From: Hypanus sabinus
Taxonomy: Eukaryota
Assembly (NCBI RefSeq): GCF_030144855.1
Contig: NC_082722.1
Span: forward strand, 26,288,001 to 26,352,000
Length of the DNA: 64,000 bases
Reading direction: 5' to 3'
A model generated the notes under the pieces. That model worked only from the letters and a program-made list of their open reading frames with translations, searched no databases and was not told the DNA's origin. Below are positions 1 through 64,000 of the stretch, piece by piece (position 1 is the first letter of the stretch; the number at the start of each line of letters is the position of its first letter). The position numbers and the translations under genes were made by a program.

Positions 1-218
1 CATTATCCCCTAGACAACAATAGAGCTTGTTTCATTAGTGATTATTATTATACCCGCACTTTTAGGTTTAGTATTGATGACGTATATTCTCTGTATATTT
101 GCATTGATATTATTTTTGTGTATTTTTACTAATAAGTACTGTTGGAAATAGTATCACCAGACTCCAACGGTCACTTCTATCTTTGCTGGTAAGACACCCA
201 GTTACGGGGTTCGTAACA
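1..218. mobile_element. Probable 3' end of an LTR (solo or terminal), truncated by the window edge
   Basis: Ends ...ggggttcgtaaca at 218, the GTAACA terminus also seen on the solo LTR type at 20744-21629 (TGTTACG...CGTAGCA). The 5' end is not visible. Confidence 0.35.
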
Positions 219-639
219 CCACACTGTCATGTGTACTCTAAAATGATAATCAATCGAATTGGATGCAGCCCGGCTACCGAACGGTGATAATCTCAGAAGG
301 AAAACAAGGTTCATGTATTCGCGCTTCGGAATGGATATTGTAGAAATTGTTCAGCTTCCTCTTTTGAAATCAAATGCTGGGCCCTTATATAATTGGAGGT
401 GGATATTCAATAATTACAATTGATTTGTTAAATCAATGTAGTAACCAATTGTATCACACGGATAAATCATTTGAAAAAAGAATATGTAAAAATAAAGATA
501 AATGTTTTACTTGATTCAAAACGTGACAGTGCAAACATAGCGCAAAAAACTGGAAACTATTTTACTTTCAAGGAATTCTAAATCTCACGCCATAAAAATC
601 CGTCCATACGCGAAGCAGCAGGTTGTTAATGTTATGGGA

Positions 640-1790
640 AATATGATAGTTTCGCCATCGCATGCACGAGGGGTGCGTGGTCAATGGATGCTGTGAAATG
701 GCGACCCTCTGGAAGAAAACGAAAATGGCTAACAGTCAGATAGAGACCTGGAGATTCACGGTCAAATGTGTTGTACTTGCTTTCGAGGTGACGGGGCTGC
801 CGGCTAAAGAAAGCGAGCGATTGCCACACGCCTCCGACCAACTGTTCGCGCACGGCGCCCACAGCAGTGTCTGAAGCGTCGGCAGTAATGGTGCGCTGCG
901 GAGCGGGTGCGCCATATGGGGCTCATTAAAGAGCGTGTTTCGTGTTGTCAAATGCCCAGCCATGTCCGCTGACCAGTTCAGCACACGATTAGCTGTGTTG
1001 CCTTTCCAGGGGAAGCTTCAGTTCAGCAGCTCGCAGAACAAAGTGGTGAAAGAAATTCACCCCACCGAAAACCTCGTGTTTTCCAGTAGTACAGGCTGGT
1101 AGGAAATCCATAATAGAGGCTGCTTTCGATGGGGAGGGTTTCGCACCTTCTGTGGAGATGCGTAAGCCGAGAAATGCCATGGTTGACAACCCAAACTGGC
1201 ATTTATTAAGGTTCATAACCAACCCCTTGTTGGCAACAATGCTCAAAGCGCGTGCGGAGACTAGATGTATGTTTAGATTTGGATGCACTGGCAGGTTATC
1301 CAGGTCAACAAAAAGAAAGTCTGCGACTTTCATGCAGTGCATAGCAACTGCTGGAAAGTCTGAGCTGCATTTTTTAGCCCTAACGGCAGGTGCAGAAACT
1401 CTGAGGCTAAACGTGGTTATCACAGCCATTTTGGGAATATCCTCAGAGCACACTTGCACCTGATTGTAGCCCCGAACGAAGGCAACTTTGGCAAAAAAAT
1501 TACTTTTGGCTAAACATGCCAAAAAGTCTTGGCGTGTCTGGGACAGGATAACGATCGGGGGTGGTCACCTCATTAAGGCGTCGGAAATCACCACCAGGGC
1601 AGCAACCACCATTGGACGTGGGGACCATATGGAGGCCGAGGTGCTATTCAACTTTTGTATAATGCCAACTCTTTCCATTTTGGCAAACTCAGCCTTCGCG
1701 GTTGCCAGCCATCTTTTCTGGGTCCAGTCTACACGCGCAGGCATGGGCTGGAAGGCCAGTTGTGGAAATGTGCTGCTTGACCCCATGTTT
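640..1790 (-). mobile_element. Degenerate Ty3/Gypsy pol fragment (RT and RNase H)
   Basis: Minus ORFs carry Gypsy motifs: LATAKAEFAKMERVGII, VRGYNQVQVCSEDIPKMAVITTF, NLNKCQFGLSTMAFLG, and RNase H EQLVGGVWQSLAFFSRQ...FDRE. Multiple frameshifts. Confidence 0.85.
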
Positions 1791-1800
1791 TGTTACTGTA

Positions 1801-3790
1801 ATAGAAACATAGAAACGTAGAAAACATACAGCACAGTACAGGCACTTCGGCACAATACAGGCTCTTTGGCCTACAATGCTGTGCCGAACATGAACTCACT
1901 TTAGAAATTACCTGGGCTACACATAGCCCTCTATTTTTCTAAGCTCTATGTACCTATCCAGGAGTCTCTTAAAAGACCCCATTGTATCTGCCTCCACCAC
2001 TGTTGCTGGCAGCCTATTCCACGCACTCACACTCTCTGCATAAAAAATACTTACCCCTGACATCTCCTCTGTACCTACCTTCAAGCACTTAAAACTGTGC
2101 CCTCTTCTCCTAGCCATTTCAGCCCTGGGAAAAAGCCTCTGACTATCCACACAATCAATGCCTCTCATTATTTTATACACCGCTGTCAGGTCACCTCTCA
2201 TCTTCTGCCGCTCCAAGGAGAAAAGGCCGAGTTCACTCAATCTATTCTCATAAGGCATGCTCCCCAATCCAGGCAACATCCTTGTAAATCTCCTCTGCAC
2301 CCTTTCTGTAGTTTCCACATCCTTCCTGTAGTGAGGCGACCAGAACTGAGCACAGTACTCCAAGAGGGGTCTGACCAGGATACAATTTATACACATTACC
2401 TATCGGCTCTTAAACTCAATCCCATTGTTGATGACAGCCAATGCACCATATGCCTTCTTATCAACAGGGTCAACCTGCGCAGCAGCTTTGAGTGTCCAAT
2501 GTACTCGGACCCTAAGATTCTTCTGATCCTCCACATTGCCAAGGGTCTTACGATCAATAATATATTTTGCCATCATATTTGACCTTCCAAAATGAATCAC
2601 CTCACACTTATCTGTGTTGAACTCTATCTGCCACTTCTCAGCCCAGTTTTGTATCCTATCGATGTCCTCCACACTATCCACAACACCCACAACCCTTGTG
2701 TCATACGAAAATTTATTAACCCATCCTTCCACTTCCTCATCCAGATCATTTATAAAAATTATAAAGAGAAGGGATCCCAGAACAGATCACTGAAGCACAC
2801 CACTGGTCACGGACCTCCATACAGAATATGATTCATTAACAACTGCCTTCTGTAGGCAAGCCAATTCAGGATCCACAAACATTGAATCCTATGCCTCCTT
2901 ACTTTCTCAATAAGCCTTACATGGGGTACCTTATCAAATGCTTTGCTGAAATCCATATACACCAGATCTCCTGCTCTACCTTCATCAATGTTTTTTTGGT
3001 TGCATCCTTAAAATAATTCAATCAGGCTCATAAGGCATATGAGCCCTGCTGACTATTCGTAATCATTATGCCTCTCCAAATGTTCATAAATCCTGCCTCA
3101 AGATCTTCTCCATCAACTTACTAACCACTGAGATAAGTCTCACTGGTCTATAATTTCGTGGAATATCTCTAAGCCCTTTCTTGAATAACAGAATAACATC
3201 CGCAACTCTTCAATCCTCTGGGACCCCTCCATGCCCATTGATGATGCAAAGATGATTGTCAGAGACTCTGCAATCTCCTCCCTCATATCCAACAGTATCC
3301 TGGGGTACATCTCATCCAGTCCCAGAGACTTACCCAACTTGATGCTTTCTAAAAGCTCCAGCACATCTGCTTTCTTAATGTCCATATGCTCAAGCTATTC
3401 AATCCACTGTATGTCATACCTACAATCGCCATGATACATTTCTGTAGTAAATGCTAAAGCAAAGGTAGCAACATGTTCGGCACAACCTTTTGGGCCAAAG
3501 GGCTTGTATTGTGCTGGCAGTTTTCTATGTTTCTAAAGTATTCATTAAGTACCTCTGCTTTCTCCTCCAGTTCCATACACACTTTCCCACTGTCACACTT
3601 GACTGGTCCTATTCTCTCACGTCTTATCCTTTTGCTCTTCACATACTTGTAGAATTCCTTAGGATTTTCTTTAATCCTGCTCACCAACGCCTTCTCATGG
3701 CCTCTTCTGGCTCTCCTAATTTGATTCCCAAGCTCCTTCCTTCTAGTCACATAATCTTCTAGATCTCTATCATTACCTAGTTTTTTGAAA
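1801..3790 (-). mobile_element. 5'-truncated CR1 LINE (ORF2 RT, 3' UTR and microsatellite tail)
   Basis: (atagaaac)n tail at ~1801-1825. ORFs 1917-2396 (LVRPLLEYCAQFWSP...QRRFTRMLPGL), 2400-2732 (WAEKWQIEFNTDKCEVIHFG) and 3140-3385 (GLDEMYPRIL) are typical of CR1 ORF2. Confidence 0.93.
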
Positions 3791-4929
3791 CTATCGTAAG
3801 TAAGAATTTGAAATAATGATTTTCTTCATTGATCCAGCCTTTTAACTTACAAGACCAAACTCAAAACAATAATTCTCTGGACATTTTTAGAAAGCAACTG
3901 AATAGTAACAATGTAAAGCTAACTAATACCGATATGAACAGGAGAAAATCTGCAGATGCTGGAAATCGGAGCAATACACACAAAATGATGGAGAAATTCA
4001 ACATTCTGATATGAGCTGCAGTGCAGAACGAAAGCATGGCCTGAGAATATGATTGCATCAGCCATGATCGAGGGGGAGGTTCTTCGTCCTATTAAGCTTC
4101 CCCGTTATTTGTGAGAATGCAGAGGGACGAATGAAGAACAGAAAATGAAGATCTTAGCGATTTAGGAGAGAGCTGAAAAGAACAAAGTATTATGGTAGTC
4201 TCTAAACTGCTTAGAGTACACAATATTGTGGACTCTACCATTCGAAGCTCGTGATCTTGGACTTTATGTGCAATTAACATTCTAAATACTTATAAGTGGG
4301 CTGCTGATGCGGGAAGCATCTTGCGAAATGCTGGGTACACCTATAATATGTCACTTGATCAAGAATTGTTTGTTTATGTGTAAAAGAATGGAATTCCATA
4401 CTAGTGAAATAGTCTGACTTCTTCAGTATTTGTTGCTTCCATCTATCATGACCAGCTGCTTGGAGCACACTAAATCTTGCCTCCAAACACGGAAGAAGGG
4501 CGAAATTCTAAGATTACTTGTTTGCAATGAACATTCAACGTAAATTCTGTTTTAAAACAAATGTCTTATACCCTCAGTTTATATCGTGTAGGGTGAATGA
4601 AGTAATTGTGTTCGTGTAGTACATGTAAGGTACCAAATTCCGAACATTTGCCAAATATGAGACAAAGCAAAACTTAAACTCTGAATCACAGTGATATAAC
4701 AAAGGGAGAAACTATCTGCTGGTGAGTGAAGGTGTATTTAATCGATGTAGTTTTATCGGAAATATGGTATGGGGCAAAATCAACACCAGGATTGGAATTC
4801 CTGAACATGTAGGTTGATACTTAATCACCACCTGTAACAAATGCATAGGGAGCGGTCCTATGAAAGGACTTTGACAAAATTCTGTCTCTTCGTAATTACC
4901 TTCAATATTAGGTTCGATTTTGTCATTTA

Positions 4930-5075
4930 AATAAATGGATAGGTATATGGACAGGAAAGGAATGGAGGGTTATGGGCTGAGTGCAGGTTGGTGGGACTAG
5001 GTAAGAGTATGCGTTCGGCTGGGACTAGAACGGCCGAGACGGCCTGTTTCCGTGCTGTAATTGTTATATGGTTAA
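4930..5075 (+). mobile_element. CR1 3' UTR fragment
   Basis: Reverse-complement match to the 3' end of the CR1 at 8378-8520 (ggacaggaaaggaatggagggttatgggctgagtgc...ggcctgtttccgtgctg). Confidence 0.8.
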
Positions 5076-5394
5076 ATTATTGGGTAACACAGTTGAAATG
5101 GATGACTAGTGTTTATCTCTGTTTTTATTGTGTAGTTTGCCATGAATTCGGGTTTGTCACTCAAAAAGCTGTGGAAGCCATCACAGTGGGAACATATGTT
5201 TCATCTGCTCGATACATATACAAGAAGCCTAGAGGGTACAGTATTATAAACTCATGAAGTTCGCGAGTAACGTCAGCATGTAATGCAAAAGTGAATTGTT
5301 GCTTCACCGGGATTCCTTTGGGGAGTTCACGAGTTATGTGTAGAGTATTGATCATATTAAAGAATGTTTCTGACAGACGTGATTTATTAGGTTG

Positions 5395-5490
5395 AAAACA
5401 CAAAATGTTGGCAGAACTCAGCAGGCCAGACAGCATCTATGGGAGGAGGTAGTGACGACGTTTCGGGCCGAAACCCTTCATCAGGAGTAT
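5395..5490 (-). repeat. Penelope-derived short repeat fragment
   Basis: gcagaactcagcaggccagacagcatc...cgtttcgggccgaaacccttcatcagg, the reverse complement of the repeat end seen at ~35610-35690 and ~39880-39950. Confidence 0.7.
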
Positions 5491-5790
5491 TCAGTTGAAT
5501 AGAATCGTCTTAGATTTGATGATACACGTTCAATAAATGTACTAATACCTATTGTCATCAGAAGTATAGGAAGATACAGCCGAGCCTGTTCTTAGACTCA
5601 GAACGCAGCTCGTATGTGTCTGCAGCAGCTAAAAAACAGATTTCTTTGTTCTACAGTTCTACGCTGCCTATTTGGCCATTTTTCTACTAGATTGTAGTCA
5701 GATTTGAAAGGAGCTTATAAATTGACACTGTTTATTCCCATGTGTGGATTTATTTTTAAATGTGTAAATGCTTCACGGTTTCCTTTCAAG

Positions 5791-5889
5791 GCGCTGATAC
5801 CAGATTGATTCTCATGTGTGCAGTGAGAGGATCGGAAATTTTAGTTCTGTTAATAGTTCTGCTGAATCTCAAGTTAAAGAGATCGCACG
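5791..5889 (+). CDS. Gene A transmembrane exon (phase 1-1): (G)ADTRLILMCAVRGSEILVLLIVLLNLKLKRSH(G)
   Basis: Acceptor tttcctttcaag, donor CACG|gtaag; 99 nt open frame; hydrophobic run followed by basic stop-transfer residues. The downstream intron start is homologous to the intron after the gene B TM exon (tgacaaac...attagacgcgttaatga). Confidence 0.82.
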
Positions 5890-6533
5890 GTAAGGGTCCT
5901 GATTGCTGACAAACAACACCTCTATTCGTACAAATTAGACGCGTTAATGATATTTAACTTCGAATTTGCAAATGACATTTGCAGAATGATTGGACTTAGA
6001 TCGCGGTTTTCGAGGTCTGATTTGAGTGATAGTATTCCGCCACAATACATGCAGGATCTTAAAATTCAACTATTTCACCAATCCACTCGATGTACTTCAT
6101 ATCTCATTCACGGCTGCCTTTATATCCAATTGGAGTTCTTCCAAAGTCTTTTTTTTTAAACAATGGCAGATCCATATTTTGAAACGTAAGCTACTTGGTG
6201 TAGATTTAGCCTCCCTCCGATTGTCTAAAGGACATTGACTAACTTATGTACGTCTCACTGGTTTTAATTTCCACGTTGGTTAAAATACTTAAATACGGAA
6301 TGGCCGCTGTTATGCCAGTAACACTTTACAGTCTCGTTGAAAGTCAAAGCCTTCTGAGCATAGCAGCAGGTGAATGCAGAACACAGCATATTAGCACGAC
6401 TGTTACCAACAAATACTTCTGAACGATCCGTACCTTCAGCAGTTCCACTTACACAATTAAATCAATTGGTTTCAAACGAATAGTGTTCAATATTTGCAAA
6501 GAAAATCGTTTATTTTTAATTTCTTTTCTGAAG

Positions 6534-6577
6534 GGGGAAACACAAAATCTTTGGTCGGATGTCAGAATGAAGAGCCG
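6534..6577 (+). CDS. Gene A cytoplasmic exon 1 (phase 1-0): GNTKSLVGCQNEEP
   Basis: Acceptor ttcttttctgaag, donor CCG|gtaggt; 44 nt. Same length, phase and 3' end (GAGCCG/GAACCG|gtaggtga) as gene B exon 60551-60594. Confidence 0.8.
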
Positions 6578-8377
6578 GTAGGTGAAGCGACTCGTCTTGT
6601 TTCAGAGCAGAATATTCGCATAGCAAAGCTATTACGAATCTATTGTACTCCATTGCACTTTGGAGCGTAGGAGGAAAAATAAAACTATTTTCCCCGTGAA
6701 ATATTTATTTTCAAGTATATATCCAAGATTTATTTGAATGTTCCCGTTGCATCTGCTTCCTGTTTCCTTTCAAGATTCCATACCGGTTCATAACCGGTTA
6801 GATTGGAAGTTGAACGGTAATATTTTCCAGTGGAAGGTCAGTTGTTTTGACGAATAATTTAGCACACAACTGAGACTGCCTACAACTACTAAATGCTGGT
6901 TTCAAGAATCGCAGTTGACTGGACAATGGGAAAGTACAGTACGTGCACTAATTAATTCGTAATGTGTGTTACATTTGATCTGACGGACAGTAAGCAAGGT
7001 AAACATGTAACGAAATCTTGTTTTGTTGAAATGGTCTTTGCAATATTAAATGCAGTTTTATCCACAATCCGCAACAAAGATACACACAGCGGTGCCTAAC
7101 CTGCAATGGAACCGAATATACTTGCAACAAAATCCTGTAATATGTGGTGAACAATGATAACCACGTATTAAACGAAGCTCCACATGGCACCGTCTAGTCC
7201 ACGATGCTACGCTGAATGAATACCATCCTCAATTTGGGATACAAAGCCTAAAACGGATAAAAATATTGTCGTCTACCATTTGGATTCAAACCAGAAATTA
7301 ATCTGTAGCTACTGACCGATTTTGGTAAGAGAAAATGTTGACCTTCCAGATTGAAGACCTTTCCTCCAGAATGCAGCGGAAACGTTAACTATTTCTCTTT
7401 AATTGGTGGTTCCTGCTCTACTAAAAATTTGTCTATTCTATTTCTCTGTTTTGTTTGATGGTTCCAGCACTTCAATGTTATTTTTTTCCTAACTGGATAC
7501 ATTTTCCTGATAACATTTGACTTCTTGTGTTTCAATAATCACTTTCCCCAGTTTAACGCATTTAGTTTTAATTTTACCTGACGAGATTTTGTGCAAATGA
7601 AGCAACTGCAGCAACTAAGATATGGTAGTCATGCATCCGTCACTGATCTGATTATAGCAGAGTTCGGCTAAAACTGCTACCAGTGTTGGTAACACTTCCG
7701 GAAAGGCAGGGCTACATCTTAAAGTAGTATCTTATGTTGAAGCTGAAGAACTCATGATTAAATTTTTATTATTACCTTTTTTTTTCTCTGTAGTGTTATG
7801 CTATAGTGTTAGCAAAAATAAAGCCATTTTTATCATTTACGTCAATTTGCTCTACCTACCTCGATGGTAAGTGATTTACCAGCAAAACCAATTAAATCAA
7901 CGGAAACCCAGGATGCCACTCCCATGTTTTCGGTCTGAGTTAAGCGAGATTTATCATCGGGACTTCCCATTTGCTCCAATACTCTGAACTTAAATAATGT
8001 GAGTGGTAAGGGTCACAGTTTCAGTTTGCACCGTCGGGACGAATTCTGGTTACGACAGTGATTACAACAATTTGAAACATGCGTAAAAGATAGAACATGG
8101 GCCTGTGCCCATGCACAAAATTTAGAGCGATGTGAGAGATAGGACTTAGGAGATGAAAAAACACATCTGCCAGAACTGAGAAAACCATCCTATTCACAGG
8201 ACTGTTATGAACGGTGATTTGAAAATCTAAAGGTAACGACTTGTAGCCGGAAACGGTCGAGATCCCACCTCCAGTATGATGTACGAACAGTATCATTTGT
8301 GCGCAGAGAGAATGTTATTCCAACAAGCTTTTATCCTCGGTGTTTAGGTTTGAATGAATGATTTTCATTGTCATTAT

Positions 8378-11300
8378 ATAACCATATAACCATATAACAA
8401 TCACAGCACGGAAACAGGCCATCTCGGCCCTCCTAGTCCGTGCCGAACTCTTAATCTCACCTAGTCCCACCTACCCGCACTCAGCCCATAACCCTCCACT
8501 CCTTTCCTGTCCATTTTTACCTTAAATGACACAACTGAACTGGCCTTTACTACTTCTACAGGAAGCTCATTCCACACAGCTATCACTCTCTGAGTAAAGA
8601 AATACCTCCTCGTGTTTCCCTTAAACTTCTGCCCCCTAACTCTCAAATCATGTCCTCTCGTTTGAATCTCCCCTACTCTCAATGGAAACAGCTTATTCAC
8701 GTCAACTCTATCTATCCCTCGCAAAATTTTAAATACCTCGATCAAATCCCCCCTCAACCTTCTACGCTCCAATGAATAGAGAACTAACTTGTTCAACCTT
8801 TCTCTGTAACTTAAATGCTGAAACCCAGGTAACATCCTAGTAAATCGACTCTGCACTCTCTCTAATTTATTGATATCTTTCCTATAATTCGGTGACCAGA
8901 ACTGCACACAATATTCCAAATTTGGCCTTACCAATGCCTTGTACAATTTTAACATTACATCCCAACTTCTGTACTCAATGCTTTGATTTATAAAGGCCAT
9001 CATTCCAAAAGCCTTCTTCACCACCCTATCTACATGAGACTCCACCTTCAGGGAACTATGCACTGTTATTCCTAGATCTCTCTATTCCTCTGCATTCCTC
9101 AATGCCCTACCATTTACCCTGTATGTTGTATTTGGATTATTCCTGCCAAAATGTAGAACCTCACACTTCTCAGCATTAACCTCCATCTGCCAACGTTCAG
9201 CCCATTCTTCTAACCGGCATAAATCTTCCTGCAAGCTTTGAAAACCCACCTCATTATCCACAACACCTCCTACCTTAGTATCATCGGCATACTTACTAAT
9301 CCAATTTACCACCCCATCATCCAGATCATTTATGTATATTACAAACAACATTGGGCCCAAAACAGATCCCTGAGGCACCCCGCTAGTCACCGGCCTCCAT
9401 CCCGATAAACAATTATCCACCACTACTCTCTGGCATCTCCCATCTAGCCACTGTTGAATCTATTTTATTACTCCAGCATTAATACCTAACGACTGAACCT
9501 TCTTAACTAACCTTCCATGTGGGACTTTGTCAAAGGCTTTGCAGAAATCCATATAGACTACATCCACTGCCTTACACTCGTCAACATTCCTCGTAACTTC
9601 TTCAAAAAATTCAATAAGGTTTGTCAAACATAACCTTCCACGCACAAATCCATGCTGGCTACTCCTAATCAGATCCTGTCAATCCAGATAATTATTAATA
9701 CTACCTCTAAGAATATTTTCCATTAATTTACCCACCACTGATGTCAAACTGACAGGTCTATAATTGCTAGGCTTACTTCTAGAACCCTTTTTAAACAATG
9801 GAACCACATGCGCAATACGCCAATCCTCAGGCACAATCCCTGTTTCTAATGACATCTTAATGATCTCCGTCAGAGCTCCTGCTATTTCTACACAAACTTC
9901 CCTCAAGGTCCTGGGGAATATCCTGTCAGGACCCGGAGATATATCCACTTTTAATTTTTTTTAAAAGCGCCAGTACTTCCACCTCTTTAATTGTCATAGG
10001 TTCCATAACTTCCTTACTTGTTTCCCACACCTTACACAATTCAATATCCTTCTCCTTAGTGAATACCGAAGAGAAGAAATCGTTCAAAATCTCTCCCATC
10101 TCCCACATAGCTGACCACTCTGATTCTCTAAGGGGCCAATTTTAACCCTCACTATCCTCTTGCTTTTAATATAACTGTACAAACCTTTCAGATTTACATT
10201 CACCTTATTTGCCAAACCAACCTCGTATCTTCTTTAAGCTTTTCTAATCTCTTTCTTAAGATTCCTTTTACATTCTTTATATACCTCGAGCAATTCCTTT
10301 ACTCCATGCTTCCTATATCTATTGTAGACATCCCTCTTTTTCCGAACCAAATTTCTAATATCCCTTGAAAACCATGGTGCTTTCAAACCTTTAACCTTTC
10401 CTTTCAACCTAACAGGAACATAAAGATTCTGTACCCTCATAATTTCACCCTTAAATGACCTCCATTTCTCTATTACATCCTTCCCATAAAACAACTTGAC
10501 CCAATCCACTCTCTCTAAATCCCTTCGCATCTCCTCAAAGTTAGCCTTTCTCCAATCAAAAATCTCAACTCTAGGTCCAGTCCTGTCCTTCTCCATAATT
10601 ATATTGAAGCTAATGCTATTGTGATCACTGGACCCGAAGTGCTCCCCAACACATACTGTTGGAGTTTTTTGAGGGTGTAACAAGGATGTTAGACGAGGGT
10701 AAGCCAGTGGATGTTGTGTACCTAGATTTTCAGAAGGCATTCGATAAGGTGCCGCATAGGAGATTTGTGAGTAAATTAAGAGCTCAGAGCTCATGGCATT
10801 GGGGGCAGGGTTTCAACATGGATAGAAAACTGGTTGGCAGATAGAAAGCAAAGGGTAGCAGTGAATGGGTGTTTCTCGGACTGGCTGGAGGTGACTAGTG
10901 GGGTACCACAGGGCTCTGTATTGGGACCACAGCTCTTTACGATTGATGTCAACGATTTAGATGTGGGCATTGATAACTATATCAGCAAGTTTGCTGACGA
11001 TACTAAACTGGGTGGCAGTGTGACCTGCGAAGAGGACGTTAGGAGAATACAGGGAGACTTGGATAGGCTGGGTGAGTGGGCAGATACTTGGCAGATGTCA
11101 TTCAATGTGAATAAATGTGAAGTTATCCACTTTGGAAGCAGGAACAAGAGGGCAGAGTATTGTCTGAACGGTGTAGAGTTAGGTAAGGGAGAAATGCAAA
11201 GAGACCTAGGAGTCCTAGTTCACCAGTCAATGAAGGTGAATGAGCAAGTGCAACAGGCAGTGAAGAGGGCAAATGGAATGTTGGCCTTTGTTACAAGGGG

Positions 11301-13930
11301 AATTGAGTACAAGAGCAAGGATGTCCTTTTGCATTTGTACAGGGCCCTGGTGAGACCACACCTGGAATACTGTGTACAGTTTTGGTCTCCAGGTTTAAGG
11401 AAGGACATTCTGGCAATTGAAGAAGTGCAGCGTAGATTCACTAGGTTGATTCCTGGGATGGCAGGGCTGTCTTACGCAGAGAGATTGGAGAGATTGGGCT
11501 TGTACACGCTGGAATTGAGGCGATTGAGAGGGGATCTGATTGAAACGTTTATGATAATTAAAGGATTTGATAGGATTGAGGCAGGAAATATGTTCCAGAT
11601 GTTGGGAGAGTCCAGTACCAGAGGGCATGGATTGAGAATAAGAGGTCAGTTATTTAAAACAGAGTTGAGGAAGAGCTTCTTCTCCCAGAGAGTTGTGGAG
11701 GTGTGGAATGCACTGCCTCAGAAGACGGTGGAGGCCAATTCTCTGGATGCTTTCAAGAAGGAGCTGGATAGATATCTGATGGATAGGGGAATCAAGGGAT
11801 ATGGGGACAAGGCAGGGACTGGGTATTGATAGTGAATGATCAGCCATGATCTCAGAATGGCTGTGCAGACTCGAGGGGCCGAATGGTCTACTTCTGCACC
11901 TATTGTCTATTGTCTATATGTCAGCTGACCTTTCGCATTCCCTAACAGGAGATTCAACACTGCCCCATCTCTAGTCGGTACTTCTATGTATTGTTGCAAA
12001 AAAACTATCCTGCACACATTTCACAAACTCTAAACCATCCAGCCCTTTTACAGAATGAGCTTCCCAGTCTACGTGTGGAAATTTAAAATCTCCCACAATC
12101 ACCACCTTGTGTTTACTACAAATATCTGCTATCTCCTTACACATTTGCTCTTCCAACTCACGCTCCCCATTAGGTGGCCTATAATATACTCCTATCAGTG
12201 TTAGTACACCTTTTCCATTCCTCAACTCCACCCAAATAGTCTCCCTAGAGGAGCTCTCTAATCTATCCTTCCAAAGCACCGCCATAAGATTTTCTCGGCC
12301 AAGCAATGCAACACCTCCTCCTCTGGCCCCTCCTACTCTATCACACCTGAAGCAACTGAATCCAGGAATATTTAGTTGCCAATCATACCCTCCCTGCAAC
12401 CATGTTTCACTAATAGCTACAACATGATAATTCCAGGTATCAATCCACGCTTTAAGCTCACCTTTCTTACAATGCTCCTAGCATTAATATAGATACATTT
12501 AAGATACTCTCCACCTCCTCCTCTCTTTTCATCCCTAACAATGGATTCAAATTTATTATCCTTTTCTTTCTTCTCCCCTACATCTTCGGGCTGAGCACAT
12601 CCCTTCTCCATCACCTGCCTTTCCTCCCTCACACACTGTCTCTTTACTTGCTCTACTGGTGAACTAACCTCCTCTCCCATAGTTTCCTCAAATTGATTCC
12701 CTCCCTGCCATCTTACTAGTTTAAAGTCTGCCCTGCAGCCCTAACAAACCTCCCCGCTAGGATATTGGTCCCCCCAGGATTCAAGTGTAACCCGTCCTTC
12801 TTGAACAGGTCACGCCTGCCCCAATGTCCCAATGATTCAGAAACTTGAATCCCTGCCCCCTGCTCCAATCCCACAGCCACGCATTCATCCTCCATCTAAT
12901 TCCATTCCTACCCTCACTGTTGCGTGGCACAGGCAGTAATCCCGGGATTACTACCTTTGCGGTCCTTCTTCTTAACTGCCTTCCTAACGCCCTATACTCT
13001 CGTTTCAGTACCTCTTCCCCTTTCCTACCTATGTCATTGTTACCTACATGTACCACGACCTCTGGCTCCTCACCCTTCCACTTCAGGATATCTTGGACGC
13101 GATCAGAAACGTCCCGAACCCTGGCACCAGGGAGGCAAATTACCATCCGGGACTCACGATCACCTTCACAGAACCGCCTGTCTGAACCCCTGACTATCGT
13201 GTCCCCTATTACTATGGTCCTCTTTCGCCTATCCCTACCCTTCTGAGCTACAGGGCCGTCCTCTGTGCCAGAGGCCCGGCCACTGTCACTTCCACCAGGT
13301 AGGCTGTCCCCCCCAACAGTACTCAAACATGAGTACTTATTGTTAAGGGGTACAGCCACTGGGGTACTCTCTAGTACCTGCCTCTTCCCCTTCCTGACCG
13401 TGACCCACCTATCTGCCTCCCGTGGCCCCGGAGTGACCACCTGCCTGTAACTCCTCTCAATCACCTCCTCACTCTCCCTGACCAGGCGAAGGTCATCGAG
13501 CTGCAGCTCCAGTTTCCTAACTCGGTCCTTCAGGAGCTGCAGTTCGGTGCACCTGGCGCAGATGTGGACGTCCGGGAGGCTCGGAGACTCCAGGACCTCC
13601 CACATCCGACACCGAGAACAACAAGCTGCCCTCACACTCATACTTCCGGAATAACTGAAAATAACAAGAACTAAAAGATAAGCCTACTGTGCCCTCTTCT
13701 GCCTAAGCCCCCTGAGCCCAAGCCCTACACTCTGCTCCCGGCGCACTCCGCTGCCCGCAAACGAAGCTGCCCGTTTCTTAAGGCTGCGTTCTTTTTATAT
13801 CTTCCCGCCTTCCCAGACCTCCTTCACGCGCCTGCGCAGTCCCGCCTCTCGGAACTCCGATCTGAGACGCAATTGGACAATTTGAAAATGGCCGCCGCCG
13901 CACTTCCTCTCAAAGCCTCGCTGTCCTCTT
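8378..13930 (-). mobile_element. Near full-length CR1 LINE (5' UTR, ORF1 zinc finger/esterase, ORF2 APE-RT, 3' tail), interrupted by a nested CR1
   Basis: (taaccata)n tail at ~8378-8400. RT ORFs 8461-10108 (SGVPQGSVLGPMLFVIYINDLD, YADD). APE ORF 11971-12399 (GVYYRPPN, VGDFKFP). ORF1 12781-13641 (CSRCRMW...HICARC, IVIGDTIVRG, VHVGNND). Confidence 0.95.
10660..11918 (+). mobile_element. 5'-truncated CR1 nested in opposite orientation inside the 8378-13930 element
   Basis: ORF 10834-11829 is intact RT C-terminus (SGVPQGSVLGPQLF, FADD); (ctattgt)n tail. Removing it, with a TGT duplication at 10657-10659 / 11919-11921, restores the host reading GQLT-VCVGEHFGSSDH. Confidence 0.92.
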
Positions 13931-14289
13931 CCAAAAGAGAACTACCTCACTCAGACTTCTCCTTTTTATATCTTTTTATATCTATGTATAGGTACAATGA
14001 AACTCTGCTTAGCTTCCTCACAGGCAATTAAATAAAGCAGCAGATAAAAAAAGGCAGTAATTAACAAAACAGTATTTAGATAGATGAGTAGCAGAAAATA
14101 ATTTGCAGCAACACCAGAATATCATAGTAATGCACAAAGTGCCGTTAGTGCAAGTATTTGAGTCATTGTGTGTGCATGTATGTGCTCACAGTTTCAATCA
14201 TTGTTCTGTGGGTGTGATGTGTTGGAGGCGACAGCTCTGGGGTAGAAGGTGTTCCTCTGTCTATTTGTTCTGTCCTTTAGTGTCCTGAA

Positions 14290-15065
14290 ACTTCTGCTGG
14301 ATGGCAGCGGGGCAAATAAGGAGTGGCCGGGGTATGTTGTGTCTCTAGTTTGCTGATTGGTTTCCTGCTGAGTCTGCTGGAATAGATGGTGTCCAGTCCT
14401 GGGAGCTCCATCCTGACAATTCTCTGGGCCGACTTCACCACGCGATGCAGGTCTTGTGGCTCAGCGGCTGTGCAGCTGGCTCACCACACTGTGGCACTGT
14501 TGGCCAGGATGGTTTCAAGTGACCTTCTGCAGAAGTTAAGCAACAGCTTTTGTGGGATTCTGGCCTGTTTCAGATTTCTGAGGATGAAGAGTCTTTTTTG
14601 TGCCGTTTTTACAAGCATCCAGGTGTTGGTGGTCCATATCAGCTGTATTGGCGACATAATTCCTAGGAACTTCAGGTTTTCCACAAATTCCACTACCTCT
14701 CCATATTTATGGAGGGTGTGTGTATTCTGTCCTTTGATCTCCTGAAGTCAATAATAATCTCTTTTGTTTTAGAAGTGTTAAGGACGAGGTCGTTGTCTTT
14801 ACACCATTCAGTCTCGATCCATCTCGAGCCTTCAGGCTGTTTCATCCTCGTCCGAGATCCGGCCAACCGCTGTGGTATCGTCCGAAAATTTAATTATGGA
14901 GTTGGAAGTGTAGATGGGGGTGCAGTCATGTGTGAAGAGTGTGTAGAGCAAAGGGCTCAGCACACAGCCCTGCGGGTGCCTGTTTTTAAAATGAGGGCGG
15001 TGGAGGTGTACTTACCAACTCCGACTTGCTCTGGTCGCTCTGTGAGAAAGTCCATGCTTCTCACT
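14290..15065 (-). mobile_element. Rex1/Babar-like non-LTR retrotransposon RT fragment
   Basis: Minus ORF 14481-14693 LKFLG...VKTAQKRLFILRNLKQA...LLNFCRRSLETILANSATVW. Upstream minus frames read NTGTRRAVC(GTPQGCVLSPLLYTL-like) and SIIKFSDDT. Confidence 0.75.
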
Positions 15066-15138
15066 CTACAGCTCTAATTTGATTTATGATCACTGAGCTC
15101 TGTATCAGTTAGGTGTATTAAATATGTTTTTCTAACAG

Positions 15139-15249
15139 GCTGAACAAGCACTAGTTGAGCACGCCACTGGCTATGCTTCAACAAACCATAGGGAGAGCAA
15201 ACCATTTCGCAAAGATCGACAACAGGAAGAGCGCGTTATCTATTCCCAG
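15139..15249 (+). CDS. Gene A cytoplasmic exon 2 (phase 0-0): AEQALVEHATGYASTNHRESKPFRKDRQQEERVIYSQ
   Basis: Acceptor ttttctaacag, donor CAG|gtaaag; 111 nt open frame; codon-for-codon homologue of 61119-61229. Confidence 0.85.
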
Positions 15250-15649
15250 GTAAAGCAGAGAGATTAGCGTGAATGTGATACAGATTTGCATTAGGGATAT
15301 ACCAGGGTAGCCGGCCCTTCCGGTACAACTAGCCAGTGGCGCTCAGTCACACCCACGTCACCAATTGGCCTCCAAACCTGTAAGTCATTGGAGGAAACCG
15401 GAGTACCCCAGAGGTTTCATATTTATTTATATAATCACCATCCAAGAGGGAGTTAATTTTACAAACTTGAGCATACCATTGGCACTGTAACAAAATATAA
15501 AGTGGGACATAGCTAATCCACTTTCAGTGAAAAGTAACCGATCATCAGAAGCAACATAACATTCTGATACAAGCATAATATTTTCTTCCATCTGGGGAGA
15601 CTCCAACATGAGGGCAAAAATGTCCATTTTTCTAAATTTTGGGGATTCC

Positions 15650-16040
15650 CCATCATTCTGTTCTCTCTTTATTTCCATTCAGTATTCAGGTTCCCATTCA
15701 CCTTTTCTCTTCTCGTCATCTGCCCACGAGGCTTTCCCCACCCTCGTGCTCTTCTGTCTTCCATTTTGTAGAGTCCACTGTCCTCCCGTATCCGATTCCT
15801 TCGTACACCGTTTACCTTTTCCACCCGTCAGCTCCCAGCTCCTTACGTCATTCCCACTCCAGTCATCAACATATCTTGGCACTCACCTGGTTTTACCTGT
15901 CACCTGCCACCTTCCACTCACCTTCTCCACATCTTTCATATTGCGGATTCTGACCCCTCTTTTCCGGTCCCGATAAAGCGTCTCTGCCAGAAGCAATCGA
16001 CAGTTTATTGACCTTCCTGCATTTTCCCTTACCTAATAAT
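15650..16040 (+). repeat. Penelope-derived pyrimidine-rich repeat in the last intron of gene A
   Basis: Similar to the 3' part of the Penelope remnants at 39300-39990 (ctcccagctccttacgtcattccc...gataaagcgtctctgccagaagcaatcgac). Confidence 0.65.
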
Positions 16041-16444
16041 TTCCTTCAGTATTTTGTTTGCATTCTTTAAGATTTTCAGATCTGCAAAATCTCTGGAGAT
16101 TACCTTCTCCTTGCTTTTACGAATTTAACTTCACACGTAATTTTCACACGAGGTAACGCTAAAAAGCACGAAATTTAGAATGGCCATCCTTCCCAATGCC
16201 CATTATCACCTCCATAATAAACACGAGTGTCTGATAATAACCGAGGAGAACTGAACTGAGGAGAAACGCTCATAACTAAATCATAAACAAAAGTCTTGAA
16301 ACAACGTTGGCATAAATTCTGTAGAAAGTGCAAGCAACCTGAAGTTCATTACTTATGAGTATATCTTCAAGTTGCTTTAAAATCGTGTGATTCAGTCAGT
16401 CAGTAAATGTTCGACTAACCGCTGATTTTGCATTACTTTTACAG

Positions 16445-16576
16445 ACTAAGGGAAATGGAGCTGACAAACTGACTTATGCCGTTCTGCAGATTCACGATTC
16501 GAATTACACACAGGCATCTAAACATCAAAGCAAACATACATTGTACGCAGATGTAAAAACATCAAAGAAGCCGTGA
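16445..16576 (+). CDS. Gene A terminal exon with ITIM (LTYAVL) and ITSM (TLYADV): TKGNGADKLTYAVLQIHDSNYTQASKHQSKHTLYADVKTSKKP*
   Basis: Acceptor attacttttacag; phase 0 matches the preceding exon; stop TGA at 16574-16576; AATAAA at 16755-16760; motifs match the ITIM and ITSM consensus. Confidence 0.87.
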   Translation, partial: TKGNGADKLTYAVLQIHDSNYTQASKHQSKHTLYADVKTSKKP

Positions 16577-16799
16577 AGCTGAGAATCCAACTGCAGTTCA
16601 GAGCTATAGATCATCAATGAGAGCACACAATGAGTTTCAGAGTATTGCTACGGTTCGTTTCTTGCATCCATCAAAGATTGATCATCAAGATCACGTGTAA
16701 GAATTGGGACGATAAATGGTCAATTTTAGGATTCATTAGAGGCAGTTGTCACAAAATAAAACTAAAGAAAGAAAATTAAGAATGAGAACAGGAATAAGG

Positions 16800-17112
16800 C
16801 TTTTTCCCAGAGCTGAAATGGTTGCCACAAGAGGACACAGGTTTAAGGTGCTGGGAAGTAGGTACAGAGGAGACGTCAGGGTTAAGTTTTTTACTCAGAG
16901 AGAGTGGTGAGTGCGTGGAATGGGCTTCCGGCAACGGCGGTGGATGAGGATAACATAGGGTCTTTTAAGAGACTTTTAGATAGTTACGTGGAACTTAGTA
17001 AAATCGAGGGCGATAGGTAAGTCTAGTAATTTCTAAGGCAGGGACATGTTCGGCACAACTTTGTGGGCCTATGGGCCTGTATTGTGCTGTAGATTTTCTA
17101 TGTTTCTATGTA
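16800..17112 (+). mobile_element. CR1 3' end fragment
   Basis: cccagagctgaaatgg...gagtgcgtggaatgggcttccggc...ttctatgtttctatg tail; same subfamily as 1801-2200 in reverse orientation. Confidence 0.85.
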
Positions 17113-19994
17113 AGCCATTCCGGCTCTGTCTACTGCCCAGCCATTCAAGGTGATAAAGTCTGAAATCCAGATAGTTGTCAGCATCAGCGAGATTTTTTTG
17201 GCAGGGACAAGTCGCTAAAAAGCTATTCTTGCACATTTATGTCAACGTTCAACAGAGGGAACCATAGATCTGACCATGATCAAATAATCACAACGAGTTC
17301 TCGTGATAACACTTCTCTGCCTGAATTTTGATGAGTAAAATCCTTATGAAGAAAATTTCAATACGTTGTTTTAATTTATTGAAACTCTTGCTTTTGATAT
17401 TCATTCACAGTTTGGTCCTCATAATTAGCTGTGACATACACTGCAGTATCACATGGTAGTAACAGAAAGCTCAGCGTAGCCAGCAGGCATGAAAATCCGT
17501 CCCTACCTATGTACCTGTCCTTACCTGCTTTGATGCAGAGTAGAACAGCACATGGTCACATTGAAGCCTAATCTTAACATTTGGCCAAATCCATAGACGC
17601 TGGAAAGTAGATTTATATGAAAGTCAGGTGTTTAGAAGTGTACTCGCGAGAATATGGTTCCAAGGACACAGCTCGCCATCCATTACAACTGCTAGTTGCT
17701 CAATGGAGCAAATTGAATCTGAAATATGCCCAGCGTTTGCCTCACCAATACTCAGCATATTAACACATTAACACCATTTCATCAAAATGTCTGTGTGATA
17801 GAACAGAGTGAACATCCGGTTATGATACATGAAGTCGCGTGGTTGGTGGATAAGGTGAGGAATTAAGGAAGCGTGTCCGGTGGGGGTGGGGTATAAGTCA
17901 AGGGATCACCGGCAGAGAAATACCTCCTCATTTTGATAACACAAACAGGCACGCATTCTCTGAATTAATTTCGGTAATCCAGCGGAATTCCCGAACATAA
18001 TGGAAAAAGTACAGTTTTGAAAACAAGAGTGGTCCACTCAAAACTCTTCTGCAGTACAAGACAAGATCGTGGTTGATCTGCTTGCATTATTATCTTGGTT
18101 CTTCGCCTACCCATGTTGCTTTTTACCCACCTGCTTCTTGATGATTTGTCCATCAGATGGATGGGTGGGATAGATTTTTCTTTGCGAATCATTCATTCAA
18201 TTCGTTCATCCAAGTCACTTCCTATCTCAAATCTTACCGACTTCTCCACTTTAATATATTGTTTATACCTTTTTTAAACTAAAGATCCACAATATTGTAT
18301 CTTATTCTTAGTTGACAGAATCTTTGTACTCTTATTTTCTTTATTAATTTCTTCACTTATCCATTAAAAACACAAACAGCTGTTTGTCATTTCTCTGGTT
18401 GGCAAAACCACAACAGCTGACCAATTCTGCAAGAAACCATGAAGTTCTGGTCTTATTTTCTATAATCCCATCCACGACTTATTTATTTCCGTTCATCTCA
18501 ACGTCGTTTTAACACTTTATCCTTAATTCCTCGTAGTACGAAATGCCCTATATAAAAAAAATAAACAGAGCTTTCTAATAATGACTCAAAAGCACGTCTG
18601 CATTAAATTTATCTGAAATGATAGTTTACAATAGTCAAATGGAGAAAGAAAATAAATAAGATATTGATATAAATCATAACGGCTTCAATGTGGTAAAAAT
18701 CTTTGGAAAGTACAGAGAGCTGCATAAACTTGTAAATTCCTCGGAATCATCCCAAACTTGTACATTCTGTCACAGCAACGGCCAGGAGTTGGCGCCATCT
18801 ATGGTAATCTATGATAATTGCTACGCTGTTACGACGGTACTTCTAAATTCTATCATTTGGAGTTCCTTCAAGCTATTTAGAAACACCCACACTACTAACA
18901 AACAATTTCCACGTCCCAATGTATATTTACTGAAAAACAATACCGTACTTGCGAAACACGAGACGTGATTTCGAACGCTGGCTTCTCGCTTGAGCTCATA
19001 GAGAACTGAAATGCCCGTTTCAGGATTTGAAGACTAAATCTCGGTTAAAATGTTTTGGCGTTTAATGGACGCAAATTGTGTTTCATTAAACATCTTAAAT
19101 CAAGTTCAATTTGCACTGCCGACAGACAAGCATTGATCCCATGGTATCGCTTTCTTGAATGAATACGATATTTCCCATTAACAGTCCAAAATATACCCTT
19201 AAATTAACTTTAATAAAACGTGACGACCGTTATTATATGTTTTTGCAGGATTCCGAAATGAGCAAATTGGAAAATTTGGAGATAATTGGAGGATCCCTCT
19301 TGACGTGTTTAAACCGACCTCAGCTGTTATTGAAGACTATGAGACTTTACGTGATTGTCAATCGCGCTAACTGGTATAGTATCAAGGTAACTTGCCGAAC
19401 ACCAGATCTATCCTGACTAACATTCAGATTCCAATCCGAATCCTTGTCAATTTAATTTTCACTGTTTTGATCGTCCATTTTTGCCTCCCCGTTCCTCTGC
19501 GTGCTGCTATCATGGTTCCATCCGTGTCGTCGCTGCGGTTGTCAACATCAGAAAGGCATTTCCGGTTTGTGTTACTTTAAAAAAAAATAGTCCTGTTAAT
19601 GAGGGATAAATAAATACGGTGTGATCTCTATGAGCCTGGAGGCGGGAAAGCATTGCATTCTAATCCCAATGAAGGTATGAAACCAACAGGACTGCAGGAA
19701 CTTAGCTGAAAATGCACACCGAAGAGACTACTTTTGGTATTACTTAGCTACAGAAGATGAAAGAAGCATTTGAAAAGTGTTGTGCGCTCGTTATTTGTCA
19801 ATAAGGCCAAAATTTACCTTGATAACGGTCTCATTGCTTTTCTCAAATGCTACCAAGGTGCGGAAAAACTCATACAATAGTGAGATAATGTCTGCTGCAC
19901 CACTGTTCTCAATATTGATACCAGTATTCTAAAATATATTCCTTCGAGTAATAACTGTGCAGCTCATAGTTTTACCGAAATGTATGAAGACATT

Positions 19995-20732
19995 TATTGC
20001 AAGGGGGCAAAGAGAGCGGACCCAAGTTCAGGACACAACATAAGTGTGTTTATTAATAATTACCAGGAAGGCCGGAGAGCGAGGATCAGATGCTTACGTG
20101 TCGTGAACGTTGGAAAATGAACATGAAAAGCTTGGAGACGGAGCCTGGGCTTGCACTCGGACACGGAGCCTGGACTTGTACTTGGATTTGGACACGAAAT
20201 GACAACAACAAATAATGACAGACACTTTGTATCTTGAATCGGAGTAGCGGCAAACGGCCTGTAATCCTCAGCTGGACTTGAACAACAAAACACAAAATCG
20301 ACAGAAAATTCGTATCTAAACTCGGAGGAGCGGGAAAAGGCCAGCAATTCGCAGCTGCCCAGGAAAACTACAGAATTCGTATCTTCACTCGGAGTAGCGG
20401 AAAACTGTCGGCGAAACTCAGCTGGACACGAAAACGACGGAGTTGACAAAGCAAACCCAGGCACCGGAGCATCTTAGAGCCCACTATTCTCAGCAGCCTG
20501 GAATGTGCATTGTCACTCTGGTTCAAGTGACGGTCTACTACTGTCGGCGGCCCAGAACGTGCGTTGGAGCAGTGCAGTGGCTTAGGTGACGGTCGAGCAT
20601 CGAGTAGATACAAGCCGGAGTTTTTATGCTGTCGGTTCCGATGAGAATCAGGTGCCCCAAACAAGGGGTCGGACAGAACACGGGAAAAAGGAAATTAACA
20701 GAAATGAGATGTCCACGGACTGAACCGTGACA
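19995..20732. mobile_element. Solo LTR related to the chromovirus LTRs at 27269 and 31997
   Basis: Starts tattgcaagg...ggacccaagttcaggacac (cf. tgttgcaacg...cccaaacgcaggacac) and ends ccgtgaca; flanked by acatt (19990-19994) and gcatt (20733-20737). Confidence 0.65.
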
Positions 20733-20743
20733 GCATTGAGTAT

Positions 20744-21629
20744 TGTTACGCATCCCGTGGGTACTTTGTGACTGTCTTGTGACAATGATGTAACTGAATA
20801 TCCGGTAAGCATGATGTAATTATTTTGTGATTGTGGGGTGATGTAATTTCCCGCCAGTCTGAGATCACATGATGTAAATTTCACGCTAGTGTGAGGTCAG
20901 CTGATTGCCTCTTCCAACAGGTATAAAAAGGGTGTGACGCAGGTTAGCTCTTAGTTTAACTCGTTAGTTACTCTGCTATGTTGCGTATTCATCTTATGAC
21001 GCAGTTTTGTTTTAAAATGGAGTTTTACTTTCTACTGTAAGAATCGTTGTGCCGAAGGTTTCGCCAAATCGCTGCCAGTTCTGTTTGATGTATCTTTGAT
21101 TCAATTTTAAAGTCTAAGTATTGGAGAGTGTAGACGTCGCTGAGGTATGGGAACCCGAAGAATCGAGTAAAGTTTGGCGGTTTAATACAGGATCGACCTT
21201 ATTGGATCTTCGTTCGAGGAAATAGTAACGTGTATCTGAGATAACCCCTGCCTTGTAAGAGCAGAAAGTGTTGTGCAAAGAAAAGATCAGTTCCTTTAAA
21301 CCTTTTTAAAAAAATACCTTCATCGTGAATCTCTCGGACAAAACATATCTCTGCTGGGATCAGCAGTAACGTCACGTCGACGAGGAATTCGTTACTTCAG
21401 GAAAGTCTCTCCTAATTGAATGTATAAATCATTTTACCAGTTTAATAAATGTTTTCGCTTTTATTGCTTTAAGAACTGTTCGAGTTGCCGTATAGCAGTT
21501 AACATCTGGTTAAGTTAGTCGTTTGTTTACATTTTATTTTTATTGAATATAGTTAAATAAATGTTTATTTGTTTATAAAATAACCTGTCTGAGTTCTATA
21601 TTCATTGTTGCTGGAGATGTATCGTAGCA
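20744..21629 (+). mobile_element. Solo LTR (886 bp) with 4-bp TSD GTAT
   Basis: Termini TGTTACG...CGTAGCA; GTAT at 20740-20743 and 21630-21633; internal TATAAAA (~20922) and AATAAA (~21556). Confidence 0.8.
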
Positions 21630-22989
21630 GTATAAACTATGTAGAAAAACAGAATTTGTGATACGACTGGAAGAGTCAACTGTGCAAGACAACAAGTCAT
21701 TGCTAATAGCTAAGGCACAGTTTGTTACAAATTTAAAAAGTTGATGAAGCTTATATAAAAACGTGGAAAACAAATCAATCTATGAAAACTTAAAACGTAT
21801 ATTGAGGATAAAAGTATTCAGATTAGGAACATAATTTCTTGTGCAACAGTTGGAGCACCATTTATGACAGTTCACCATGCTGGTTTAGTGGCATTCATGA
21901 TCAAAGGAGTTGGAAATCTCTTCGCAATACGTTGTGTAATTCGTCATCAACTATTCATAGCCAAAAAAGCCCCAGCCAGTGACTTTTAACAAGCTTAACT
22001 CTTGTAATATCTGCTATCAACAAACATAATGCTCATGCATTAACAAGCATAGAATTTCGCCAGTTATGCCAAGATAACGATGAAGAGTTAGAAGGCTTGC
22101 TTCTTCAGTCTGAATTGAAGTGGCTGTCAAAAAGCTGCTGCTTAAAACGTTTCTTTGATCTTTTTGACACAGTAGTTGAATTTTTGCTCAATGCTGAGAA
22201 GAAGTTGGGGAACAAGATTCGAACTTCTGCGTGAAATACGTGAAATACGATCTGTGTGACATTATGAACATTCTAAATAAAAAGCTGCAGGGTGACAATT
22301 TCAATTTAATCCAGGCAAGAAGTGCACTGTCCACATTTATCGGAAACTTGGAAATACATAAGCAAAACACTGAGCGAAGAATGTTCTCACAATTCTCTTG
22401 CATGGAAAGTATGGCACTCCCTTTCACAGTTGGTTCGTTGCAAGAGTACACCTGCAATCACTGAAGAAGGGCTATCAGAATCGATTCAAGGTTTTAAATG
22501 ATCTGGAGATTCCGCATGGGGCAATTAACTCACTTCTTTGCAAGGTGGAAGAACAGGAGGAGAGCTTACAAGAGGAAATAATCGAAATTCATACTGATGA
22601 AAAAGCAAAACTGCATTTCAAAAAATGTCAGCATATGTGGTATGTGACTACACTGTTATACGAAGTTTCGCAGTGCTTGTCACTACATTTCGTACTTCAA
22701 CCTTGTTGAAAGAGGCTTCAGGGCAGCGAACCACAAACACACACACAAAAAATAAAACAGAAGTCGTTTGGACATTGTGACATATGAGGATCCAAGGTTT
22801 TTGTTGTCACAGCTTAAACCAAATATTTCAACTCCGGCTAAAAACTATCAAGCTGAAGTATCACATTGATATCCAACATATACTGTTGGTGCACAGGTGC
22901 CGAGTAAGCTAGGTCTAAAGGGAAATAAAAATTTAAAGCAGAATTGTTTCACTCATGTTAGCATATAGTAGACATGTGTTGCATTATGG

Positions 22990-24275
22990 GGAGCCGGAAA
23001 GCGTATTGTGTCTAAAGGAACTCGCCTTTTTTTCTTGGAGCGATGGAGGATGCGAAGTGAACTGATAGACGAGTATAGATGACGAGAGGCGTATGGATAG
23101 TCAGAGGCTTTTTCTCAGGGCTAGCAGGAGAAAGCACAATTTTAAGGTGCTTGGAAGTACGTACAGAGGAGATGGCAGGAGTAAGTTTATTTTAATGCTG
23201 GGGGTGAGTGTGTGGAATGAGCTGCTAGCGACGGTGATGGAGGCAAATGCGGAGGGTCTTAGGTGTGTAGGCAAATTCATGGCAAATGCAATTTAATGTG
23301 GATAAATGTGAGGTTATCCACTTTGGTTACAAGAACAGGCAAACAGATTATTATCTGAACGGCGGCCGATTAGGAAAAGGGGAGATGCAACGAGACCAGG
23401 ATGTCATTGTACACCAGTCATTGAAGGTGGGCATGCAGGTACAACAGGCGGTGAAAAATACAAGTGGTATGTTGGCATTCATAGCAAAAGGATTTGAGTG
23501 CAGGAGCAGGGAGATTCTACTGCAGCTGTACAAGGCCTTGGTGAGACAGCACCTGGAATACTGTGTGCAATTTTGTTCCCCTAATCTGAGGAAAGACATT
23601 CTTGCCATAGAGGGAGTACAGAGAAGGTTCACCAGATTGATTCCTGGGATGGCCGGACTTTCATATGAAGAAAGACTGGATCAACTAGGCTTACACTCAA
23701 TAGAATTTGAAGATTGAGGGGGTATCTTATTGAAACGTATACAATTCTAAAGGGATCGGACAGGCTAGATGCAGGAAGATTGTTTCCGATGTTGGGAAAT
23801 TCCAGAACAAGGGGTCACAGTTTAAGGATAAAGGAGAAGACTTTTAGGAGCAAGATGAGGAAAAACTTCTTCACACAGAGAGTGGTGAATCTGTGGAATT
23901 CTCTGCCAGAGGGAACAGTTGAGGGCAGTTCATTGGCTATATTTAAGAGGAAGTTAGATGTGGCCCTTGTGGCTAAAAGGATCAGGGTGTATGGAGAGAA
24001 ATAAGGTACAGGGTTCTGAATTGGATGATCAGACATGATCATACTGAATGGCGGTCCAGGCTCGAAAGGCAGAATGACCTACTCCTGCACCTATTTTCTA
24101 AGTTTCTATGTTTCTATGTCTTTTAAGAGCCTCCTGGATATGTACATAGAGTTTAGGAAAACAGAGGGCTATGGGCAACCCTAGGTGATTTCTAAGGTAA
24201 CGACATGTTTGGCACAGTTTTGTGGGCCGAAGAGTCTGATTGTGCTATAGGTTTTCTATGTTTCTAAGTTTCTAA
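22990..24275 (+). mobile_element. CR1 3' fragment with a second CR1 3' fragment (23261-24118) nested in it
   Basis: ORFs 23286-23717 and 23714-24004 are CR1 RT C-terminus with a ctatgttt tail. The host 3' UTR resumes at 24119, with TCTT on both sides (23257-23260, 24119-24122). Confidence 0.85.
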
Positions 24276-24664
24276 GAGGGGATTTGACAAGTTTGAAGGT
24301 GCTTTAGTGGGGCGTTGGCTAGGATGGAAATGTTTGGGGGGAGAGGGTGGGCTAAAATTGGCTAGGAAACATTGTTCTAATGTAGTATTAAACAGCTACA
24401 GTCCAACTACAACCAGCTGTCTGAAAACCAGGAGGATATGTTATTGAATTATGGTGTTCTTCTAGCTTTGATTGTGCTTCCCGGTTACGGTGTCATAATT
24501 GTTGACGGCCAATATAACAAAGATACTGCGGTTTCGGCAAAATCTGGAGGCTATATCTCAATGAGTGTAATCCTGCAGTTCCTAAAAACAATTGGATTAG
24601 AAAGGAACTTGCAATAATCCAGCCAGAGAGAAGGAACACCTGTCACAGGCAGCGTCTGTCCCAG

Positions 24665-25345
24665 GATATATAATCAGAAGTGGGAAGAGTGATCAGTTTC
24701 AAGTCCATTGGGGTCAAGCTCACTGAGGATCTAACCGGGACCCAATATATCGATGCAGCTATAAAGAAGGCAAGGCAACGACTATACTTCATGACGTGTT
24801 TGAAGAGACGTGGTACATCAACAGAAACACTCCAAAATTTTATAGGTGTACTACGGAGAGCATTCTGACAGGCTGCATCGCTGTCCGGTATGGCGGGAGA
24901 GGAGGTGTGCACAGACCCGAAAGAAGCTGCAGAGGGTCGTAAATTTAGTCGGCTCCATCTTGGGTACTAGCCTTCACAGTACTCAGGACACCTTCAAGGA
25001 GAGGTGTCTCAGAAAGGCAGTGTCCATTACTAAGGATCTTCAGAACCCAGGACATGCTCCTTTTCCGCTGTTACCATCAGTTAGGGGATACAGAAGCCTG
25101 AAGGTACACACTCAACGATGCAGGAACAGTTTCTTCCCCTCTGCCATATGATTCCTAACGTTGAAGCAGTGAATATTACCATTTTTAAATGTATATTGCT
25201 TCTGTATTTGCACGGTTTTAATCTATTTGATATACGTGTACTCTAATAGATTTACTTATTTGTTTGTTTATTTTTCTTTCTCTATATTATGTACTGCATT
25301 GAATTGCTGAAGCTAAGTTCACAAATTTCACGACACATGCCGGTG
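24665..25345 (+). mobile_element. Rex1/Babar-like LINE 3' fragment
   Basis: ORF FKSIGVKLTEDLTG...AAIKKARQRLYFMTCLKR and KLQRVVNLVGSILGTSL...RCRNSFFPSAI. Confidence 0.78.
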
Positions 25346-26159
25346 ATAATAAATCTGATTCTGACTCCGAACTGTCGATTCAATTGTGACAAACAACTTC
25401 TTTACCAGCCTGTCCACCTCTATCGACAATTGTACAGATGAGCGTGCCTGTACCTCTCGGTCTGCGTGTTCTGCTTCAACGCCCAGTGCAAGCTATTGCG
25501 TAATTCCTGCCTTAGTTTAACTAATCAATGCGCAACACTTTGCAAATGTCTCTGCAATTGCTTAGCCCACTTTTCCAGTCCCCCGAGTTAGTTGACTTTC
25601 ACTGTCTGGTGCATTGCTAATTCCACTGCATCCGGACATTTATTAACAACTTAAAAATACTATTAACCAAATATTTCAGAGATGTCATGCAATACTGAAA
25701 TCAGGATCTACCTCTTCAATACAGCACCAGTTGCAAGCCTTTACTCTTGGTATCAAATCTCCACTATCACCGTCTGATTCCTCGAGGAAACCAATTTTGT
25801 GTTCTTGTGTTCAATTGGCTGGCTCACTCTGGCTTCCATGTCGCCCAGCATTCTGTACTAGAGGGTTATACGTGACCTTGCAAAATTCAATTAAGATACA
25901 GTCTACAGCCCCGCCTTCACCAATTTTCTGCTCAGTGTCTACAAAACAATTGAATCTCTTGTGAGGGAGGATTTCCCATGCGAAATCCATGATGACGGTT
26001 ACTTTTACACTCTATGCCTTTCCGAATTGTGAAAGATTCTGTTCTTCATTCCAGTATCTTTCCCATCTGTACTTGCGGGCCTTCTTAAATGAATGCGCAT
26101 GAGCCACTTTTCAAAGATGCGGTAGCAAATTCCTGCTTAAAGGTGGTATTGATATCTCG

Positions 26160-29100
26160 GTTGTTTAAAACGGGAGCTTCGCGGGCGTTAGTCCATTGTG
26201 CGGGGCCTATCAGCGGCGGCTACTGAGCTCGACGAACTAAATAAAAGTATAGAATCTATAAGCGGAGCGGCCATTGTCGGGAGTAGGCCAGTGGCGAGAG
26301 CAGAAGTGACAGGCTTTGGCCCATTCAGGCTTCTGCGAAGTACGTGGGTAGGTGGACTTCGTTTTTGGGTTTTCTTAGCATTTTTTGAGGAATATGGAGT
26401 ATGTTGGTAGGGTTAGTATTTTGCTCTGGGTGTTAGACGTGGGAATCCCGAGAATCTTCCTGTCTCCTAGATTGCCACATCTGTGCCAGATGCACCGAGA
26501 TGCAGCACATGACAGGTCGTGTTAGGGGTCCGGAGGTGCGGCTGGATGACCTGCAGCATATTAGTGAGAATGAATAGGAGATAGACAGTAGCTACAGGAA
26601 GTTGGTCACCCCGAAGCAGCAGGAGTTAGATAAGTGGGTGGCGGCCAAGGAAGCGAGGGAAAGAGCTCAGATAGTAGAGAGCACCCCTGTGGCCACACCC
26701 CTCAGTAATCGTTATCTCGTTTTGGAAGCAGTTGATGGGGATGACCGGAAAGAGGACGACAACGGGGACCAGGTCTACGGCACTGAGCCTGGTTCCGTGG
26801 TGCAGAAGGGAAAGAGGAACATGACGGATGCAGTAGTCTTAGAGGATTCCAAAGTAAGGGGAACAGAAATGATGCTCTTTCAGCCTGATAGAGGTGCCTG
26901 CATAGAGTGTTGCCTCCCAGGTGCCAGTGTAAGGGGTGTCTCGGATCTGGTGCAGAGTGTTATGAAGGGAAAGGGTTACCAGCCAGATGTCGTGGTACAC
27001 GTTGGTACAATGGCATAGGTAGAACAAGTGAGGAAGCCCCGAAGAGAGAATTCAGGGAATTAGGTCGAAAGCTGAATAGCAGGTCCTCTAAGGTAGTAAT
27101 ATCATGATTGCTGCTTGAGCCACGTGCTAGCGAGAGCAAGAATAGCATGATCAGGCGTATTAGTGTGTGGCTGAAAGACTGCTGTAGGGGGCAGGGCTTC
27201 AGATGCCTGGATCTTTGGGGCTCTTCTGGAGCTGGTAGGACCAAAACAATTATGACGGATTACACCTGTGTTGCAACGAACGGGGCGAACCCAAACGCAG
27301 GACACTGGTACGGAGATGGAGCTAGGCTGCAGAAGAGGGCGTGAGCATGACTGGAACTTGACACGGAGCGTTGCTGGAGTGGAACGGCAAGCGGAAATGC
27401 AGGCGGCAGACAACCCTTATCTTGACACGGAGCGTTGCTGAGCTGAAAGGCAAATAGAAAGGAAAACGGCAGGCAATACTTTCCTTGACAGGGAGAGACA
27501 GAGTTACACAGGTGAGCCTTGGTACGGAAGTAAAACTTAGAATGCAGAATTCCAAGCGGCCCGGAACGTGAATTACTACACTGGCTAAAACAACGATCTG
27601 GCGATGAGTGGATTCAAAGCCGGGAAACTTATGCTGCAGGTTTAACAGAGAACCGCGATCAAGGGTAATTATGAAAATATGGGGAACTAACGGTCGGGAC
27701 CGTGATAGTATCCCTCCCCCCACCTCAACGGGAGGCTCCAAGAGAACCACCAGACTTACCCGAATTGTCGCGATGGAAATCTCGGATGAGGACAGAGTCC
27801 AAGATGAAGGAGCCGGGGATCCAGGTGCGCTCCTCGGGACCGTATCCCTTCCAATCGACCAGGGACTGGAGACGCCTGCCTCGGCACCGCAAATCCAGTA
27901 TTCGCCGGACAGTGTAAGCTGGGTAGTCGTCGATGACTCAGGCGGGTACAGGAGATTCAGCAGGAGGGCAAAAAGGGTTGACAGACACAGGTTTCAGTTG
28001 GGAGACGTGGAACGTGGATGAATGTGCACTGATCTGGGCAGTTTGAGTTTGTTCACTGAGTGGCTGATGATCCTGTCGATTTCGAATGGTCCGACGTAAC
28101 GAGGGGCGAGTTCCTTTGATTCATTCTTGAGGGGGATGTCTCTTGAAGAGAGCCAAACCTTCTGACCAGGTCGATAGTTGGACGGTGGAATTCGGTGGCT
28201 ATCGGCAATACTCCCGTTGCGGTCAGCGGACAGGAGCAGGGCCGAGCGTGCATCCTTCCAGCCCTGCGGCACTGGCGGAGATGGGCCTGAACTAAAGGCA
28301 CGATGTCGTCTTCGTGGGCAGAAGTAGAAGGGGTTAATCGCCTAGGAAGCATTCGAATGGAGACATTCCGGTTGCGGCGCTAACCAGGGAGTTGCGGGCG
28401 TACTCAGCCCAAGTGACCGGTGGTCTGTGGATCTTACTGAAGCTCCAAGGGCTTGGCAGAAGGATTTCCAGACTTGGGAGATGAATTGGAGACCTTGGTC
28501 AAAACAACGTCATAGGGAATTCCATGACGACGGAAGATATGGTGGAGAAGGAGGTCGGCATTTTCACGTGCTGTAGCGAGTTTAGGAAGGGCTATGAAGT
28601 GCTCGGCTTTGGATAACCAGTCCACCACGATGAGTACAGCAATGTTACCATGTGCAGGGGGTAGTCCAGTGACGAAATCCAGAACCATATGGGACCGAGC
28701 GGAGAGGTACAGGTAGGAGAGGAAGCAGCCCAGCAGGTGGCCGATGGGAGGCTTTTCCGTGGGCACACACAGTACAGGTAGAGACGAAGGAGCGAGTGTC
28801 AGCATCCATGGTAGTCCAACAGAAACGTTGCTTCAAAAGGGACAGTGTTCGACCGATTCCAGGATGGCAGGCGAACCAGGAAGTATGCTCCCACTGGGTA
28901 TCTGAGACCGGACAGAGTCAGGCACGAAGAGGCGATTGGGGGTCCATCGCGTGGGTCCAGTTGAGTCCGTGGTGCCTCTTGGACTATGGATTTGATCTCC
29001 CAGGTGAGGGAAGTCACAACACAGGATGGTGGAAAGATGGTATCAGGGTTGGAAAGGTCCTCCTCAGAGACATATTGAGGAGAGAGAGCATCTAGCTTCC

Positions 29101-32100
29101 CCTTCTTGGAATCGGGACAATAGTTAAGGGTATAATTGAAACGGCCAAAAAATAGTGCCCAACGGGCTTGACGGGAGTTAAGGCGTTTACCTGTATGGAT
29201 GTATGCCAGGTTCCAGGTTCTGTCCAGACGATGAATGGGTGTTATACTCCCTCCAGCCATTGCCTCCACTCCTCCAAGGCTTCTTTGGCGGCCAGTATCT
29301 CCCGGTTCCTAACGTCGTAGTTCAGTTCGGCAGGCTATAGACGGCGAGAAAAGAAGGCTCAAGAATCGAGCTTTCGGTCTGCGACGAAGCGTTGGGAGAG
29401 GACCGCTCCCACTCCCGAGTCGGAGGCGTCGACCCACAATCAAATAGCGAGAGGGTCAGGTTGGACCAGGATGGGAGCGGAGGTGAACCGCCTCTTCAGC
29501 TCCGAGAATGCTGAGTCCGCTTCGGGGGTCCAGTGCAAGAAGGTCGCAGGAGAGGTGAGCCGTGTAAGGGGTTCTGCCACCCGGCTGTAGTCACTAATGA
29601 AGCGACGGTAGAAGTTTGCGAACCCCAGAAATCGCTGGTGACGTTTGAGCGTCGTAAGTTTTGGCCACTCGGCCACAGTCCATATCTTTTCGAGATCCGC
29701 CCTCAGCTGCCCGCTCGCATTGATGTACCCCAGGAAACTGACGGAATGGACATGGAACTCGCACTTCCCTGCCTTAACAAATGCTGTAGCTTGTTCTCCA
29801 AAAGCCTCTGAAGGACCTGACGGACACGGTGGGCGTACTCAAGAACATTACGGCAGAAGATTAGGATGTCGTCCAGGTAACAGAAAACAAAACGATTAAT
29901 AAACTCTCTAAGGACGTAGTTCACCAGGGTTTTGAAGATGGTTGGAGCATTGACCGAATGGCATGACAGGTTTTCGGAATGACCGAGGGAGGTGTTAATA
30001 TATGCTTTCCATTCATCTCCCTCCCTCATCCTGACTAGATGATAGGCATTCCGCAGGCCCAACTTAGAGAGAATATTGGCTCCGTGAAGGGACTCAAATG
30101 CAGAACTGATAAGGGGCAGGGATACTTATTCTTTATGGTGATGCTATTCAGGCCACGCTAGTCAATGCATGGGCGCAGTGAGCTGATTTCTTCCTCAGAA
30201 AGAAGAAAGACGCGCCTACAGGGGAAGATGAGGGTCGGATAATACCAGCCGCGAGGAAGTCATTTACGTACGTCTCCATAGCTTCTCTTTCTGGTCGGGA
30301 CAGGTTGTACAGCCGACTGGTGGGTAGAGAGGGTCCGGGGAGAAAGTCAATTGCGCAATCGTAAGGGCCGTGTGGAGGCAGAGAAAGGGCCCGTTGCTTG
30401 CTAAACACTTCTCCCAGATCGTGATTCTCGACGGGATCCTTGGACAAGCCAGGGGGCTCGGAGGCGGACGAGGTCACGGTGACGTCGACTTGGCAGGGGC
30501 TAATTGCAGAGAAGAGGAATGGCAGAACGAGGTCCAGCTGACTATCTTCCCGGTGCCCCAATCGATATAGGGTTTTTGGCGGCTTAATCAGGTGTGGCCA
30601 AGAGCTATAGGGGCTTGAGGAGAGGAAACTAAATTGAATCATACGTGTTCCCGATGGTTTCCGGAGAAAAGGAGAAGCAGGGGCTCCGTAAAGTGTGTGA
30701 TTCGGGCCAGGAGTCTTCCGTCCAGAGCCCGGGCATTCGGGGGTTGGGGGGGGGGGAGTAGGGTGTACAGTGCTCACGAGGAATTCCGGCTTGGAAGGTT
30801 AAGATTTCATACAAAAAGTTTCCCTCTGCGCCGGAGTCCTAACCGAGGCAAGGACTGTTGGTTGTAACACAAAGTGGCTTGAAACTGCATCCGAGGTCGC
30901 GGTACGGATGGGAATGTTGTCTGGCTCACCAGGATACCCCCTACAACTGGTGAGCCTTCTCTTTTTGGCCGAAGGGGGCAGGTGGCAAGGAAGTGGACGG
31001 ACTGGCCGCAATATACACACTCATCCGCTCTCATTCTCCAGATTTGTTCAGCGGGAGAAAGGCGGTTCCGTTCCAGCTGCATGGGTTCCTCTCCCGGAGA
31101 GGTGGAAACAGCAGGGCTGGGAGCTACTCGGGGTGTAGAAGGACGAGAGAGGCTTGTGCTGGCGGGAGGCGGTAATGAATGCCGAGAAGTGGCCAAAGGT
31201 GGTGGACGACCAGCTCTTTCTGTATGGCGTTCTAGGAGGTCATTGTTCAACCTGGTGGCTAGGGAGATCAGGGAGTCCAGGCTGTCAGTATCATCTCTTG
31301 CCGCCAACTCATCCTTCACCAGAACGCTGAGTCCATTCCAAACACCACAGGAGTGACTAATCGTTCCACCTCGAGTTGGCCGTTAACGGCCGGAACTCCA
31401 CGGAATATTCGGTAAAACTGCGGAAGCCCTGGCGGAGAACGAGTAGATGCATGACGGTGTCTTTACCACGGACGGGGTGATCAGAGATCTTTCTTATTTC
31501 CTCCATAAAAATGGAGAAAGAAGAGCAGATATCCAGTTGGTTGTCTCAAACTGCTGTAAGCCACGCTAATGCACTTCCCCGTAGCAACTCCATGATATAT
31601 GAAATCTTTGCCTTCTCTGTGGAAGAAGTTGATGCCTGCTGTTCAAACACCAGGAAGCACTGAAAGAGGAAGGCCCGGCACTTCCACAATTCTCCTACGT
31701 AGTGCTCCGGCTCAGGTACGTGAGGCTCTCTGCGCGGGGATGTTGGTGACTCCTGGGGGGTGGCCGCTACAGGCTGTCTGGGCTAGCTTGGCTGGGTTCC
31801 AGGAGTAGGTTGAGTGAAATGAGCCGGGACACGCTCCACCTGGTTACCGATCTGCGTGACGTCAGCAGACAGCGAACGGAGATTCTCTCTGACCTCCCGG
31901 AGGAGATGGTCGTGCTGTCGCAGTAGAGAACCCTGGCCGGCGAGGGCTTGTTGAAGGATGGTTGTGTCCTCTGGGCCCATGGCAGCCAGATCGCTCTGTT
32001 GCACCAAAACGCAGGACACTGGCACGGAGATAGAGTTAGGATGCAGACGAGTGCGTGATCGTTTGTGGAGTTGAACGGCAAGCAGAAAGGCAGGCGGCCG

Positions 32101-35100
32101 GCAACCCTTATCTCGACACGGAGCGTTGCTGAGCTGAACGGCAAATGGAAAGGCAAACGGCAAGCAATTTGTATCCTGACACGGAGTGACAGATTTACAT
32201 AGGTAAACCACGGTACGGAAGTAAAACTAGATTACACAATCTTAACCGGCAGGGAACGCGAATTACTACACCGGCTAAAACAACGATCTGGCAACGAGTG
32301 GATACGAAGCCGGGATATTTGTGCTCCAGGTTTAAATGAGAATCAAGTGTGCCGCAATCAAAGGGAAGAAGGAGAATATGAGGAATTAACTGTTGGGACC
32401 GTGACAACCTGAACCCAAAGGGTCCAATATCCTAGCGGGCACATTTAAATGAGCTGTTAGAAAGCGTTTAAACTAATTTGGCAGTGGGTTGGAAATCGGA
32501 GTGATAGGGTCCAGGAAGGAGAGAACAGAAGTAAATCAAATATAATGTGCAACAGAGACTATAGTAAAAAAAAAGGCAGGAGATGAGGCTTAATCACAGC
32601 CACTGGCGTGAGTTGCAGGGCAATACAGACGTGGTGCAGTTGAAACAGAAAACAATTAGTACTGGACTGAAAGTGTTATAATTGAATGCACGCAGCATAA
32701 GGAATAACATGGACGATGTTGAAATTCAGCTACAGATTGGCAAATACGACGGTGTGTTCATCTCTGAAACTTGGCTAAACGACAGCTGTCATTTAAAGCC
32801 TAACGTCCAAGGAATTCCGGTGTATCAGAAAGACAGGTTAGTAGGCAGAGTGGATGGTGTGGCACTATGTATAAGAAACCATATTAAATCATTAGAAAAA
32901 GATGACATAGGATTGGAAGGTGTAGAGACTCTATGGATTGAGTTAAGAAATGGCAAAGGTAAAACGACCCTAATCGCAGTTGTTTACAGTCCTCCAAACG
33001 GCATCTGGGATGTGGATTACAAAATACAGCAGGAGATAGGAAAGGCGTGACAGAAAAGCAATAACATTATAATCGTTGGGGATTTTAACATGTCAGTGGA
33101 TTGGGAAAACCAGTACAGTACTGGACCTGAATGGGGAGATTTGTCGAATGTCCAAAGAATGGCTTTTTAGAACAGCTTGTTATTGAGCCCAAGAGGGGAT
33201 CGGCTGCGTTGGAGTGGGCGTTGTGCAATGATCCGGGGGTGATAAGAGAGCTTAATGTTAAGGAACCCTTAACGATAAGAGCGAGTTCGCATTGAAATTT
33301 GAGAGGGAAAAATAAAATCCAATATGTCAGTATTTAGTGGAATAAAGAAAAGTAATATGGGATGAAACGAAAACTGGTTGAAGTTGACTGGAAATGGACA
33401 TTTGCAGCAATGCTTGGAGATTCTGCAAAGAATTAGGGAAATGCAAAACAGATATATTCCAAATAAGAACAAATTCTCACCGGGAAGAAGGACACTACTG
33501 GGGATGTCAAGTGAAGTCAGAGCCAAAGTAAAAGCAAAAGAGAGGGTATACAAGGCCACGAAAGCAACTGGGAATAAAGAGGATTGGGAAGCTTTTAAAA
33601 CTTTGCAGACGGAAACTAAGAAGGTCATTAGGAATGAAAAGATGCATTATTAAAGGAAGCTGGTGACAATTATCAAATAAGATACTAAAGTTTTTTTAGG
33701 TATATAAAGTATAAACGAGAGTTAAGGGTAGATATAGGACCAAAATAAAAATGACGCTGGAGATACTGTAATGAGAGGTGCAGCGATGGCAGAGGAACTC
33801 AATGCATATCCATCAGTCTTCTTAGTGGAGGACGTTCTTAAGGAAGTAGTTGGACAGAGAATGCGAAGGCATTAACAATGATCTTTCAGGAATCGATAGA
33901 TTTTGCCATTATACTGGATGACTGGAAAATTCTATATGTTCCTCCGCTATTTAAAAAGGTTTTGAGACAGCAGAAAGGAAACTATAGACCTGTTAGTCTG
34001 ACATTAGTGTTTGGGAAATTGTTGGAACCGATAGCTAAGGATGAGATTACGGAGTACCTGGAGGTACATGACAAGATAGGTCAAGGCCAGCATGATTTCC
34101 CGAAAGGAAAATCCTGCCTGACAAGCCTGCTGCAATTCTTTGAGGAAATTAAAAGTAGTGTAGACAAAGGAGTTGCAGTAGACCTGCTGTACTTAGATTT
34201 TCAGAAGACCTTTGACAAGGTGCCGCACAAGAGGCTGCTTAGCAAGATAAGAGCCCATAGAATTACAGGGAAGTTAGTTGCATGCGTAGAGCATCGGCTG
34301 GTAGGCAAAAAAAAAACAGAGAGTGGGAATAAAGGGATCTTATTCTAGCAGGTTGCCGGTAACCAATGGAGTTCCACAGGGGTAAGTGTTGGAACAGCTG
34401 CTTTTTATGATGTATTTCAATGAGTTGGACTACGGTATTAGTAACTTTGCCAATAACACAAAGATAGGTAGAGGAGTGGGTAGTGTAGAGGAAACAAAGC
34501 CTGCCGAGAGACTTAGAGAGTTTAGGGGAATGGGCAAAGTAGGGACAAATGAAATACCATGTTGGAAAGTGTATGGTCATGCACTTTGTTTTAATAATTA
34601 AACAGGCAAACTAGTATTTAGATGGTGAGATAATTCAAAATGCAGAGATGCAAAGTAACTTGGGAGCTCTTGTACGAGATACCCTAACGGTTCACCTCCA
34701 GTTTGTATCGGTTCTGAAGAAGGCGAATGTAATGTTGGCATTCATCTCTAGAGGTATGGAATATAAGAGCACAGGTGTGATGCTAAGGCTGTATGAGGCA
34801 CTCGTCAGACCAGACTTGGAATAGTGTGTGCAGTTTTGGGCTCCTTATTTTAGAAAGGATACGCAGAGAGGCATGTGTGCTTGGAATGGGCTGCCGGCGG
34901 TGGTGGTGGAACGGAAACAGTAGGGTCTTTTGAAAGACTCCTGGATGGTTACCTGGAGCTCAGAAAAATAGAGGGCTGTGGGTAAAGTCTGAGTAGTTCT
35001 AAGGTGGGGATATGTTTGGCACAGCTTTGTGGGCCAAAACAGCTGTATATTTCTGTAGGTTTTCTATGTTCTATGTTCTATGATATACTGACATTGGAGA

Positions 35101-35400
35101 TGGTGCAGAGGAGATTCACGAGAGTGATTCCAGGAATGAAAGGGTTATCACATGAGGTACGCCTGGCAGTTATTGGACTGTTTTCACTGGAGTTCAGGGG
35201 AATGAGGGTGATCTCATAGAAACATTCTGAATGTAAAAAGACCTGAACAGATTAGATATGTCAAAATTATTTCTCATGCTAGGGGATTCTAGTACTTGGG
35301 AGCACGACTTCAGGAATTAAGTACATCCATTTAGAAGTGAGATGCGGAGAAATTACTTCAGTAAGAGTGTGGTGTGTCTGTGTAATTTGTTACCACGTGC
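26160..35400 (+). mobile_element. Near full-length degenerate CR1 (5' UTR, ORF1, ORF2), interrupted by the Gypsy element 27269-32406
   Basis: ORF1 esterase motifs 26602-27018 (CLPGASVRGVSD, VVHVGT); APE 32682-33050 (NARSIRNN, ISETWL, AVVYSPP); RT 33878-34600 (DFQKTFDKVPH). Confidence 0.88.
27269..32406 (-). mobile_element. Full-structure Ty3/Gypsy chromovirus (Sushi-like): LTR-gag-pro-RT-RH-IN-chromodomain-PPT-LTR, degenerate
   Basis: LTRs at 27269-27707 and 31997-32406; TSD ACCTG at 27264-27268 and 32407-32411; PPT next to 27708. Gag MGPEDTTILQQALAGQG and CCHC CVYCGQSVHFLATC; [27 protein letters not shown]; IN HMVLDFVTGLP; chromodomain [32 protein letters not shown] (~27770-27935). Confidence 0.95.
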
Positions 35401-35419
35401 GGGTGTCGAGTCCACGTGC

Positions 35420-35695
35420 CTCCTTCTACTACCCAACGTGCTTTCGCCTTGCATTTCTTCTTCACCTTTCCTGCTTATCCCCTCCCTGCTTCCCCTCCGT
35501 CACCCCCTCATCTTTTCCCTTGCTGGTTTTTCACCTGGCACCTACCAAACTTCTCTTTCCCATTCTCCCCCCACCATCTTTATAGGGCAGGTGTCCCCAC
35601 GCTCTTCTGTCCTGAAGATGGGTCTCGGCCCGAAAGGTTGACTGTTCTCTTCCACGGATGCTGCCCGACCTGCTGAGTTCCTCCAGCGTGCTGGA
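35420..35695 (+). repeat. Penelope-derived repeat
   Basis: Ends gaagatgggtctcggcccgaaaggttgactg...gctgcccgacctgctgagttcctccagc, the common terminus of this family. Confidence 0.7.
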
Positions 35696-35698
35696 GTC

Positions 35699-35990
35699 GG
35701 AGCCGGGACTCTTCTTGGACACAGGATACAGAACCGAGTGCCGGGGGTCTTCTTGGACACAGGACATAGAGTCGGAACTTTTTCTTGGATACAGGATATC
35801 CTGCCGGGACTCTTTTTGGACACAAGACACAGTGCATGGACTTTTCTTGGGCATAGGACATAGAGCTGGGACTTTCCTTGGAGACGGTACAGAGCCGGGA
35901 CACTTTCTTGGATACAGGGCACAGAGCCAGGACTCTTCCTTAGATAGAATACACAGAGCTGGGACTCTTCATGGACACAGGGCACAGATC
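35699..35990. repeat. Degenerate ~31-bp minisatellite (consensus agagccgggactcttcttggacacaggacac), about 9-10 units
   Basis: Directly visible head-to-tail units with no unique spacers. Confidence 0.85.
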
Positions 35991-36134
35991 CGAGCTTCTG
36001 GGTGTGGGTCCTGACGGGGACTCTGACGAGGTGTCAGGAACGGGGGCAGGATTGGACCCAAATACAGGACGCAGACATTCAAGTACCAGGGGTTGGACTG
36101 GATGGGGATGCCATGGCATGCAATGGGTCAGGCA

Positions 36135-36440
36135 GGCGGGGCTGGATCCCGGAGGTCAGGCGAGGCGGGAGGATCCCAGAATTCGGACGAGGCAGGAGGA
36201 TCCCAGAGTTCGGACGAGGTAGGAGGATCACAGAGTTCGGACCAGGCAGGAGGAACCCAGTGTTCGTGGCAGACAGGAAGATCCCGGAGTTCACAGCAGG
36301 CGGGGGACCCCAGAGTTCGCGGCAGGCAGGGGTGTCCCCCTTGTTCAGGCAGGGCAGGAGGATTCCTCATAATCCCAGAGCTCGTGGCAGACAGGAAGAG
36401 TCCCGAGTTCGTGGCATGCAGGAGGATTCCTCCTGGCGGG
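36135..36440. repeat. Degenerate ~22-26-bp GC-rich minisatellite (ggcaggaggatcccagagttcg)
   Basis: Repeated ggcaggaggatcccagagttcggacga-like units; the translated ORF shows GRRIPEF repeats. Confidence 0.8.
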
Positions 36441-37398
36441 CCGCATGGATCTCGGGCAGGGCCTTCTCCCAGGCTATCATTGTACTTTGCTCTTTGTAGA
36501 TAGAACGTACAGATGACGGATTGAAATAACATTGTTTATTAGAATACCCTTTCTGCATGAAGATGACAAGTATCATATTTTCCCAACCAAAGTTTTACAT
36601 CCGTCTATAGATGACTCTATATTGACGACTCAAAATGAACAGGTTTTCTCCAGAGAGGTATAATACTCGTTTGTAATGAGAACAACGTGAAGTTTTTATA
36701 CAACGATATTCAGCTTTACCATTATTAAAAGCTATATGTAAGTTTCGAATCAATGAGAATAATGTACCCAAAATGTTGACAGTGAGAGGATGCCTAAATT
36801 AGTACAAAATGCAGAAGGTTATGGACAGAGCTCGGCTCATCAGGAAACCAACCTCCCATGTATGTAGTCTGAACACACTTGCCACCACTGTCGCCTCTGA
36901 TCTGCGCGGGGGCGCCCCCGCGTGGTAATTGAAGTGCTCCCCACACGTTGCCCTTGTTGCTAATATAATTTTGAAATCTATGTAAGTACAATTATGAAAT
37001 ACCCTGTAATTAATTGTGTTGGCGTATATAATCCATATCTTTTCCAAATAATAAACTTACCACACCCATCACTGTGTAGCATTTTAGAGCTTCAACGTAT
37101 TTATATTGTCAGTGTTACAAGTTACAACGCTATTAGAAATTGTAACAATAAGCTCAGAATGGAAGTCAGTAGATGATTATTAATAAATTGCCAGTCCGCA
37201 CATAATCCTTTTAAAAGCCATGACAAAATGTCCTGCTTGGAGCAATTGTTGTTCACGTTGCTATTAAACATTACGTGGAGAGAATGTTGCTTCCCTCCCG
37301 CTAAGAAAAGCAACCAGGCTAATCAAGATCATTTCCTCTTCAGAGATTAGTGAAGGGGCTCGACCCGTAACGTTGTTTATTTATACCTCTCCATATAT

Positions 37399-37476
37399 CA
37401 GGGGTTTCAACCTTTATATGACATGGACCTCCACCATTAACGAAGGGGTCTTTCGACCCCCGGTTTGAAGCCCCTA
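37399..37476. mobile_element. Tiny hAT/Charlie-type MITE (duplicated copy at 48834-48895)
   Basis: Inverted termini caggggtttcaacc...ggtttgaagcccct, inserted in a Penelope-derived repeat at the same position in both duplicated blocks. Confidence 0.6.
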
Positions 37477-39009
37477 TCAGAGATTGCACTTGACCAGCTG
37501 AGTTCCTCCAGCATTCTGTGTTTGTTACTCTGAATTTCAGAATTTTTTGTGCTTCTGATTTGCTCTGCCGTGAAGAGTGACATGATATACTGGAGGGATC
37601 TCAGAAGCGTTGATGCACAATCGATTTTAGGGTGCACGTAACGACGACACATCAGGATCCAGATAAAAAAGGCGTTTAGCGTACTTGCCCTCTTGGCAGT
37701 ATATTGACAAGTGTTGGGACATCATATTGTACGAGTAGAGAATGTCTAGGCCGGTCTTGGAACGTTGCCGGCTCTTTGGGTCATCCCAGTTAGCACGTAG
37801 TAGAGGTAGAACGATTGCAAAAGAGATTTTATGGGACATTGCCTTGGATGGAAGATTTTAGTGGCACGGAGAGATTGGATAGACGTGGATTGTTTGCTCT
37901 GGAGTTCAGGTGACTGAGGGATAACCTTATGAATTAAAAAAAAACAATTGCTACGGACATTAACATACCGGATGCTCATAGCACATTTCTCAAGACTGGG
38001 GATCCAAATCTGGAAGACGCAGCTGTGAACTGAGAGTGAGAATATCAAAAGGGGAACTGGGCACGGCATGGTTTTCAGACCAAGGATGGTAAGTATATCG
38101 AGAAAGTGTTGTTAGAGGTGTTGGAGGAAGTGGTACCGTACTGCAGGCAGGTATAAGAACGGCTACATGAATATTTCGTTCTGCTTGGATGAAACGGGTG
38201 GAAGAGCCCTCTTCCGTGATGCACTCCAGGATTCAATGTTTTCTGTAAAGATCTACAACAAACTCCTCGTGCAGGATAACAGGAAATTACCAATTGCGTA
38301 GAATAGAAATGCACTAACGAGTCCGCTGATGATATCATGGAAAGCCTTTGTGGTTAAAATTTACATGTGTCTCAAAAATCGATTTGCGGATTGTTGGCTT
38401 TTTTTTAAAGCTCGACGTTTCGGTTGCAGACAATGGATTAAATTTTTAAAAGTGATTTCAAAGCCTTGTCATCACAATTGAATGTTTCTAATGTTGTTCT
38501 GCGAGATCCGTGTTTCGATTTTATGGCGTGTGCATTCTGGAAAGAGAAAAATGAGAGGCTTGACCACAATGTTAAATAAAACAGAGTTTTAAGTTTAATC
38601 TTTAACCATATCAATTGCTGACAGCCTTCCAAGCATGAACAGTTACATCATGAGCATCTATTTGGAGAATGATTGCGCTTTATTTTCAGTTAAGGCCGAG
38701 AATAATGGAATGTTGTCGGATATAGACGTCAGATCACGCCTGAAACTAACAGTGGCCGTTCTATGAATAAAAGTATATTATTTGAGTAATTACTTTCACA
38801 ACCGAGCTTGATTCTGGACTGACATAGCTGTGTAAATGACTTTGGAATGTTATCAAACTTGCAGTATGATGGGTGAAGACATCAGTTCGCTTCGAATCAA
38901 AAAAAAATAATCTAAATGGAAGCAAAAATTGCCTGAAAGGCGAAGACAACCTGAAAATTATAACTTCATCATCCCCATTTATGGCCACGAAAAGTGAGGC
39001 AACACTGAA

Positions 39010-39990
39010 CCTGCGAATCGGTTAGGGTCGTTCTCTGTAACCAGAGCTACCGATTGGGCCTCGTCTACATTGATGAGACCCGACGTAAAGTGGGGACCAC
39101 CTTTTCGAGCATCTCCAGTCCATCCCAAAAAGCGGAATTTGTACTACTGGTCATTTTTTTTTTTATTCCTATCCATTCACGTTCCGACATTTCGATTCAT
39201 GTTCTCTTCTTACGCCTTCATGAGGCTACTCTCAGAGTGGGCGAACAACACCTCGGATTCAGCCTAAGTAGCCTCAAATCTGACGACATAAACATCGACT
39301 TCGTTATTTATCCCTCTCATGTCTCCTTTCTGTTCCCACCTCTGTCCTCTTATCTTCACTGCTCTGCTGCCTATAACCTCCACTTCTGTCCCAATGCCTT
39401 TCCTTTCTCCTAGTCTACTCTCCTCTCCTATTAGATTCCTTATTCTTCAGTTTGCATTTTCAACCTCTTACCTCCCAGCTTCTTACATCATGCCTCCTCC
39501 CAACCGCACACACTCCTTTTCCCCTCCCTCAAAGCCCCGTCAACCTGGCTTCACCTATCACCCTCATCTCTCTTCTGTTCTCAACTCTGTTCTCTTATCT
39601 TTGCTCTCCTGCCGATAACTTCCTCTTTTGTCTCACTTCCTTTCCTTTCTCCCGTAGTCTCCTCTCCTAATGGATTCCTTATTCTCCCGCTCTTTGCATT
39701 TTCAACCTCTTACCTCACGGCTTCCTACTTCATGCCACCGTCCAACTGCACAAGCTTCTCTCCCCTCCAGCCTCCACCACCAAAGTACGCTCAACCTGGC
39801 TTCCCCTATCTCCTGCTAAATTGTCTTTCTTCTCACCGCCTTTTTATTCTGGCATATTCTTCCGTCCTTTCCAGCACTAATGAAGGGACTCGGACCAAAA
39901 TTTTGACCGTTCATTTATTTCTATAGATGCTGCCTGGTCTGCTGAGTTCACTTTGTGAGTGGTGCTCTAGATTCCAGTATCTGCAGGATC
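39010..39990 (+). mobile_element. Penelope-like element remnant (GIY-YIG endonuclease C-terminus and 3' region)
   Basis: GLVYIDETRRKVG (YIGET motif) and HEATLRVGEQHLGFSLSSLKSDDINIDF, resembling the PLE C-terminus; followed by a pyrimidine-rich tail and gaagggactcggaccaaaa terminus. Confidence 0.78.
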
Positions 39991-40159
39991 TCCTGTGTTA
40001 CTGATACGAATGCTCTTTTATCAGTCCTTTGAGAAAATATTCGACATTATCGGAAACCAGGAACACTGGGAGCTAAAGGTAACGTGCTGTATCTGACGGA
40101 GAATTACTTATGTAGCTGCCGCAGAGGGAAGGGAAGAAGGCGTACACAGAATGCTGAAA

Positions 40160-40359
40160 NNNNNNNNNNNNNNNNNNNNNNNNNNNNNNNNNNNNNNNNN
40201 NNNNNNNNNNNNNNNNNNNNNNNNNNNNNNNNNNNNNNNNNNNNNNNNNNNNNNNNNNNNNNNNNNNNNNNNNNNNNNNNNNNNNNNNNNNNNNNNNNNN
40301 NNNNNNNNNNNNNNNNNNNNNNNNNNNNNNNNNNNNNNNNNNNNNNNNNNNNNNNNNNN
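40160..40359. other. Assembly gap (200 N)
   Basis: Run of N visible directly; the round length suggests an arbitrary scaffold gap. Confidence 0.99.
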
Positions 40360-41085
40360 GAAGGGTAAGACGAAAGACCACACACCAATCCTTATACAGG
40401 AATCAGAAGTGGAGAGAGTGAGCAGTTTGATGTTCCTGGGTGTCAAGCTCTCTGAATATCTAACCGGGGCCCAATATATCGATACAGCTATAAAGAAGGC
40501 AAAACAGCGACTATAATTCATTAGTGTTTGAAGAGATGTGGCATGCCAACAGACAAACTCAAAAACTTCTATGTGTACTGTGGACCGCATTCTGACAGAC
40601 TGTGTCACTGTCTGGCATGGTGGGGAGAGGGGTAGGGCTACTGCACAGGACCGAAAGAATCTGCAGAGGGTCGGAAAACCTAGTCGGCTTCATTTTGGGT
40701 ATAAGCCTACAAAGTACTCCGGACATCTTCAAGGAGCAGTGTCTCAAAAAGGCAGTGTACATTATTAAGAATCCCCAGTGCACAAGGCATGCCATTTTCC
40801 TCACTGTTACCCTCAGGTAGGAGGAACAGAAATCTGAAGGCACACACTATACGATTCAATAACAGCTTCTTCCCTTCTGCCATCCAATTCCTAAATGAAC
40901 ATTGAACCCGTGAATACTACCAATTTTTAAATACATATTATTACTATTTTTACACGTTTTAATCTGTTTAATATACACAAAGTCTATTAGATTTATTTAT
41001 TTCCCTTTCTGTAGATTACATATTGCATTGATCTGCTGCTGCTAAGTTAACAAATTTCACGACACATGTCGGTGATAATAAACTT
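40360..41085 (+). mobile_element. Rex1/Babar-like LINE 3' fragment (paralogue of 24665-25345)
   Basis: KDHTPILIQESEVERVSSLMFLGVKLSE...AIKKAKQRL. Confidence 0.78.
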
Positions 41086-41944
41086 GATTGTTATACTGTA
41101 CTGGTTCTCATTTCGAACTGTCGATTCAATGTTGACAAACAACTTCTTTACCAGCCTGTCCACGTCTGTCGACAATTTTACAAATCAACCTGCCCTGTAC
41201 CTCTTAGTCACCGTATTCTACTTCAATACCCAGGGAAATCTATTGCGCAATTCCTGCCGTAGCTTAAATAACCAAAAAGCAACGAACTAATATTTGCAAA
41301 TATCTGAGTTGAAAACTATCTGCAAATGCTTGGCCCACTTTCCCAATTCTTTGTCTTAGTTAACTTTCCCTGTCTGGTGTACCACTAATTCCACTGCATC
41401 CTGAAATTTATTAACAATCTAAAAATACTATTAACTAAATATTTCAGAGATGTCAGAGAATACTACAACCAGGACCTACCTGTTCAATACATTAGTTGCA
41501 GGCCTTTACTCTTGGTATCAAATCTCCACTATCACCGTCTGATTTCCTAGTAAACCAATTTTGTGCTTCTGTGTTCAGTTGGCTGGCTCACTTTGGCTTC
41601 CGTGTCACCCAGCATTCTATACTATTTTGTCATACGGGACCTTGCAACATTTAATTAAGATATAGTCTACTGCCCTCTCCTCAGCAATTTTCTGCACAAC
41701 CTTTTCAAAACAACTGAATCAAATTTGTGAGAGAGAATTCCCCTTGAGAAACCCATTGTGACGGTGACTTTTACGCTCTTTGCTTTTCCAAATGTTGATA
41801 GATTCTGTCCTTCATTCAGTATCTTTTCCCGGCACCGATATTTGGCTCACTACCTGTACTTGCGGGCCTTCTTAAGTGAATGCGCATTAGTCACTTTTCA
41901 GTGATCCGGTGGCAAGATCCTGCTTAAAGACGGTACTGGTATAT

Positions 41945-44900
41945 CTGTTATTTAAAACGAGAGCTTCGCAGACGTTGGTCCATTGTGCGGGGCCTATCAG
42001 CGGCGTCAACTGAGCTCGATGACCTAAAGTACAGAATGGTTAAGCGGAGCGGCCATTGTCAGGAGTAGGCCAGTGGCGAGAGTAGAAGCAACCGGCTTTG
42101 GCTTATTCAGGCTTCGGCGGGGTAAGTTGGTAAGTGGACTTCGTTTTTGCCTATTCTTTACATTTTCTGAACATGTTGGTATGGTTAGTATTTTGCTCTG
42201 GGTGTCAGATGTGGGAATCCCGGGAGTCTTTCAGTCTCCCAGATGGCCACATCTGCGCCAAGTGCACCAAGATGTAGCTCCTGACAGACCATGTTAGGGA
42301 TCTGGAGCTGCTGCTCGATGACCTTCGGCTTATTAGGGAGAATGAACAGGCGATTGATAGAGCTACAGGGAGTTAGTCACCCCAAGGCAGCAGGAGTTAG
42401 ATAAGTGAGTGTCGGTGAGGGAAGCGAAGGGCAGAGCTCAGATGATAATGAGCGTCCCAGTGGCCATCCTCCTCTGTAATTGTTATTTCGTTCTGGAAGC
42501 GGTTGAGGGGATGACTTGACAGAGGACGACCATGACGATCGGGTCTGTGGTCTGAGGGAAAGAAGATGATGAATGCGGTAGTCATAGGGGGTTCTATAAT
42601 AAGGGGAACAGACCGCAGGTTCTTTTAGCTTGATGTACGTGCCTGCATGGTGTGTTGCCTTCTAGGTACGAGGGTAAGGGTTGTCTCAGATCGGGTGCAG
42701 AGTATTCTGAAGGGAGAGGGTGAACAGCCAGAAATCCTGGTACACATTGATACGAATGACAAATGTAGAAAAAGGGAGGAGTGTGAAGAGAGAATTCAGG
42801 GAGTTAGGTAGAAAGCTGAAAAGCAGGACCTCCAGGGCAGTAATCTCAGGATTGCCGTCTGTGCCACGTGCTAGCGAGTGCAAAAATAGCATGTTCAGGC
42901 GAATTAATGTGTGGCGGAGAGACTGGTGTAAGCGGCAGGGCTTCAGATTCCGACATCATTGGGGCATATTCTGGGGGAGAAACTGCCTGTACAAAATGGA
43001 GGGATTACACCTGAACCCGAAGGCGTCCAATACCCTAGCGGGCACATTTAATAAAGCAGTTAGGGAGTGTTTTAGCTCATTTGGCAGGGGAGATAGGAAC
43101 CTGAATGATCGGGCTGAGGAAGGGGAAACAGAAATAAATCAAATATAGCGTGCAACAGAGATTATAGAAAGAACAGGCAGGAGATGAGGCTTAATCACAG
43201 CCAGTGGCGTGAGTTACCGGGCAGTTACCGGGTCTTGCAGTTGAAACAGAAAGCAACAAATACTGGACTGAAAGTGTTATATTTGAATGCACGCAGCATA
43301 AGGAATAAAATGGACGATCTTGAAACTCAGCTGCAGATTGGCAAATATGATGTTGAGGCCATGTCTGAAACTCGGCTAAAGGATAGCTGCAATTGGGAAC
43401 CTAACGTCCAAGGATATACAGTGTATCCGAAAGACAGATTAGTAGGCAGAGTGTGTGGTGTGGCTCTGTGTATAAAAATCATATTAAAGCATTAGAAAGA
43501 GATGACATAGGAACGGAAGGTGTAGAGCCTCTACTGGTTGAGTTAAGAAATGAAAGTGTAAAAGGACCCTAATGGCAGCCAGGATGTGGATTACAAATTA
43601 CAACAAGAGATAGAAAAAGGCGTGTCAGAAACGCAATGTCATGATAATCGTTGGGGATTTTCACATGAAAGTGGATTGAGAAAGCCAGCTCAGTACTGGT
43701 CCTCAAGAGAGAGAATTTGTAGAATGTCCGAGGGATGGATTTTTAGAACAGCTTGTTGCTGACCCCAGTAGGGGATCGGCTGTGCTGGATTGGGTGCTGT
43801 GCAATAATCCGGAGGTTATAAGAGAGCATAAGGTTAAGGAGCCCTGAGGCAAGAGTGATCACAATATGAGAGCGTTCACAGTGAAATTTCAGAGGGACAT
43901 GTAAAATCCAATGTGTCTGTATTTCAGTGGAATAGCGGAAATTACAATGGCATGAGAGGCGAACTGGTTGAAGTCGACTGGATAGGTACGTTTGCAGGAA
44001 CAACAACAGAGCAGCGATAGCTGGAGTTTCTGCAAAAATGAGGGAAGTGCAAGATAGATATATTCCAAATAACAAGATATTTTCAATGGTAATAAGGACA
44101 CTACCGTGGCTAACAAGGGAGGTCAGAGACAACGTAATAGCAAAAGATTGGGCATACAAGGAAGCCAGAGCTAGTGGAAAGATAGAGAATTGGGAAGCTC
44201 TTAAAACTTGCAGAGGGAAGCTAAGAAGTTCATTAGGAAGGAAAAGATGAATTTTGAAAGGAAGCTGGCGACTAATATCAAAGAAGTTACTTAAAGTTTT
44301 TTCACGTACATAAGGGGTGAAAGGCAGTCGAGGGTAGATACATGAGCAATACAAAATGATGCTGGAGATATTGTAATGACAGATGCAGAGCTGACAAAGG
44401 AACTGCATGTGTATTGTGCGTCAGTCTTCACAGTGGAAGACGTTTGCAGTATACCGGACAATCAAGAGTGTCATGGAAATGAAGTTTGTGCAGTGAAAAT
44501 TACGACTGCGAAGGTGCTCACGAAGCTTAATGGTGTGAGGGTGGATAAATCTCCTGGACCTGATGGAATGCACCCTTGAGGTCTGAAGGAACTAGCTGGA
44601 GAGATTGTGGAGGGATTAATGATGATCTTTCAAGAATCGATAGATTCTGCCATTAGAAGCCTAGAAATATAGAAAACCTACAACACAATAAAGGACCTTC
44701 GACCCACAAAGTTGTAGCGAACATGTCCTTACCCTAGAACTACCTGGACCTACCCAGAGCCCTCCATTTTTCCAAGCTCCATGTTCCTATCCAGAAGTCT
44801 CTTAAAATACCCTATCTTTTCCGCCTGCACCAGCGCTGCTGGCTGCCCATTCCATGCTCTCACCACTCTCTGTGTAAAAAACTTAACCCTGACATCTCTT

Positions 44901-46078
44901 CTGTGCTATCTTCCGAACACCATAAAACCATGCCCTCTCGTGCTAGCCATTTCAGCCCTGGGAGAAAGCATCTGCCTATCCACACGATCAATGCCTCTCA
45001 TTATCTTGTGCACTTCTATCAGGTCAGCTCGCATCCTTCGTGGCTCCAAGAAAAAAAAGTCCGAGTTCACTAAACCTATTATTAGAAGACGTGCTCCCCC
45101 ATCCAGGCAACAACCATGTTGGTATAACATCAGTATACCAGATGACTGAAAAATTGCAAATGCTGTTCAGCTATTTAAGAAGGGTGATGATGGAGCAGAA
45201 CGGAAACTATGGACCTGTTAGCCTGACATCAGACTAAATTTGCCAATAATACAAAGATAGGTGGAGGAGTGGGTAGTGTTGAGGAAACAGAGAGCCTGCA
45301 GAGAGACTTAAATTGTTTAGGGGAATCGGTAAAGAAGTGGGAAAATAAATATAAAATTGGAAAGTGTATGATCATGCAATTTGATGGAAGAAATAAGCGG
45401 GGAGACTATTATTTAGATGGGGAGAGAATTCAAAATGCAGAGTTGCAAAGGGACTTGGCAGTTCTTGTGCAAGATACTTTAAAGATTAACCTGCAGGTTG
45501 AGTCGGTTGTGAAGAAGACGAATGCAAAGTTTGCATTCATTTCTAGAGGTACAGAATATAAGAACAGGGATGTGATGTTGAGACTCTATAAGTGAGACCA
45601 CACTTGTAATATTGTGTGCAGTTTTGGGCTACTTATTTTAGAAAGGATATACTGACATTGGAAAGTATTCAGAGATGATTTATAAAAATGATTCCACGAA
45701 TGAAAGTGTTACTGTATGAAGAAAGTCTGGTAGCTCTTGGGGAAGTTATTTTGCATGGTAGGGGAATTCAGGACAAGAGGGCACCAATTCAACATTGCAG
45801 GACTTCCATTTGGTACTGAGATGCGGAGAAATTACTTCAGTCAAAGAGTGGTAAATCCATGAAATTTTATGCCACTAGCGTCTGCGGAGGCCAGGTCATT
45901 GTGTGTACTCAATGCAGAGATAGATCGTTCCTTGATTATACAGAGCATGAAAGGGTATGTGGTGAAGGCACTGGAGTGGGCATGACCCAAAGAATTGTAT
46001 CAGCCCATGATTAAGTGGCCTAGCAGACTTGATGGGCCGAATGGCCTGCTTCTGCTACTATATCTTATGGTCTTATGG
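41945..46078 (+). mobile_element. Near full-length degenerate CR1 (paralogue of 26160-35400, without the Gypsy insertion); contains a minus-strand CR1 3' insert at ~44655-45135
   Basis: ORF1 motifs 42720-43148; APE 43184-43495 (YLNARSIRNK); RT SPGPDGMHP; (cttatggt)n tail at ~46065-46080; single ACCTG empty site at 43009-43013. Confidence 0.88.
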
Positions 46079-47079
46079 TCTCAGCAAGAAATGGTTGAGC
46101 AGACCCGATCGGCAAAATTACCAGAATCTCCTCCGATGACTTATGATCTTATGGCTGATTAGCTTGATCGGCATCCTCGTTTTCCCGCTGATTCGTGACC
46201 GCTTGCTGCTTGAAGTTTTGTCTGAATGACGGGTGGCTGGGGTAGATTTCCTATCGCGAATCATTCATTGGCTTCGTTCACCCAAGTCTCTTTGCATCTC
46301 ATATCCCCTCGACCTTTCCACTCGTAAATAATGTTTTTACTTCTGCATTCAAGTAAAAGTGCCAAATGTAATGTCTTATTATTAATTGACAGTATCTTTC
46401 TACTCCTATCTCTCTATTTCGTTTTCCATCTACCAATGAATAAAAATAACAAACAACCGATTGTCATTTTCTTGAATCGCAAAGAAAAAAAATTGGACCA
46501 TTTCAGCAAGCAAATATGAAGTGCTGTTAATATTTTCTAAAATATGCTTTCTAACTTATTCATTGACAACTCATTTCATCGTTGTTTCAACCCTGTAGCT
46601 AGCACTGTAGAACATCCTGCATACAAAATCAACAGAGCTTTCTAAAGATGATAGAAAAGCACGTGAGTGCACGACATTGTCAAACCCTCTACTGGCAATT
46701 GTTTCTTAATGCACTCTACGTAAAAGCAAATTTCAGAATCAGTGGATACAATAAATGTATATTCCAATATGTATGCCTATTGGAGCACTCATTCACGAAT
46801 GAATAATGCGCATTTTAATAAATATCATATTGAAATATAGCTTACTATTTTTTCACCGTTAATCTTATCAATGTCTTAGGTATTATTTAACAGACTCAAA
46901 ACGAGAAAAATGTTCAGGTCACAGAATGATGGAAATAAATATTATATCTGTGCGGCCAAAAAACTGAGTCACCCTCTGGCAACATAAGAAGGAAAGAACA
47001 AATAAGTAATCTTAGCATCTTTTAAGCATTCACTGAATTGTCGCCCCACCCACACAGAAACTATAACGGACTGGTAAGA

Positions 47080-47645
47080 CCTCCCTTGGAATACTGTGTG
47101 CAATTTTGGGCTCCTTAATTACGAATGGATGTGCTGACATTGAAGAGGGTTCAGAGAAGATTCACTAGAATGATTCCGGGAATGAGAGGGTTAACATGTG
47201 AGGAACGTTTGACTGATCTTGGACTGTACTCCTTGGAGTTTCGAAGAATGGGGGGGGGGGACCTCATAGAAACATTTCGAATGTTAAAAGGCATGGGCAG
47301 AGTGGATGTGGCAAAGTTGTTTCCCATGGTGGGAGAGTCTGATACGAGAGGACATGACTTGAGGATTGCAGGGCGCCCATTCAGAAAAGAGATGCGAAAA
47401 AAAATAGCCAGAGGGTTGTGAATCTATGGAATTTGTTGCCACAGGCGGCAGTGCAGGCCAAGTCATTGGGTGTATTTAAGGCAGAGATTGATAGGTATCT
47501 GAGTAGTCAGGGCAACAAAGGTTATGGTGAGAAGGCAGGGGAATAGGACTAAAGGGGAGATTGGATTTGCTCATGATGTAATGGCGGAGCAGAATCGATG
47601 GGCCGAATAGTCGGCTTCTGCTCCTTTGTCTTATGGTCTTATGGA
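47080..47645 (+). mobile_element. CR1 3' fragment
   Basis: ORF 47125-47421 RVQRRFTRMIPGMRGL...GDLIETF...TRGH; cttatggtcttatgg tail. Confidence 0.88.
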
Positions 47646-50384
47646 AACAGGTATTTACGGATATTGAATTCCCTTGTTAAAGCTTCATAACAGCGCAGTG
47701 TGTAACTTAAATATAATAACAGCGAATAAATTTGCTACCTCATAAGGCAAGTTTTTACTCATCCGACCTGCTGGACTGTGAAGGTCGTATTTGATTGTCC
47801 TTAGGGTAGGGACCTCCGGCGTGGTGACTCGACGTAGATACAGGGACCGTAATATATTTACAAATGTGAATGCAGGTTGGAGGGCAGTGAGTCCCCAGTG
47901 GCCCTCCTTGTACTTTGCACTTTCTGGATGGATCATTCAGATGGCGGATTGAAATAACATTGTTTATTCACAGTGAACCCTTTCTGCATGATGATGAGAG
48001 ACATCAGTTTTTCACAACCAAAGTATTACATTAGTCTATAGACGTATCTTTATAGAGGATTCAAAATGAAGAGGTTTTCTCCAGAGAGATATAATCCTCG
48101 TCTGTAATGAACACAATATGAAGCTTTTGTACAGCAAGATTTAGCTTTACCATGATTCAAAACTGTACACAAGTCTCGAATCAATGGTAATAACCAAATG
48201 CTGACAGTGGGAGGATGCCTAACACAGCAAAAATGCAGAAGGTTATGGACTCAGCTGAGTTCATCAGGAAACCAGCCTCCCAACTTTGTCGTCTGTATAC
48301 ACTTGGCATCACCTTTCCCTCTCATCTCCGCGGTTGCGCCCCAACGTGGCAACTGAAAAACTCCCGCACATGTAGCATTTGTTGCTGATATAATTTTGAA
48401 ATCTATGTAAATATAATTATAAAGTACCCTGTATTTAATTGTGTTGGTCTATATAATCTGTATGTATTTTAAATAACAACCGTACCACAACCATTACTGT
48501 GTAACATTTTAGAGCTTCAACATATTTACAAGCTGTTTATTATCAGTGTTTAAAGTTGCAACGTTGTTAGAAATTCTAACAATAAGCTCAGAATGGAAGT
48601 TAGTAGATCATTGTTTATAAACAGCCAGTCCGTACATAATTCTTCTACAAACCATGGCAAAATTTCCTTCTTGGAGCAATTGTTGGTCCGTGCTGCTGTT
48701 AAAAATTAGGTAGAGGGAACGTTGCTTCACTCTCCCTCAGAAAAGAAACCAGGCTAATTAAGGGAATATCCTCTGCACAGACTGAAGTAGGGTCTCGACT
48801 CGAAACGTTGATTGTTTATACCTATCCATATTTCAGGAGTTTCCAACCTTTTCATGCCACGGACTCCCACCATTAACGGAGGTTGGCAGCCTCTGTCAGA
48901 GATGGCGCTTGACCTGCTGAGTTCCACCCGCATTTTGTGTTTGTTACTCTGGATTTCAGAATCTCCTGTGCTCATAATTTTCTCTGCCGTGAATACTGAG
49001 AGGAATGACTGGAGGGATCTTAGAAGCGTTGATGCAGAAAGGGATTTTAGTGTGCACTTAACGACGACATATCAGGATCCAGATAAGAAGGAGTTTAGCC
49101 TATTTGCCCTCTTGGCAGTATTTTGACAAGAGCTGGAGCAGCATGTTGTACTAGTAGACAATGGTTAGGCTGGTCTTGGAGTGTCTTGTGCTCTTCTGGC
49201 CCAGAGACAGCACGTAGTAGAGTTAGAACGATTGTAAAAGTGATTCTCTGGTACGTTGCCTGAGATGGAAGGCTTTAGTGGCACGGAGAGATTGGATAGA
49301 CATGGATTGTTTACTCGGGAGTACAGGTGACTGAGGGATAACATTATGCATTTGAAAAAAAAACATTACGGACATTAATATACAAGTTGCTCGTAGCCCA
49401 TTTCTCTAGACAGGGAATCCAAATCTAGAAGACACAGCTGTGAACTGAGAGAGAAAATATTTAAAGGGGAGCTGGGCACGGCATGGTTTTCAGACATAGG
49501 ACGGTTGGTATATAGAACAAGTTGTTAGAGGAAATGGTACCGTACTGCAGGCATGTATAAGAATGGCTACGTAAATATTTCGTTCTGAATAGATGAAACG
49601 GGTGGAAGAGCCGTCTTCCGTGATGGACTCCAGGATTCAATGTTTTCTTGCAGCAAATAGCACAGAATAGAAATACACTAACGGGCCCGCTGATGATATC
49701 AAGGAAAGCCTTTTGTGGTTAAAATTTTGTGATGTCTCAAAAATCGATTTGAGGACTGTTGGCTTCATTTTTAAAGTTCGACGTTTAGGTTACAGACATT
49801 GAATTTTTTTTTGTAAAGTGTCTTTAAAGCCTCTTCTTCGCAACTGAATGTTTCTAATGTTTTTCTGCGATATCCGCCTTTCGATTCTACGGCGTGTGCC
49901 TTCTGGAAAGAGAATAATGAGAAGCTTCATCACAATATTAAATAAAACAGAGTTTTAAGTTTTAATCTTTAACCGTTTCACTTGTTCACAGCCTTCCAAG
50001 CGTGAATGGTTACACCATGAGCGACTATTTGGAGAATGATTGCTGTTTATTTTCATTTAAGGCGGAATATAATGAAATGTGGTGGCATATCGACATCAGA
50101 TCACGCACTGAAACAAAGAAGTGGCCGTTCTATGAATAAAAAGATATTTTTTGTGTAGTTTATTTCACAACCGAGCTAGGTTCTAAACTGACATAGCTAT
50201 GTAAATGACTTTGAGGTGTTGCCAAACTTGTAGCATGATGGGTGAAGACATCCGCTTTTTTTCGAATCAAGAAATGTAAAACTAAATGGAGGAAAAAATT
50301 GCCTGACTGGGGAAGACAACCTGAAAATTATAACTTCATTACTTCCACTTAGGGCCATTAACACTGAGTCAACAGTCCACCTGC

Positions 50385-51115
50385 AAATCGGTTAGCGTCG
50401 TCTACTGTAGCCAGAGCTACCGTTGCAGCATCATCTACACTGGTGAGACTAGACTTAAAAGGGGGAACCACATGTTCGACCACCTACAGTCCATACCAAA
50501 ATGCGGAATTTGCTAGTGGCCAGTTATTTTTATTCCTATCCATTCACATTCCAACATTTCCATTCATGTTATCTTCTTACGCCTTCATGAGGCTACTCCC
50601 AGGGTAGGCGAGCCACACCTCGCATTCAGTCTAGGTAGCCTCCACCCGGACGACATGAATATCGACTTCTGCTTGAATTATTTTTTCCTCCCATGTCTCC
50701 TTTCTGTTCCCATCTCTGTGCTCTTATCTTCTCTGCTCTGCTGCCTATAACCTCTTCCGTCCCAATTCCTGCCCTTTCTTCCATAGTCTACTCTCCTCTC
50801 CTGTTATATCCCTTATTCTCCAGCTGTTTGCATTTTCAAACTCTTACCTCCCAGCTTCTTACATCATCCAACTGCCAAACCGCATAGGCTCCTCTTCCCC
50901 CCTCCCTCCAAAGCTCCCTCAACTTGACTTCACTTATCACCTTTCAATTTGTTCTCCATCGACCGCCTTTTTATTCTGGCATGTTCCTCCCTCCTTTCCA
51001 CTCCTAATGAAGCGTTTCGGGGCGAAACGTTAACTATTCATTCATTTCCATAGTTGCTGCCTGGTCTGCTGAGTTCATTTTGTGTGTGTTGCTCTAGATT
51101 CCAGTATCTGCAGAA
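50385..51115 (+). mobile_element. Penelope-like remnant (paralogue of 39010-39990)
   Basis: catctacactggtgagactagac (YTGETR) and catgaggctactcccagggtaggcgagccacacctc, colinear with 39010-39990. Confidence 0.72.
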
Positions 51116-52999
51116 TTCTTGTGTTACTGATATGAATGCTCTTTTATCAGTCCTTTGAGAAAATATTCTACACTATTGGAAGTGGCAACACTGGGAGATA
51201 AGGATAACGTGCTGTGTCTGACGGAGAATTGCTTCGATAGCTGCCGCTGAGAGAAGGGAGAGGAGCATACAGGATGCTGAAGTCTCTTTGGTCTTGGACC
51301 CAATCTTCTCATTATGTTTTCAAAGACAAGAACGAAGTAACAGAAGACCATGGAGATAAATATCAGGTTAGATAGCACAGCACTTTATGGACAACAGCAG
51401 CAAAATATTCGAAAAAAAAAACCGATGACCGCAGAAGTAGAGGAAACATGGAGATTAACGACAGCTCATAGAGCGTCAGCGGAGAGCGAAACAGATTTGT
51501 TCGATTTCTGTTCGATCGCCCGATGAGTGGTTGCAAATTAAGGGAGTGATTTTGTTTCCCACTCTTTGATTTTCCCTACTCTACCAGGCAGGTTTTATGC
51601 TATGATATAAGGACAGTGGAATTTGCAATCCTTGCAAGATACCTGTCAGTACTTTTTAACTATGAGAACGCTCCTTACGGCTGGAGAAACATTTTATGTG
51701 ATAAAGTCATGCACATGGAAATAGGCAGATAGTGCTCAATTCATGGGGTTTCCCGAATAGGGCAACACATCTCTTGAGAGAAATTAATCCAATAGCCTAC
51801 GAGTTAACTCAACTGTCAAATCGAAAACGTTTTATACATCTGATTTTGTCTGGAGAACTTCAAAATTTCTCAAGTCTTCCAAAACGAAAACAAAAGTTAA
51901 GGATTTAAAAATCTTAAAACTCTAAAGAAATGTTTATCTTAGTTATTAGTACTTTCAAACAGATTAAACACCGCTTTAGCAGTGAATAAAATTCAATTAA
52001 CAGGCATTTGACGATTTACATACAATCTGGCCAATATTTGTAAGGTTCATTTTAAACTCTTCAGACATCTGTACTTTTTTTTACCCTCGACTGCGATTAT
52101 CATCATTCCCTTCTATTAACCAGGAAGAGAATATTGCTCTCAGCATCAAAAGTCAGGTGGATATTTTTTCACACAAATTAATTTCATATGAGTGGGACAG
52201 TTATCTTCAGTCCTTCAGTTCACCCTAACATGCGACCACAATTGCAGAATGCTTTGCTGGCTTACGGGAATAAATTATACAGGCACAGAACACATTCGCC
52301 CGATAACATCCATGCTGGCTATCAAGCACCAATTACGTAAATCACACAATAACCCTATAACATTCTCGCAACACTCTACTATCCCCGGCATTCCAAGGAA
52401 CACATCCCACCACCATTCGGCCCATTTTGCCTATCTAGACCGAGAAAGCTATCCCAGCTAAATCCGTTTTCTTGCGTTTGTAGCTTATCACAGTAAATAT
52501 TTTCTATGTGTGTACCAGTCCAAATGTTCCTAACACAATGCAATCGTACCCACTTCTACAGATTCATCCCGTGATCTATTCCAGTTACCAAGCCCATTGT
52601 TTCGGAAAACTTGCCACAGTTCCATTTAAATGTTTTCTCACTCATCTAGAATCGATAGATTCTCATTCTCGATTCAGTTATTCTGGGTAATAGACTGTAA
52701 CCATACCCCTGCTTACGCCCCTAAATATATAAGGTCACCACTAATCCTCCTGTGCTCTAGGGAAGCGTAACCCCACACTTTCCCTACAGTTAAAAACATG
52801 CTGTCCCGCAAATGTATTTGTGAATCTTTTCCAGACTATTTCAAGCTTCGTCGGGCCTTTTCTATAGGCGGCTGATCAGTAATGCACAGAAAACTCTGAT
52901 ATGCATCACCAACGACTTGTACAGTTGAAGATGACGGCTCAGGTGCTGTACTCAGTAAATAAATGTGACCAGTGCCTACCTTCGTCGCCAGTGTGACCA

Positions 53000-54190
53000 T
53001 CTCTATTACCAGTTGAAAGATCAACTTACATGTACCCTCATTCACTTTGTTTTACTTCAATGCCCTGAGCAATCTACTGTGCAATGGTTTAACTAACTAA
53101 AATACAGAATTTCCCAAATGCCTGAGTAATATACAATTGCTTTCGCAGTTATCGTTTTAGATACCTTTCACTGTCTAGTATACCACCAATTTCGTTGCAT
53201 TCCGAAAGATATTAACGAAGTTAAAAAAAATCATCTGAATACTTCGGAGATGACAAAAATACTAGAAATGGAGCCTACCTGTTCAGTACACCACTAGTTG
53301 CAGGCGGTCATTCTTGATAACAAATTTCCACTATCACTGTTTGTGTCCCTCGACTAAACCAATTTTGCATCCTTGTGCCCAGGTGGCTGGCTCACACTGA
53401 CTCCCATGTCATCGAGTCTTCTGTTCAAGTCCACCATATGGGACCATACAGAAGTCAATGAAGTTATAGTCCAATTGATGCACACCGCAATTTTCTTCAT
53501 CACTTCATCAAAGTAACTCAATCAAATTTGTGAGATGAGATTCCAAATGAAAAATCCATGCTGACCTTCTCTTTTTCAACCTTTCCCTTTTCAAATGATG
53601 ATAGATTCTCTCCCTCCAATCAGCTCTAGTATGTTTCCACGCACCCATGTTGGGTTCGCCACATTCAGCTCTCCTGTTGGCCTTGCAGATCTTCTTAAAT
53701 AAATGCCCATTTGCCACTCTCCAATGCGACGGTAACACAATCTCCGTTAAAGATGATGCTGATATCTTTGCAATAGACCTTACATTTTTTTCCTTTAGCT
53801 TCTCACAATGTCAAAAGATACATTTGATCAGGTGCCGTAAGCTCATCAAACGGTCTCAGTTCTTACACCGTGAACACCCCGTTCCCATTTTTCTCATGTG
53901 GATCTGTCAAAAACTAACGTAATTCCCTTTAATCCCTCAATTTCCATGATTTTCACCACAATGATGGGAAATAATAATTTACAGCTCTGACATCGCGATT
54001 TCTTGGTCGCTATTTCCTCATTTCCTTTTGCTTTCTATTCAGAAGTTCTATCATGCTACATTTGTGCTCTCATGATTCCCGTCAGGTCTATGATGCAGGT
54101 CTCCTTTCTCCAAAACAGTGTCTCAATGTCCTCGTGAACCGGGATTCTCTAATCCTGTTGGCCTTGCCATTCTCTTTACCGATACCACTC
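53000..54190 (-). mobile_element. Ancient CR1 remnant upstream of gene B; homologous pieces at ~25480-26155 and ~41240-41945
   Basis: Shared strings such as actatcac..tctgatt/gtgtcc..aaaccaattttg..ggctggctcac.ctg.ct.ccatgtc in all three copies; minus reading HLTNLIE. Confidence 0.7.
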
Positions 54191-54465
54191 GTGCATTTTA
54201 GCGGCAGTTAAAAAGGACGTCGCCTTGAAACAAGAGAGGAAAATTTAAATGAGGTTGCGAATCAGGTACATTATGCAAAGAGTAGCATGCGACTTGACAG
54301 TGCTACAAGAGAGTGTTGATTTGAACACAACGGTTAAAAGACATTCAAACATGGCCACGAAGAGGCAAAAAAGAGCGATGTCGACCATGTCCGAAGGGAT
54401 ACAATACAATTTGCATTATGATCGATGCAGATATCATTGGTCGAAAGAGATTTTCCTGTGCTGTC

Positions 54466-54625
54466 TGAAGGGTGATTGATAAGTTCGTGGCCTAAGGTAG
54501 GAGGAGATGAATTATACATCTCTCGTTACATGCACGACAACTATTTGAGTATTCATGCAGAAAGTTTGAAGTTAATGCCTTATCTCTTTCTACCTTAGAC
54601 CACGAGCTTATCAATCACCCCTGAT
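54466..54625. mobile_element. Tc1/mariner-type MITE with ~31-bp terminal inverted repeats
   Basis: gggtgattgataagttcgtggcctaaggtag pairs with ctaccttagaccacgagcttatcaatcaccc (2 mismatches). Confidence 0.7.
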
Positions 54626-55141
54626 GAGTTTATTAACTTCAAGTGGTAAAGGACTGAGTGAGAAGAAATCTGTTAGGACAGGACATTGGACTAGTGGAGA
54701 AAGTGAACGAGGAACAGCAGGTAAGCGAAATGAGGAGAAGAGAAGGGAGAAAATTGGACCCGGTATGGGAAATAGAAAACGATGAAAAGAGTACGGGAGA
54801 ACTTACTGAAAGTTAGAGAATTCTATGCTCAGATCAGCAGGTTGGAGGTTATCGAGACTGAATATAAATCCACCTATCAAGTGCCATCTCTTTACGTCCC
54901 CTCTCCCCACTTATCACCTGATAGTTTATACGACTTTCCCTCCCCTATCTCCTTATTGTGACTTCTTCCCCCTTCCCTTCCAGTCCTGAAGAAGTATCTT
55001 ACTCCGAAACATCGACTGCTTATTTTTCATCATTGATGCTGAGCTCCACCTGCGCTTTGTGTGTATTCCTCGGGATTTCCTGTATCTGCAGCATTTCTTC
55101 TACACAAGGCATGGACGGAGGCTTGACCATGTAACTTAATA

Positions 55142-55147
55142 TATAAA
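55142..55147 (+). promoter_or_regulatory. Possible TATA box of gene B
   Basis: TATAAA 62 bp upstream of the ATG. A competing acceptor-like site (tctatctttcag, ~55187) could instead indicate an upstream non-coding exon. Confidence 0.3.
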
Positions 55148-55208
55148 GTGCACTTGATTATTACAGTTTATGAATTTCTATCTTTCAGACAGACCACACT
55201 CATTTGCA

Positions 55209-55263
55209 ATGCCGGTGGATACAACCGTTTGTTTCGTGGCTCTGATCGCCGCGTCTTGGCCAG
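55209..55263 (+). CDS. Gene B leader exon (phase 1): MPVDTTVCFVALIAASWP(A)
   Basis: ATG in gcaATGc context; hydrophobic signal-peptide core; donor CCAG|gtatgc; 185-bp intron to the V exon. Confidence 0.85.
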
Positions 55264-55448
55264 GTATGCTTAAATTTTTGAGCCCAATCTATGAAACAGA
55301 CATCTTACAATATTTCCATCATTTACCCGCAGCAAATTTAGCCATAGTAAACATCCAATTCGTATACCAGTGTTCTGCATATTTTGTCTGTTGATTCGTT
55401 GTCCAGTGAATGCAACTGTTTTCAGCAATCTCACTTGTGCTTTGTCAG

Positions 55449-55754
55449 CCTCAGAAGGAACATCGGCCAAAGTGGAACAATTCCCTACTATCTTAAATGC
55501 CTCAATCGGTGGAAATGAATCCATGCACTGCAAATTTCCAATACTACGAGATATTGCTGAAATTTCGTGGTGGAAGGAGGGTCAGAACGCATTTATAGAA
55601 CCAGACAGCAGAAATCAGTTCAATGTAATCAAAGGCGGCAGCACTTTTACCCTCCTGAATGTGAGATACGCAGATGTCGGCGTGTATTACTGTCAAGTGA
55701 AAAATCAACAACAAATATTGGGAAATGGAAGTGGCTCTCTGCTTATTGTGTTTA
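55449..55754 (+). CDS. Gene B Ig V-set domain exon with germline J-like G strand (phase 1-1)
   Basis: Acceptor gctttgtcag, donor TTTA|gtaagt; 306 nt: KVEQFP...SMHCKF...ISWWK...FTLLNVRYADVGVYYCQVKNQQQILGNGSGSLLIVF. Canonical Cys-Trp-Cys, D-x-G-x-Y-Y-C and G-x-G-x-x-L-x-V present. Confidence 0.93.
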
Positions 55755-56084
55755 GTAAGTGTCTTTATTCCTGTAAGTGGAAAAGTGTCATCTGTTTGCA
55801 TTTGAAAAAAAGCCAAGATTGTGGAAATGTTGTGAAATTTTATTGCTAGTGGTAACTTTGTGCCATTAATATGCTTTCCACCTTTTTTTAAAATAGGAAA
55901 ATATCATTTCGGATTTTTTCAGATTATTCTGTTATTATTTTGATGAGATTCTGCAGAGTGGCTTTTGCTCCACTTATTATTTGGTCCTTCGATATTTCCA
56001 ATCATATATTTGTTATGCCTATATACTTCCACAACTCCTCACCCTCTCCCCGCCTTGACCTATTCCTCAGCCAGCCGATAAGAA

Positions 56085-56735
56085 CATAAGAACATAAGAA
56101 ATATGAGCAGAAGTAAGCCATCCTGCCCATCGAGCCTGACCCGCCATTCATTAACATTATGGTTGATCTTTCCATAAACTCAGCTCCATCTACCAGCCTT
56201 TTCCTCAGAGCCGTTAATTCCGCCACTATGCAAAAATCTATCTAATTGTATCTTAAATATTCAGGACAGAGAATTTCACAGATACACCACTCTTTCTGAA
56301 AAACAATTTCTCCTCATCTCCGTCCTAAATCTTCTCCACTGAATCTTGAGGCGATGTCCCCTAGTTTCTGTCTCACTTACCAATGGAAACAACTTTCCTA
56401 CTTCTATCTTATCTATCCCTTTCAAAATTTTGTATCCTTCTATAAGATCCCCTCTCATTCTTCTGAATTCCAGAGAGTATAGTCCGAGGTGACTCAATCA
56501 CTCCTTTTCATCTCTGGACTCAACTCGGTGAACCTCCTCTGCAATGCATCCATAGCCAATATATCCTTTCTCAAGTATGGTGACCAGAACTGTACACAGT
56601 ACACCAGCTGCAGTCACCTGAACCCTGGATCATTGCAGCATGACCTCCCAGCTCTTGAATTCATTACCTCCAGCAATGAAGGCCAACATTACACTTGTCT
56701 CTTAATAACCAGTTGCACACGCAAGCCAAATTTTT
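56085..56735 (-). mobile_element. CR1 3' fragment(s) in the V-C1 intron
   Basis: (aagaacat)n tail at ~56080-56100; minus ORF LGLYSLEFRRMRGDLIEGYKILKG...TRGH. Confidence 0.9.
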
Positions 56736-57302
56736 GAATGTTACTTTTATATTACGACATCTCGACGTATTTCGCCGATTTCGACCCGAAACTTGCTAAA
56801 GCGCACAGCTACAAATATTTATAAGTAATTAATAAACATCGGCAAAGGCAAACAAAGCCTCTTCATTAATGTCAATTACGGGACGTATGAGTAAAGCCTG
56901 CACAGAGAGATACACAGCTTGATCCGTGTGCTGCTCCGCAATGCCCATCCCATTAAAACGAACATAAAAATGCAGATTCACTGCCTCATTTTACGTTAAT
57001 ACAAAATCGACCTTCAAGGGTAGAGGTAGGTACAAAAATGGCCTGTTGGAAGAAGCAATAAAGTCACTCCTAGCACGCGCTAAGTCTGCCACGTTCATTC
57101 CAAACAGGCGTGCGTTCCTCAACTGTCACCAACGCATCTGTTTTGTCATGTTTACTTACCCCCTGCAATAATTATTAACTGGCAAATTCAGGGGATTTCA
57201 AACGACCGCAATGACAACAGTTGAGTGTGTTAACGTGAGAAGGAGAATACATGCGAGCAAATAATAGCTAACCATTCTACGTCGCGTTTTATTCTGTTGC
57301 AG

Positions 57303-57599
57303 CTCCCCCAACTCCGCTGAAAATCATTCGTGTTGAAGAAACTTCACCGAAATCCCGGAAACTCATGTGTAAAACTGCACCATTTTATCCGAAGAAATTA
57401 GACATCTTTTGGCGAAGAAATAATATAGAAATTCTAACCAAAATAGAAATGGCAATAAATGAGACTTCAGAAGGATTTTTTGAAGCTTTCAGTACTTTGG
57501 AAGATGCACAGCCTGCGCAGGGCAAAGTGGTTTACACTTGTCTGGTAAATCACGAAACGCTCAAACGTCCTGCCATTTTCAGGTATATTATCGAACAAG
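57303..57599 (+). CDS. Gene B Ig C1-set domain exon (phase 1-1)
   Basis: Acceptor ttttattctgttgcag, donor CAAG|gtaaga; 297 nt: (T)PPTPLKII...KLMCKTAPFYPKKLDIFW...GFFEAFSTL...VYTCLVNHETL. The C-x4-FYP-x5-W and Y-x-C-x-V-x-H signatures are C1-set. Confidence 0.92.
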
Positions 57600-57699
57600 G
57601 TAAGACAGGAGACATTTAAAACGAGCTGCAACCTGAATGAGAATAGGCCTGGAGAGCTGTGCAAACACAAAAAGGAAATTGTGAAATCTATTTCTTTTT

Positions 57700-58620
57700 T
57701 CAACGGGGTAAAGTTAACGTGTGTATGGTTTTTACATTATTTACAGCCTTAAACCTGCAAGGATATGTGGGTGTCAACGACAAAGGTAGAAAGAGGAAAG
57801 AGGTCCGACTGAGGGAATCAGAGCAGCTAGGCACTAACTTAAAATGCAGAACGAAAATCTTGTTAATCTCTGGATTACTACCTGTGCCACGTGCAAATTG
57901 GCGCAGGGTTAAAAAGATCAGAGAGTTAAAAGTGTAGCTCAACAACTGGTGTGGAAGACCTGGGGTTCAATTCATGGGAAATTGGCACCGGTATTGGAGA
58001 ACGAGTCAGCTTTTCCATTGGGAAGGGCTCCACCTGAACCGTGACGATCCTGGCGAATTGCATAACTAGAGTTGTGGATAGGGCTTTTAAACTAAGTAGC
58101 AAGGGGGTTGGTTCAGCAGATTTTAGAAGTATGGATGAAGTAAAAGAGAAAAGTGTGGATAAAGGTAAAGAAAAAGCAAAAGTTACGAAAAGCGAGAATA
58201 TTAAGGGTGGAGTGCAAAAAGGGCACGTGTACAAGAGACAAAGTTCACAAAACTTTAAAGACACAGAGTGTAAGGGCAGTTTCCCCTCAATGTCCATAGT
58301 ATCCGTAGCAAGGTCAGTGAAATTGTGGCACAAATCAGTATAAAGGCGTTTGGTTTAGTGGTCGATACAGAAACATGGCTGCAGAATGGAGAAGATTGGA
58401 AATTAAATATCCAACGATATCAGGTAATACGGAAGGATAGGCCGGAAGATGAGGGTGATGGGGAAGTATCTTAAATAAGGATGAGATCAGGACAATAGTG
58501 AGAGACAGAGGCAGGTAAGTATGGAGCATCGTGCAGTTTAACTTGCACATATATTAGGTGACTCAAGATGATCGAGACCGACTTGAGGAGGACTTCATAG
58601 AATCCATACATGATAGCTTT
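57700..58620 (+). mobile_element. CR1 ORF1/APE fragment in the C1-TM intron
   Basis: YVGVND...KILLISGLLPVPRANWRR...GLHLNR, followed by WLQNGEDWKLNI. Confidence 0.8.
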
Positions 58621-59639
58621 CTTCAACTGCATGCTACTGAACATACAAAGGAACATGTTATCTTGGAAAGCAAACACGAGGAGATCTGCAGATGCTGGAA
58701 ATTCAAGCATGTGTAAAGGACATACAGTATACTATCACCAACCAAAATTTCAAGCGAGAAATAGACTATGTCATCAGAAGATCAGGAATTATGTGAATAT
58801 TACCTTCTGTACGGTAATAGCATCGTGACCAAAAAAAAAAAAAGAACATACTTATAGAAGGTTGTTCAAAAGGCTCTGTGAATTCAGAGTGTGATCTAAC
58901 TAGTCGGCTGAGAATATTAAGTGGCAATTTCTTTCAGCCAGCGATAGATTCCATGTCATGTAAGAGTCAGTACTGAGAGGTTTCTTCGCTGAGAGGTTGG
59001 TAAATCTTTGTAATTGCTCCCTCCTAATATTGTGCATGTGTATTCATTGGAAACATTCGCGACTGATATCGTTATATTTCATACCAGTTGAAAATGGAAC
59101 CATCTGAACCGTACAGGAAAGTGATAGAGGATCAAGCACAATTTTGGAAGCTGGTCACGTTTATAAAATGTCAAATCATATTTATTTATGTTTCAAATAT
59201 TCATAATAATATTTAAATATATCCATTGTTCCATATTCTGTTCTTTTTAACTATTTGCACAGTTCTACACCTTTGACTACCTCTGCACTTAAAGCTGGAA
59301 TTCTCTCTGCAAGTGTCTTTGTTTCATTACTTAATCTAAACCTGCTCGTTTGTCTCTCCGGTTTTGACCAAGTACCTAGTCACTTCTCCTTATATAGCGT
59401 TCGGATTGTGCTTTTTAACATTCTGTTCATGCATCTTGTGATGATTTATGAAAGTAAAAAGTTATTTTCTCATGTGTTCCAATGGAATCAGCTGATGGAG
59501 TTTCCCAGTGACAGTCTAGAAATAGAAACGATGTCACTTGAAATCTTCGATCAAACTATCTGCAAAGGCATCGTTAAAATAAAAAAAAAATCTCTTATTT
59601 CAAATGAAAAATACTCACTGTCAAGAACCAAAACACAAA

Positions 59640-59820
59640 CAAGAGAATATATGCAGCTGCTGGAACTCTATGCAACACACACAAAATGATGGATGAACTC
59701 AGCAGGCCAGGCAGCACCAGTCCTACCGAAGCGTCTCGCCCGAAACGTCGACTACTTTTCTCCAGAGATTCTGTCTGGCCTGCTGAGCTCCTGTAACAAT
59801 TTTTGTGTGTTGCCCTGGAA
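59640..59820 (-). repeat. Penelope-derived short repeat(s), partly inverted pair
   Basis: gaactcagcaggccaggcagc...cgcccgaaacgtcgac...ctggcctgctgagctcc. Confidence 0.65.
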
Positions 59821-60013
59821 AGGACGACTATGTAAGATAATCTGTTCACTCCGTAAGTCCTATCATCACCTTACGACTCGCGTCATATTGCGGCTCTTGC
59901 AAACTTTATTTGTTCAGGCCTGAATTACCCATTAAAATGTTGTACTTTCTTGTCGCACGGTCTTTATATATTTATCTATGTTTCACGGTTTCTTCTATTA
60001 TTTCCATATCTAG

Positions 60014-60115
60014 GAAACTCCTATAAGCTCCTGACTCTCCGAAATGCATTGGTCGGACTGGCAATTACTTTTCTGATTATAATCTTGATAATAATCGGAG
60101 TTATGACAAAATCTG
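60014..60115 (+). CDS. Gene B transmembrane exon (phase 1-1): (G)NSYKLLTLRNALVGLAITFLIIILIIIGVMTKS
   Basis: Acceptor tttccatatctag, donor TCTG|gtaaga; 102 nt; ~20-residue hydrophobic helix preceded by Arg. Confidence 0.9.
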
Positions 60116-60550
60116 GTAAGAACATGAATGACTTGACAAACGTTTCCATTTATTACCTCTGTAGATTAAAAAGACATGATAATGAGAGAATCAAGTTTTT
60201 TGAGGCATTATCCGATTCGCATTCGACAATAGTAATGATAAATAACACTATAATTTTACATTCTCTTTCAATTTTTAATCATTCCTTGTACCAGCTTTTC
60301 AGGCTGTGACTTCCTGCGGTGATTTTACACAACTACCGCCACTTCACTCTTTCAATCAAAATCTAGATGCACCACATTCATGAAAGGTCATGCGCAACAC
60401 ATTTCATGGCCACAATGTGCACCGTACTATTTTGAATACCTGCCAGGAGTTGCATCTTTAGCAAAAAATTTGATTGCAATCTAATGCGCAACTTCAACTT
60501 TTATAACATTATTGCTGTTATTTAATGTGCTGTATTTTTTAATCCATTAG

Positions 60551-60594
60551 TTACTCAAAGAACCTCTGAGGAAGCAAGTCAGAGCGGAGAACCG
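60551..60594 (+). CDS. Gene B cytoplasmic exon 1 (phase 1-0): (V)TQRTSEEASQSGEP
   Basis: Acceptor tttttaatccattag, donor CCG|gtaggt; 44 nt, as in gene A 6534-6577. Confidence 0.82.
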
Positions 60595-61118
60595 GTAGGT
60601 GAGACAGTTTTTCTTTTTGCTTCTCAGAAGGGTATATTGTTAGGGGAATATTATGATCAAGTACAACCTCAGAATGGACATGTCTGTGAGTGCATGAGAA
60701 CCCATGACAACCACTGACCCGCAAAACGTTGCTTCAATGGCCCATAGTGCCCGGGGAGTACAAAGGTGACAGTTGTCCCTGCGGAAACTGTTGGGGAAAG
60801 GATGAAAAGGGAAATAACCGAGGAAGGAAAAATATGACGAGAGATGAGAAACTCACCCTACTTGTAGAATAGACTAAAAATGGTGCTTGGAAGTCAATTT
60901 CAATCTTAAACGATCATAGCGACTTTCAGCATTAGGGAAAACACATTTCGTACCGTTTCTGACACAACATACATCGCAATATCGTTTACTGATGTTAGAA
61001 TGTTATTATGCCGCATTTAACTCATTTACATTTACGTTTTCAAACTCATTTGCTCTTTATGGAATTGGAATTGCATTAGACTCGCCACTAACTGTGTTAA
61101 CGACCCTTTGCGTAACAG

Positions 61119-61229
61119 GCTGGACGAGAGCCAGTTGAACATAACATTGACTATGCTACAAGAAACGTGAGAGAAAAGAAAAGATTTCATCAGGTCAGAC
61201 GCCAGGACGATCATGTTGTCCATGCAAAG
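61119..61229 (+). CDS. Gene B cytoplasmic exon 2 with inactivated ancestral donor: AGREPVEHNIDYATRNVREKKRFHQVRRQDDHVVHAK
   Basis: Acceptor cgtaacag; homologous to 15139-15249 but followed by ctaaag instead of gtaaag. In-frame internal donor CAG|gtcaga at 61193/61194; read-through stop at 61281-61283. Confidence 0.72.
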
Positions 61230-61746
61230 CTAAAGCCAAGGGATTGGGGGCGGACCCGATACAAAATAAGCATTGTTTTTTGAGAAAAAAATGTCTTAAA
61301 CTATAAAAACGCATTGGTCTAAATTTGACATTATGGTGGTTGGTGGTGGTCATCCGCTTCTCTCGAAAGACAATGGCTGATGATGATTATCATCACAAGC
61401 CAGGACGGAAGGTGTGGAGATCCTAAGATTTCCATTCGTCACAATCCGGCTGTCGGCCTCACCAGTGTACACCAAAGGAAAGCTTATGAAGCAATACGTT
61501 TGGCAGCAGCTTGGCTGAAGAAGCTCCCGGAAAGATGTTCAATAACTTCCGGCCGCCTCCGGGGCTCCAGTCCGTATTTGCTGACCGGGTTTCCTACCGT
61601 AGTTTTCGATTCTCCCAAGGCAATGGAGGTAATTACCCATGACTGCGGATCTGGTTCACGAGCACCAGGACGTGTCCACATGCTGGTGGACCTGCATGCT
61701 GCATGTGCAGGGGCGAGGCTTCCTCCCCATCCTCCGTATGCAGCCC

Positions 61747-62059
61747 GAGTCCGAAAGCAGTTTAATTTCCCTGTAAAATAATACATTAAACAATAATGTA
61801 AAACATGGCAACGAAACCGTAGCGAAGAACAAAGAAACAGAAGTATCTGTTTTGTCTCTTTCAGTACAGACTGTTTTAAGTGTCTGTAATCTGAAAATGA
61901 AATTTTCATTTTCAGATTACCGCCATTTAAAACAGTTTGCGCTGAAAGAGACAAAAGAGATACTTCTGTTTCTTTGTTCTTCGCTAAGGTTTCGATGCCA
62001 TGTTTACCATTATTGTATAATGTACTATTATACACGGCAACTAAACTGCTTTCGGACTC
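61747..62059. repeat. 313-bp near-perfect inverted repeat (hairpin), probably a palindromic MITE
   Basis: gagtccgaaagcagttta...ctgaaaatgaaa pairs with tttcattttcag...taaactgctttcggactc; axis at 61903 with essentially no loop. Confidence 0.92.
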
Positions 62060-62134
62060 AGACTGCTTTTTTTGCTGGACGATGCTTTTTTGCTGGACAA
62101 TTGACAAAGTCTCGATATTGAATTACTTCTACAG

Positions 62135-62269
62135 ACACGACATGGTGGAGAAGAAAAGTTGAGATATGCCGCTGTGCAGCTTCCCAAAAATAAAACATCG
62201 GCAGTTAAGCACGGCAACAAGGAGTCAGTGCACGCAGATGAGAAGCTTTCACAAGAAGCAAGAAGCTGA
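62135..62269 (+). CDS. Gene B terminal exon copy 1 with ITIM (LRYAAV), ITSM lost: TRHGGEEKLRYAAVQLPKNKTSAVKHGNKESVHADEKLSQEARS*
   Basis: Acceptor aattacttctacag; phase 0; aligns without gaps through the motifs to the gene A terminal exon; AATAAA at 62443-62448. Confidence 0.82.
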   Translation, partial: TRHGGEEKLRYAAVQLPKNKTSAVKHGNKESVHADEKLSQEARS

Positions 62270-62992
62270 AAATCGAAAGAGGCTTCGGTTCTGTGGACTG
62301 TGAACGAATGCATTCCCAAAGGATTGTTTCCCCTTATCTTCTGCAGGGAGACTAAAGAGCGACGGCTGAAATAATACTGAAGGTTAAGAATATGAAAAGT
62401 GGACATTGTGACATACGGGCGAAATTTCTATCCGACCCTACCAATAAAGATATTTTCAACTACAAAAGAAGGACAGCGATATCCATTTAAAGAGAATCAA
62501 TAATCTGCCCTAGCTCATATACGTCAGCTTGCAGAACAATTATATCGCTGGCTAAATATCATCACAATTTGTGATGTCCTTTTACGATAATTTCCAGTTC
62601 AAGTTAAGCATTAATTCTGGTGAAACAACCACCTGTGAGCTCAGTAGATAAATTAGGTTGCGGAAATCAGACAGAGATAACACAATTATGCGCTTGCATT
62701 GTGAGTCAGAAAAGCATTTAGTAACATTATTTCTCTACTCTCCTAATTAGATTTGCCTAAAATTCATTTTCAGTAAGCAAAGAGACATTCATTTTTCTGT
62801 GAGACAAGACAGGCTCTTACCGTTGAAATTCCATATGAATCAAAAAGGGAAATCTTGAAAAAACGTTAACATAAACCCTGTATAAAGATGTAGTAATCTA
62901 AAATTGATAACTGATGAGTAAATCACTAATTTATTTTACAATCGTTTGATTCAGTTAGTCGCCTAATGCTCGAATTTGAATTATTTTCACAG

Positions 62993-63019
62993 ACTAAAAC
63001 CATGTTGCTCACAAACTGA
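62993..63019 (+). pseudogene. Gene B terminal exon copy 2, frameshifted; encodes only TKTMLLTN* if spliced
   Basis: Acceptor aattattttcacag. Nucleotide homology to 16445-16620, including the upstream intron (tgattcagt.agtc) and 3' UTR. One base shorter before acaaactg, ITIM codons read TSIAL; AATAAA at 63161-63166. Confidence 0.7.
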
Positions 63020-64000
63020 CTAGCATAGCTCTGAAGCTTCACAGTTCAAAGAGCACGTCAGCATGCAAACTTCTACGCAAATATACGCAGATATGCAAGA
63101 AACACATCAAAGAGGCTGTGGAGCTGAGAATGCAGTTGTAATACTGAGCTGTAGACCACCAATAAATGCAAACCCAAGGCATTGCTTCGTTTAATTCCTT
63201 ATGTCCAGACAAAGAATGACAATCGATAACATATATCTGAGTTGGGAAGATAAGAAGTCATTTTCGTCTTCGTCTTCGACATTATTCTGAATCTTTGGAG
63301 CCAATTGACGCTGATAAAAATGTAAGAAACTGAAGGATAGAATCGGTAATAAGTCAGACACCACCATCACGCCTCTCTCTTCTGCCCGGCCATTCAATGT
63401 GATAATATCTGATATGCTCATTCATAATATCCTCCTCTGGCCCATCGCACACTCCCCAATCATTTATAAAAAGGAATTACTTCCAGCAAATACATCCCAA
63501 TGATTCTACCCCAACATTCCTCAGACGGTGAAAAAAAAAACATCCAGAGATTCGCCGCCATTGGCGAGACAAAACTTGGTTAAATTTGAGTAGAAGCCGC
63601 CAATTATAAAAAAAGCTATTCTAGCTCCGCTTACAACCGCTCCACCACTCCAGATTTGTTCGACCTATCACCTGACAGCTACTGTTGCAGACATCCTTCT
63701 CGCATTTATTTATTATCTTCCCTCTACACTCTAATCCCGAGTCGGGATCGCCAAACTTTGACCATTCTCTTGCCTTCACACACATTGTATGGCACATTTA
63801 ATTCATCGAGCAGCTTCTTTTTATTTCAGCCCAAAGAGTTCAGAGACTAGATCGTACTATAAGAGGAAAACAACAAATAAGTGATTGGCATCTCGTAAAC
63901 ATTCACCGAATTGTGCTCCAACCCACAGGAAAACCGATAAATAGGGGTATTGAAATCAGCTGTTAAATTCCATGGGACTGCAGTGTGTATCTTAACTAAA

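What the first reader, a model, noticed from the sequence alone, without database searches (positions are those of the whole stretch)
55209..62269. Non-rearranging VJ-C1 receptor gene with an inhibitory tail: antigen-receptor architecture in an innate-type paired family
Seen in sequence: a complete exon set of leader / V / C1 / TM / cyt1 / cyt2 / terminal, with consistent phases (1-1-1-1-0-0). The single V exon already contains a J-like G strand (GNGSGSLLIV, cf. FGxGTxLxV), and I see no recombination signal in or around it. The second domain is C1-set (CKTAPFYP...W, YTCLVNH). Established knowledge: V(J)+C1 is the TCR/IgL chain layout; C1-set domains are largely limited to antigen receptors, MHC, tapasin, SIRP and some B7 members; non-rearranging VJ-C1 genes (chicken PRARP, amphibian VJC1, SIRP) are discussed as relatives of the pre-RAG receptor. 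Inference: this is a multicopy VJ-C1 family with ITIM/ITSM tails in a probable cartilaginous fish. The ORF track fragments it, and automated annotation would likely give it a generic SIRP-like or Ig-like label.
Basis: partly seen in the sequence, partly recalled or inferred. Interest (0 to 1): 0.85.

Follow-up and report, generated by a model that had tools for sequence, protein, structure and literature searches.

The report
Ray SIRP-like V-C1 receptor gene
This is an intact gene of a stingray-like fish for a cell-surface immune receptor shaped like an antibody light chain; it belongs to a large, unnamed family found only in sharks, rays and chimaeras, but this copy's inhibitory tail is partly eroded.

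Summary
The seven-exon gene is real. The exons splice with GT/AG sites and intron phases 1-1-1-1-0-0 into a 337-aa type I membrane protein. The second domain is C1-set (Pfam 33.4 bits, cut-off 21). The first is a short Ig domain whose single exon already holds a J-like G strand (N-G-S-G-S-L-L-I-V). No RSS heptamer lies within 7 kb.

It belongs to a multicopy family that I found only in Chondrichthyes (rays, sharks, chimaera). RefSeq names its members inconsistently: SIRP-alpha-like, NCR3LG1-like, Ig lambda-like, TCR-beta-like, PD-L1-like, tapasin-related-like. I found no paper describing it. The family has ITIM/ITSM-tailed members, and sharks and chimaera also have short-tailed members with an arginine in the membrane span.

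This copy's tail has decayed:
- The ancestral cyt2 splice donor is lost (GT to CT).
- Two of three conserved tyrosines are now His.
- Only one ITIM (LRYAAV) remains.
- All four models of its closest relatives (Hypanus, Mobula) lack the ITIM tail.

Fold searches cannot separate SIRP-alpha, B7-H6/butyrophilin and Ig light chain as nearest relative (16-22% identity each). Descent from a pre-RAG receptor is untested.

The scan had already found other members of this family in the same genome, 79 kb and 522 kb away.

The parts
55209..55263 (+). Exon 1: start codon and signal peptide; donor CAG|gtatgc, phase 1
   Evidence: The leader is conserved with P0199, P0197, P0001 and P0002.
55449..55754 (+). 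Exon 2: V-type Ig domain with Cys codons at 55529-55531 and 55691-55693. An in-frame alternative acceptor lies at 55403 and is used in the Hypanus model.
   Evidence: Pfam Ig_3, I-set and Ig_2 pass; V-set scores 25.1 against 26. All 32 family V domains hit V-set at E<=1e-3.
55724..55750 (+). J-like G strand N-G-S-G-S-L-L-I-V inside the V exon. It has a GxG bulge, and Asn in an N-G-S sequon stands at the position of the J Phe/Trp.
   Evidence: Alignment A1: G93, G95 and V100 are nearly invariant. The model shows the G strand broken at G-x-G.
57303..57599 (+). Exon 3: C1-set Ig domain with Cys codons at 57368-57370 and 57539-57541
   Evidence: Pfam C1-set 33.4 bits against a cut-off of 21. All 32 family C domains hit C1-set. 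The best PDB matches are MR1/MHC-I alpha3, beta-2-microglobulin and UrIg2.
60014..60115 (+). Exon 4: stalk and membrane span (hydrophobic core 60046-60105). Arg-Asn lies at its outer edge, and the Cys conserved in the family is absent.
60551..60594 (+). Exon 5 (cyt1), 44 nt, phase 1 to 0
   Evidence: It matches the tails of P0166 and P0013.
61119..61193 (+). Exon 6 (cyt2) as modelled, using a new donor CAG|gtcaga. It holds IDYATR, which is not a canonical ITIM.
   Evidence: The crude donor score is 6.9 bits, against 5.9-11.1 for the other exons.
61194..61231 (+). Remainder of the ancestral cyt2 exon. The Tyr codon is now His (CAT, 61221-61223) and the ancestral donor GT is now CT (61230-61231).
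   Evidence: Alignment with gene A and with P0013. The donor score is -2.1.
62135..62269 (+). Exon 7 (terminal): ITIM LRYAAV at 62159-62176, the former ITSM now S-V-H-A-D-E (His codon 62231-62233), and the stop codon at 62267-62269.
62443..62448 (+). AATAAA, a candidate polyadenylation signal 174 nt after the stop codon
5787..16576 (+). 3' half of a paralogue, gene A. It comprises TM 5787-5891, cyt1 plus read-through 6527-6634, cyt2 15139-15249 (VIYSQ) and terminal 16445-16576 (LTYAVL, TLYADV). Its ectodomain exons lie outside the window.
   Evidence: tblastn with family proteins and DNA alignments.

Best explanation
This is a germline-joined (non-rearranging) gene for a type I membrane glycoprotein. 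The protein has a signal peptide, one V-type Ig domain with a J-like G strand, one C1-set Ig domain, a membrane span and a cytoplasmic tail.

It belongs to a multigene cluster family found so far only in cartilaginous fishes. The family's typical members carry a membrane-proximal ITIM (L-T-Y-A-x-L) and a distal ITSM (T-x-Y-A-x-V). By analogy with SIRP-alpha and other ITIM receptors, these members presumably recruit SH2 phosphatases after ligand binding by the V domain (inferred). Other members, in sharks and chimaera, have an Arg in the membrane span and short tails, and presumably signal through an acidic adaptor (inferred).

The copy in this window keeps an intact ectodomain but is losing the inhibitory tail. 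It most likely acts as a weakly inhibitory or tail-less (decoy-type) receptor. I put the chance that its mature mRNA carries the LRYAAV exon at about 40%.
For: Gene model and phases.

Domains.

No RSS heptamer within 7 kb.

Family spread. 112 of the 150 best representatives are family-like by BLAST. Every family member that I had named is chondrichthyan, from 19 species. The profile score drops from 209 bits to 45 bits outside the group.

Corroboration of the model. The spliced protein aligns over its full length with Narcine, Mobula and Heterodontus proteins, tail exons included.

Orthogroup. The window gene pairs with Hypanus P0001 (support 99/96) and then with Mobula P0002, P0197 and P0199 (100/99). 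Narcine, which has the full tail, is the sister.

Tail decay.

Membrane-span types.

Tail motifs across the family.

Structure. The model of the Hypanus orthologue's ectodomain has pLDDT 91.9 and shows two beta-sandwich domains.
Against: No transcript evidence for this gene was available, so exon use, above all for exons 5-7, is unverified.

The modelled cyt2 donor has C at +3 and is new in this copy.

The family Cys at the outer edge of the membrane span is missing here.

Ligand, expressing cell type and phosphatase recruitment are all inferred.

The relatives' models are automated predictions. Two of them carry spurious repeat-derived 5' exons, so their short tails could also be annotation artefacts.
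Confidence: 0.8

Rival explanations
1. The family is the cartilaginous-fish orthologue of SIRP (SIRP-alpha, -beta, -gamma), and this gene is a SIRP.
For: Foldseek against Swiss-Prot models ranks rat and mouse SIRP-alpha D1-D2 first (E 1.8e-13, TM 0.81 by query). Both have a J-like G strand, C1-set domains, ITIM tails of the L-T-Y-A-x-L type and paired charged-membrane-span forms. Many RefSeq names say SIRP-alpha-like.
Confidence: 0.15
2. The family is the shark and ray B7H6 (NCR3LG1) or another B7/butyrophilin-type ligand.
Confidence: 0.08
3. The family is a surviving relative of the non-rearranging V(J)-C1 chain from which Ig and TCR chains arose, closer to antigen receptors than to any innate receptor.
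For: It has the V(J)-C1-TM chain layout with phase-1 introns. Ig light chains are the best Foldseek matches in the PDB (E about 1e-14). The family C1 profile's highest-ranked PDB chain gives its best single-domain score, 45.6 bits, to a domain that reads like an Ig lambda constant domain. The shark non-rearranging UrIg2 is fourth in that list and second for the single exon.
Against: TM scores to light chains are only 0.4-0.47. The J Phe/Trp is replaced by Asn, in most members within a glycosylation sequon, which argues against VL/VH-type pairing (inference). The V domain of this clade lacks a C'' strand. Similarity to MHC, SIRP and B7 domains is about as strong. The literature favours UrIg and UrIg2, which are linked to the MHC and to the Ig/TCR complex (PMC12227049, PMC10751288).
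Confidence: 0.1
4. This particular copy is a decaying gene that is no longer expressed as a functional protein.
For: The ancestral donor is lost, there are two Tyr-to-His changes, the family Cys near the membrane is missing, and the TM-exon read-through is frameshifted relative to Hypanus and Mobula.
Against: Exons 1-4 are open. All structural Cys, Trp and glycosylation sequons are kept. The ectodomain is 83% identical to the Hypanus relative with no stop or frameshift. All splice sites of exons 1-5 are canonical.
Confidence: 0.12

Closest known systems
SIRP-alpha / SIRP-beta (signal-regulatory proteins; paired receptors of tetrapods)
   Same: Both have a non-rearranging N-terminal Ig domain with a J-like GxG G strand followed by a C1-set domain. 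Both have ITIM-bearing inhibitory members and charged-membrane-span short-tailed members. SIRP-alpha is the top Foldseek match among reviewed proteins.
   Different: This family has one C1 domain, not two, and a shorter V domain. Identity is only 19-21%. The partner charge is Arg near the outer third of the span rather than Lys (the SIRP-beta detail is from my own knowledge). CD47 binding and synteny are unknown. No tetrapod orthologue was detected.
Ig light chains and TCR chains (rearranging V-J-C1 chains)
   Same: The order V, J-like strand and C1-set domain is the same, and the introns are phase 1. They are the best Foldseek E-values in the PDB. The family C1 profile's top-ranked PDB chain scores best on a domain that reads like an Ig lambda constant domain.
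   Different: V and J lie in one exon with no RSS. Asn, in most members within an N-x-S/T sequon, replaces the J Phe/Trp. The protein has a membrane anchor with ITIM/ITSM signalling. The domain angle differs (TM 0.4-0.47).
UrIg / UrIg2 (non-rearranging shark antibody-like genes; PMC12227049)
   Same: They are non-rearranging, begin with VJ-C1 and are restricted to cartilaginous fish. UrIg2 is among the best sequence matches of the C1 domain.
   Different: The crystallised UrIg2 fragment is V-C1-C2-C3 and forms disulfide-linked dimers with an IgG-Fc-like C2-C3 part. The present family is V-C1-TM with inhibitory or activating signalling features and many copies.
B7-H6 (NCR3LG1) and butyrophilins
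   Different: The present family has a J-like strand, a short V domain, ITIM/ITSM tails and Arg-in-membrane partners. Identity is 16-21%.
Uncharacterised V-C1-TM-ITIM proteins of catfish and piranha (for example LOC132870382 of Neoarius graeffei)
   Same: They share the domain order, a G strand G-N-G-S-T-V-I-V, a Pfam C1-set hit on most members, and a single V-Q-Y-A-S-L motif in the tail. They are the only non-chondrichthyan hits of the family profile (E 3e-6).
   Different: Identity is 24%. Their V domain has extra cysteines. The profile-profile probability of 98.6% does not discriminate among Ig domains, so kinship is unproven.

Membership tests
Ig C1-set domain (Pfam PF07654) | Score above the curated cut-off, and above the C2-type models | tested here: met
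   C1-set scores 33.4 bits against a cut-off of 21. C2-set_3 scores 20.7 against 27. All 32 family domains hit C1-set, best E 1.5e-15.
Ig V-set domain (Pfam PF07686) | Score above the curated cut-off; C' and C'' strands present | tested here: inconclusive
   The window exon scores 25.1 against 26, and only on its C-terminal half, while I-set and Ig_3 pass. All 32 family V domains hit V-set at E<=1e-3, best 2.8e-15. The model of the Hypanus orthologue shows A, A', B, C, a one-residue C', D, E, F and G, with no C''.
Germline-joined 'VJ' domain | J consensus F/W-G-x-G-T-x-L/V-x-V encoded in the V exon | tested here: met
   The exon encodes N-G-S-G-S-L-L-I-V at 55724-55750, and the family consensus is G-N-G-T-G-S-x-L-x-V. 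The GxG, the S/T, the L and the V are kept, and the F/W is Asn. The match is therefore five of six positions.
Non-rearranging gene | No recombination signal sequence flanking or splitting the V exon | tested here: met
   The nearest CACAGTG on either strand is at 47969, and there is none in 48000-64000. V and J lie in one uninterrupted exon. I searched only for the exact heptamer.
ITIM-bearing inhibitory receptor | (I/V/L/S)-x-Y-x-x-(I/V/L) in the cytoplasmic tail | tested here: met
   There is one match, LRYAAV at 62159-62176. It is present in the protein only if the last exon is spliced in, which is unverified.
ITSM-bearing receptor | T-x-Y-x-x-(V/I) | tested here: not met
   The homologous site reads S-V-H-A-D-E in this gene. 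It is T-L-Y-A-D-V in gene A and in the Mobula and Hypanus paralogues.
SIRP family | V domain followed by two C1-set domains (SIRP-alpha, -beta, -gamma) | tested here: not met
   There is a single C1 exon between the V and TM exons. Clean family models likewise have V then C1 directly before the membrane span.
SIRP family | Orthology shown by phylogeny and conserved synteny; CD47 binding | not testable with these tools
   No vertebrate genome context or reference SIRP sequences could be fetched. DNA for the Hypanus locus was unavailable.
Paired activating/inhibitory receptor family | Close relatives with a charged residue in the membrane span and a short tail, alongside ITIM-tailed members | tested here: met
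   Arg in the span plus a D/E-H end and short tails occur in P0012 (Scyliorhinus), P0181 (Heptranchias), P0194 (Callorhinchus), P0206 (Cetorhinus) and P0207 (Carcharodon). None was seen among the rays sampled, and none is in this window.
B7 / butyrophilin family | B7-type V domain without a J motif, IgC domain, ligand-type tail | tested here: inconclusive
   The fold match is top-ranked but not distinctive. The J-like strand and the ITIM/ITSM tails speak against membership. No B7H6 reference sequence was available for a direct test.

The most novel reading that the evidence does not exclude
A paired family of germline-joined VJ-C1 receptors is shared by rays, sharks and chimaeras, so it predates their split (about 420 Myr by PMC3964593). 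It has ITIM/ITSM-tailed members and Arg-in-membrane members. It would be an undescribed sister lineage of SIRP and/or of the antigen-receptor chains that still has the single V(J)-C1-TM chain layout postulated for the pre-RAG receptor. Its possible catfish and piranha relatives would make it an ancestral jawed-vertebrate family that tetrapods lost.
Probability: 0.2. Interest if true: 0.8.

Novelty: new variant of a known kind. Interest (0 to 1): 0.55.

Why it matters
Genes that join a V domain with a built-in J strand to a C1 domain without rearrangement are rare. They are central to the debate on how antibodies and T-cell receptors arose. In cartilaginous fish the papers I could read (PMC12227049, PMC10751288) discuss UrIg and UrIg2 as the non-rearranging VJ-C1 genes and name NKp30/NCR3 as a non-rearranging, MHC-linked VJ gene.

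A large, clustered, apparently unnamed V(J)-C1 family with inhibitory and putative activating members adds a new comparison point for three questions:
- the origin of SIRP-type paired receptors;
- the history of the C1 domain outside Ig, TCR and MHC;
- innate immune regulation in the oldest jawed vertebrates.

This copy also shows how an inhibitory receptor can lose its tail step by step. In practice, the inconsistent RefSeq names for one family show that its annotation needs curating.

Tried and rejected
- Paralogues in the window. tblastn with the spliced protein found only the tail exons of gene A and no second ectodomain.
- Other long ORFs in the window. They are LINE fragments or have no Pfam match, so the window gives no synteny markers.
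- Hypanus locus DNA. It could not be fetched because the file was too large. That ruled out dN/dS, a check of orthologous tail exons and any view of neighbouring genes.
- PDB sequence and profile searches. They rank multi-domain Ig chains by summed score and do not separate SIRP, B7 and Ig.
- Profile-profile match to the catfish family. I rejected it as proof of kinship, because any two Ig profiles score highly.
- An activating role for this copy. Its Arg lies outside a 20-residue hydrophobic core and is Gly in the Hypanus and Mobula relatives.
- Literature. Seven full-text searches found no description of the family. The B7H6 paper of 2012, the UrIg paper of 2023 and the 2015 review are not held.
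- The spliced 337-aa protein. I therefore used single exons and the relatives found with them.


Full report
**Gene model.** I rebuilt the exon set from the sequence. The seven exons are:
- leader, 55209-55263
- V, 55449-55754
- C1, 57303-57599
- TM, 60014-60115
- cyt1, 60551-60594
- cyt2, 61119-61193
- terminal, 62135-62269

All are flanked by AG and GT. The intron phases are 1,1,1,1,0,0. The exons join into one open frame of 337 codons ending at TGA (62267-62269). An AATAAA lies 174 nt downstream of the stop. A second in-frame acceptor lies 45 nt upstream of the V exon (55403) and is the one used in the Hypanus model.

**Domains.**
- C1 exon. It scores as Pfam C1-set at 33.4 bits (cut-off 21), above the butyrophilin Ig-C model at 20.7 (cut-off 27). 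Its best matches among solved structures are the alpha3 domains of MR1 and MHC class I, beta-2-microglobulin and the shark UrIg2.
- V exon. It passes Ig_3, I-set and Ig_2. It misses V-set by one bit (25.1 against 26), and that match covers only strands E to G.
- Family level. All 32 sampled N-terminal domains hit V-set at E<=1e-3 and all 32 second domains hit C1-set.
- Shortened V. The copy here belongs to a clade with a shortened V domain, with 54 residues between the two cysteines.
- Structure model. An AlphaFold model of the Hypanus orthologue's ectodomain, built on 45 family sequences, has pLDDT 91.9. It shows strands A, A', B, C, a minimal C', D, E, F and G, with no C'', and a G strand broken at G-x-G.

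**J-like strand and rearrangement.** The G strand reads N-G-S-G-S-L-L-I-V. The family consensus is G-N-G-T-G-S-x-L-x-V, with both glycines and the valine nearly invariant. This fits the J consensus F/W-G-x-G-T-x-L-x-V, except that Asn stands in place of Phe/Trp. In most members this Asn is part of an N-x-S/T sequon. If it is glycosylated, it would cover the face that Ig and TCR V domains use to pair; this is my inference. V and J lie in one exon. The nearest exact RSS heptamer on either strand is 7.5 kb upstream of the V exon. The gene is therefore germline-joined.

**Family and spread.**
- Exhaustive search. An HMMER search with the C1 exon gave 331 hits at E<=0.001, the best at 8e-46. By BLAST, 112 of the 150 listed proteins are family-like.
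- Taxa. Every family member that I had named is from a cartilaginous fish. The rays are Hypanus, Hemitrygon, two Mobula species, Narcine, Pristis, Amblyraja and Leucoraja. The sharks are Heterodontus, Heptranchias, two Scyliorhinus species, two Chiloscyllium species, Hemiscyllium, Mustelus, Cetorhinus, Carcharodon and Rhincodon. The chimaera is Callorhinchus.
- Clustering. Within each species the members sit on one chromosome-sized record.
- Boundary. With a family profile the score falls from 209 bits to 45 bits outside the group.
- Names. RefSeq's automated names for this one family include SIRP-alpha-like, NCR3LG1-like, Ig lambda-1-like, TCR beta-like, PD-L1-like, CD276 homolog, MHC class II-like and tapasin-related-like.
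- This genome. The window also holds the 3' half of a paralogue, gene A. Earlier notes of this scan report further members 79 kb and 522 kb beyond the window, so this genome has a cluster of more than 0.5 Mb.

**This copy and its tail.**
- Placement. In a maximum-likelihood tree of 41 ectodomains the window gene pairs with Hypanus P0001 (99/96, 83% identity). It then joins three Mobula proteins (100/99). Narcine P0200 is the sister (100/97).
- Typical tail. Narcine and most other long members carry L-T-Y-A-x-L and often T-x-Y-A-x-V.
- Damage here. Alignment with gene A shows three changes. The ancestral cyt2 donor CAG|GT is AAG|CT. The Tyr just upstream of it is His. The distal T-L-Y-A-D-V is S-V-H-A-D-E.
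- What is left. By a crude weight matrix of my own it scores 6.9 bits, within the 5.9-11.1 range of the gene's other donors. One canonical ITIM, LRYAAV, remains. IDYATR is not one.
- Relatives. The four models of the Hypanus/Mobula orthogroup have short, mutually different tails without an ITIM. The Hypanus tail is a read-through of the TM-exon donor. The same read-through is found in a Mobula paralogue and is frameshifted in this window.
- Short-tailed models. Short-tailed RefSeq models such as P0010 and P0166 likewise end in read-through of the cyt1 donor. They are therefore not evidence for activating partners.

**Paired forms.** A separate membrane-span type exists in sharks and chimaera. 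It has an Arg in the outer third of the span, a D/E-H end and a short tail. It occurs in proteins from Scyliorhinus, Heptranchias, Callorhinchus, Cetorhinus and Carcharodon. This is the signature of adaptor-coupled activating partners, so 'paired family' holds for the family. It does not hold for this window. Here the Arg lies outside a 20-residue hydrophobic core and is Gly in the Hypanus and Mobula relatives. Most ITIM-tailed members also have a Cys at the outer edge of the span (G-C-A-G-G), which may form an interchain disulfide (inference). This copy has Asn there.

**Nearest known families.**
- Foldseek against reviewed AlphaFold models ranks rat and mouse SIRP-alpha D1-D2 first (E 1.8e-13, TM 0.81). 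Ig kappa, BTNL9, tapasin-related protein, Skint, B7-H6 and TCR beta follow within one order of magnitude, all at 16-22% identity.
- Foldseek against the PDB ranks Fab light chains first, but with TM 0.4-0.47.

Fold therefore confirms a V-C1 ectodomain of the SIRP, B7 or light-chain kind and cannot assign it to one of them. SIRP membership fails on the one feature I could test, the two C1 domains.

A possibly related group of uncharacterised V-C1-TM proteins exists in catfish and piranha. It has a G-N-G-S-T-V-I-V strand and a V-Q-Y-A-S-L tail. The link is weak: 24% identity, 45 bits, and a profile-profile match that does not discriminate among Ig domains.

**Literature.** Seven full-text searches found no description of this family. 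The two papers on the shark MHC and on UrIg/UrIg2 treat UrIg and UrIg2 as the non-rearranging VJ-C1 genes of cartilaginous fish and name NKp30/NCR3 as a non-rearranging, MHC-linked VJ gene. They state that several VJ-C1 genes are known in tetrapods (PMC12227049, PMC10751288). I could not read the 2012 paper on shark B7H6, so I cannot rule out that some members were treated there.

**How it most likely works.**
- Shown: an intact signal peptide, two Ig domains with all structural residues, a membrane span, and one ITIM in an exon that can be spliced in frame.
- Inferred: surface expression on leukocytes, ligand binding by the V domain, phosphatase recruitment by family members with ITIM plus ITSM, and adaptor coupling by the Arg-span members.
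- For this copy: the balance of evidence favours a receptor with weakened or lost inhibitory signalling.

**Limits.** I had no transcript data, no orthologous DNA, no synteny and no curated reference sequences for a decisive phylogeny. The spliced protein could not be sent to the large search tools as one piece, so family-level results rest on single exons and on the relatives found with them.

Noticed in passing
window 5787-16576 (+): This is the 3' half of a paralogue, gene A, with an intact tail: VIYSQ, LTYAVL and TLYADV, and a consensus cyt2 donor CAG|GTAAAG. Its cyt1 exon can also be read through into a short tail that matches Mobula P0010.
   Followed up: partly
window about 63007-63100 (+): This is a weak relic of a second terminal exon downstream of the gene. 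One frame resembles gene A's '...KLTYAVLQIH...' with the Tyr replaced (Smith-Waterman score 50 against a shuffled maximum of 37). A neighbouring frame holds 'IYADM'. A frameshift would be needed to join them.
   Followed up: partly
window 38245-38388, 39189-39302, 49654-49713, 50556-50678, 53340-53462: Dispersed repeat copies match the N-terminal extensions of RefSeq models XP_059849401 (Hypanus) and XP_062923620 (Mobula). Those extra 5' exons are therefore probably repeat-derived annotation artefacts.
   Followed up: partly
window 60116-60309 (+): The read-through of the TM-exon donor stays open for 64 codons. Its first 20 or so residues match the annotated C-termini of Hypanus P0001 and Mobula P0170, and the window is then frameshifted relative to them. 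An ATTAAA lies at 60165. This may be a conserved short-tail isoform in other rays.
   Followed up: partly
window 10834-11826 (+) and 12784-13641 (-): These are fragments of a LINE-type retroelement: reverse transcriptase (RVT_1) and an ORF with a GDSL esterase-like domain. Other long ORFs in the window have no Pfam match.
   Followed up: no
P0214 and relatives (catfish, piranha): This is an uncharacterised teleost family with V, C1, a membrane span and a single V-Q-Y-A-S-L motif. It has a G-N-G-S-T-V-I-V G strand and extra cysteines in the V domain.
   Followed up: partly
P0212 (Narcine bancroftii): This relative has the family V domain joined directly to a membrane span and a tail holding V-H-Y-V-A-I, with no C1 domain.
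   Followed up: no
window 40160-40359: A run of 200 N, which is an assembly gap or masked stretch. I left it as it is.
   Followed up: no

Follow-up and report, generated by a model that had tools for sequence, protein, structure and literature searches.

Derived losses of tyrosine motifs and of a splice donor in the cytoplasmic tail of a V(J)-C1 receptor gene from Hypanus sabinus

Gene B, a complete receptor gene in a 64,000-nt stretch of Hypanus sabinus DNA (hereafter, the window), keeps a canonical ITIM in its last coding exon and has acquired damaging changes in its other tyrosine motifs and in one splice donor. We suggest that constraint on one tail exon has been relaxed in this member of a birth-and-death receptor family, possibly with a single-ITIM receptor left, and we put the probability of this explanation at about 0.5. 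The best reading of the locus is ordinary birth-and-death variation of an immune receptor family rather than a special switching mechanism. Two parts of the tail would have come under relaxed constraint in the gene B lineage, namely the penultimate exon and the C-terminal ITSM position. Four derived point changes would belong to this process: the replacement of the +3 Leu by Arg in the first motif, the change from Tyr to His at 61221, the change from Tyr to His at 62231 with the adjacent +3 Val to Glu, and the change from G to C at intron position +1 (61230). Skipping of the exon or use of a cryptic donor would then still bring the last exon, with its canonical ITIM LRYAAV, into frame with the transmembrane region, and the product, if expressed, would most likely be a single-ITIM inhibitory receptor with weaker signalling. 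The features of the locus are collected in Table 1.

Table 1. Features of genes A and B and of a dead terminal-exon copy in the window (positions are counted from the first letter of the window; a slash marks an exon boundary).
Feature	Start	End	Strand	Remarks
Gene A transmembrane exon	5791	5889	+	
Gene A 44-nt micro-exon	6534	6577	+	
Gene A penultimate tail exon	15139	15249	+	Ends VIYSQ/GTAAAG, Tyr codon TAT at 15241; P0012 match 65% identity
Gene A last exon	16445	16576	+	ITIM LTYAVL and ITSM TLYADV (Tyr codon TAC at 16544)
Gene B leader exon	55209	55263	+	Begins MPVDTTV..., ends WP/gtatgc; joins the V exon in frame; homologous to the P0001 and P0152 leaders
Gene B V exon	55407	55754	+	J-like GNGSGSLLIVF end; alternative acceptor at 55449; canonical donor A/gtaagt
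Gene B C1-set Ig exon	57303	57599	+	Pfam C1-set PF07654, 33.4 bits vs cutoff 21; 80-84% identity to Hypanus and Mobula relatives
Gene B transmembrane exon	60014	60115	+	AG and GT sites; hydrophobic core ALVGLAITFLIIILIIIGVM
Gene B 44-nt cytoplasmic micro-exon	60551	60594	+	Phase 1 in, phase 0 out; equals the loose end before 61119 in the spliced X1 contig
Gene B penultimate tail exon	61119	61229	+	37 codons; IDYATR (Tyr at 61152) and VVHAK (His codon CAT 61221-61223); homologues: gene A 15139-15249 and P0151 residues 326-367
In-frame cryptic donor sites	61167	61195	+	AAC/gtgaga and CAG/gtcaga
CT replacing the family GT splice donor	61230	61231	+	Gene A has GT at 15250
Read-through extension	61230	61283	+	17 codons plus TGA (61281-61283); no ITIM
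Gene B last coding exon	62135	62269	+	ITIM LRYAAV 62159-62176; lost ITSM position SVHADE 62225-62242, CAC at 62231; stop 62267-62269
Gene B AATAAA polyadenylation signal	62443	62448	+	X1 contigs 100% identical to the window cover 62282-62402 of the 3' UTR
Dead third terminal-exon copy (B_down)	62993	63130	+	Gene A-type; stop after 8 codons and frameshift

The window is vertebrate DNA rich in LINE-type repeats and carries two paralogous receptor genes on the + strand. The 3' part of gene A (four exons) lies in the window, and gene B is complete with seven exons. When joined, the seven gene B exons can be read through for 363 codons without meeting a stop or frameshift. All eleven splice sites other than the donor at 61230 are canonical, the other acceptors being AG behind a pyrimidine tract and the other donors GT. 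The V exon shows 70-79% tblastn identity to ray relatives and gives Pfam matches to Ig_3 and I-set, with V-set at 25.1, just below the cutoff of 26; its J-like end aligns with GNGSGSQLIVL of relatives. The transmembrane core contains no charged residue, and one Arg is located just outside its N-terminal edge. The assignment of gene B as an activating member of a paired set, with a short tail and a transmembrane Lys or Arg, was rejected on account of this uncharged core.

An exhaustive protein search with the C1 exon of gene B as the query returned 341 relatives. The nearest was P0001 (Hypanus sabinus LOC132407123) with 84% identity to this exon, and P0002 from Mobula hypostoma showed 81%. Other near relatives were P0151 from M. 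birostris, P0154 from Narcine bancroftii and members from Pristis and Hemitrygon. The database names of these relatives are inconsistent and include 'NCR3 ligand 1-like' (NCR3LG1-like), 'SIRP-alpha-like' and 'TCR beta-like'. Judged by its domains and exon structure, gene B is a member of a large cartilaginous-fish multigene family of non-rearranging V(J)-C1 surface receptors with tyrosine-motif tails. It has a single-exon V domain with a J-like G-x-G-(S/T)-x-L-x-V end and one C1-set Ig domain, followed by a transmembrane exon, a 44-nt micro-exon, a 111-nt phase-0 tail exon and a terminal ITIM exon. The sizes and phases of the latter exons are the same in genes A and B, and the protein junctions of P0012 and P0151 agree with this layout. 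In the maximum-likelihood tree based on V plus C1, gene B was sister to Hypanus P0001 with support of 92/92, and the branch lengths were 0.086 for gene B and 0.10 for P0001.

It should be noted that the annotated N-termini of the P0001, P0002 and P0151 models carry repeat-derived junk that matches positions 38245-38388, 39189-39302 and 50556-50678 of the window, and the tail of P0001 stems from reading on into the intron that follows the transmembrane exon. At both ends, public gene models of the V(J)-C1 receptor family are unreliable.

The penultimate exons of both genes are 111 nt long with phase 0 at both ends and are identical at 71 of 111 nt, and family proteins match both of them in tblastn (E 4e-11 and 4e-10). 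Given the identical exon sizes and phases, the conserved flanks and the tblastn matches, this homology is well above chance. The first-pass annotation had paired the end of the gene A exon, VIYSQ/gtaaag, with VVHAK/ctaaag in gene B, and the pairing holds: gene A reads ...RVIYSQ/GTAAAG with TAT at 15241, and gene B reads ...HVVHAK/CTAAAG with CAT at 61221 and C at 61230. It was likewise right in equating the gene A ITSM TLYADV with SVHADE in gene B (TAC at 16544 vs CAC at 62231) and in stating that the central ITIM LRYAAV survives. Set against the ITSM motif TxYxx(V/I), SVHADE lacks both the Tyr and the +3 Val, and TLYADV of gene A fits. LRYAAV agrees with the ITIM motif (I/V/L/S)xYxx(L/V/I); its presence in the protein would depend on splicing of the last exon into the transcript. 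A further changed motif had been missed: in NIDYATR of gene B the +3 Leu is lost, and the first motif in relatives is a canonical ITIM (NLAYATL in Mobula P0151 and VPYAAL in P0007).

The direction of these changes can be read from the relatives. In the alignment, P0151 from M. birostris reads ...QVRRQDEHVVYAK/TRRGSDEKLTYAAL, so that its exon ends in HVVYAK/TRRG with the Tyr kept, and the A-clade proteins Mobula hypostoma P0012 and P0014 have IIYSQ/T and TVYAQ/T at the end of the penultimate exon. At the last site, Tyr is found in Narcine P0154 (AVYAGV), P0012 (TLYADV) and P0014 (AVYAEV). Since the relatives have Tyr at both sites, both His residues of gene B are derived. The two proposed Tyr-to-His changes are thus true losses of a conserved Tyr, and each is a T-to-C transition in codon position 1. 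Among the tail changes unique to gene B are the L>R replacement in the first motif and Y>H. The description of the disarming as 'stepwise' has no foundation, as the sequences do not reveal in which order the changes arose.

The CT dinucleotide is unusable as a donor; hence, the canonical junction 61229/62135 cannot form from the gene B sequence. The three transcript outcomes that had been deduced from a dead donor follow logically, and the sequence agrees with each. Read-through from 61230 gives 18 codons up to and including TGA at 61281-61283, with no ITIM. The cryptic donor CAG/gtcaga after 61193 is present and in frame. Skipping of the exon preserves the frame, as phase 0 is shared by the end of the micro-exon at 60551-60594 and the start of the last exon. 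To these we add a second in-frame cryptic donor, AAC/gtgaga after 61166, which had escaped notice. With a rough donor matrix based on approximate vertebrate frequencies, the cryptic sites AAC/gtgaga and CAG/gtcaga scored 2.4 and 3.0, and the authentic contexts scored 3.5 (that of gene B itself with the CT ignored), 3.7 (gene A) and 4.9 (the gene A transmembrane exon). A protein search with the read-through ORF (61119-61280) gave no match, and one with the Mobula gene B-type tail matched only itself.

In human genetics, mutations of the donor +1 G cause exon skipping or the use of cryptic donors, and these outcomes are expected over clean intron retention. The gene B donor resembles such mutations in the change from G to C at intron +1, the internal symmetric exon and the nearby GT alternatives. 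It differs in being a natural state in the reference genome of a non-model species. By this analogy, gene B would be expected to skip the exon or to use a cryptic donor, and clean intron retention would be less likely. Both of these leave the ITIM exon in frame. As the exon is 111 nt long with phase 0 at both ends and contains two in-frame cryptic GTs, the loss of the donor need not destroy the protein. The idea that having all cryptic GTs in frame is special to gene B was rejected: the GTs are Val codons in the reading frame, so the property results from these codons together with the phase-0 exon design of the family and is not specific to gene B.

The exon boundary at 61229 is supported by a spliced contig. 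Several short contigs of run X1 are 100% identical to the window, which means that X1 derives from the same or a nearly identical genome. A 601-nt contig from this run (X1 record 2) has approximately 91% identity to 61114-61229 and 62212-62343, with the joint exactly after 61229. It joins the micro-exon, the exon at 61119-61229 and the last exon, its upstream loose end being micro-exon sequence. Between the matched parts it has 62 letters, against 77 nt in 62135-62211, and the shortfall of 15 keeps the frame. This contig is a spliced product of a close paralogue or divergent allele. Its joint demonstrates that the exon boundary is real and that the family uses this donor position, a result that bears on the family and not on the splicing of gene B itself. 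The presence of a spliced contig also means that X1, labelled 'DNA?', holds cDNA-like material. Gene B itself is represented in X1 at 100% identity by an intron piece, the 3' UTR (62282-62402) and downstream DNA only, outside the coding tail exons and their junctions.

Within the penultimate exon, five differences from gene B at 61146-61190 (A>C, A>C, A>C, G>C, T>C) are common to the paralogue transcript of X1 and all contigs of X2-X4, the runs of three related organisms. Three of the five restore Mobula-like residues (I>L, D>A, K>N). Because the paralogue transcript and the X2-X4 contigs share these differences, it is gene B that has the derived copy of this patch, which possibly arose by a small conversion tract or by local drift. 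The last intron of gene B includes a very high-copy repeat at 61386-61547 and 61629-61709, where the summed contig depth reached 40,000 in run X2 against about 100 in the flanks; it is probably a SINE-like element common to related species. In addition, a 327-bp near-perfect palindrome (61740-62066; 88% self-complementary), which resembles a hairpin- or MITE-type insertion, is located immediately upstream of the acceptor region of the last exon.

Comparison of substitutions with the nearest relatives bears on whether the gene as a whole is decaying. In the ectodomain, the ratios of B-unique to P0001-unique changes were 11:10, 12:14 and 7:10, depending on the outgroup, and the tail changes of gene B against those of Mobula P0151 were 11:8, 7:10 and 9:6; both sets are protein-level comparisons with small counts. 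The gene B tail is unusual in where its changes fall, not in their number. The absence of an excess of B-unique changes and the intactness of the rest of the gene make long-standing neutral decay of the whole gene unlikely. The first-pass annotation had named neutral decay throughout, including V and C1, as the finding that would speak against its reading; what we found is an intact ORF with about as many unique changes as in the nearest relative.

A younger decay has to be weighed more seriously. It is possible, though we hold it to be less probable than relaxed constraint on the tail exon, that gene B is a young or incipient pseudogene: the loss of the donor would bar the normal tail, the gene would be unexpressed or unneeded, the Tyr losses would be the first neutral hits, and the ectodomain would be intact through recency. 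The CT at the donor is the loss of an essential splice site, and the damage to three of the four tyrosine motifs, plus the donor, within about 250 nt has the look of an early pseudogene. A search for RNA runs on 59900-62600 listed none, and runs of any kind gave small-share matches only. No protein model for gene B was present among the close-relative protein matches. Decay in the locus is also seen in the dead terminal-exon copy just downstream. Against this stand the 363-codon ORF with its eleven canonical splice sites, and the lack of excess B-unique substitutions in either the ectodomain or the tail. Moreover, the core of the ITIM survives, its residues at -2 and +3 being canonical, and there are in-frame bypass routes around the lost donor. 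Finally, four independent hits fall on key positions of the tail and none elsewhere, which argues for site-specific over gene-wide relaxation.

Relaxed constraint on the tail exon is in line with what is seen in the family as a whole. Family tails are modular, and their number of tyrosine motifs ranges from zero to about six. The central ITIM is the only motif kept everywhere in the gene B clade. In Narcine P0154, LTYASL and AVYAGV remain and the first two motifs are absent; the Mobula P0151 model has motifs one to three and stops short of the last; and Mobula P0152 and P0153 end just after the membrane. Replacement of Tyr by His, or other loss, also occurred at equivalent motifs of unrelated members (TAHAQV in P0109, TEHAQL in P0098 and APHIQT in P0044). 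As such losses are scattered through the family, the loss of accessory tyrosines is recurrent and ordinary.

The same distribution could be read as the work of selection. Gene B may be an expressed single-ITIM receptor in which the loss of the donor hard-wires the removal of the membrane-proximal tyrosine exon, and repeated selection for weaker inhibition in this clade of innate receptors shaped like antigen receptors would then be reflected in the independent loss of accessory motifs in three lineages of batoids (stingray, Mobula and Narcine), none of which lost the central ITIM. We consider this unlikely. Similar losses across the family allow relaxed constraint to explain the pattern without adaptive tuning. 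Very improbable, in our estimate, is the more specific proposal that selection, e.g., escape from a pathogen ligand exploiting the receptor, is converting gene B to an attenuated or isoform-switchable receptor. It is true that three lineages of the gene B clade independently lost accessory tyrosines and kept the central ITIM, that Mobula has close relatives with no tail (P0152 and P0153), and that all spliced outcomes are in frame. However, the transmembrane core has no charged residue marking an activating partner, the in-frame property comes from the phase-0 exon design of the family and from Val codons, and similar losses occur throughout the family. Pathogen decoy pressure, which the first-pass annotation had invoked by reference to paired receptors, is unsupported; gene B has neither an activating-type transmembrane charge nor a demonstrated paired partner.

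It is also very doubtful that position 61230 carries C through an assembly error or as a rare allele of the sequenced individual and that a normal gene B has GT and a full tail with two His substitutions: the rest of the donor context is as in the family consensus (AAG/cTAAAG vs CAG/GTAAAG in gene A) and the 91%-identical copy splices exactly at 61229, but single-base substitution errors are rare in modern assemblies (the window has one N gap), the neighbouring derived changes indicate that the exon was already drifting, and, as a weak further point, three related runs covering the region show no difference at 61230 or 61221 among the 40 best-supported of 215 differences.

The gene B receptor has parallels in better-known systems. 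Mammalian KIR, LILR, SIRP and Siglec and teleost NITR and LITR are ITIM-bearing inhibitory receptors of the Ig superfamily that form fast-evolving paired families. Gene B shares with them a type I membrane protein with an Ig ectodomain, a tail of (I/V/L/S)xYxx(L/V/I) motifs and a multigene cluster, in which the number of motifs varies by member and some members are short-tailed or pseudogenes. In contrast to these receptors, the ray ectodomain is built like that of an antigen-receptor chain, from a V domain with a J-like end and one C1-set domain. Some ray proteins are named 'tyrosine-protein phosphatase non-receptor type substrate 1-like' by NCBI. SIRP-alpha (V-C1-C1 with an ITIM tail) indeed has V plus C1-set domains and an inhibitory tail with several tyrosine motifs in common with the ray receptors. 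However, the latter have one C1 domain rather than two and a V domain with a J-like motif, and the likeness is one of architecture and database name.

We searched the literature for a description of the V(J)-C1 ITIM family and found UrIg and UrIg2, which differ from it; the V(J)-C1 ITIM family itself was not described in the literature covered. UrIg and UrIg2 are elasmobranch VJ-C1 genes that do not rearrange; the secreted UrIg carries three C1 domains, and UrIg2 of the nurse shark carries nine (PMC12227049, PMC10751288). The terms 'ITIM', 'ITSM' and 'cytoplasmic tail' do not occur in the text of the UrIg paper. Common to these genes and gene B are the non-rearranging VJ exon followed by C1-type sequence and the origin from cartilaginous fish. 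Gene B differs in its single C1 domain, its transmembrane region and its tail with tyrosine motifs. Proteins with several C1 domains, which occurred among the matches of the C1-exon search, are probably of the UrIg kind. It should be emphasised that this gap in the literature concerns the V(J)-C1 ITIM family as a whole, not the finding on the gene B tail.

The value of the gene B tail is that of a single-base record of how inhibitory-receptor tails shed signalling motifs in a lineage that is among the oldest of the jawed vertebrates. Gene B would, if expressed, offer a naturally attenuated variant with which to ask how many tyrosine motifs such a receptor requires. As such, the change is a routine product of birth-and-death immune clusters and opens no long-standing question.

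Several observations were made on gene A and its surroundings. The transmembrane exon of gene A encodes Cys, Arg and Glu in or near the hydrophobic stretch LILMCAVRGSEILVLLIVLL, despite the ITIM/ITSM tail of this gene; the counterpart of this stretch in the Mobula relative P0012 is FILACAVGGSAILALIILLV. At the end of the penultimate exon, VIYSQ together with the Thr opening the last exon forms neither a canonical ITIM nor an ITSM. In other family members, the next exon supplies Ile or Val at this position, giving TVYAQI or TPYAQV. Reading through the gene A donor (15250-15267) gives VIYSQ-V-KQRD-stop, which would place a canonical ITIM, VIYSQV, five codons before the stop. The similarity between genes A and B extends approximately 45 nt into the intron, and the same frame of gene B has L at +3 and has lost the stop (TAG to TGG).

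The dead third copy of the terminal exon, B_down, lies about 720 bp downstream of the gene B stop and was examined with its flanks (62835-63265). From the acceptor, it reads TKTMLLTN-stop, LTSIAL replaces the ITIM, and IYADM is found in another frame. Compared with the gene A terminal exon and its surroundings, B_down showed 67% identity within the exon, and its two flanks reached 74% and 69%; the corresponding values for the exon used by gene B were 59%, 45% and 53%. B_down may be a relic of the 3' end of a gene A-type gene. In the region of B_down, an X1 contig is 100% identical to the window over 63039-63187.
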